Part shown: positions 1 to 35,262 of the stretch, piece after piece
How positions within the stretch are numbered: the first letter of the stretch is position 1
How the letters are laid out: each line of letters starts with the position of its first letter
Source: a virus
Taxonomy: Duplodnaviria > Caudoviricetes
Strand: one strand, 5' to 3'
Virus record (IMG/VR): IMGVR_UViG_3300016654_000061
Location: 1 to 35,262 of that record
Length of the DNA: 35,262 nt
Notes under the pieces: model-generated
The model's input: only the letters and a program-made list of their open reading frames with translations
Database searches by the model: none
Told to the model about the DNA's origin: nothing
Translations under genes and position numbers: made by a program

Positions 1-3000
1 CCGGCCCGCTACAACGTGGATGACATGATCGGCAGTTTCAAGGTCAAGTACCCCGAGTCTCAGGTTGAGGTGATGGCAAAAGGCACCCTGGCTAACGTCA
101 AGTATGTTGCTATGACCGCCAAAGGTATAACTGAGAATTACGCTCCTGAGTACATCGTTACCCCCCAAGCCGGTGCCCAACAACGTTTGGCTGAGAAAAA
201 AGCTAATGACCTGTATGCCAAAGTTTACGAGTTCTTAGGCAATAGCAGTCCCAAAGATATTAAGAGCGGGGTGGCGGTCAAGAACGCTGTGGATAAGTTT
301 GGCATTGACGCAACCCTCCGGGGCCTTGCCAACCTGCGTGCTCAGAAAGCCCAGATGCGAGAGAAGGCCGAGAGCGGCTTCGCCATGGACGACCGGATTC
401 TTGACGAGGCTCTTGCCTATTTCGACAAGACTTACAACTCTCAGGTCTACTTCTCCACCCGTGAAATGCGTGCGGCAGAAGAACCAAACGTGGGGTTTGC
501 CAACGAATTTTTGAATAAGACCGGTGGTGGTAAAACTCTTGGATACTCTGCAGTTGACTTGCTGCAGACAGTTGCTAGGCATGAGAAAAATACCGAAACA
601 GGCAGGCTCGCCCGCGTACTGCTGACCCAAGCCGATAAGTTTGGATTAAAAAATATTCCGGTTTTGTATAACCCAGCCGATGGAGCGGGCAGTTACTTTA
701 CCGTGTCGTTTTTAGATCCCAGTCAGCAAAAGATGTCGGTCCTCACAATTGGTAAAGAGCACCTCTATACTCCCGACGTTGCAATTCACGAAGTCATCCA
801 CGCCATGTCTGTGGTGCAGATGAACAAAGTTGAAAACCCCGAATACAAACGCACCGGGGCTCGATGGGAAACGGCTGCCGATGGTATGTTTGATTTGTTC
901 AGGCTCACAAATGCGTATGCCGTGAGTAAAAACGATACTAAACTCTTAAACCAGTACGGCATGACCGACGCCTATGAATTTTTGGCTGAGGCCCTTTCCA
1001 ATGAAGACTTTAAGGCTAAACTTAAATCCATATCTATTAAAGAGTTGAAGGGCGAACTGGAACAATACCGTTTAGGCAAAGAAGAGAAAAAAGCCCTTGG
1101 GTTGTTAGATCGTCTGGTCAAAGGTGCACGCAACGTCTACGAGATGTTTACCAAACTGTTGCGCCAAGCACTTAACTTGCCTGACAACTCTCAGACGGTA
1201 TTTGATGCCGTTGTGAACCAATTTGGCAAACTTATTCAACAGAGTACGCCCAGTTCGGTCATGTCCGCTAGGGGGTTTAGAGGAAAAGCGGGGGTCTACG
1301 AAAAAGCGGTAACACCAAAAAAGTACGGGCGGGACCCGCTGCCCGCTGAAGTCCTGCGGATTCTGGATGAGATTAAAAACAACCCGGCACTCAACATCCC
1401 CGGCTTTAAAGGTAAGGCCGATGCCCAGCGGGCCATCAAAACGGGTGCGTTGCCGTTCTTGTCAGCCAGCCAGATTCGTGACATCTATGGTTCTGACCCC
1501 CGTTTGTCTGAGTTAAGTGATTACTACACCGCTACACAAAAAATGGGCGGCTACCGCAACAAACTGCGGGAAAAGTTTGGCGACGTTCTGAATGACTTCT
1601 ACAAGGTCATCAAAGACAACAAGGGGCTGAAGGACAAACTGTTTGAGGTCATCAACGAGGGTTCACGCCTGGAAGTCGATGTGCTTAAACCGGCTTCGGA
1701 CTATAAAGATGCTGCCATGAAGGCTGACCATGCTCGGCTGCAGGCAATCTACAACTCGTTCCCACAAGATGTTAAGAACTTCTACCAGAAGTACCGCAAG
1801 AATAACGAGTTCATGCTGGACGAGATCAAGCAGTCGATGATTAAGCGGGCTACGAGTTACGTGTCGGACCCCCAAGCCAAGGCCGAAATCAAGGCCATGG
1901 TGGAGAAAAAGATCGACTCCTTTAAAGAAAAGGGGCCGTACGCACCGTTGATGTTCTTTGGTAATGACTGGGTGGTTGTCGGTAAAGACGATCAGGCCAT
2001 ACCTTTCTCCTTTGAGACCAAGACTCAAGCCGACGAGTTTGCCGCCAAGATGAAGCAGCAGGGCTACGAAACTAAACAATTTGAGTCAATTAAAGAACTT
2101 AAAGCCAATACAGCCCCCCGTGCTGGCTTCTTCAAACAGTTAGAAGGTGTACTTGACCGCAACCGGGTTAGCCCTAAAGCCAAGGACGAGATCTATCAGA
2201 TGACCCTGATGTATCTGCCCGAAGAGTCGTTCATGCGGCAGTTCCAGAACCGGAAGGGTGCCCCGTCCTACGAGCGTGACGCACTGCGGAACTATGGCGA
2301 GTTAGCCGACCGTATCGTACATCAGTTGCCCAAAGCCTCTTATATGTCTGAGATGGACACCGCCATCGAAGCAATGAAAAACAAGGTTAAGCAAGATCCT
2401 AGCAATGACGCAGGGCGGGTTGTTGCTGAGATAGAAAAGCATTTTGATGCAGCCATGAACCCAACAGTAAACCCATGGGCTACGCATTTAGGTAATTTGG
2501 GTTTTGCTTGGTATATGGGCGCTAACCCTTCAGCAGCACTTGTCCAGTTGTTACAGACCCCCAGCGTTACGCTGCCTTGGCTGGCCCCAAAATACGGTCT
2601 GAACCCCACGATGGCTGAACTTACCCGTGCCGGACGTGACTTTTTTGGCGGTAAGGTAAAGGCTGGTCAAGGGTTTTACAGCATCAAAACCAATCCGAAT
2701 CTAACGGCTACGGAGAAAAAGGCTATACAAGCCCTGTATGACTTGAACGTCATCCCCCCTGCTGCTACGGAAGTTGGTGACATCGAGACCATGACCGGGC
2801 TGAAAGCGGCAACTCCTCTTGAGAGAACAAACAAACGAATCAATTTCGTAATGGGGTATTTGTTCCAAAATGCCGAGCGTTTCAACCGGGAAGTTACTGC
2901 TCTGGCCGCATTCCGGCTGGAGTACAACCGCTCGAAGAACTACGACAAGGCTGTTCAGGCCGCAAACGATGCCGTAGTGGAGACCCAGGGCGACTACTCT

Positions 3001-4014
3001 GATCTGAACGCACCAAGTTTATTTAAAGGCCCAACTGCCAAAGTTCTGCTGATGTTCAAGAAGTTTTTGCAGATGATGATCTATATGTACGGCCGCAATC
3101 TACAGATTGCTATGGACCGCAACAAGTTTAGCCCCGAAGAGCGTAAGTTGGCAGTAAACCGTCTCGGTGGTTTGTTAGCTACGTCAGCCATGATGTCCGG
3201 TGTTATTGGCACGCCGTTCTACTGGATAGTAGAAACAATCATGAACGCCCTGTTCCGAGACGAAGAGGATCCGTACTACGACTTCACGACCAGTCTACGG
3301 GAAACGATGCCTGAATTTGTAACGGCTGGCATCCCCGGTGCTTTGACTGGAGCAAGTATTGCCTCTCGTACCGGCTTCCGTGACACGCCCCTACTTGGTT
3401 TTGTACCGGGCATTTCCTCCGGGGCCGGTGCAGACGCATACTCACAGGGCTTTGTAATAGATACACTGAAAGCAGGGTTGGGGCCAGTAGGCGGGATCGT
3501 GTTTAATGCGCAGCGAGGCATTGACCAAATTAACGAAGGTCAAGTAGGGCGCGGTATTGAAAATATGTTGCCTGCGGTTCTTAAAAATTTAATGAAATCT
3601 ATTCGCTACAACGACGAAGGTGCCCGCACCCTGCGAGGCGATCCGATTGTAGGCGAGGTTTCGACCTACGAACAGGCGTTGCAAGTGTTTGGATTTGCCC
3701 CCCTTAGTGTGGCTACCGCCCAAGAGAAGCGTAACGCCGCCATGGGTATCCAGACAGATGCCCAGACTTCTCGGCAGAATGTGTACATGCGTATCAATCT
3801 AGCGATTGCCACGGGTGACGATGAGGGCTACGAGAAAGCCCTAGAGTTGGTGGATAAGCACAATCGGAAGTATCCGGGCATGGAGATCAAACCAAGCCAA
3901 ATCCTGACATCGGTTCGGACTTTCCAGAAGCGTTCGGCAGATATGCTCGGCGGTGCGTACCTAGAGAAAGGTCTCCGGCCCTACCTAGCCCCGATGTTGT
4001 CCGCAGAAGAGTGA
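1..4014 (+). CDS. Large polyvalent virion/ejection-type protein, 5'-truncated by the window edge (zincin-like HExxH domain plus PLxRFG-like C-terminal region)
   Basis: Frame is open from base 1 (>1330 aa). HEVIH...EFLAEA metallopeptidase-like motif; YAPLMFFG resembles the PLxRFG signature; glycine-rich/hydrophobic C-terminus; last gene of the rightward arm. Confidence 0.7.
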   Translation, partial: PARYNVDDMIGSFKVKYPESQVEVMAKGTLANVKYVAMTAKGITENYAPEYIVTPQAGAQQRLAEKKANDLYAKVYEFLGNSSPKDIKSGVAVKNAVDKFGIDATLRGLANLRAQKAQMREKAESGFAMDDRILDEALAYFDKTYNSQVYFSTREMRAAEEPNVGFANEFLNKTGGGKTLGYSAVDLLQTVARHEKNTETGRLARVLLTQADKFGLKNIPVLYNPADGAGSYFTVSFLDPSQQKMSVLTIGKEHLYTPDVAIHEVIHAMSVVQMNKVENPEYKRTGARWETAADGMFDLFRLTNAYAVSKNDTKLLNQYGMTDAYEFLAEALSNEDFKAKLKSISIKELKGELEQYRLGKEEKKALGLLDRLVKGARNVYEMFTKLLRQALNLPDNSQTVFDAVVNQFGKLIQQSTPSSVMSARGFRGKAGVYEKAVTPKKYGRDPLPAEVLRILDEIKNNPALNIPGFKGKADAQRAIKTGALPFLSASQIRDIYGSDPRLSELSDYYTATQKMGGYRNKLREKFGDVLNDFYKVIKDNKGLKDKLFEVINEGSRLEVDVLKPASDYKDAAMKADHARLQAIYNSFPQDVKNFYQKYRKNNEFMLDEIKQSMIKRATSYVSDPQAKAEIKAMVEKKIDSFKEKGPYAPLMFFGNDWVVVGKDDQAIPFSFETKTQADEFAAKMKQQGYETKQFESIKELKANTAPRAGFFKQLEGVLDRNRVSPKAKDEIYQMTLMYLPEESFMRQFQNRKGAPSYERDALRNYGELADRIVHQLPKASYMSEMDTAIEAMKNKVKQDPSNDAGRVVAEIEKHFDAAMNPTVNPWATHLGNLGFAWYMGANPSAALVQLLQTPSVTLPWLAPKYGLNPTMAELTRAGRDFFGGKVKAGQGFYSIKTNPNLTATEKKAIQALYDLNVIPPAATEVGDIETMTGLKAATPLERTNKRINFVMGYLFQNAERFNREVTALAAFRLEYNRSKNYDKAVQAANDAVVETQGDYSDLNAPSLFKGPTAKVLLMFKKFLQMMIYMYGRNLQIAMDRNKFSPEERKLAVNRLGGLLATSAMMSGVIGTPFYWIVETIMNALFRDEEDPYYDFTTSLRETMPEFVTAGIPGALTGASIASRTGFRDTPLLGFVPGISSGAGADAYSQGFVIDTLKAGLGPVGGIVFNAQRGIDQINEGQVGRGIENMLPAVLKNLMKSIRYNDEGARTLRGDPIVGEVSTYEQALQVFGFAPLSVATAQEKRNAAMGIQTDAQTSRQNVYMRINLAIATGDDEGYEKALELVDKHNRKYPGMEIKPSQILTSVRTFQKRSADMLGGAYLEKGLRPYLAPMLSAEE

Positions 4015-4040
4015 AAAAAACCCCGGCGCTAGGCCGGGGT
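4014..4040 (-). terminator. Rho-independent terminator for leftward transcription
   Basis: Minus strand CCCCGGC-CTAGC-GCCGGGG followed by T7; stem 4021-4027/4033-4039; lies at the convergence of the two arms. Confidence 0.9.
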
Positions 4041-4102
4041 GAACGTTTACTTGAAGGAGAAAGTAAACACCATGAAGAGAGTGCAGAGGAGACGCACTAC
4101 TC
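4014..4102 (-). ncRNA. Candidate ~89-nt trans-acting sRNA with two anti-SD (UCUCCU) hairpin loops
   Basis: Promoter upstream, terminator downstream. Hairpins AGUGC-GUCUCCUCU-GCACU and GUUUACUU-UCUCCUUC-AAGUAAAC; 19/20 complementarity to the start region of the vWA gene. Confidence 0.65.
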
Positions 4103-4109
4103 AGGGCCA

Positions 4110-4138
4110 ATCCTACCCAATTATTTTTATAAAGTCCA
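4110..4138 (-). promoter_or_regulatory. sigma70-type promoter for the candidate sRNA
   Basis: TGGACT (4138-4133), 17-nt AT-rich spacer, TAGGAT (4115-4110); predicted +1 is G4102, the first base of hairpin 1. Confidence 0.6.
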
Positions 4139-4336
4139 TACGCGGATGCCTAGGACGCCCCCTTCGATCCGTACACGCAGTACAAATTGTTGTATTCCGT
4201 GGTATTTAAGTTCGGTTTCCAGGGCGTTTTTAGCAAAATCCACGTCTAAACAAGGGACAAATAAGGACTGGGGTGCTTTTTTCAGCATATCCCAATCCAA
4301 TTCATATCGCGCCCCATCAAGAATCAGGATGTCCAT
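4127..4336 (-). CDS. Hypothetical phage protein (69 aa)
   Basis: Last ORF of the tightly packed leftward operon; C-terminal GIRVW motif common in small phage DNA-binding proteins. Confidence 0.7.
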   Translation of the reverse strand: MDILILDGARYELDWDMLKKAPQSLFVPCLDVDFAKNALETELKYHGIQQFVLRVRIEGGVLGIRVWTL

Positions 4337-4589
4337 CGCTAGGGACTAGCTTGTATTCATATAAACCATTCCCGCAATAACGGCGCTCAATCGTATGCCC
4401 CCCAAACCTCGGCTTGCGCAAGTGCCGTAATTGAGCGCTTATGCTGGGTTCGGGGTCACCCGTAACTATAGATATCTGACCTAGCGTTCGCCATTTACCA
4501 TCAACCATGCAGTCCCAAACTCTGTACAGTTGATTTGATAGCCGTTGGTTGTCCCTTTCGGGCGTATAGTCAGCGCCGTTAAATCTCAT
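4317..4589 (-). CDS. Putative winged-helix DNA-binding protein (90 aa)
   Basis: DGKWRTLGQI...PSISAQLRHLRKPRFGG...YEY pattern; RBS AAGGA; operon packing. Confidence 0.7.
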   Translation of the reverse strand: MRFNGADYTPERDNQRLSNQLYRVWDCMVDGKWRTLGQISIVTGDPEPSISAQLRHLRKPRFGGHTIERRYCGNGLYEYKLVPSDGHPDS

Positions 4590-4591
4590 GG

Positions 4592-4777
4592 TTAATCCTT
4601 TATTTTGTAGAATTTTGAGCAGCCTATCTTAATTACATCTAGGCGCTGTTCTTCTGCCCATTGCCTAAGAATTTTGTTTACGTGACTTTGGCTGATGATG
4701 AAATACTTTGCCAACTTAGCCGGTGAAACCGGCGTTTTGTGCTCAACTAAGTACTTCCAAACTTTATCTTCAATCAT
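4592..4777 (-). CDS. Putative small winged-helix protein (61 aa)
   Basis: PVSPAKLAKYFIISQSHVNKILRQW HTH-like segment followed by a beta hairpin; overlaps the neighbouring gene. Confidence 0.65.
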   Translation of the reverse strand: MIEDKVWKYLVEHKTPVSPAKLAKYFIISQSHVNKILRQWAEEQRLDVIKIGCSKFYKIKD

Positions 4778-5102
4778 TTGGAATCAACTTCCCAAAAATG
4801 TTGTAGAAAGCCTTCGTAAACTTCTCGCGGGTTTGCCGCACCTCGGGCTCGTAATCCAGCGTGTCTGATACTTCCCACATACGCAACATAGTGTCGAGTT
4901 CTTTGGCGGCTTTGACCACACCAAGCCACGCATCGTTTTCTTTTTTGGTGGTTTCAATACCTAGCATCACCGCCCGCGTGAACATAGACTCAAACAGTTG
5001 TTGCATTACTTCTTTTGGAGCATCTAGTTCAAACGTCGCGCTGCCATCTTCGTGTTCGGTAGTTAGGCGTACCGTTAGTTCGCCAATCTTTTTGTCATTC
5101 AT
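4770..5102 (-). CDS. Hypothetical protein (110 aa)
   Basis: EHEDGSA motif frequent in small phage ORFs; start/stop overlaps on both sides. Confidence 0.75.
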   Translation of the reverse strand: MNDKKIGELTVRLTTEHEDGSATFELDAPKEVMQQLFESMFTRAVMLGIETTKKENDAWLGVVKAAKELDTMLRMWEVSDTLDYEPEVRQTREKFTKAFYNIFGKLIPND

Positions 5103-5304
5103 CTAGTAGCCCCTGAAATGTTTCATGGAAAGACCTTTCGATTTCCTCTACCACTATTTGTGCTTCTTCGCCGTGTCCGCCGTGTTTGCGGGTTAACCTT
5201 AAAAACTCTCTGAAGTTCTCAACAGCCATTGCATACTGCGGCCCACGATAAGCTTGCTCTGCCAGATTCTTTTCGTCGTCGTTGAACTCAAGAATAATCT
5301 TCAC
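5095..5304 (-). CDS. Hypothetical protein (69 aa, GTG start)
   Basis: Start re-called at GTG 5304 (GTGA overlap with the upstream stop; GGAG RBS). Confidence 0.7.
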   Translation of the reverse strand: MKIILEFNDDEKNLAEQAYRGPQYAMAVENFREFLRLTRKHGGHGEEAQIVVEEIERSFHETFQGLLDE

Positions 5305-5522
5305 TTCTGCATCTCCCTCTGCTGGTACTTCAAGTCCTCTTGCCCAACCCACAGGCCAGCACAGACCATCTCAAGGTCATTGGATACGGGGCGTTTGTAT
5401 AGAGCATCCTTGTAGCCTTTGGCAAAGCCTTCCTTGTATCCCTTGCGCTCACCAGCGTTAATGCCGACAACAAGAACTACAAGCAAGATTACGGCCCACA
5501 TAACAACTTCAAGAGTCTTCAT
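5301..5522 (-). CDS. Small membrane-anchored protein (73 aa)
   Basis: N-terminal hydrophobic helix followed by GYKEGFAKGY repeats; ATGA overlap. Confidence 0.7.
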   Translation of the reverse strand: MKTLEVVMWAVILLVVLVVGINAGERKGYKEGFAKGYKDALYKRPVSNDLEMVCAGLWVGQEDLKYQQREMQK

Positions 5523-5740
5523 AGCGCTATCCTCACTTCCGATTGAGTTTCAATCCACACATGCGCACCACACGACAGGGGTTTGTCGGGCGAATAAACA
5601 ACTTTGCATGGCCCGGCAATCTCTACTTCGTGGGCATAGGTGTTAGATTTGTATGTCTTAACAGTAAGAACGGGGTCGGTCTTACCTTCCTTGCGGTTAG
5701 ACTTGATGACATGTTGGTTAACGTGAACGATTGTCTTCAT
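5519..5740 (-). CDS. Conserved hypothetical phage protein (73 aa)
   Basis: HVNQH...VYSPDKPLSCGAHVWIET is a widespread phage motif; RBS AGGAGG. Confidence 0.8.
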   Translation of the reverse strand: MKTIVHVNQHVIKSNRKEGKTDPVLTVKTYKSNTYAHEVEIAGPCKVVYSPDKPLSCGAHVWIETQSEVRIAL

Positions 5741-5749
5741 TCATGCCTC

Positions 5750-5929
5750 CTAGAAAGGTGCGTCTTCTAGTTGCTGGACACGGTCGAGGATCTTCTGTGC
5801 TTCCTCTTGCTGGCCTTTGCGCTTGAGTTTGTCGAAATACTTGATGACCAATTGCCGCTCTTGCGTAGTTTTGAATGGGTGTTCCCATCTATCCACAGTT
5901 AGTCCACTTGGATGCATTTCTATCCTCAT
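5750..5929 (-). CDS. Hypothetical protein (59 aa; absent from the ORF track)
   Basis: Hand-translated MRIEMHPSGLTVDRWEHPF...LEDAPF; ATGA overlap with the upstream gene; fills the operon gap. Confidence 0.7.
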   Translation of the reverse strand: MRIEMHPSGLTVDRWEHPFKTTQERQLVIKYFDKLKRKGQQEEAQKILDRVQQLEDAPF

Positions 5930-6168
5930 GGTTGTTTCTCTTCAAGTTCAATGATCTTGTCGAGATAGTGCCGGGCTTTTTTGATGTCGATTACACCGCC
6001 CTTACCTTCCACGTTTTTCGTATTTACCCTTGCTAGATAGGCAATGGCAGACCCAAGCAAAAACCCACGAAACTGATTCGGAGTTAGCCAGGCCTCCATC
6101 GCATCCCAGGGTTGGATTCCAAGGGCTTTATAGTGATCTCCACCGATTTGTTCTTCGTTAGCATTCAT
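5926..6168 (-). CDS. DUF3310 / SaV-like protein (T7 gp1.7 nucleotide-kinase-like family)
   Basis: QIGGDHY...QPWD...F..G.AI.YL.R...KGG..DI.KA.HYL signature. Confidence 0.85.
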   Translation of the reverse strand: MNANEEQIGGDHYKALGIQPWDAMEAWLTPNQFRGFLLGSAIAYLARVNTKNVEGKGGVIDIKKARHYLDKIIELEEKQP

Positions 6169-8957
6169 GATTCTTCTCCTTCAGGGGGGGTTACTACGTC
6201 AATAAAGTGCCCTTTGGTTGAGTCCAACACCACGCAATAAGACGGTGGCGTAGGGATGTCGCTGCCTTTTCCAAGTCGCTTTTTCTCTGCCTTGAGGTAA
6301 ATACCCTTCTGTTTTAGTTCAGAGATCAAGTCCTTGTAGTACAACTGCCGTTGGGCACACCAATTCCGCAAGTCCTCTACTGGGATGTATATGCGGCACG
6401 TGTCCGGCTCAAACCGGATTTTTAATTCGTTGCGGGGTTCGCGGATAGGGGGTTTGCCCATACCCAGGCGTTTGTCAATACCATCATCAATTACTAAGAT
6501 GTTGTTGATGTGGCCTCGGATGTAGTCACCCAGTACCATGTCATGATCGACTTTGAGGCTTTCAACATCAGCCCGCATGTAGACAACCATGTCTTGCGCC
6601 CACTTGTAAATCCGCTTGAGATTGTAGTCGTGCAGTCCTAGTCGCTGGGCAAAGTGCGCCCCAGTCATGGTGCTGGCGATCAGGGCCGACCAAAACCGCT
6701 CTTTGTTGGTGGCGGCTATCTCCCGGTCAAACTGTTCCTGAGTGTCATCTCGGAATTTCAAAACTTCATGCAGGTGGGGGAGTACCCAGCGCAAGTAAAC
6801 TTCGCCAGCCAAACCATAGTTATCAAACATCAAGGAGAAAACCTCGTCTGCCTGCCCCTTGTCCATACTGTGGTTAGCGAAGGTTTTGATCTCAAACACC
6901 CGCATCAACTCACCTTCGGGCAACGACTTGATCTGTTGCATCTTCTCGTAGAATGATGCGTTACTGCTAGACAACATTATCGTGGCCCACTCGGCGGCGT
7001 TTAGACGCTCGGCATTAACCTGAGACTGCATGCGGTTACGTGGTCTTCCTAGTGTGATGGCGTATGCAAGGTCGGAGAAGTCCTCCGGTTTCATGTTAGT
7101 AATCTCGTCAATTGTTACCGGCAGGTGGGCCATAACCCCGAACCGATGTAGCCGAGAAAGTTTAGTGTCTTCTGCGTGGAGCATAAGTTTATCGGGATGC
7201 CCATAGACGCTATTACACATACGGAGAATGGTTGACTTGCCTGTGCCGGACTCTTTGGAAACGTAGTTGACCAGCACGCCTTTATGGTTGGTGAACTTGA
7301 ACAGGGGCGCACCGAACGCACACAAAGCACCGAACGCATTAGCCTCCATACCTTCGTGGGCGTACGTGTTAAAGACTTTCTTCCATTGATCTAAATCGCC
7401 GCGCTTGCGGAGGAGGGGGGCCGTGTTGCGGGTCACGACCGAAGGCGGGCAGAAAATCATGTTGCCAGTACTGTCAATTTCGCGCTCACCCAATATGAAT
7501 TTAGAGTCGTCATCATTCCAACCGAACCGAATGCTGGCGGTTTCTGACTGTTGGGTCATCTGCATCTCCTTAACTGATCTTGCAATGTAGGCTTGAATTG
7601 CATCCATTGGTTTGCCGGGGAGCGCCACCACACCCTGTTTTGCCAGTGCGTTTCGGCAGGCATCTTTGGATAGGGCTTCGGTTAGAGACACCGTAAACTC
7701 ACGCACCCCGTCTCTCGGCAGATGTAGGCGCATACTTAAAGACTCGCCTTCATCCCCATCAAGCACCCGTTTGACGATATACAAATCGTTCTCATATACC
7801 AGCAGGGGGTCTTCTTCGTCACCGAAAGCCTCTCGGTAGATACCACCGTTCTTGCCACGGAAGTAAGGAAAAGGTAAGGAAGGAATCTTAAATGTAATTT
7901 CTTCCTGAAATATTTCGCTTTTTTGTTTGACTTCGTTATCTTCGTCTGTAGCCCTAGCAATTTCCGCACCAATTTGGATTGGGGATGTAATGTTGCCTTT
8001 ATGTGGACAGCCCTCGCAACCGCCGGGCCGCAGTTTTTCAAACGTGACACAGGTGTATGGGCCTTTGATTGTGGCAATTTTTGCTTCGGTACCCGCATGG
8101 GTATAGCCGGGGTGGTCCTTAGAGATGTCGTGGACTGCGGTGTCAGCATCATCACAAAATACGGCGACTGATAGAACGGCTCGCCACAAGGGTTCTTCTA
8201 GCGTGGCTTGGTTTTCGATCATGTGCTTAATCTGTAAGCAACCTTTGTCTTCCTCGATGCGGCGCTGGATTGTAGAAAACTTGTTGATGTAATTGCCCAT
8301 CAAAGCCTTTGTAATCGCATCCATTGGGCGACGTACCTTAGGCGGCGGGGGCAGTATTTCACCAATCAGTTCCTTCATGGCCTCGAATCTTCGGGGCTTA
8401 CTGCTTACGATGATCTCGACTGGGCGTGGCTCGGCAGTCTTGTGGTTCAGCGTGCCGGGGATTCTAAGGATGCGAGCGGCATCAGCCGTTACCGCAGGGT
8501 CAGCCTTGAGGTCGTGCCGCGTGCATAGAGCCTTGAGGGACTCAGCAACAGGTCGCCATTGCTCGATTGTGATGGCTTCTTCTAGGGGCCAGTACACATG
8601 CACCCCACCGCCCGAACCGACTATGGTTGGCCTTGGCAGGCTTAGTTCTTTACAGAACCTACCGAGGTCAGCGATTGCCTCATTTCGGTCGGTGTAGTGC
8701 TTCTCTTCCCCGCAGTCGATGTCTAGCCATAGAGCCTTGACCCTAACCGCATTTGCCTGTGTGCGCTCATTCGGGGTGCCAAACTTTGCCAGCCCAAAGA
8801 ATATGTCTCGCTTCTTTTCTGTCAACTCGTTGACAAGTGTTTCCACTTCATCAAGCGTCTCGACAAAGATCTGTTCCCGAAACTTACCCTTGTGCATACC
8901 GGCAACGGCGTAGTAACCCCCATCAGCCGTTACTGATTCTAGAAATTGTCTATTCAT
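6165..8957 (-). CDS. Primase-helicase: N-terminal AEP primase-polymerase, Cys-rich linker, C-terminal DUF927-type P-loop helicase
   Basis: LWLDIDC, SGGGVHVYW and RILRIPGT AEP motifs; C..F......CEGCPH; Walker A SGTGKST and Walker B TIDE. Confidence 0.88.
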   Translation of the reverse strand: MNRQFLESVTADGGYYAVAGMHKGKFREQIFVETLDEVETLVNELTEKKRDIFFGLAKFGTPNERTQANAVRVKALWLDIDCGEEKHYTDRNEAIADLGRFCKELSLPRPTIVGSGGGVHVYWPLEEAITIEQWRPVAESLKALCTRHDLKADPAVTADAARILRIPGTLNHKTAEPRPVEIIVSSKPRRFEAMKELIGEILPPPPKVRRPMDAITKALMGNYINKFSTIQRRIEEDKGCLQIKHMIENQATLEEPLWRAVLSVAVFCDDADTAVHDISKDHPGYTHAGTEAKIATIKGPYTCVTFEKLRPGGCEGCPHKGNITSPIQIGAEIARATDEDNEVKQKSEIFQEEITFKIPSLPFPYFRGKNGGIYREAFGDEEDPLLVYENDLYIVKRVLDGDEGESLSMRLHLPRDGVREFTVSLTEALSKDACRNALAKQGVVALPGKPMDAIQAYIARSVKEMQMTQQSETASIRFGWNDDDSKFILGEREIDSTGNMIFCPPSVVTRNTAPLLRKRGDLDQWKKVFNTYAHEGMEANAFGALCAFGAPLFKFTNHKGVLVNYVSKESGTGKSTILRMCNSVYGHPDKLMLHAEDTKLSRLHRFGVMAHLPVTIDEITNMKPEDFSDLAYAITLGRPRNRMQSQVNAERLNAAEWATIMLSSSNASFYEKMQQIKSLPEGELMRVFEIKTFANHSMDKGQADEVFSLMFDNYGLAGEVYLRWVLPHLHEVLKFRDDTQEQFDREIAATNKERFWSALIASTMTGAHFAQRLGLHDYNLKRIYKWAQDMVVYMRADVESLKVDHDMVLGDYIRGHINNILVIDDGIDKRLGMGKPPIREPRNELKIRFEPDTCRIYIPVEDLRNWCAQRQLYYKDLISELKQKGIYLKAEKKRLGKGSDIPTPPSYCVVLDSTKGHFIDVVTPPEGEES

Positions 8958-8962
8958 GGGCG

Positions 8963-9208
8963 CTACTTATAAGATTTTTTGCGCAGTTTCTCGATGGCTT
9001 CTTTAATCTTTTCTAAGTAACGCTCCTGAGGTTTAGTTTTATTTAAGAACCAGTGGTAAACGGTTTGCCGTGTAACACCAAAAAATTCCGCCACATGGGA
9101 AACAGGAATATCCCTGTCAATGCAGATGACCCCGAGTTGAACCCAAGGCAGGGTGGCATCTTGTTCCTTAATGCGGTCGGCAATACGCTTTGAGTATCCG
9201 ATTTCCAT
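8963..9208 (-). CDS. Cro/XRE-like HTH transcriptional regulator (81 aa)
   Basis: VSHVAEFFGVTRQTVYHWF HTH motif. Confidence 0.85.
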   Translation of the reverse strand: MEIGYSKRIADRIKEQDATLPWVQLGVICIDRDIPVSHVAEFFGVTRQTVYHWFLNKTKPQERYLEKIKEAIEKLRKKSYK

Positions 9209-9210
9209 AG

Positions 9211-9234
9211 CAATAAGCGGGGGTTACCCCCCGC
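9211..9234 (-). terminator. GC-rich hairpin, weak terminator between the SSB-like and HTH genes
   Basis: 7-bp stem 9217-9223/9228-9234 with GUAA (GNRA) loop on the minus strand, followed by UUAUUG. Confidence 0.55.
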
Positions 9235-9246
9235 ACCCAAGTTGAA

Positions 9247-10107
9247 TTAGTCATCTGCCCATTGGGACAGTACGTCTTGAAGTTCGGGCTTAGATGCCGC
9301 CGCTTCAGCTTTCTCCGACTTGCGCTTGGTGGGTTCTGCAACCGCAGGAGCGGCTTCGGCAGTTGGCTTTGCCTTAGGTGCAGGGGGTTCATCGGTTTTA
9401 TCAACTTGTGCCACAGTCATCGTAATTGCCGATACGGCCGCGGGTGATTTGCTTTGCGTGATTGCGCCATCAATCTCGTCTTCGGTCAGCCAGCGGACTG
9501 GCTTAAAAGTCAGGCGGGGTGTAGCCGACTTAGTATCAAACCGAGCCTCAGTTACAACCGCCGTAATCGGGGTGCGTTGTGCCTTCAGGTACTTGGCATA
9601 CGCTTGCATGGGCATCCGGTCATTCTCGGGCTTACCAAAGATTGATTGTGATGGCAGCGTCAGTTGATACACGTCGCCATTGATGTCGTTATCCAGCACG
9701 ATGGCAAGACGCTGGGAGAAGCGGCAAGCGCGGGAATCGCCCTGACCGGAACCCTTGATGTTCTGAGGGCAGTCGGCACAAGCCGTAGCCTGTGGGTTGT
9801 GCGAGTCGGGGCTGGGCGCGGCGCCATCAGCAGACCAGCAATCGGGGGCGGCGTTCTTACCTTCCTCGTATGTACCTTCGTAGAAGGTGCGCGAAATGTT
9901 CGGGGCGGCGTTAACCACGACCATGTTCAGGCTACGATCTTCCCGCACGGCGATCTCTTGACCGCCATCCATGAGGCGAAATACGCCACCACGAATAGAA
10001 ATGCGCTTAAGGCCACTACCACCAGCCAATGAAGACGTAACATCATCTAATTGGCGGGCTTTGATGTGGGCGGGGACTGCATCTTTGAATAGAGTGATTT
10101 CACTCAT
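9247..10107 (-). CDS. Putative ssDNA-binding/annealing protein with a Cys4 site
   Basis: C.S.DG...CADCPQN.KGSG...RAC pattern; Ala/Pro-rich linker; acidic aromatic C-terminus (WADD); replication-module position. Confidence 0.6.
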   Translation of the reverse strand: MSEITLFKDAVPAHIKARQLDDVTSSLAGGSGLKRISIRGGVFRLMDGGQEIAVREDRSLNMVVVNAAPNISRTFYEGTYEEGKNAAPDCWSADGAAPSPDSHNPQATACADCPQNIKGSGQGDSRACRFSQRLAIVLDNDINGDVYQLTLPSQSIFGKPENDRMPMQAYAKYLKAQRTPITAVVTEARFDTKSATPRLTFKPVRWLTEDEIDGAITQSKSPAAVSAITMTVAQVDKTDEPPAPKAKPTAEAAPAVAEPTKRKSEKAEAAASKPELQDVLSQWADD

Positions 10108-10544
10108 TTGGATCTCCTCACGGTGATTGAATAAGAGTTTGCTACGTTAAGGCCTTTAGGCACTAGCGTGGGGTGTTCTTCCAGCCATGCCTTCAGGTTG
10201 GTTTGATTGATGCGCTTGTGCAAAATGCCATACAACTTGTGCTCATCAATGTACTCATACAACGATTCCCAATCGTTAGTTGAGTAGTCCGTCTTCACGG
10301 CGCGGATAATTGTGCCGTGTTTGGTCTTGATATTGCTTGCGCCGATGCCTTTGCATTTCTCAAGGAAGTGGTCTTCGATCGCCTTCATTTGCGCAAGGAG
10401 GACCTCTTCTTTCTCGGCAAATTCCTTTTGCAACTCGCGTAGGTGGTCACGAATCTTGATGTAGACCTTGACCATCTGATCTAGGGCAACTTCCTCGGGA
10501 GCCGCGCCAGCATTGGCTTCCTCTACTACTTGGTCTTCATTCAT
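10104..10544 (-). CDS. Conserved phage replication-module protein (coiled coil plus beta domain)
   Basis: N-terminal coiled coil, KTKHGT, DW...Y, PKGL; RBS AAGGAG. Confidence 0.75.
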   Translation of the reverse strand: MNEDQVVEEANAGAAPEEVALDQMVKVYIKIRDHLRELQKEFAEKEEVLLAQMKAIEDHFLEKCKGIGASNIKTKHGTIIRAVKTDYSTNDWESLYEYIDEHKLYGILHKRINQTNLKAWLEEHPTLVPKGLNVANSYSITVRRSK

Positions 10545-10571
10545 GGTGTACTCCTTGTTGTTATGACTACT

Positions 10572-10600
10572 ATCTTAGTGTCTAAATTTGACATTGTCAA
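10572..10600 (-). promoter_or_regulatory. Near-consensus sigma70 promoter for the SSB/primase operon
   Basis: TTGACA-N17-TAAGAT; the -35 box is half of the perfect palindrome TTGACATTGTCAA (10588-10600). Confidence 0.8.
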
Positions 10601-12150
10601 GTAGTTAGTTCGCGGTAAAGCGAAATTATTTGTTGGTGGACATCCAACTTGCTTTGCAACATCTTGTAGATTCGCTTCTCGGCGGGACTGCCTTCCAGGT
10701 GAACAACGGTGACGGGGTTATGTTGTCCGTGTCGATGAACCCGAGCGTTGGCTTGCAGATATGTCTCTAGGCTAGTCGTTGGGCCAAACCATACGATTGT
10801 GTTTGCCGCCGTTAGCGTCACGCCATGCGCCGCCGCCTGTGGCTGAATGACTAGCACCTTGGGCGTGGCCTCCGACTGGAACCGCCGAAAGATGTCGGTT
10901 CGCGCCCTCGCCGAAACCTCCCCATTGATGATCTCGTTGGGATATCCCTTACGCGTTAAAAAGTCTGACACCACGTTGATTGCGTGTTTGAACGGCACAA
11001 ATATCAGGCTCTTGTGACTGGTTTCGGCAAGGACCGCTTCTAGTTCTGACAAACGGTTCGAGCAGTCAAACTCGATAACCTCTCCCCCATCCGAGTACAC
11101 CGCACCAGCAGATATCTGAAGCAACTTGTTAAGAACTGCTGCCGCATTTACACCGGACACTTCCTCCCCCGCCGCCACCAGCAGGGCTTGTTGTTTCATT
11201 TGGTGATAGTACTTTTCCTGTTGCTTGGTAAGGGGGACTTGGCGTGTCTCGTACGACATCTCCGGTAAGTCAAGACATTCGGCTTTGGTGAATCGAATGG
11301 CTGGCTGAAGTGCTTCATGCACAGTCTGACTGGCGTTGTCTTTGGGTAACCACCGAAACTGAGTAGCCTTCCACATGACTTTGTCTCGCCACGATCCCAC
11401 AAACTTTGGCACGCGATCAGGACAGACCAACCGTGCCAACCCGTACGCATCTTCCGGTGACTGAGCCGCAGGCGTTCCCGTTAACATCCATAGCCAGCGC
11501 GTGGAACCAACAAGTTTATTCATTACCTTCCAGCGGCGCGTGCTAATAGTCTTGTAGGCATTGGCTTCATCAATCACTATCAAATCAAAATTGTTTTTGT
11601 CAATCTCTTCAGCAATGATCTCTACGCCATCGAAGTTGATGATGACAAACTCGGCGTGTCCATTGACAACCTTCTTGCGTTTATCCGGTGTGCCGTGGGC
11701 TACATCGCATGACCGATGCATAGCAAACTTAAACAAGTCGTCTTGCCATGCAGACTGCATGATTGAGAGGGGGCATACCACAAGCACTCGGCGTATGAAG
11801 CCCAGTTTCATTAGGTAGTCTGCCGCCCATATCACAGAGGCGGTCTTGCCTGTCCCCTGCTCGTTAAAGCAGAACGCCCTGCGGTGCAGGGTGAGGAACG
11901 ATGCGGTTTCGATTTGGTGTTTGAATGGCTTGTATAAGCCCCTGAACTCGTAGTGACCTACGATTGGTGATGGGACATTCTTCACGCCTATGTTCTTAAG
12001 AACTTGCGCTTCTTCTAGTCCCCAATGAACTGCGACTTTGGAGATTCCGTTGGGCAAAACTTCAAGGGTCTTGCTCTTGGGAATGATCGCAGTAACCCTG
12101 TCGGGCTTCTTGAGATTTAATAAAAGTACTTTGTTATCAACTATTTCCAT
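10597..12150 (-). CDS. SNF2-family (SF2) helicase
   Basis: EQGTGKT (motif I), VVCPLS (Ia), IDEA (II), LTGTP (III), HGVTLTAA (V), QANARVHR.GQ (VI). Confidence 0.93.
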   Translation of the reverse strand: MEIVDNKVLLLNLKKPDRVTAIIPKSKTLEVLPNGISKVAVHWGLEEAQVLKNIGVKNVPSPIVGHYEFRGLYKPFKHQIETASFLTLHRRAFCFNEQGTGKTASVIWAADYLMKLGFIRRVLVVCPLSIMQSAWQDDLFKFAMHRSCDVAHGTPDKRKKVVNGHAEFVIINFDGVEIIAEEIDKNNFDLIVIDEANAYKTISTRRWKVMNKLVGSTRWLWMLTGTPAAQSPEDAYGLARLVCPDRVPKFVGSWRDKVMWKATQFRWLPKDNASQTVHEALQPAIRFTKAECLDLPEMSYETRQVPLTKQQEKYYHQMKQQALLVAAGEEVSGVNAAAVLNKLLQISAGAVYSDGGEVIEFDCSNRLSELEAVLAETSHKSLIFVPFKHAINVVSDFLTRKGYPNEIINGEVSARARTDIFRRFQSEATPKVLVIQPQAAAHGVTLTAANTIVWFGPTTSLETYLQANARVHRHGQHNPVTVVHLEGSPAEKRIYKMLQSKLDVHQQIISLYRELTT

Positions 12151-12219
12151 GGTGTTTACAGATGCGTTTGCAGGCGTATGTGAAGTTTCACATCGCCCTT
12201 GGGTACTGCACCGCTTGAG

Positions 12220-12498
12220 TTACTTGACGGAACTGTCTTTGTTCCGCTTGAAACTTCTGTTCTTAGATGGGGATTGTAGTCGATATCCGTCTTTGTTGCT
12301 ACCCCCTTTTGATAGGGGTTTTACATGAGCAACATCCTTGCCGTTGCGGCGAGGGGATTTCTTTTCGATTGTGCCTGTGTCCTTCTTGTCGATGGCACGC
12401 CTAGCACGCTGGCGTTCCATGCGGTTCTCATGCTCACCCCTAGCAACCTGTTGCTTGTATTCCTTCTTGTAGGGGCGGGGCTTGTTGACGTAGGGCAT
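12220..12498 (-). CDS. Small HNH-type endonuclease-like protein
   Basis: KDVAHVKPLSKGGSN...SKNRS; basic N-terminus. Confidence 0.8.
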   Translation of the reverse strand: MPYVNKPRPYKKEYKQQVARGEHENRMERQRARRAIDKKDTGTIEKKSPRRNGKDVAHVKPLSKGGSNKDGYRLQSPSKNRSFKRNKDSSVK

Positions 12499-12510
12499 GG
12501 GGTGTCGAAT

Positions 12511-12523
12511 GGAACTGAGTTCC
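12511..12523. promoter_or_regulatory. Palindromic operator-like site, copy 1 (GGAACTGAGTTCC)
   Basis: Intergenic, 12 nt before the HNH start. Confidence 0.75.
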
Positions 12524-12529
12524 GATCAA

Positions 12530-13198
12530 TTATCCATGCTTCCCGTTGTGAACACAAGAATGCACCGCACAATAATTACGGCAGGTGAAGTTGGGTTTGG
12601 GGTTCCAAACATCTTGTTGGTACGCCGCTTTCATGGGGGTGTACATAAATAGTGCATCGCGCAATAGCCCAAGGAAGTCGGCTTTGTTGTAGTCCTTTTT
12701 GATGAAGTCCCCGCTCACCACAAACATCAACGCGCCCTTGACCCGCTCGATCTCGGGGAAGTGTGCAAAGGTAGCCATGGCGAGAAAGTCCAATTGCTTG
12801 GTGTCTGCGTACTTGGCATTGCGCCCAGTCTTGTAGTCGATGATATAGGCGGTCTTGTCACTCAACACGACAAGGTCTGCGATACCACGCCACCAAACAT
12901 CTTGGTCAAAGAAGCCGCAGGGCTTACCGCCATCTGTTATGCCCATCTTGTACTCGCAAAGTTTTTGACCTTCGATGGACTTGAGTTTTTCTAGGTAGGG
13001 GAGTATGAACAAGAACTGTTCGGGGAGGGGCGTACCGTCTTGTATAAACAATTCGGCGGCTTTGTGGAGTTGTTCTCCGTAGAGAAGATGCTCGGTCTTA
13101 GGCTCAACTACATCCTTAACCACCCGCAGATGGTGATACTTCTTTGGGCATTGATGAAATAGCGTGATGCTGGAATAAGACCAAGCAGGGGCATTCAT
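12530..13198 (-). CDS. PD-(D/E)xK (Cas4/RecB-like) exonuclease
   Basis: WSYS...CP, GEQLH, GIADL, IIDYKTG, C-terminal C..C....C cluster. Confidence 0.88.
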   Translation of the reverse strand: MNAPAWSYSSITLFHQCPKKYHHLRVVKDVVEPKTEHLLYGEQLHKAAELFIQDGTPLPEQFLFILPYLEKLKSIEGQKLCEYKMGITDGGKPCGFFDQDVWWRGIADLVVLSDKTAYIIDYKTGRNAKYADTKQLDFLAMATFAHFPEIERVKGALMFVVSGDFIKKDYNKADFLGLLRDALFMYTPMKAAYQQDVWNPKPNFTCRNYCAVHSCVHNGKHG

Positions 13199-13380
13199 TT
13201 TTCGTCTCTTGCCTTTTCTTCTGTTTGGGCGATTAGCATTGCTTTCATTAATCTTAAACTAACAATTGTTAAATCTATGTTATCTATTGAAGAATTAAAG
13301 TCGCGTTTTAAGATTTCTTTATAAGATGCTTCTAGAAACCTGCGGGCATCAAGATAGTAAGATGAGTAGTCCATTAGCAT
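13195..13380 (-). CDS. Hypothetical protein (61 aa, AT-rich)
   Basis: Fills the gap between polymerase and nuclease, overlapping both. Confidence 0.7.
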   Translation of the reverse strand: MLMDYSSYYLDARRFLEASYKEILKRDFNSSIDNIDLTIVSLRLMKAMLIAQTEEKARDEK

Positions 13381-15194
13381 TCTCCATAGTTCGTGCCGAT
13401 GCCCACCTCGCAGTTAAGAGGCAAGCCAGTAGCCCAGTCGGGTGACCAGCGCATACATTCTTCAACATACTCGCGGGCAATATGTTGCTCTCCGATTGGG
13501 GCTATACAGGCGATGGCGTCATGCACAGTAAGCACCACCCGATAACGCTCGGCGATCTTCAACATCTGTTGACCTACAACAATCCTAGCCAACGCCTGCA
13601 CCACATTCTCAATAACTTTACCACCATAAATCTTGACCCACTCGTTCTTGCGGGCTTCGTACTCAAACTGTCCGTCTCGGTCTGCCTTCAAGTTGTTGTA
13701 CTTAACATGCAAACCTGATGGTAGCCGGATGCCTTTCTCACCTTCAACAATTAACACATCGTGCTGACCAAGCCGAACCTTCTTGTTATGCAGGATAGCC
13801 GGTAGGGCGTTCTGTCCGTCATACCATAACTTCTTGATCTTAAAGTTCTTTTCACGATACACATTGATGATGCGCTCGGCTTCGTGTTTCTCTAGATTAA
13901 TCTTCTGAAGTGAGAGCATGTTCTTAAACTTCTCTGCCCCCATGCCATAGCCACAACCAAGCACAACGGTCTTGCCGATGAACCGCTCGTCTTTGTTGAT
14001 GTCCTCGGGGTCTTTGTTGTAGATAGCCGATGCCATGATCTTGTAGACATCGTCACCTGTGGCAAACGCTTGAACAATATCTTGCTGACCAGCCAACCAC
14101 GCCAGCATACGCGCCTCGATCTGTGAAGAGTCTGAGTCAATAATCACATAACCTTCGGGCGCGCAGATAGAGTTCTTGAGGGCTGAAGATCCTGTGCGTG
14201 ACGGCAAGTTCTGTAAATTCAACGAATCCGAACCACCCCATCTGCCTGTGTGTGCGGCATAGTATTTTAGCGGGACAGGTAATGTGCCTCGGCTACCGAT
14301 ACCGATGAATCTTTCGGTGCGTGTTTCCTCCAGCGTAGACTTGACCCCAAGCCTAGCCGCCACCGCAGTCTGCACCGCAACATCTTCGTGGTCTTGCAAA
14401 GCAAGAAAGGCTTTGTCTGTCTTGGAGAAAGCCAGCGTCTCTCTGCCTGTGGTCGGGCTAATCTTGGTAGGGGGCTCAACGCCTCGGCTTTGTAACCAGT
14501 CTGCCAACTTGTTATTAGACATAAGCGTGTCGGTATCCAGACCAGACGCTTCAAGCAACTTGTCCTTAAACTCCCTGATAGATGTTAGGTGCTTTGTCAA
14601 CAGCTCAACATCAACTACAAGTACTGGTTCTGCAAACATTCGTATAGTCAAGTCGATCAACTTCAATTCCGATCTCGGAAAGTTAACCAACATCTTGCGG
14701 AATAACTTGTAGGTCAACTCCACATCGTTGCAACAGTAGAGCCCGTAGTTCTTGAGTTCGGCTTTTGTAAACGAGTTGCGTCTCTTACCAAGTGCATGGA
14801 TTACTTCATCGCCTTTCACGCCAACGCCGTAGTATTCGGCAAGTTTTGCCAACGACTTGGACTGTGTTGCGGGTAGTAGGGCTTGCCCCATGGACATTGT
14901 GTCCAACCAACCCAAAGGCACGATGCCGAATCGCCACACCAAAATGGCGGCATCGAACATCGTATTCTGTGCAAGTACTAGGCTTGAGCCCCAGTCAAAC
15001 TGGTCAAGCCATTCTTTAATATCTTGATGAGTACCGCTGAACCAACGCGTATCCCCATCACCTTCCTTTACTGCTACACCAATTGTTTCAAAGAGATCTG
15101 ACCGAACATACTCCTCGGTAGTTATCTTGCTGAGTGAGTAGTCTTTGTCGTAGTAAGTTTCAAAATCAATCGTTAATAATTTGGTCGATGACAT
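13374..15194 (-). CDS. polA: Family A DNA polymerase with 3'-5' exonuclease domain (Leu762 type)
   Basis: ExoI IDFET, ExoII NTMFD, HTGRW, NLQNLP, motif A DSSQIEAR, motif B RFIGKTVVLGCGYG, motif C VHDA. Confidence 0.95.
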   Translation of the reverse strand: MSSTKLLTIDFETYYDKDYSLSKITTEEYVRSDLFETIGVAVKEGDGDTRWFSGTHQDIKEWLDQFDWGSSLVLAQNTMFDAAILVWRFGIVPLGWLDTMSMGQALLPATQSKSLAKLAEYYGVGVKGDEVIHALGKRRNSFTKAELKNYGLYCCNDVELTYKLFRKMLVNFPRSELKLIDLTIRMFAEPVLVVDVELLTKHLTSIREFKDKLLEASGLDTDTLMSNNKLADWLQSRGVEPPTKISPTTGRETLAFSKTDKAFLALQDHEDVAVQTAVAARLGVKSTLEETRTERFIGIGSRGTLPVPLKYYAAHTGRWGGSDSLNLQNLPSRTGSSALKNSICAPEGYVIIDSDSSQIEARMLAWLAGQQDIVQAFATGDDVYKIMASAIYNKDPEDINKDERFIGKTVVLGCGYGMGAEKFKNMLSLQKINLEKHEAERIINVYREKNFKIKKLWYDGQNALPAILHNKKVRLGQHDVLIVEGEKGIRLPSGLHVKYNNLKADRDGQFEYEARKNEWVKIYGGKVIENVVQALARIVVGQQMLKIAERYRVVLTVHDAIACIAPIGEQHIAREYVEECMRWSPDWATGLPLNCEVGIGTNYGEC

Positions 15195-15462
15195 GGCGTA
15201 ATTCCTCTATATTCTCTGCATGGATGACAACGGCGATACCACCTTGGTCTCTTATTTGTGCCAAGTTCTTTTGTTGTAATGCGGTGGGCTGGTCCTTGGG
15301 TGTAGCCTTACACTCAATAGCCAAGAACCGCCCGCGCACACAAACAATTAAGTCGGGTATTCCACTCGAACCATACCCTGACATAACAGGGTAGAACCAG
15401 TAGACGCCATACGAATCAAGTAGGGTTGTTACTTTCCTCTTGACTTTCTTCTCGGGTGTCAT
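15166..15462 (-). CDS. VRR-NUC domain nuclease (putative Holliday junction resolvase)
   Basis: TPE..VK, GIPD, AIECKA, PTALQ, GG.A.V. Confidence 0.9.
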   Translation of the reverse strand: MTPEKKVKRKVTTLLDSYGVYWFYPVMSGYGSSGIPDLIVCVRGRFLAIECKATPKDQPTALQQKNLAQIRDQGGIAVVIHAENIEELRHVIDQIIND

Positions 15463-16306
15463 ATTGATCTCTTAGTTGCTGAAGATCACGACCATACAGG
15501 AAGTATGAGTTGGCTTCAACTTTAACCCCGATGTCCTCCAACACATCCTTGTGTGGCGCGATCTTGAGCAGGGCGATCTTCGATCTGATGAAGTCAGGCA
15601 TCTCATCAAAGTCTTGATACTCAACTACCCTGCCTTCGGTTGTACTACCAAAGATGTTGAGTATCCAGCGGTTGCCTACTTGGAACGCAATGACTTGCAT
15701 AGCAGACTGCGAGCCAGCGTTCGTGTTCGACTTCATCCACACCATGTGGTCGAGGCGTTCTCTAAATTCAATGACTGCTTGCTTCGCGGCATCGGGTATG
15801 GGTCTAGGATTGCCAAGCACCAAGTCATACATCAGGTCACCATAGTCTAAATGGAGTCCTCCGCGTGCATCGTTAGCCGCACGCTCTGCTTTCCACACTA
15901 GATTGTTAATGTAGCGATGACCTTCTTCGAGGATTACTTTAGCCCGCTCAAGCAAAGAGAATGGCTTAGCATACTCATCAATAATTTTAATGATGACTTT
16001 CTCTTTGGTGGTGCGCTTCTCGTTTCGGGGGTGTCGCTCGTTGCAAATTAATCGAGACTGGATACACAGACGATGGTTGTCTGAAGTATCGTTCAGTTGG
16101 TCCACATAGACTGTCACAAACTCATAGGGGGATTCCTCGGTGTACGCAGTAAACGCTACCAACATGCTTACTTTGTTATCACCCATGTAGAACTCACGAA
16201 TGTTGTGGTCTTTGTATGAGAAAGACACACCAGCAAAGCGTTTCTTCAGGCGGTCCATAGCGATCTTGAGTTTGGGGTGTACGGCAGGGGATTGATAGTC
16301 TGTCAT
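15416..16306 (-). CDS. Hypothetical protein (296 aa)
   Basis: Long ORF with the shared leader AGAAAGGAAATACC-ATG. Confidence 0.8.
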   Translation of the reverse strand: MTDYQSPAVHPKLKIAMDRLKKRFAGVSFSYKDHNIREFYMGDNKVSMLVAFTAYTEESPYEFVTVYVDQLNDTSDNHRLCIQSRLICNERHPRNEKRTTKEKVIIKIIDEYAKPFSLLERAKVILEEGHRYINNLVWKAERAANDARGGLHLDYGDLMYDLVLGNPRPIPDAAKQAVIEFRERLDHMVWMKSNTNAGSQSAMQVIAFQVGNRWILNIFGSTTEGRVVEYQDFDEMPDFIRSKIALLKIAPHKDVLEDIGVKVEANSYFLYGRDLQQLRDQYDTREESQEESNNPT

Positions 16307-16330
16307 GGTATTTCCTTTCTAGTTGTGAGT

Positions 16331-16343
16331 GGAACTCGGTTCC
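16331..16343. promoter_or_regulatory. Operator-like site, copy 2 (GGAACTCGGTTCC)
   Basis: Intergenic, just upstream of the RBS of 16306. Confidence 0.75.
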
Positions 16344-16349
16344 GTTCGA

Positions 16350-17174
16350 CTATCGAACGATTGTTGTGTTGGGTACTTCACGCATCTCAAAGACATCTTC
16401 ATGGTTGTCCTTGATGTAGTCATCTACACACAGGCGTATCTCGTCACCTGTAAAGTGATAGCCATGCGTTCTCCAGTTGTACAGGCGTCTGCGTCTATGA
16501 GAGACTGCGTGAAAGAGGCAGGCATCGAAAGCATTTGCAAAAGCCTCCGTTGTTTCGTCATACTTCCTACCTTCCACCGACTCCATGTAAAAGGCAAACG
16601 CTTCTCCAGGTTTTCTTTTGACTTGAAGATCTTCCATGCTTAAGAAGTTGCCTGCCAATTTAAGCATCGCTTCGCCGTACTCCAAGAAGTCTGTAAACAA
16701 AGCGCGCTTCTCTTTCATCTTCGACCGAACAATGTAGGGCTTCTTCTCGCGCACTACTTCACCAGTCAGCGCACCATCTTGCAGGGTCAGAGTTAGTGTG
16801 GGTTTCTCTGTTCGATGCAAGGCATACTGCACCTGCTTGACCATGTCGTACAGATAGAACTTGTTGCAGTTTGCGTATCGCACTTTCAGCAAGTCTTTAA
16901 ACAACGGCGCAAGAATCTGTCGATTGGCTAGATCGTAACCGCCAAAATGAAATGTGATTGAGCCCTCTTTGTGATAGTCAACCACAGGCTTGTCTGCATA
17001 TGTGCCGATACGAATTGTCTCGTCATCGAGCATCCGCATCCAACGATCGTGGTGATACCGCCGCTTGCCAAGCGGTCTAACATCTTTACCTCTGATCGGT
17101 TTGGTATTGTTGAAATGTTCAAGCGCGTGCTCATACCGATGTAGTTTTGGAACATCATGGGTCAGCATCTTCAT
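16350..17174 (-). CDS. Hypothetical protein (274 aa)
   Basis: Long ORF with RBS AAAGGAG; TKPIRG...RPLG.RR motif. Confidence 0.8.
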   Translation of the reverse strand: MKMLTHDVPKLHRYEHALEHFNNTKPIRGKDVRPLGKRRYHHDRWMRMLDDETIRIGTYADKPVVDYHKEGSITFHFGGYDLANRQILAPLFKDLLKVRYANCNKFYLYDMVKQVQYALHRTEKPTLTLTLQDGALTGEVVREKKPYIVRSKMKEKRALFTDFLEYGEAMLKLAGNFLSMEDLQVKRKPGEAFAFYMESVEGRKYDETTEAFANAFDACLFHAVSHRRRRLYNWRTHGYHFTGDEIRLCVDDYIKDNHEDVFEMREVPNTTIVR

Positions 17175-17190
17175 TCTCCTTTCAGGTTAA

Positions 17191-18060
17191 TTAAAACGAC
17201 ATCCGCTTCAGGATGTCATCGACTTCGGCTTTAACATCTTTCCGAATCTCGGGGCTATCACGCAGTTCCTTCGCAGACACAGATGAGATTGCTTTCTCAA
17301 GTTGTTTGCGTGATTTCTCTAGTTCAGGATCTCGTGTGATGTTCATGTGTTGCAACACCTCAATAAGTTCTAGGGCGTTATCCACCAATGAATCGCGGAA
17401 GATCTTCTTGTCTGCACCATCACCAGTAAAGTCAAGGCGCTCGCTCATGCGGCTCAGACATTCATGCAGTCGTTCCCACGCATCTTTCATTGCGGCTTTG
17501 ACGCGTGTCTCCACCTGCGACTCGTACTTGCCGATCAACTCTTTGATACCTTCGTTGGCAATGTCCACGCGGAAGTCACCGAACTCAGGCACAGGTGAGT
17601 ACACATAGTTAAACCGGAACTTACTAGCGATCGAATCCACAGTCGGGTAGTCATCACGATTGAACAAGTCGCCAAGTGTGAACGCCGCTGTCGACACCAT
17701 ACTGTTGTACTCTGCAAGAAGTTTGTCCTTGTAGTTGTTGAACTCTACTTCTGCTGTCTGCATTATGGCGTTGTACTTCATGAAGTTGCCCATTGTGAGC
17801 AGTCGCGTGCCTGAGTCAGACCATGGTTGGGTCAGTTGATAATGGTCGTCACGAATCTTGTTGACCATCTTGTTCATCTGTTCGATCAGGTTGTCGCCAG
17901 CAAACAAGTTCTTGTGAAAGTTGCCGGCCCTAGCCTTCGTACCTTTGGCTTGGTCAATCTCTTCAGATACTTTCTTGTCCATCTTGCGTGCAGTCCACAT
18001 AGAGATGTTGAGGTCTACAAGTACTGCGCTCGATGAGAGGCTTGTGATTTCCATGTTCAT
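17191..18060 (-). CDS. DUF3150-like helical protein, partner of the AAA/vWA module
   Basis: Start re-called at 18060 after GAAAGGAAACATC. W...K.D, T.PW.D.G.RLL, LGDLFN..DYP motifs; position next to vWA. Confidence 0.7.
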   Translation of the reverse strand: MNMEITSLSSSAVLVDLNISMWTARKMDKKVSEEIDQAKGTKARAGNFHKNLFAGDNLIEQMNKMVNKIRDDHYQLTQPWSDSGTRLLTMGNFMKYNAIMQTAEVEFNNYKDKLLAEYNSMVSTAAFTLGDLFNRDDYPTVDSIASKFRFNYVYSPVPEFGDFRVDIANEGIKELIGKYESQVETRVKAAMKDAWERLHECLSRMSERLDFTGDGADKKIFRDSLVDNALELIEVLQHMNITRDPELEKSRKQLEKAISSVSAKELRDSPEIRKDVKAEVDDILKRMSF

Positions 18061-18071
18061 GATGTTTCCTT

Positions 18072-19385
18072 TCATTTGATATAAACGACTTGACCATGAC
18101 TAGGCATGGCTCGGCTATCACCAACAACTACCCACAACACAGGACTGCTGATACCCTGCGGGTCGCCCCACCCAGGCACATAGCCATCTGTTAGTACAAC
18201 GATTGCATCGGGCTGAACGGAACTCGATTCCGCTCGGAGATAGTCAAAGACACAGGCGGGGTCAGTACCACCACCGCCACGCACAGACTCGATGTCCATG
18301 ATCGACATACCACTATCGCGCTCGAATCGTTTGTGTGATTCGACCTGCGTATCCCACGCCAGCACATCGAGAATTTCGGGGTTAACTTCTTCGCGGATAG
18401 ATTCCAACTCAGAGAAGAACTGATCCCTCAAGTCACCATCAACCGAACCCGATACATCAACGCCACCCACGACACGACTGGTCGTCTCGCTGTAACTACT
18501 TGGCATGTAAATACCAAGCGATTGCAAACGCTTGTTGGGTTTGGCGTAGGTCGATAGGTCTTTGCCGGACATCGATGCCTTGATGAAGTCACGCATAACC
18601 TGCTTCCAGTCCAGCATCGGCTCGAGCAACTCGCCCAGTCCCAGTTCAGAATCGCCAGCAGACAGCCCGTACTTCTTGCACATAGCCTTGGACAACATCT
18701 CGCCTTGGCGTATGGCTTGGTCGATCTGAGATTTCAATGCGTCTTGCTCTTTTTGAGACAGTTGTTGCGGAGACTTATGGTCATGCTGATCGAACGACTC
18801 GGGCGTGCTGGTGTTAGCAGAAGGATTGCTTGGCGGTCGGGTGTTCGACTGCTTCTGACCACCGCCCTGACCTTGCTGACCTTGCTGACTTTGACCACCC
18901 TGCTGGTTGTTGTTGCTAGGTCTCTGTGGATTCTGACGATTGGATTTGATGAGTCGATAGACCATGCCAGCATCCATCCCACGATACTGCTCATCGTAGA
19001 CACCACCGATCGATGGGAACTTAGCGACTCTCTCGAACGGACCAACAGGTTGGTTCCAGTCCTCGATCATCAGGTTGATGACCGCATCGCAGGCAACGCC
19101 AGCAGTCTCAGCATCCTCATCGAACAGGTGTTTCCACAGGGTCGTGTGCTGGAACATCTTGTGGAAGTTCTCATGGGCGATAACAAACGCCAACTCCTTG
19201 TCATCCAGTTGGTCAATGAACTCAGGGTCATACCACTCGTTGCGCCCATCAGTACATGCCGTACCCCATCCTTCTTCGATAGTCACCTTGCCCATCAGCA
19301 TGATGCCGGACAACGCACAGAACTTCGGGTGTGTCATCAAGGCAACGCGTGCTTTCGCTACTCGTTGTTCAGGTGTTAGTTTCAT
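18072..19385 (-). CDS. DUF2201-type putative metallopeptidase plus vWA domain protein
   Basis: TACTDG, HENFH (HExxH), Q/N/G-rich linker, MIDAS DVSGS...GGGT...LTDG. Confidence 0.9.
   Translation of the reverse strand: MKLTPEQRVAKARVALMTHPKFCALSGIMLMGKVTIEEGWGTACTDGRNEWYDPEFIDQLDDKELAFVIAHENFHKMFQHTTLWKHLFDEDAETAGVACDAVINLMIEDWNQPVGPFERVAKFPSIGGVYDEQYRGMDAGMVYRLIKSNRQNPQRPSNNNQQGGQSQQGQQGQGGGQKQSNTRPPSNPSANTSTPESFDQHDHKSPQQLSQKEQDALKSQIDQAIRQGEMLSKAMCKKYGLSAGDSELGLGELLEPMLDWKQVMRDFIKASMSGKDLSTYAKPNKRLQSLGIYMPSSYSETTSRVVGGVDVSGSVDGDLRDQFFSELESIREEVNPEILDVLAWDTQVESHKRFERDSGMSIMDIESVRGGGGTDPACVFDYLRAESSSVQPDAIVVLTDGYVPGWGDPQGISSPVLWVVVGDSRAMPSHGQVVYIK
18219..18231. promoter_or_regulatory. Degenerate operator-like site inside the vWA gene (GGAACTCGATTCC)
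   Basis: Flanks GAAC...GCTCGG match those of the 23607 copy; the right half-site has an extra mismatch. Confidence 0.4.
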
Positions 19386-19404
19386 GGTGTTTCCTTTCTC
19401 GAAT

Positions 19405-19417
19405 GGAACTCAGTTCC
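19405..19417. promoter_or_regulatory. Operator-like site, copy 3 (GGAACTCAGTTCC)
   Basis: Intergenic, directly upstream of the vWA RBS. Confidence 0.75.
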
Positions 19418-19432
19418 GTTGGACTACTTGGT

Positions 19433-20515
19433 TTACTTAACATCGGGCAACATCCAATGGTTGTCCATTGCCCACTTGGCGAACTCCGCATTGCGGATTG
19501 TGAAGTCGCGCTTGTCCTTGATCTGATACAGGTTCGTACCGAACAGGGCTTGCGACTCCCGAGGCAGACGCTTCACATACTTAACGACTGCGGTCAGGTT
19601 GTCCTTCGTTGCGTAGTTCAGGGCTTGCTGAACCTGAATACACACAGCGATTGGATTGTCAGGTACACGCACACCAGTAGGATCTTTGATAATGTTTGCC
19701 CAGTCCTCAAGTTCCTGCTCTACGCTTGAGTACGCTTGCAGATCCGCCGCCGCGCTTGCACCGATAACGCCAGCCAAGTTCTTGTGGATGACACTCTCGG
19801 ACAGAACATCACGCCTATCCAATATGATCGATGCCCTAGCCAGCGACCGAGGCGCAACGAACGAACGCTTCGGCAGTTGTGGGAAATAGATATACGGATT
19901 GGGCGGGGCTTTGGGGTTGAAGTCCTTGCCAGCAAAGTCTGTGTACGACTGGAGACAATGCGGGTTCTTGTAGACCCAAGCCATCAGGGTTGGATTGATC
20001 TTGTTGTTACGAGCCCAAGTCAGCCACGCCTCTGCATCAGGTTTGCGTACATACAGATAGTCGATGCGAGAGATGAAGTGTGGAGGCATGTTGTCACCAA
20101 CGCCATCGGTTGTCATGTTACCGGTTGCAAATACAACAGACCCATCAGTCAGGTTCTTGTCGTACAGACGCCGGTCGTTGAAGGTTGGCATCAGCATGTT
20201 CATCACAGGGCGAGCAGACTTGGTCAACTCGTCTAGCAACATGACAACATCTTTACCCTTGTGAATCCCGAACCGAGCATTGGGTAGGAACTCAGTACAT
20301 CCCGACTCTTTGTCCTGATAGGGAGTGCCAAGGTCGCCCAACTCTAGGGTTGCACAGTCGATGGGTGCGTACTCATACCCCAACTCCGTAGCAATTTCCT
20401 GACCCATGGCAGTCTTGCCAATGCCAGGCTCACCGCATAGGAAGATGGGTACTTTGTTGCCAATGGCGAGAATCGACTGCTTGGCTTCTTCGAGGGTTAC
20501 TTGTTGCATATCCAT
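19433..20515 (-). CDS. MoxR/CobS-like AAA+ ATPase
   Basis: Walker A GEPGIGKT, Walker B MLLDE, sensor-1 ATGN, SR arginine finger, PRS sensor-2; adjacent to a vWA gene. Confidence 0.9.
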   Translation of the reverse strand: MDMQQVTLEEAKQSILAIGNKVPIFLCGEPGIGKTAMGQEIATELGYEYAPIDCATLELGDLGTPYQDKESGCTEFLPNARFGIHKGKDVVMLLDELTKSARPVMNMLMPTFNDRRLYDKNLTDGSVVFATGNMTTDGVGDNMPPHFISRIDYLYVRKPDAEAWLTWARNNKINPTLMAWVYKNPHCLQSYTDFAGKDFNPKAPPNPYIYFPQLPKRSFVAPRSLARASIILDRRDVLSESVIHKNLAGVIGASAAADLQAYSSVEQELEDWANIIKDPTGVRVPDNPIAVCIQVQQALNYATKDNLTAVVKYVKRLPRESQALFGTNLYQIKDKRDFTIRNAEFAKWAMDNHWMLPDVK

Positions 20516-20546
20516 GGTGTTTCCTTTCTTGTGGTTAACTTCGGAT

Positions 20547-20559
20547 GGAACTCAGTTCC
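20547..20559. promoter_or_regulatory. Operator-like site, copy 4 (GGAACTCAGTTCC)
   Basis: Intergenic, upstream of the AAA gene. Confidence 0.75.
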
Positions 20560-20561
20560 GT

Positions 20562-20972
20562 TCACTTCGACATCAGTCGAGCGATCTTCGTCTCAAGATA
20601 CTGAATGACAATATCCAGTCGGCGAATCTCTTCGACCAGTTCAAAGTTCTTGGCGATGGCTTCGTCAAGTTTGTCAGCCAGCCCCTTGCTAAAGAAGTCT
20701 AGTCCTACGCTTGGTTTGGTTGGCTTGAGTGGCTTGGCTGAACTACGCATACCACGATTGTGTTCCTCGACTATCTGCACTTGGTCGGGGTGCTTTGGCA
20801 CTCGGCGTACATACGCACGCACTTTGCCCTTGTTTTCCTTCTTCGCTTTCCTATTAAGCAAGTATCGCTGTGCATACACCCGCTTGATAGGCACATTGAG
20901 TTCCTTGGCAATTTCTTGGTTGGTCTTACCCATAATAATTTGGGTGCGGATTTTTACATTGATGTCTTTCAT
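20562..20972 (-). CDS. Basic protein with N-terminal HTH and C-terminal coiled coil
   Basis: KTNQEIAKELNVPIKRVYAQRY; leucine-zipper-like C-terminus; shared leader. Confidence 0.75.
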   Translation of the reverse strand: MKDINVKIRTQIIMGKTNQEIAKELNVPIKRVYAQRYLLNRKAKKENKGKVRAYVRRVPKHPDQVQIVEEHNRGMRSSAKPLKPTKPSVGLDFFSKGLADKLDEAIAKNFELVEEIRRLDIVIQYLETKIARLMSK

Positions 20973-20985
20973 GGTATTTCCTTTC

Positions 20986-21066
20986 TTAGTGTGGATTTAA
21001 GGCGAGTATTACTAGACCTGCTACTACAACTGCAAACACAACTACATCTATAAATTCAGGTTTCAT
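20986..21066 (-). CDS. 26-aa single-TM peptide (absent from the ORF track)
   Basis: MKPEFIDVVVFAVVVAGLVILALNPH; RBS GGGAGG; ATGA overlap. Confidence 0.65.
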   Translation of the reverse strand: MKPEFIDVVVFAVVVAGLVILALNPH

Positions 21067-21236
21067 TTCAGCCTCCCTCTGTCTGACGCTACAAGAATCA
21101 TCAGAGTGAACGCCACTAGACCAAGCGACAGGGCAACGACTGCCAGCGGGTACTCACCAGTATCGTTAGCCGATGCGGCTAGGTAGAAAAAGCCTACGCC
21201 AAGGCATAGGAAAAAGCCCTCGAAAAAGTTACTCAT
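21063..21236 (-). CDS. 57-aa two-TM membrane protein (absent from the ORF track)
   Basis: MSNFFEGFFLCLGVGFFYLAASANDTGEYPLAVVALSLGLVAFTLMILVASDRGRLK; RBS AGGAG. Confidence 0.7.
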   Translation of the reverse strand: MSNFFEGFFLCLGVGFFYLAASANDTGEYPLAVVALSLGLVAFTLMILVASDRGRLK

Positions 21237-21459
21237 TTGGTTCTCCTAAAAAGTCTTCGGGTTTAAGGATTGGGTGCTTCGTGGCTTCTTTTAGCCGCTC
21301 GATTAGGTTGTTAATCTCATCCATGTTTTCACCGGACATGAACGGCTCGGTGTATCCGGTGGGTTTGCCGTTGTCGTCATAAAAGACTTCACAAAATGCA
21401 ATCAACGGATCGCCACCATTCTCATCAGTCATGTCTACCAGTCTGTGATTCCAGTTCAT
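21229..21459 (-). CDS. Conserved hypothetical phage protein (76 aa)
   Basis: Start re-called at MNWNHRL; WNHR...EVFYDD.GKP motif; RBS GAGGAGG. Confidence 0.8.
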   Translation of the reverse strand: MNWNHRLVDMTDENGGDPLIAFCEVFYDDNGKPTGYTEPFMSGENMDEINNLIERLKEATKHPILKPEDFLGEPNE

Positions 21460-21614
21460 TTCGTTTCCTCCTCGTTGATGTTTGCCCAAAAGTCAGACGC
21501 GCCAAATGCAACTCGCATGGTTTCGCATGACTTATTGACTTGTTGCAGTATGTAGAGCGCCTCGACACTCTCCGGTTCTATTTCCTCGAACTCAAACACG
21601 ACTGTCACTTTCAT
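21456..21614 (-). CDS. Hypothetical protein (52 aa; absent from the ORF track)
   Basis: MKVTVVFEFEEIEPES...EEETK; ATGA overlaps at both ends. Confidence 0.7.
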   Translation of the reverse strand: MKVTVVFEFEEIEPESVEALYILQQVNKSCETMRVAFGASDFWANINEEETK

Positions 21615-21793
21615 ATCAGCCTCTCTTTCCGTATCTCGGTTAGGGCATTGTCAATAGCCGCCCGACCATACTTCACCTCAAGGTAGATGATTGCTTTGTT
21701 GAAGTCCCGATTCAGTCCCACTCGGGTGTCGGTCATCATCGCCGCGTTCATCACACGCAGGGTTAGCCATGCTTCTTCTGTCAACTCGTTCAT
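21611..21793 (-). CDS. Hypothetical protein (60 aa)
   Basis: Start re-called after AGGAGG; ATGA overlap. Confidence 0.7.
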   Translation of the reverse strand: MNELTEEAWLTLRVMNAAMMTDTRVGLNRDFNKAIIYLEVKYGRAAIDNALTEIRKERLI

Positions 21794-22296
21794 GCTTCCT
21801 CCTTTTCTTCGATTGGAACTCGGTTCCATTCACCACTTAACATCGGATTGATTTCGCCGAACGACATGTCGTCCTCGTCCATCACGATCTCACGACGAAC
21901 TCCTATACCATTGCACGCCCACTTCTCTGCCCATCCAAGATCCTCGATTTGCACATCTTCAGCTGCCCCACCTATGCGTACAAACCTAGCCTCGAATGTG
22001 GTCGAGCCGCCCTCGTCTTGTTGCTCGGCATTGATGAAGTTCTTGATGAACTGCCACAACATCTCCATGCGTTGCACCTGGGGGTAAGTCTCGTACCACT
22101 TCACATCACAGGCATGAAAGACGAAGTGGTCAGCACCGAACCCATAGTCTTGTTGGTCCCACCCCATGAGCACACCATCCTTCAGGCTCGGACCGAACTC
22201 AGCCAAGTGCCACAACTTAAACTGCACAAGGAATCGGTCGAACTGCTTTGGGGTTTGTGCGCCAATGAACATGGCGACATCTGATCGATAGCCCAT
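21790..22296 (-). CDS. Conserved hypothetical phage protein (MGYRSDV family)
   Basis: MGYRSDV...VKWY..YP.V...FVRIG; RBS AAGGAG; TAATG overlap. Confidence 0.8.
   Translation of the reverse strand: MGYRSDVAMFIGAQTPKQFDRFLVQFKLWHLAEFGPSLKDGVLMGWDQQDYGFGADHFVFHACDVKWYETYPQVQRMEMLWQFIKNFINAEQQDEGGSTTFEARFVRIGGAAEDVQIEDLGWAEKWACNGIGVRREIVMDEDDMSFGEINPMLSGEWNRVPIEEKEEA
21815..21827. promoter_or_regulatory. Operator-like site, copy 5 (GGAACTCGGTTCC)
   Basis: In the 3' end of a gene, upstream of the RBS of 21793. Confidence 0.7.
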
Positions 22297-22475
22297 TACT
22301 TGTTCTCCTTCCATTGGTCATAAGTCCAACTCACCATAACTTCTTGCATGGTGATGGGCTTGTCTTGGTTCGGCCGAACCAGTTTGGTTGTGACCGGAAC
22401 TGAGTTCCGTTGAGATCGCAGGTTGTTCATCCATTGGTTGAACTGCTCTCTCGTCATGGTTGTAGTTATTTTCAT
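22296..22475 (-). CDS. Hypothetical protein (59 aa; absent from the ORF track)
   Basis: MKITTTMTREQFNQW...WKENK; ATGA and TAATG overlaps. Confidence 0.6.
   Translation of the reverse strand: MKITTTMTREQFNQWMNNLRSQRNSVPVTTKLVRPNQDKPITMQEVMVSWTYDQWKENK
22396..22408. promoter_or_regulatory. Operator-like site, copy 6 (GGAACTGAGTTCC)
   Basis: 22391-22412 is identical over 22 nt to 24251-24272. Confidence 0.7.
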
Positions 22476-22711
22476 TGGAGTACCTCATCCTTTCTTTCTG
22501 CGTGGTAGTACTGCATGGCGGTCCCTGACACTAGGTCTATCAACTTGTTTTGTTCCATCCCAAAGTCGACAGCGACTAACATCAGCACCTCAAGCAATGC
22601 CGTTATGTTGACTGCGGCTGGCTTGCCATCGATCACATCGATGATCTGAGTGACCATCTCCTCGCGCATGGCTTGAAGTTCTTCTCTCGTTACAAATTTG
22701 GCTTCAATCAT
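22472..22711 (-). CDS. Hypothetical protein (79 aa)
   Basis: RBS GAGGTG; overlaps both neighbours. Confidence 0.7.
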   Translation of the reverse strand: MIEAKFVTREELQAMREEMVTQIIDVIDGKPAAVNITALLEVLMLVAVDFGMEQNKLIDLVSGTAMQYYHAERKDEVLQ

Positions 22712-22910
22712 TTTTTCTCACCTCTTTCTGGTTGGTCATCTTTAGTTCCTCGGGGTCGTAGATCAACTGGTACGCGCCCTTGCCATATGGGATACCGACT
22801 GTCCATTTCACAGTCTTGGCTTTCATGTCTCCACATTTTAGACAAGTGTCATAGCCTAGATCGGCGCGCTTCGGTACAACAACTGCTTTCCTGCATTTGA
22901 CGCATTTCAT
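22704..22910 (-). CDS. Small C4 zinc-finger protein (DksA/TraR-finger-like)
   Basis: CVKC-x16-CLKC with R...GY.TC; RBS ACAGGAG. Confidence 0.75.
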   Translation of the reverse strand: MKCVKCRKAVVVPKRADLGYDTCLKCGDMKAKTVKWTVGIPYGKGAYQLIYDPEELKMTNQKEVRKND

Positions 22911-22951
22911 GGTGGTTCTCCTGTCAAGAAGTTTAGGTATGGTGTGGATCT

Positions 22952-23109
22952 CACACCGCCGAGTGGGCTGGTCTTACAGGTGTTGGATGTCAGGTTTGTA
23001 CCTTTGTGTGCTCTATGTGTGTTCGGGGACAGGAGATAAACCCACATACAACTACATACGCAATACAAACCCACGCACCTTCCACCACGCCAACCTACTC
23101 GGCGGTATG
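22952..23109 (-). ncRNA. Long irregular RNA hairpin in the early leader, with anti-SD loop
   Basis: 20-bp basal stem 23109-23090/22971-22952 (two G-U pairs, one mismatch on the minus strand), further inner helices, loop AUCUCCUGUCCCC. Confidence 0.65.
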
Positions 23110-23202
23110 CCCTCAGACTCATGGCCCAAGGGACACCGCTTTTATGCCCTGCTATTTTTTTTGCAGTCGGGGTTTCCGAAATGTTAGGCAAGGGGGGACA
23201 AA

Positions 23203-23442
23203 CTAGATGGCATGACAACGGAAGTGAACGGAACTGAGTTCCGCTGGTTCAATTTTTATTCCGATGCAACGATCATCAGGGACACATAACCGCGCTTGCA
23301 CAGGTGAGAGTCTAATTTTTCTCAGGGTGTGCTTGGTTAGTCTTGTGTTTGATGGGGTCGTGTCTAATTTGTAACCCGCAGAGATACTGCTATACCACGA
23401 CGCTTTTCCAGCAGGGAGAACCTTCAAGGGGTTTAAGTGCAT
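23203..23442 (-). CDS. Possible small early protein (79 aa)
   Basis: AAGGGG RBS-like sequence; no recognisable motif; could be non-coding. Confidence 0.35.
   Translation of the reverse strand: MHLNPLKVLPAGKASWYSSISAGYKLDTTPSNTRLTKHTLRKIRLSPVQARLCVPDDRCIGIKIEPAELSSVHFRCHAI
23230..23242. promoter_or_regulatory. Operator-like site, copy 7 (GGAACTGAGTTCC)
   Basis: Exact core match. Confidence 0.7.
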
Positions 23443-23606
23443 GACTTATTCCCCTTGCTTTGCGGCTCTGTACTTTGGTGCGTTCTCTGAGCATGGGGTG
23501 CTGGTGTTGTTATTGGCTTTCTTCCCATACCCTCGAATACGCATCTTCTTGTGCGGGGTGGATACCGCACTTGCGCCTTGGGCTTTACGCCTACTCTGCA
23601 CCGAAC

Positions 23607-23619
23607 GGAACTGAGTTCC
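23607..23619. promoter_or_regulatory. Operator-like site, copy 8 (extended palindrome 23601-23625)
   Basis: CCGAACGGAAC-TGA-GTTCCGCTCGG, about 65 nt downstream of the leftward promoter. Confidence 0.75.
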
Positions 23620-23688
23620 GCTCGGCTTTTTTACCGCTAAATTGTGAAAGAACAGGGTGGGTAGTGACAAGACTACCCCCAGGGGGAG

Positions 23689-23717
23689 AGTATACCATAT
23701 ATTAGACAACAACACAA
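23689..23717 (-). promoter_or_regulatory. Leftward early sigma70 promoter with extended -10
   Basis: TTGTGT-N17-TATACT with TGn; followed by a 7-bp hairpin at 23659-23678. Confidence 0.65.
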
Positions 23718-23734
23718 TAGATTTGACAACTATT

Positions 23735-24166
23735 TTTGCACATTGGGACAATTGAGAGTTTGGACAAAGATGGGCTTTTGAGCGTTTGGACATTTGCACA
23801 TTTGAACAATCTCGGGATCGTTGGCTGGCTTGGATTGTACCAATGTGCAAAGTTGTTTGTGTGATTCGGGAAGGGATTGTAAATGTGCAATGTGCAAAAA
23901 GTGGTTTTGGGCAGGAAAATTTTTGCACATTTGTAAGTGCTTGATTCGGCGAGGGAAAAGAGGTCGATTGTGCAAATGTGCAAATGTCCAAAGAATTTTA
24001 AGAGAGCGCGCCCAAAAAAATAAAAAGAAAGCATGGGCAGTATGAGAGGTTCTTTTTAGTCTTCTCTCTTTTTTTTATAGAACATTTGAACATTTGAACA
24101 TTCTGCCTGGGAAGCCGCATGGTAGAGCCGTTTTTGAATGTGCAAAAGTTTTTTTGCGTTTGGACA
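23735..24166. repeat. Iteron field of TTTG[ACG]ACA octamers in both orientations; putative replication origin
   Basis: 15 exact copies counted, including tandem triplets; 27-nt inverted repeat 23785-23811/23966-23992; A/T tracts at about 24010-24080. Confidence 0.8.
23934..23946 (-). promoter_or_regulatory. IHF consensus site
   Basis: Minus strand AATCAAGCACTTA matches WATCAANNNNTTR exactly; lies within the iteron field. Confidence 0.6.
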
Positions 24167-24255
24167 TTCCTGGCAATCTAGCATTGGCGCGGGTCTTGGT
24201 TTTTGGGGCAGTTTTTGCCTTCCCGCAAACCCGCATGGTTAAGCCAAAAATGACC

Positions 24256-24268
24256 GGAACTGAGTTCC
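24256..24268. promoter_or_regulatory. Operator-like site, copy 9 (GGAACTGAGTTCC)
   Basis: Exact core match in non-coding DNA. Confidence 0.75.
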
Positions 24269-24372
24269 GTTGGGTGCGTGGGCCGAAAGCGTGGTCAGGC
24301 CGCTCTCTTTGTCACTGGCTTCGCCACTGGCATCGCTTCTCTTTTGACGCGGAGAAAGTTGTTGGGATGAGT

Positions 24373-24385
24373 GGAACTGAGTTCC
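24373..24385. promoter_or_regulatory. Operator-like site, copy 10 (GGAACTGAGTTCC)
   Basis: Exact core match in non-coding DNA. Confidence 0.75.
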
Positions 24386-24435
24386 GTTGGGGAGTGCTGG
24401 AGGATCGGATGGGGCGACATCGGGCGATGCAGACG

Positions 24436-24471
24436 AAAAAAAACCCCGCAAGCCCGAAGGCCTGCGGGGTT
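24436..24471 (-). terminator. Rho-independent terminator after the first early gene
   Basis: Minus strand CCCCGCAGGCC-UUCG-GGCUUGCGGGG followed by U8. Confidence 0.92.
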
Positions 24472-24487
24472 AGAAGGTGAAGCGGTA

Positions 24488-25135
24488 TTACTTAGCACCA
24501 GCGGGAACCGCGAACTTGACTCCCTTGGCGTGCTTGGTTGCCCATGCCTGAAGATCGGCACAGGCGGTCTTGTTACCAGCCTTATAGCAGGCATTGTAGA
24601 TACGCTGACCAGCATCTTGGACAACCTTTTCCAAAGTGCGTTTGCCTTTGGGTTTAGACTGCCGAGAGTTTGGGTTCTTGTCTTTCTCTTTCTCCGCGTT
24701 CTTGCCTGACTTCTCATTCTCGCACCATTTTATAAACTGGTTGAAGCGAGACTTGGCGTTATCCGCCTGTATCTTGACTTGATCGGCATCCGCACCATTG
24801 ACTGGATTGGACTTGATCTGACCGCGCGCAGAGTTGACTTCACAAACTACTTCCAAGTTCTTGGTCTGAAAGTGAGCGCGATAGAAATACAAACGCGGCG
24901 CAAGCGAAGTCTCTTGCTTCTCGAACCAGTTCTTGCCGTAGGTCTGGCAGGTGAGATTGTAAAAATTCCTGCGACACGCTGTGACCGAATCTTCTGCGGT
25001 CTGCAAGGTGTTGTCCGCGTTAGCCAAGGCAAAAGCGGACTTGGCAAGTTCTTGTTCGCGAACCTTCTCAGCGTTGATTGCGGGCTTCTTGGAAGGGGCT
25101 TTGCGTACTACTGGTTTGGTTTTGGCGTTAGCCAT
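24488..25135 (-). CDS. First leftward gene, basic hypothetical protein (215 aa)
   Basis: Start re-called at MANAKTK after ACAGGAG; monocistronic with its own terminator. Confidence 0.8.
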   Translation of the reverse strand: MANAKTKPVVRKAPSKKPAINAEKVREQELAKSAFALANADNTLQTAEDSVTACRRNFYNLTCQTYGKNWFEKQETSLAPRLYFYRAHFQTKNLEVVCEVNSARGQIKSNPVNGADADQVKIQADNAKSRFNQFIKWCENEKSGKNAEKEKDKNPNSRQSKPKGKRTLEKVVQDAGQRIYNACYKAGNKTACADLQAWATKHAKGVKFAVPAGAK

Positions 25136-25167
25136 TTCACATCTCCTGTAAAGATATTGAAGCGAAT

Positions 25168-25180
25168 GGAACTGAGTTCC
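25168..25180. promoter_or_regulatory. Operator-like site, copy 11 (GGAACTGAGTTCC)
   Basis: Upstream of the RBS of 25135; extended palindrome GCGAAT...GCTCGC. Confidence 0.75.
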
Positions 25181-25550
25181 GCTCGCGAGAGCCGCGTGAT
25201 TGCTGCTCTCACCCTTAGTAAATTCTGCGCCCCAATCCTGTCTCAAGTTCTTGTCCGGCTAGACCCCCACCCAGTACGGGGGTCCGACTTTGGGTTGCGT
25301 GTCGGGTCCCATCCCTATACACAGTAATCCGCACAAACAATTACAAAATTTTGGCGTTCAAACAAATTAGACAATGACCCCCACCCCCCAAATATAGCGA
25401 CCTACCCCCTTCATTCCATGGGGCCCCCAAATCCGGCCGGGGGGTATATAATTTGCAAAGGGGCGGTGTGGTCAGGACCTTCCAGCAAGCGGGGTTCGTA
25501 CGACCATGCACACCACCGCCCCTCCTAATTATTAGACACTGCCCCGGTGC

Positions 25551-25580
25551 TTGACTTTTAGACACTTTTAGGGGTACAGT
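25551..25580 (+). promoter_or_regulatory. Rightward promoter, likely giving a leaderless terS transcript
   Basis: TTGACT-N18-TACAGT with the ATG 6 nt downstream; no SD upstream of 25587. Confidence 0.5.
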
Positions 25581-25586
25581 CCGGCC

Positions 25587-26183
25587 ATGTTGATTTTGAC
25601 ACCCGACCTCGAAATCCCGTTGATCGACGAACACGACCAGGATTTTGACAAACTGACCCTACGCGAGAGGGCAGAGGTAGCGGTGCGTACTATCAATATC
25701 CTGTCTGAGGCTGGCGCCGACTTTACTGGTGAAGAGCCGCAAGACATGGCAGTAGCCCGCGATGTGATTCGGGGCGAAGAAAAGCTGACCACCAAGACGG
25801 TCTTAAATAATCCTGGTGCCTTGGCCCACGTACGTCGCTTGCTATCTGAGTATGAAGAGCAGGTTGTAATTGAAGCAGCCGCGCTTCGTAACTACATCAC
25901 CAATAAATTAATTATTGAGTCGGATGACAACGACCCCAGGATTCGTATTAAGGCACTAGAACTTCTCGGCAAGATTAGTGACGTCGGCCTGTTCACAGAA
26001 AAATCAGAGATCACGTACAAGAACAAGTCTGACGAAGAATTGGATAAGACCCTTGAGTCCAAGATTCAAGAGATCCTTAACAAGAACACCATTGATGTGA
26101 CACCGGAGGAAGTGTTTGGAGAACGCTCAGAGCGAAGCCCATTCATCCAAAAGTCTGAACCTAGCGAACCTGTCGAGGGTTGA
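25587..26183 (+). CDS. terS: Putative terminase small subunit
   Basis: Directly upstream of TerL; RIKALELLGK...GLF.EK..I motif. Confidence 0.7.
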   Translation: MLILTPDLEIPLIDEHDQDFDKLTLRERAEVAVRTINILSEAGADFTGEEPQDMAVARDVIRGEEKLTTKTVLNNPGALAHVRRLLSEYEEQVVIEAAALRNYITNKLIIESDDNDPRIRIKALELLGKISDVGLFTEKSEITYKNKSDEELDKTLESKIQEILNKNTIDVTPEEVFGERSERSPFIQKSEPSEPVEG

Positions 26184-27636
26184 AAAGGAAAAACTTTTGG
26201 AAGCGCTCCTTGAGAAGGAGCGTAGGCATCGTGTTGCCTCTTGCAAGGCCGACTTCCTTGAGTACGTTAAGCACATGTGGCCAACATTTATTTCGGGCAG
26301 GCACCACCGGATCATGGCCGATGCATTTAACAAAGTGATGCGAGGAGAACTCAAGCGTGTCATCATTAATATGCCACCTCGACATACCAAATCTGAGTTC
26401 GCTTCATATCTATTCCCATCGTGGTTTCTGGGAAATCTGCCACATAAAAAAGTCATCCAGACATCCCACACGGCTGAACTTGCCACAGGCTTTGGTCGTA
26501 AGGTCCGAAACCTTGTGGACGGCGAAGAATACAAAAACCTTTTTGAGGACGTTGAACTCCAGGCAGACAGCAAAGCTGCGGGTCGTTGGAACACCAATCA
26601 CGGCGGGGAATATTTTGCAATTGGTGTCGGCGGTGCTGTTACGGGTAAGGGTGCCGACTTGCTTATTATTGACGACCCGCACTCAGAGCAGGAAGCGGTT
26701 CAAGCAGAAACTAATCCTGAGATATACGACAAAACCTACGAGTGGTACACCTCAGGACCCCGGCAGCGACTACAGCCAGGTGGCTCTATTGTTATTGTGA
26801 TGACGCGATGGTCCAAAAAGGACCTTACTGCGCAAGTATTAAAGTCATCACTACAGAGAAACGGCGAGACGTGGGAAGTAATTAACTTCCCGGCGATCAT
26901 GCCTAGCGGCACACCGCTGTGGCCCGAGTTCTGGCCCCTCGAAGAACTAGAAGTATTGAAAGAGCAACTACCTGTACATAAGTGGCAAGCCCAGTACATG
27001 CAGGACCCCACCTCCGCAGAAGGCGCACTGATTAAACGTGAGTGGTGGAGAGAGTGGGAGCGCGAGACGCCACCCCCATGTGAGTTCATCATTCAGTCTT
27101 GGGATACGGCCTACACTAAAAACACACGGTCGGACTACTCAGCATGCACAACGTGGGGGGTGTTCTATCAAGAAGATCCGGACACAGGCTATAAGAAGCC
27201 CAACATCATCTTGATGAATGCGTTTAAAGAGCGGATGGAGTTTCCGGAGTTAAAGCAGAAAGCGCTGGAGGAGTACCAGTATTGGAAGCCTGACGCGTGC
27301 ATTGTGGAAGCGAAGGCGGCTGGTGCTCCCCTGATATTTGAGTTACGTCAGGTTGGCGTGCTGGTCTCTGAGTACACCCCGTCTCGGGGTAATGACAAGA
27401 TCGCAAGGGTTAACGCGGTGGCTGATTTGTTTGCCTCCGGAGTAGTGTGGGCGCCCGCTACGCGGTGGGCGGAAGAAGTGATTGAGGAATTTGCGGCGTT
27501 TCCGGCTGGGGAACACGACGACTTGGTGGACTCTAGCACCCAGGCGCTGTTACGCTTTCGTCAGGGGGGCTTTATACCTCTGGACAGTGATGAAGCAGAC
27601 ACTCCGTTTGAGCCCCGAACGCGGGCTTATTACTAA
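26116..27636 (+). CDS. terL: Terminase large subunit
   Basis: INMPPRHTKS Walker A, LLIIDDP Walker B, VMTRW, QSWDTA, FP.G.HDDLVDS nuclease motifs; exact start uncertain. Confidence 0.95.
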   Translation: MENAQSEAHSSKSLNLANLSRVEKEKLLEALLEKERRHRVASCKADFLEYVKHMWPTFISGRHHRIMADAFNKVMRGELKRVIINMPPRHTKSEFASYLFPSWFLGNLPHKKVIQTSHTAELATGFGRKVRNLVDGEEYKNLFEDVELQADSKAAGRWNTNHGGEYFAIGVGGAVTGKGADLLIIDDPHSEQEAVQAETNPEIYDKTYEWYTSGPRQRLQPGGSIVIVMTRWSKKDLTAQVLKSSLQRNGETWEVINFPAIMPSGTPLWPEFWPLEELEVLKEQLPVHKWQAQYMQDPTSAEGALIKREWWREWERETPPPCEFIIQSWDTAYTKNTRSDYSACTTWGVFYQEDPDTGYKKPNIILMNAFKERMEFPELKQKALEEYQYWKPDACIVEAKAAGAPLIFELRQVGVLVSEYTPSRGNDKIARVNAVADLFASGVVWAPATRWAEEVIEEFAAFPAGEHDDLVDSSTQALLRFRQGGFIPLDSDEADTPFEPRTRAYY

Positions 27637-27649
27637 TTAAGGACCAAAA

Positions 27650-30028
27650 ATGGCTATTGATAAGGCACTTTACGAAGCCCCCCAGGGGCTGCAGGCTCTA
27701 GATATGGAGCCAATTGAGATTCAGATCGAAGATCCGGAGTCTGTAAACATTGGTATAGACGGCATTGAGATTGAAATTGAGCCCGGACGCAAGCAAGAAA
27801 CGGGCATAAAAGACTTTTATGCCAACCTGGCTGAGCACATGGAGGAGAGCGCCCTTCAGATGCTGTCTGAAGAATTGATTGACAACTTTGATAATGACAA
27901 GCGCTCAAGAAAAGAGTGGGAGAAGACCTATAAAGAAGGCCTTGACTTGCTCGGTTTGCGTATTGAGAACCGCACAGAGCCGTGGCCCGGGGCCTGCGGC
28001 GTGTTTCACCCGATACTAACTGAGGCTACGGTGCGCTTTCAGTCCGAAGCGATCATGGAGACGTTTCCTCCAAGGGGCCCAGTTAAGGCCAAGATCCTAG
28101 GTAAAGAAGATGCCATGGCTGAAAAAGCTGCTGAGCGCGTCAAAGACTATATGAACTACGTGTTGACCGAGAAAATGGTCAATTACCGCTCTGAGCATGA
28201 GCGTATGTTGTGGTCCCTACCCCTGACTGGCTCTGCCTTTAAGAAGGTTTACTACGACCCAACGGTTAAACGCCCCGAGGCAATCTTTATTCCTGCCGAA
28301 GACTTCGTTGCACCGTTTACGGCGTCGGATCTAGAGTCATGCGAGCGGTTTACGCACGTCATGCGCAAGGTCAAAAACGAGATTCGCAAGATGCAGATAA
28401 GCGGTTTTTACCGCGACGTCGAGCTAGAAGACCCCCCAGAAGTAGTTACAGACGACGTGAAGAAGTCTCAGGCCGAGGCTCAGGGCATCGACATCATTAA
28501 AGATGACCGATACACCCTGCTTGAGATGAATGTAAACCTTGATTTAGAGGATGACCCATACCGGGCCGAGGGCGGCATTGAGATTCCATATGTAGTCACC
28601 GTTGATTACAACAGTGGTCAGGTGCTGTCGATCTATCGCAACTGGAATGACGATGACGAAACCTATAAACGACGTATGCACTACGTCAAATACGATTACG
28701 TGCCCGGATTTGGTTTCTATGGTTACGGTCTTATCCATCTTATTGGTGGGCACGCCAAGTCTGCTACTTCTCTACTGCGCCAACTTATTGACGCTGGAAC
28801 ACTTTCCAATCTTCCGGGTGGCCTAAAGACCCGGGGTATGCGGATTAAAGGGGACGACACCCCGATCATGCCCGGCGAGTTCCGTGATGTGGACGTGCCA
28901 AGCGGCAAGATCCAAGAAAATATCGCGTTTTTGCCCTACAAAGAGCCCAGCCAGACGCTTTTGCAGTTGTTTGACAAGATTGTTGAGCAGGGACGGGGTA
29001 TGGCAGCGGTTGCTGACCTGAAAATTGGTGATGTTGACCAAAATACGCCGGTTGGTACCACGCTGGCGGTCTTGGAACGCATGCTCAAGATCATGTCTGC
29101 CGTTCAGGCACGTATGCACGCGACACTTAAGCGTGAATTTGGGCTTCTAAAAGAGATTATTGCTACGACGCCCCCCGCTTCCTACGAGTACAACGTTGAT
29201 CCGGACCGGATGGTCAAGATGCCGGACTTTGACCGGGTAGATGTGATCCCTGTTTCGGACCCGAACGCATCAACTTTTTCTCAACGCATGCTGCAGTACC
29301 AAGCAGCCCTGCAGTTGTCCAAAGAAAAGCCAGAATTGTTTGACCAACCCGAGCTGTATCGCGGGATGATCCGCCTGATTGGCTTTGAGAACGCCGATAA
29401 GATTGTGCCGAAGAAGGACGAGGTGCCGTATCGTGACCCCGTGTCTGAAAACGCCATGATTCTTCAGGGCAAACCGGTTAAAGCATTCCCGGAACAGGAC
29501 CATGAGGCCCACATAACTGTACATACAACAGCTATGCAGGACCCGAAGATCCGTGAATTGGTCGGCCAATCACCCCAGGCTAATGCACTCATGGCTGCAG
29601 CCCAGGAACACATTGCCGAACACATGGGATACGCCTATCGCAATCAGATTCAGCAGGCCCTTGGCATTGAGATTCCAGAGTTGGGCGCCAAAATGGACCC
29701 CCTTATGGAGAACCAGCTGTCTCGCCTTATGGCAGATGCCGCTAAGAAGGTGCTTTCTCAGAGCCAAGCCGAGGTTGCCCAGAAAGAAGCCATGGCCCAA
29801 GCCAAAGACCCCCTTAATGAGATCCAGCGCCAAGAACTTCAGATCAAAGCAGCCGAAGTTGAGCGCAAAACCAAGAAGGACATGTCTGACGCCGCCCTGC
29901 GTTCCGCCGAGCTGGCTATTAAACAGGAAGAAGTGGAAGCCAAGGGGCGAGAACTACAGTCCAAACTTGCTTCCCAAGAAACTATGGAGGGCTTTAGAGC
30001 AGCAGTTAACTTGAGGAAAGGCGGGTAA
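27650..30028 (+). CDS. Portal protein
   Basis: 792 aa immediately after TerL; GSAFKKVYYD, GFYGYGL; C-terminal coiled coil as in P22-like portals. Confidence 0.88.
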   Translation: MAIDKALYEAPQGLQALDMEPIEIQIEDPESVNIGIDGIEIEIEPGRKQETGIKDFYANLAEHMEESALQMLSEELIDNFDNDKRSRKEWEKTYKEGLDLLGLRIENRTEPWPGACGVFHPILTEATVRFQSEAIMETFPPRGPVKAKILGKEDAMAEKAAERVKDYMNYVLTEKMVNYRSEHERMLWSLPLTGSAFKKVYYDPTVKRPEAIFIPAEDFVAPFTASDLESCERFTHVMRKVKNEIRKMQISGFYRDVELEDPPEVVTDDVKKSQAEAQGIDIIKDDRYTLLEMNVNLDLEDDPYRAEGGIEIPYVVTVDYNSGQVLSIYRNWNDDDETYKRRMHYVKYDYVPGFGFYGYGLIHLIGGHAKSATSLLRQLIDAGTLSNLPGGLKTRGMRIKGDDTPIMPGEFRDVDVPSGKIQENIAFLPYKEPSQTLLQLFDKIVEQGRGMAAVADLKIGDVDQNTPVGTTLAVLERMLKIMSAVQARMHATLKREFGLLKEIIATTPPASYEYNVDPDRMVKMPDFDRVDVIPVSDPNASTFSQRMLQYQAALQLSKEKPELFDQPELYRGMIRLIGFENADKIVPKKDEVPYRDPVSENAMILQGKPVKAFPEQDHEAHITVHTTAMQDPKIRELVGQSPQANALMAAAQEHIAEHMGYAYRNQIQQALGIEIPELGAKMDPLMENQLSRLMADAAKKVLSQSQAEVAQKEAMAQAKDPLNEIQRQELQIKAAEVERKTKKDMSDAALRSAELAIKQEEVEAKGRELQSKLASQETMEGFRAAVNLRKGG

Positions 30029-30033
30029 ACACC

Positions 30034-30234
30034 ATGGGGATGTCTATAGAGGAGAAGTACTCAGAGGAGTTGCGTCAAGAGTTGGAAAGGCAGGCAGAAG
30101 ACCTAGCAATGGGCTCGGCCGACGACTACCCCGAATATAGGGAGCGCGTTGGTTACGTCAAAGGGATTATGTTTGCCGCAGACGCATTTAAATCAATTGC
30201 TAATAGAGCAAGAAAGGAACCATTAGATGATTAG
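30034..30234 (+). CDS. Small conserved head-module protein (66 aa)
   Basis: L..G...DY.EY...VG...GI pattern; located between portal and GroES. Confidence 0.75.
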   Translation: MGMSIEEKYSEELRQELERQAEDLAMGSADDYPEYRERVGYVKGIMFAADAFKSIANRARKEPLDD

Positions 30235-30628
30235 AGGGGTAGGTGTGCCAAACGTAGAGGCCACCAAAAAGAAAGTAGAAGAGGCCATAGCAACCCATAT
30301 GTTGCCAGTACCCAAAGGCTGGAAGGTGCTTATTGCCATGCCAGTATTTGAAGAAAAAGCCTCGGCCTCAGGAATTATTTTGCCTTCTCAGACCAAAAAC
30401 GCCGAAGAAGTAGCAGCGAACATTGGTTTGGTTGTGGCAATGGGGGGCGAAGCCTACATGGACGCTTCTAAATTCCCTAATGGCCCCTGGTGCAAGATTG
30501 GCGACTTTGTGATGATGCGGTCGTATTCTGGCACCCGGTTCAGTATTGGTGGACATGAGTTCCGGATGATTAACGACGACACGGTTGAGGGTGTGGTTGA
30601 AGATCCATCAGGGTTTACCCGAGCATAA
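30227..30628 (+). CDS. groES: GroES/Cpn10-like co-chaperonin
   Basis: P.GWKVLI, SGIILP mobile loop, VVAMG, K.GD.V....YSGT, INDD.VEGVV. Confidence 0.88.
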   Translation: MIRGVGVPNVEATKKKVEEAIATHMLPVPKGWKVLIAMPVFEEKASASGIILPSQTKNAEEVAANIGLVVAMGGEAYMDASKFPNGPWCKIGDFVMMRSYSGTRFSIGGHEFRMINDDTVEGVVEDPSGFTRA

Positions 30629-30638
30629 GGAGCAAAAC

Positions 30639-31601
30639 ATGGCAAACAAAATGCGAACATTGATTAACGGAGAAGAGCAAGAGGGTCTTGGTGAAGATGG
30701 GCTTCCCAACGAAACTCAGGTTCTTAAAACCGCCGAAAAAGAAACCGAAGGTGTTGAGTATGTAGTGGAGGGGGAGGAAGAAGCCCCGAAGCGCCCTGCA
30801 AAAGCCGATTCTTCTGATGAACTAGCCGATTACAAGGCCAGTAAAGATGAAGAATACGAGACGCTTAAAAAGCAGTTGGAGGAAGAGCGCCAGTTGCGCG
30901 CCCAAGTCCAACAAGAACAAGAGGAAGCCTATCGGTTTGCTCAACAGGCGCACGAAGAGAACCAACGCCTGCAAAATGTTCTTAAACAGGGCACCACGCT
31001 TTATACCGATACTGTCAAATCTAAACTAGAGGGCGACCTGCAGGCGGCTCAGCGGGCTTATAAGGAGGCTTATGAGTCTGGTGATTCTGAAGGGATGGTC
31101 GAAGCGCAAGTCAAAATTGCGGAACTGATTGCTGAACGGAAAGAAATTTCTAGACAGCCCCCTTTACAAATCCAAGAAACACCTGTATATAGTCAACCTA
31201 TACAGCAGGCTGCTTCAAGTCCATCTGTACCAAAAGCAGATCCAAAAGCCGAAGCTTGGTACGAACGTAACAAGACTTGGTTTGGTTCAGATGATGAGAT
31301 GACGGCAATTGCCTATGCTGTGGACAAAAAACTCATGCGGGAAGGCGTTGACCCCCGTACGGATGAATACTACAGGCGCATGGACGCTCGTCTTCGTGAA
31401 GTCTTTCCGGATAGGTTTGAAGACACAAGACAGCAACAACCTGTAAGACAGCAATCCACTGTGGTTGCTCCAGCTTCTAGAAGTGCTTCCCCAAAGACCG
31501 TCAAGATCCCGCCCGGTGGCGCGGCTGTTGCACGTAAATTGGGTATACCTCTGGAAGAGTATGCAAAACAATGGGCTGCTGTTAATGGAAGGAGTCAATA
31601 A
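30639..31601 (+). CDS. Putative capsid scaffolding protein
   Basis: Start re-called after AAGGAG; acidic coiled coil; W...N.WFG, A.KLG.PLEEYAK. Confidence 0.7.
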   Translation: MANKMRTLINGEEQEGLGEDGLPNETQVLKTAEKETEGVEYVVEGEEEAPKRPAKADSSDELADYKASKDEEYETLKKQLEEERQLRAQVQQEQEEAYRFAQQAHEENQRLQNVLKQGTTLYTDTVKSKLEGDLQAAQRAYKEAYESGDSEGMVEAQVKIAELIAERKEISRQPPLQIQETPVYSQPIQQAASSPSVPKADPKAEAWYERNKTWFGSDDEMTAIAYAVDKKLMREGVDPRTDEYYRRMDARLREVFPDRFEDTRQQQPVRQQSTVVAPASRSASPKTVKIPPGGAAVARKLGIPLEEYAKQWAAVNGRSQ

Positions 31602-32059
31602 TGGGTAATCAGAATCGTATGAGCCGTGAGTTGGAGAGCCGCGAACAGTCTATGCGGGATGAAGCGTGGGCACCTCCAAGTCAATTACCAACCCCCGAGC
31701 CACAGGCTGGGTACAAATTCCGTTGGATTCGTACTTCGGTTATGGGTTTAGATGACGCTAGGAACGTTTCTATGCGCCGTCGTGAGGGCTGGGAGCCGGT
31801 AAAAGCAGAAGATCACCCCGAGCTGCTTCTTGATTTGGGCCTCGATGGATCCACCCCGAAGACTGGACTTGTATTATTTGGCGGCCTTATGTTGTGCAAG
31901 AACCTTGACAATACTATTGAGAAACGCAACCGCTACTATGAAAATATGGCGGATCAACAGGCAAGGTCCGTGGACAACAACTTCATGCGAGAGAACGACG
32001 CTCGTATGCCTCTCTTTAGTGAGAAGCGTGCGGAGGTCACTTTCGGACGCGGAAATTAA
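31601..32059 (+). CDS. Conserved head-module hypothetical protein
   Basis: W.PP..L, GY.FRWIR, REGWEPV, GGLML; TAATG coupling. Confidence 0.75.
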   Translation: MGNQNRMSRELESREQSMRDEAWAPPSQLPTPEPQAGYKFRWIRTSVMGLDDARNVSMRRREGWEPVKAEDHPELLLDLGLDGSTPKTGLVLFGGLMLCKNLDNTIEKRNRYYENMADQQARSVDNNFMRENDARMPLFSEKRAEVTFGRGN

Positions 32060-32079
32060 TTTTAAAAGGAGTATAGGCA

Positions 32080-32688
32080 ATGGCTTATCCTAGTGTTTCA
32101 GCCCCCTACGGCCTAGCACCCATCAATTTGCTAGGTGGCCGGGTGTTTGCTGGTGCGACTCGCCAACTTCCTATCGCCTCTGGTGAAACTACTGCCATTT
32201 TTTATGGTGACGTAGTGACCCTGAGCACGACCGGAACGATCACTAAAGTCGAAACCACGGCAACCGCTACCACTATTGGTGTGTTCCTGGGATGTACTTA
32301 TGTTGACCCCAACACTTCTCAGCCTGTTTTCAAACAGTACTACCCCGGTGGTCTGTCTGTTAGCGGCATGAAGGCTTATGTTCAGGACGATCCTCAGCAG
32401 CTGTACAAAGTTGCTGTTGTTTCTAGTGGTACAACCATTAGTTACCTGACTCAGGCCGCCGTTGGTAAGAACGTTTCTCTGGTTCAGAACTCTGGCGTTA
32501 CCACTTCTGGTGACTCCCGCGTTGCTGTTCTCAACACCACCGACACGGAAACTACCCTGCCGATGCGTGTTGTGGACGTTGTTCCCGAGACCGCTATTGC
32601 CGGTTATGCCGGTTCGTATACTGAGGTGATCGTCAAGTTCAACTTTGGCATCTCCTTGTATGAAAATGCCACTGGAAGGAGTGCATAA
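32080..32688 (+). CDS. Putative capsid decoration/cement protein
   Basis: Beta-rich, Thr/Gly/Val-rich; directly upstream of and coupled to the MCP; RBS AAAGGAG. Confidence 0.65.
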   Translation: MAYPSVSAPYGLAPINLLGGRVFAGATRQLPIASGETTAIFYGDVVTLSTTGTITKVETTATATTIGVFLGCTYVDPNTSQPVFKQYYPGGLSVSGMKAYVQDDPQQLYKVAVVSSGTTISYLTQAAVGKNVSLVQNSGVTTSGDSRVAVLNTTDTETTLPMRVVDVVPETAIAGYAGSYTEVIVKFNFGISLYENATGRSA

Positions 32689-33599
32689 TGGCTATTTCAC
32701 GTGCCCAACTACTTAAGGAACTCCTGCCCGGACTGAACGCTTTGTTCGGTATGGAGTACACCCGCTACGGCGAAGAGCACAAAGAGATTTTCCAAACGGA
32801 AACCTCTGAGCGTTCCTTTGAAGAAGAAGTCAAGCTGTCCGGCTTCTCTGCCGCTCCGGTTAAGAACGAAGGTCAGGCTATCGCTTATGACAACGCGCAA
32901 GAGGCTTTCTCTGCTCGTTACACCCATGAGACGATCGCTCTGGGCTTCTCGATTACCGAAGAGGCTATCGAAGACAACCTGTATGACAGCCTGTCGGCTC
33001 GTTATACTAAGGCTCTGGCCCGCGCTATGGCTTACACCAAGCAAGTTAAGGCTGCCAACATCCTGAACAACGGTTTCAACTCGTCCTACGCAGGTGGCGA
33101 CGGCGTTGAGTTGTTCTCGACGGCTCACCCGCTTGTTTCTGGTGGCACTAACTCCAACGAGCCTTCGACCCCTGCTGACCTGAACGAGACTTCTCTTGAA
33201 GCCGCCGTTATTCAGATCGCTGCATGGACCGACGAGCGTGGCCTGCTGATTGCTGCTAAGCCCCGCAAACTCGTTGTGCCTCCCGCACTGATGTTCGTTG
33301 CAACCCGCCTGCTGGAAACTGAACTCCGCGTGGCTACGGCTGACAACGACATCAACGCTCTGAAGAACAATGGTTCGATTCCTGAGGGTTACACCGTTAA
33401 CCACTTCCTGACGGATACGAACGCATGGTTCCTCACCACTGATGTGCCTAACGGTCTGAAGCACTTTGTGCGTACGCCAATGAGCACCTCGATGGACGGA
33501 GACTTTGATACCGGCAACGTCCGTTACAAAGCCCGCGAGCGTTATTCGTTCGGTTGGTCTGATCCTCTGGGCATCTTTGGTTCGCCCGGTGCGTCCTAA
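32688..33599 (+). CDS. Major capsid protein (Mu gpT-like family)
   Basis: MAISRAQLLKELLPGLNALFG...DGVELFSTAHP...YKARERYSFGWSDP; strong codon bias. Confidence 0.92.
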   Translation: MAISRAQLLKELLPGLNALFGMEYTRYGEEHKEIFQTETSERSFEEEVKLSGFSAAPVKNEGQAIAYDNAQEAFSARYTHETIALGFSITEEAIEDNLYDSLSARYTKALARAMAYTKQVKAANILNNGFNSSYAGGDGVELFSTAHPLVSGGTNSNEPSTPADLNETSLEAAVIQIAAWTDERGLLIAAKPRKLVVPPALMFVATRLLETELRVATADNDINALKNNGSIPEGYTVNHFLTDTNAWFLTTDVPNGLKHFVRTPMSTSMDGDFDTGNVRYKARERYSFGWSDPLGIFGSPGAS

Positions 33600-34108
33600 T
33601 TAACCTTTTTGGTTAATGGAGGGGGCTTTTTAGCCCCCTTTTTCTTTTCTAGCCACTCATTGTGGTGATGTATGCGGTGACAATTTGCGCACAGCACAAT
33701 GCATCGAGTCTGTACTTCTTCTATCGCACGTCGAAAAGACCCGCAGGCCAACAGTCGATTGACCTTTTGATTGTCTGGTTTGCGTACTATGTGGTGAAAA
33801 TCTAGGGTTGCGGGGTGGTTTTGACCGCATTGGACACAGGAAAGGGTGGCTTTGTACTCAGCCCAGGCCTGCTTGTAGAGTTTTTTACGTGCTTTGGTGC
33901 GCTCTTTATATGCCTCTTTGTTCTTTTGATAGTGCTCTTTTCGGTACTTCTTGTAGTACTCCTCGTTGTTTTCACGGGTTCTTTTCTTCCGCTCCCGCTC
34001 TTTTTCTGATGTTTTGTATACCGTTTTGGTATATGGCGGCTTAAAAAGTATTGACTTTTTCAAAGTTTTTTCTTCCAGTAACAGGCGGTTTCTGCGCCGT
34101 AGGGCCAA
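33596..34108 (-). CDS. HNH endonuclease, opposite strand within the structural operon
   Basis: CVQCG...LDFHH...C.VLCANCHRIHH; start uncertain. Confidence 0.85.
   Translation of the reverse strand: MALRRRNRLLLEEKTLKKSILFKPPYTKTVYKTSEKERERKKRTRENNEEYYKKYRKEHYQKNKEAYKERTKARKKLYKQAWAEYKATLSCVQCGQNHPATLDFHHIVRKPDNQKVNRLLACGSFRRAIEEVQTRCIVLCANCHRIHHHNEWLEKKKGAKKPPPLTKKVN
33620..33648 (+). terminator. Rho-independent terminator after the MCP
   Basis: GGGGGCT-TTTT-AGCCCCC followed by TTTTTCTTTT. Confidence 0.8.
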
Positions 34109-34494
34109 GCCGGTTGATACATTAAGTATCCAGCTTTTATGAGGTTGTTGGCACTTTGTGGGTTGTCGTTAGTGTCGGAAATCATATACACCCAACCAAG
34201 CTTCTTTGCTAACCGCTCTCTTATGCGAATCATTTTTCTTTGCAGGCCCCTACCCCTGTGGCAACGCATCACCGCAGACCGCCATAAATATCCGCAGTCA
34301 CTCCAGCGTATTGTGCGCCGCATCGCGCAAAAGCCTACCAGTTCTTTATCGAGCTTGACAACCCACCAATACCCCTCAGTTGGCTCCAGCACTTCATCTT
34401 CAGGAAAACACTTCTTGTGCATCCACATGATGGTTTTGCACGTTTCCTTGTCAGCCAGGTTGACCCTGAAAAATTTGTACTTTGGCGGTTGCAT
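34060..34494 (-). CDS. GNAT-family acetyltransferase
   Basis: LVGFC, V...HRGRGLQRKMI acetyl-CoA motif A, N..SANNL.KAGY. Confidence 0.88.
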   Translation of the reverse strand: MQPPKYKFFRVNLADKETCKTIMWMHKKCFPEDEVLEPTEGYWWVVKLDKELVGFCAMRRTIRWSDCGYLWRSAVMRCHRGRGLQRKMIRIRERLAKKLGWVYMISDTNDNPQSANNLIKAGYLMYQPAWPYGAETACYWKKKL

Positions 34495-34517
34495 ATCCCA
34501 TAATTTACTGGTATAAG
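34489..34517 (+). promoter_or_regulatory. Putative rightward promoter upstream of the structured RNA
   Basis: TTGCAT-N17-TATAAG with TGn extension. Confidence 0.45.
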
Positions 34518-34524
34518 ATTACAA

Positions 34525-34595
34525 GTCTAGGATTTTTACCTGTACCGACTGACCTAGCAGACTTTGTAGAGACGGTATGGGGATGTGCTACAACA
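34525..34595 (+). ncRNA. Structured RNA, probable Mu-gpT-DE motif
   Basis: 9-bp stem 34539-34547/34573-34581 plus two potential pseudoknots (34527-31/34553-57 and 34564-69/34588-93); downstream of a gpT-like MCP. Confidence 0.55.
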
Positions 34596-34610
34596 CGAAA
34601 GGAAGCCAAA

Positions 34611-35207
34611 ATGGCTATCACGACTTTTAGCGGCCCAGTATCGTCGCAAAATGGTTTTATTGGCGGTACCAACAGCAGCCCCATCGCCGTAACCACGGCC
34701 CAAAACATCACTTCGTTCTACGGTACTACGTCTGCCACCACTGGCGACACCCGTCTGAACTACTCCAAATTGACCTTTACTGCTGGCGGCGCTGGTGAAA
34801 CGCTACGTGCGTACTCCATCGTGACCGGTGCTCAAGGTGCTGGACAGACCACTAACGGCGCTCATATCTCCTGCGACGTTAACACCGGTGGTTCTATTTC
34901 TGGTGCAGTCAATGCTCTGCGTACTACGATTGGTGGCACGGCTACGACTCCTGGTGGCACACTGGCTGTTCTGCAACTGGATACTAACTACAGCAGCAAC
35001 GTCACTTTGGGCGCAGCTTCTTCGTTTATCCGTGTTACGGATAGCGGTTCGCAGACCGGCGAAGTTCAGAACTTTGTGAACATTGAGACTGGCCCTGCGG
35101 CTACTGTTGCTCCTGCTGCAACTGCTGTGGCGACCGTATCCAAAGCCATCAAAGTAATGATTGGCGGCACTGCGTACTACGTTCCAGCGTACGCTTCGTA
35201 TAGCTAA
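34611..35207 (+). CDS. Virion structural protein (Thr/Gly/Ala-rich; head fibre or decoration-like)
   Basis: Start re-called at MAITTFSGPV after GAAAGGA; C-terminal GGTAYYVPAY. Confidence 0.75.
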   Translation: MAITTFSGPVSSQNGFIGGTNSSPIAVTTAQNITSFYGTTSATTGDTRLNYSKLTFTAGGAGETLRAYSIVTGAQGAGQTTNGAHISCDVNTGGSISGAVNALRTTIGGTATTPGGTLAVLQLDTNYSSNVTLGAASSFIRVTDSGSQTGEVQNFVNIETGPAATVAPAATAVATVSKAIKVMIGGTAYYVPAYASYS

Positions 35208-35262
35208 TGCAGATAACCAAGGAGTTCTTGGAGTCTGAGATCCGTGACTTGGAGCAAGAATT
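35207..35262 (+). CDS. Hypothetical protein, 3'-truncated by the window edge
   Basis: TAATG overlap; MQITKEFLESEIRDLEQE... Confidence 0.6.
   Translation, partial: MQITKEFLESEIRDLEQE

Follow-up and report, generated by a model that had tools for sequence, protein, structure and literature searches.

Base-pairing sRNAs that cover the initiation region of an mRNA block binding of the 30S subunit. Two phage regulators of relevance in this respect are the C4 antisense RNA, which acts in trans, and the T4 repressor RegA, by which early phage mRNAs are shut off as a group at their translation initiation regions. The T4 endoribonuclease RegB likewise shuts off early mRNAs as a group via these regions (PMC1702504), and the C4 RNA of phages P1 and P7 represses phage gene expression through pairing with a short target (PMC8201110); these and the following literature statements refer to the available parts of the cited texts. 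The phage RNAs sar, OOP, aQ, sas, VpdS, PreS, 24B_1 and DicF are base-pairing regulators of translation that either lie antisense in cis to a single gene or target Hfq or genes of the host, and for none of them does the available text describe a tag common to a set of the phage's own genes (PMC12197685). The virulent phage PAK_P3 has two late sRNAs with single candidate phage targets (PMC4933390). A common tag is found in the Cluster K mycobacteriophages, in which the non-palindromic SAS/ESAS is located at the ribosome-binding sites of non-structural genes, is sometimes preceded by clade-specific inverted repeats and occurs as one copy in the opposite orientation in four genomes; the main text leaves undecided whether an RNA or a protein binds the tag, and the word antisense does not occur in it (PMC3203893). 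The toxic sRNAs of Betaproteobacteria (RF02278) carry CU-rich unpaired stretches complementary to ribosome-binding sites (PMC5688073) and inhibit growth upon expression in E. coli (PMC4603805).

Here, we report a conserved predicted sRNA gene of an uncultured phage whose seed tracks the initiation regions of a constant group of early genes; the RNA probably base-pairs with these regions and blocks ribosome loading. Comparative support is strong for a conserved element predicted to pair with the starts of the phage's own early genes. T4 RegA and RegB are the closest functional analogy, but these are proteins and work without a clade-specific RNA key. The locus resembles the RF02278 double-hairpin RNAs in its predicted product, a short structured RNA with CU-rich unpaired anti-ribosome-binding-site stretches and an intrinsic terminator (PMC5688073, PMC4603805), whereas those RNAs are, in the texts available, chromosomal and directed at host metabolism, and the RNA predicted here is phage-encoded, has a seed against AUG and spacer and tracks phage leaders. 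C4, as described, addresses one antirepressor operon of a temperate phage; here, many unlinked starts would be addressed and no integrase was found. The main texts of the open literature yielded neither such an architecture in this phage group nor a phage trans-acting sRNA that reads a common leader of its own early genes. Phage sRNAs being cis-antisense to one gene or host-directed in the available descriptions, a regulon of own early genes controlled in trans by means of a leader tag would be new.

The window, which is the whole stretch of 35,262 nt that was analysed, equals the complete IMG/VR record (CheckV completeness 56%) and is part of an uncultured podophage-like genome of about 62 kb; relatives near completeness have genomes of 62-67 kb. 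Its minus-strand early arm encodes a primase, an HTH protein, a helicase, an exonuclease, a family A polymerase, a DUF2201 vWA protein and an AAA ATPase, and the virion genes on the plus strand include terminase, portal, a GroES-like protein, capsid and a DarB-like giant gene. Labels such as o146 were assigned in this analysis and give gene length in codons. The portal shares 37-42% identity with its counterparts in HTVC023P-, CRP-901- and MinM2-type phages. Database comparison found no close cultured phage, a plasmid search no close relative of the phage, and a primase scan of genome contigs for a host found nothing; a capsid scan gave 50 contigs in bins from many unrelated taxa, a scatter that looks like mis-binning. 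No tyrosine integrase or resolvase was found in five relative records, four of them at least 90% complete. Phage Rollin has different genes after the primase and no such unit at that place. The gene o69, which marks the unit junction in most clades, has no Pfam or PHROG family, and its atlas matches were all below 0.9. Two metatranscriptome runs contained 9% and 5% of the words of 3500-5500, with coverage of 4807-5303 only, outside the unit.

The predicted unit lies at the convergence of the two arms (Table 1). The original prediction of a promoter TGGACT-N17-TAGGAT agrees with the sequence at 4138-4110 of the minus strand, its U7 terminator is likewise present, and its two hairpins joined by a single-stranded linker (UUCAUGGU) were reproduced by the predicted fold, in which the 5' half of the main seed UCAUGGUGUUUACU is also single-stranded. 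An anti-Shine-Dalgarno loop in both hairpins, as had been proposed, holds for this phage; in close relatives the hairpin-2 loop is variable and only the CUCCU of hairpin 1 is invariant. In 10/10 aligned close variants TAnnAT is kept with 17-nt spacing while the spacer sequence varies, and most distant units have TATAAT, TACAAT or TATACT as a -10-like box, picked by eye. A generic scan did not call the promoter of the unit, the sole promoter-like site in 3000-7000 being elsewhere, and did call its terminator, which is predicted to be the end of the whole early arm as well. The minus strand of 4014-4103 folds with -33.1 kcal/mol (z -5.72; 0/200 shuffles as good) and still folds well when the terminator is removed (z -3.95; 2/200 shuffles as good). 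Since the opposite strand folds equally well (z -6.67), the fold does not reveal the working strand, and the RNA is assigned to the minus strand by the T tract and the putative -10 box. As is general for trans-acting sRNAs, the unit is intergenic and has an intrinsic terminator and a promoter of its own, as predicted from sequence and conservation. An Rfam search with the window, with 3900-4300 and with ten relative loci gave no match at gathering level; RF02278 reached 28.8 bits against a cut-off of 50, with its first stem not formed in the alignment. C4 (RF01695) was not matched down to E 1 in the window and E 5 in 3900-4300, and the neighbours of the unit are o69 and the DarB-like gene, not the antirepressor (immI-type) operon in which C4 is set.

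Table 1. Coordinates of the predicted sRNA unit, its neighbouring genes and the start regions that it matches in the window.
Feature	Position	Strand	Basis or remark
Predicted small RNA, ~89 nt	4014..4102	-	sequence, fold, conservation; 5' end (GAGU from 4102) placed by the -10 box
Predicted -35 box TGGACT	4133..4138	-	within last o69 codons; invariant in 10/10 aligned close variants, confounded by coding
Predicted -10 box TAGGAT	4110..4115	-	17 nt from -35
Predicted intrinsic terminator	4014..4040	-	stem 4040-4020, seven T at 4020-4014; faces early strand
Predicted hairpin 1, anti-Shine-Dalgarno loop UCUCCUC at 4092-4086, possible second seed	4077..4102	-	fold; CUCCU invariant
Predicted main seed UCAUGGUGUUUACU, complementary to start codon and spacer	4062..4075	-	invariant in 10/10 close variants; unpaired probabilities
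Predicted hairpin 2, loop UCUCCUUC	4045..4068	-	weaker fold, variable in relatives
DarB-like/LPD39 giant gene, 3' end converging on the unit	16..4014	+	family matches
o69, conserved 69-codon gene, function not assigned	4127..4336	-	3' end contains predicted promoter
o286 start, predicted target	10100..10127	-	cross-phage pairing; missed by the original prediction
o146 start (DUF7307, Pam3 gp33-like), predicted target	10540..10560	-	10/10 at 10540-10549; most consistent target across clades
Helicase start, predicted target	12148..12159	-	12/12
o296 start, predicted target	16303..16320	-	two differences
o294 start, predicted target	18056..18073	-	two differences
DUF2201 vWA/metallopeptidase start, predicted target	19381..19400	-	19/20; weakly kept in relatives
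AAA ATPase start, predicted target	20513..20529	-	16/17
o136 start (weak helix-turn-helix matches), predicted target	20968..20986	-	two differences
Late gene o66 start	30009..30040	+	12/12 at 30025-30036

Eight matches between the unit and start regions had been proposed, and all were recovered in place, all on start codons; they head the list given by an exhaustive search of both strands of the window. For o294 the matched start is the ATG at 18060 and not the longest-ORF start at 18075. The predicted targets are 6 to 26 kb from the unit. A helix of 10 or more uninterrupted Watson-Crick pairs is formed with the unit at 9/39 early-strand starts. In 200 dinucleotide shuffles, 0.3 early starts on average and never more than 3 reached this length, and of other ATG windows 11/1172 did, the unit's own opposite-strand ATG having been removed before counting. 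When the 51 called starts were ranked with accessibility taken into account, o66, vWA, polymerase, o68, o296 and AAA came near the top, and o136, helicase and o146 were within the first 15. The strongest predicted binding in this phage was that of o66 (-26.2 kcal/mol), the leader of which differs in the relatives G004 and G002.

With o69 as the query, 8 viral and 11 metagenome loci were obtained, 18 of which were read, one ending inside o69 being excluded. The full unit, terminator included, was present at 16 of the 18; one locus was cut off, and one (L041) has kept promoter and seed with the terminator absent. In an alignment of ten close variants, of which the window is one, no change is seen in TGGACT, in TAnnAT at 17 nt, in CTCCT or in TCATGGTGTTTACT, whereas the spacer, the stems and hairpin 2 are variable; the 14-nt seed is kept unchanged. 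Hairpin 1 and the terminator are kept, hairpin 1 being paired in 97% of cells with one compensatory change only, and hairpin covariation in the close variants was not above that of shuffles. A matching ACACCATG-type spacer is retained in most close relatives at the starts of helicase, o146, AAA, o294 and o296, and is not retained at those of vWA and o66. Other searches were less productive: an exact 19-nt seed search of viral contigs and a scan with the C-terminus of the giant gene returned no loci, and a sequence pattern search returned seven, four true homologs and three unrelated.

More distant relatives were reached with a primase scan (42 loci, 31 of them in the distant set, about 36-47% primase identity). 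The junction was examined in 18 distant viral loci, many of which are near-copies of one another, and in 14 there lie, between o69 and the giant gene, a -10-like box, a short folded RNA rich in C and U, and a terminator of the early strand; the other four comprise one with a terminator end only, two without a gap (L059, L078) and one that is cut off. Seven phage contigs from genome bins were fetched as a fresh test (of other bins, seven had no primase match and one a fragment only), and five of them carry a unit at the junction. Since four relatives (L059, L078, G020 and G021) have none there, the unit is not essential to the phage group. In the distant clades it directly follows primase and o69. 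A covariance model of the close group, run over 506 kb, gave nine matches, six of them distant junction units, at 13-20 bits; similarity of shape may account for this more than common descent does.

The seeds of the distant clades differ from that of the window and fit the leaders of their own phage. G007 has the seed GCACUCUUCUU and the leader AAGGAGAGUGC before o146, o294, o286 and two more genes, and G011 has the seed UUUCUCCAAGG and CCUUGGAGA before AAA, o294, o146, helicase and others, with helices of 10-11 pairs on AAA, o294 and o146 that extend 5' of the Shine-Dalgarno sequence. Thirteen pairs are formed on the AAA start by the seeds of G006 and G009 and on o146 by that of G016, and the L080 seed matches 12/12 on both helicase and o146. 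Starts with at least 9 Watson-Crick pairs were lacking in G008 and G010 (0/50 and 0/15 early starts, respectively); among the best five starts of G008, four form 8 pairs that involve the clade seed. Whatever the clade, the helix lies over the Shine-Dalgarno sequence, the spacer or the start codon.

The co-variation of seed and leader at the arm convergence that the original prediction had called for was found, both in a matrix of phages and gene by gene. Gene starts came from an in-house caller and unit boundaries were set by eye. Pairing was measured as contiguous helix length, because raw duplex energies separated cognate from foreign units poorly, longer units scoring better. In a matrix of five clades, represented by the window, G007, G006, G011 and L080 and chosen after the pairing in each phage had been seen (G007 in place of the weaker G008, with G010 omitted), cognate matches at thresholds of 9, 10 and 11 pairs numbered 36, 27 and 18, as against 27, 10 and 2 non-cognate matches summed over 20 cells, and among 120 possible pairings the true one ranked first at all three thresholds. 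The fresh matrix of five bin phages was weaker, with 4/120 pairings as good as the true one at 9 pairs and 15/120 at 10, and foreign units match the leaders of G019 and G023 more often than their own unit does; every match of at least 9 pairs in these five phages is on an early-strand gene, o146 always included. With eight phages pooled, G008 included, 31/325 early-strand starts were matched versus 2/268 late-strand starts. This is like SAS, a tag at the starts of non-structural genes. The sequence is another one (the 13-bp SAS consensus is absent here), as is the phage group, and no antisense RNA gene is proposed in the available text on SAS (PMC3203893). Unlike the opposite copy of SAS, the one here lies within a promoter-hairpin-terminator unit and co-varies with the tag.

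Gene by gene, in up to ten phages that are not fully independent (the sister phages L080 and G023 have similar seeds, and those of G006 and G017 are in part the same), o146 gave 10.6 cognate versus 6.3 foreign pairs, with 0/20,000 random pairings as good, and helicase 8.4 versus 5.7 pairs, with 1/20,000. The corresponding numbers per 20,000 were 1 for o286, 4 for AAA and 7 for o294. There was no signal for polymerase, exonuclease, primase, HTH, portal, capsid and terminase (1357-12637 of 20,000). It had been proposed that the regulon is centred on AAA and vWA; the vWA match is for the most part particular to this phage (365/20,000), and the conserved target core is o146, helicase, o294, AAA and o286. 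A short, imperfect seed that co-varies with several unlinked initiation regions, as is general for trans-acting sRNAs, is thus present, and the proposal of one trans-encoded sRNA for many of the phage's own gene starts is supported by the relatives. For a single gene, a helix of 10-11 pairs is found elsewhere in the genome too, and across the whole genome the o146 start has its best match in the unit in 3/14 phages (G004, L080 and G026), with a tie in G016, a count inflated by the template strands of sister leaders. Operator-like palindromes compared with matched starts (10/42 versus 23/186) gave no significant difference (p 0.09).

Because the unit and the start regions change together, the RNA is likely to be one brake on early-gene translation. 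Its transcription would start at a sigma-70-type promoter in the final part of o69; alternatively or additionally, the RNA would be set free from the early transcript, whose terminator it shares, as a stable 3' end. Pairing would begin between its unpaired UUCAUGG and the start codon and proceed into the spacer and the Shine-Dalgarno sequence; in other clades, nucleation may occur through an exposed 5' or loop seed. The helix would occlude the 30S site on early mRNAs, and the resulting negative feedback may cap or end synthesis of helicase, o146, o286, o294 and the AAA ATPase, sparing polymerase, primase and most virion genes. As the RNA sits at the end of the arm that it would control, delayed negative feedback is the simplest action. 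With a host-type promoter and no operator-like site nearby, damping might set in as soon as infection begins; if the RNA instead derives from the early transcript, shut-off would be delayed. The U tail is the one feature that suggests dependence on Hfq, which trans-encoded sRNAs often need for their pairing-dependent effect on target translation. No plus-strand terminator was seen in a terminator scan of the giant-gene end, and it may therefore be speculated that late read-through from this gene is perfect antisense to the RNA.

The RNA could instead be a broad anti-ribosome-binding-site RNA aimed mainly at host mRNAs, which the phage leaders match by having the start style that the host prefers. 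That the best Rfam match is a Burkholderia double-hairpin RNA would fit with this, as would the invariant CUCCU loop, able to read any strong Shine-Dalgarno sequence. The motif AAGGARAHACCATG, the leader style of the window, occurs in 129/201 Burkholderiales genomes (267 matches, one of them in the unpublished genome G055, on which no result depends) and is rarer in Alphaproteobacteria (13/61 genomes, 15 matches), which weakly hints at a betaproteobacterial host; since this style is present at low frequency in Burkholderiales, host mRNAs may be paired too. We nevertheless find it unlikely that the host is the main target. The motif is present four times in the 35-kb window against about 1.3 times per whole Burkholderiales genome, and none of the late genes of the phage itself carries it. 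Co-variation is not seen for the starts of capsid, portal and terminase, which have to suit the host as well, late-strand starts hardly match at all, and the helicase start pairs 12/12 despite having no clear Shine-Dalgarno sequence.

It is about equally improbable that the same leaders are bound with another outcome, be it stabilisation of the mRNA, guided cleavage or folding back in cis of the RNA as the 3' tail of an early polycistron. The comparative data address pairing and not the effect of pairing, and the use of the early-arm terminator by a unit directly following primase and o69 in distant clades would suit a 3' tail. A helix in the initiation region, as seen in every clade, is however normally initiation-blocking, a separate -10 box is kept just upstream, and the distance to the targets speaks against action in cis.

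The plus strand might be the working one, with late transcripts carrying a copy of the leader as a decoy for a leader-binding protein or encoding a short peptide. It does present a strong ribosome-binding site and an ATG, folds equally well, has the same short frame in 6/7 close variants and shows no terminator of its own. Translation of the 45-codon plus-strand frame had been named beforehand as evidence against an sRNA, an objection that fails at the level of sequence, where the length of the frame is not conserved (13, 13, 23, 23, 15 and 11 codons in six close relatives). The frame is shifted in L041, 10/12 distant units are without any opposite-strand ATG, T tract and -10 box are both oriented to the early strand, and the G-U pairs of the helices are possible only in the antisense direction; a plus-strand function is therefore very improbable. 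That the locus is just the early-arm terminator with an upstream pyrimidine-rich run, its matches being chance or relics of leader duplication, is barely credible and largely refuted: the Rfam scores do derive for the most part from the terminator and any CU-rich RNA pairs with purine-rich leaders, the window unit matching up to 7 foreign starts at 9 pairs, but shuffles, non-cognate units and the seven control genes do not reproduce the fit, and the seed is invariant while its flanks vary.

If the preferred reading of a translation-blocking RNA is true, a key that evolves in step with its locks throughout a phage family would do as an RNA what RegA and RegB of T4 do as proteins, and would be a novel means of timing the phage programme. 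The question of what binds SAS in mycobacteriophages also becomes testable via its single opposite-orientation copy. A bolder and rather doubtful extension is an RNA lock-and-key immunity code, by which a private clade tag and its matching RNA would time the phage's own replication genes and silence incoming phages with the same tag. Were this so, seeds and clade-specific operator-like palindromes would diversify like repressor immunity groups, and a repressor-like RNA switch for many genes would explain start-associated sequences in other phages. In the helicase tree, G007 and G011 differ in seed at 75% helicase identity, and the tree suggests about seven distinct seed types, so that as many natural seed-leader pairs may be available for a comparison of orthogonality without phage culture.

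In four related phage contigs the small gene o69 directly adjoins the giant DarB-like/LPD39 gene (L078:10523, L059:4870, L171:9070 and L175:8830), and both the predicted small-RNA unit and the terminator gap between these two genes are absent. They provide natural controls for the system's loss. A different alteration is found in a fifth contig (L041:3426-3580), which retains the promoter and seed and carries an inverted piece of an upstream gene in place of the terminator, reflecting either a rearrangement or an assembly chimera. No known family was found for o69, which is 83-90% identical among close relatives and ends in R-V-W in most clades.

Among the late genes only o66 has a long match to the unit, and its start is the strongest predicted binding site in the window phage; in relatives, o66 has another leader and a GTG start. 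Within the predicted regulon of early genes, identity between phages is only 32-41% for o296, o274 and o136, against about 80% for adjoining genes, and these three are by sequence comparison fast-evolving. In the close group no clear Shine-Dalgarno sequence precedes the helicase start, and the conserved stretch upstream of this start looks like a hairpin.

Through the distal early arm a 13-bp palindrome, GGAACT-N-AGTTCC, occurs in 12 close copies (window 12511-25180), often with a start codon 25-45 nt downstream. It is common to the related phages G003 and G004, while G002, G007 and G006/G009 carry other palindromes, one for each, at 9-18 sites. The motif resembles an operator or activator box specific to the clade. 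Such palindromes recall the inverted repeats of the start-associated ESAS of Cluster K mycobacteriophages (PMC3203893). Close to where the arms diverge, a gene-poor stretch with direct repeats is a possible origin or promoter region.

Further features of the window
Feature	Window position	Strand	Remark
o69	4127-4336	-	predicted promoter of the unit within its last codons
Region 5' of helicase	12150-12215	-	conserved, hairpin-like by sequence
o296, o274, o136	15416-17174 and 20562-20972	-	low identity among phages
GGAACT-N-AGTTCC, example copies	12511, 16331, 19405, 20547, 25168		from the 12 close copies
Short A/T-rich direct repeats, families D8 and D9	23732-24161		gene-poor stretch near the arm divergence
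o66 start	30009-30040	+	between portal and GroES-like gene
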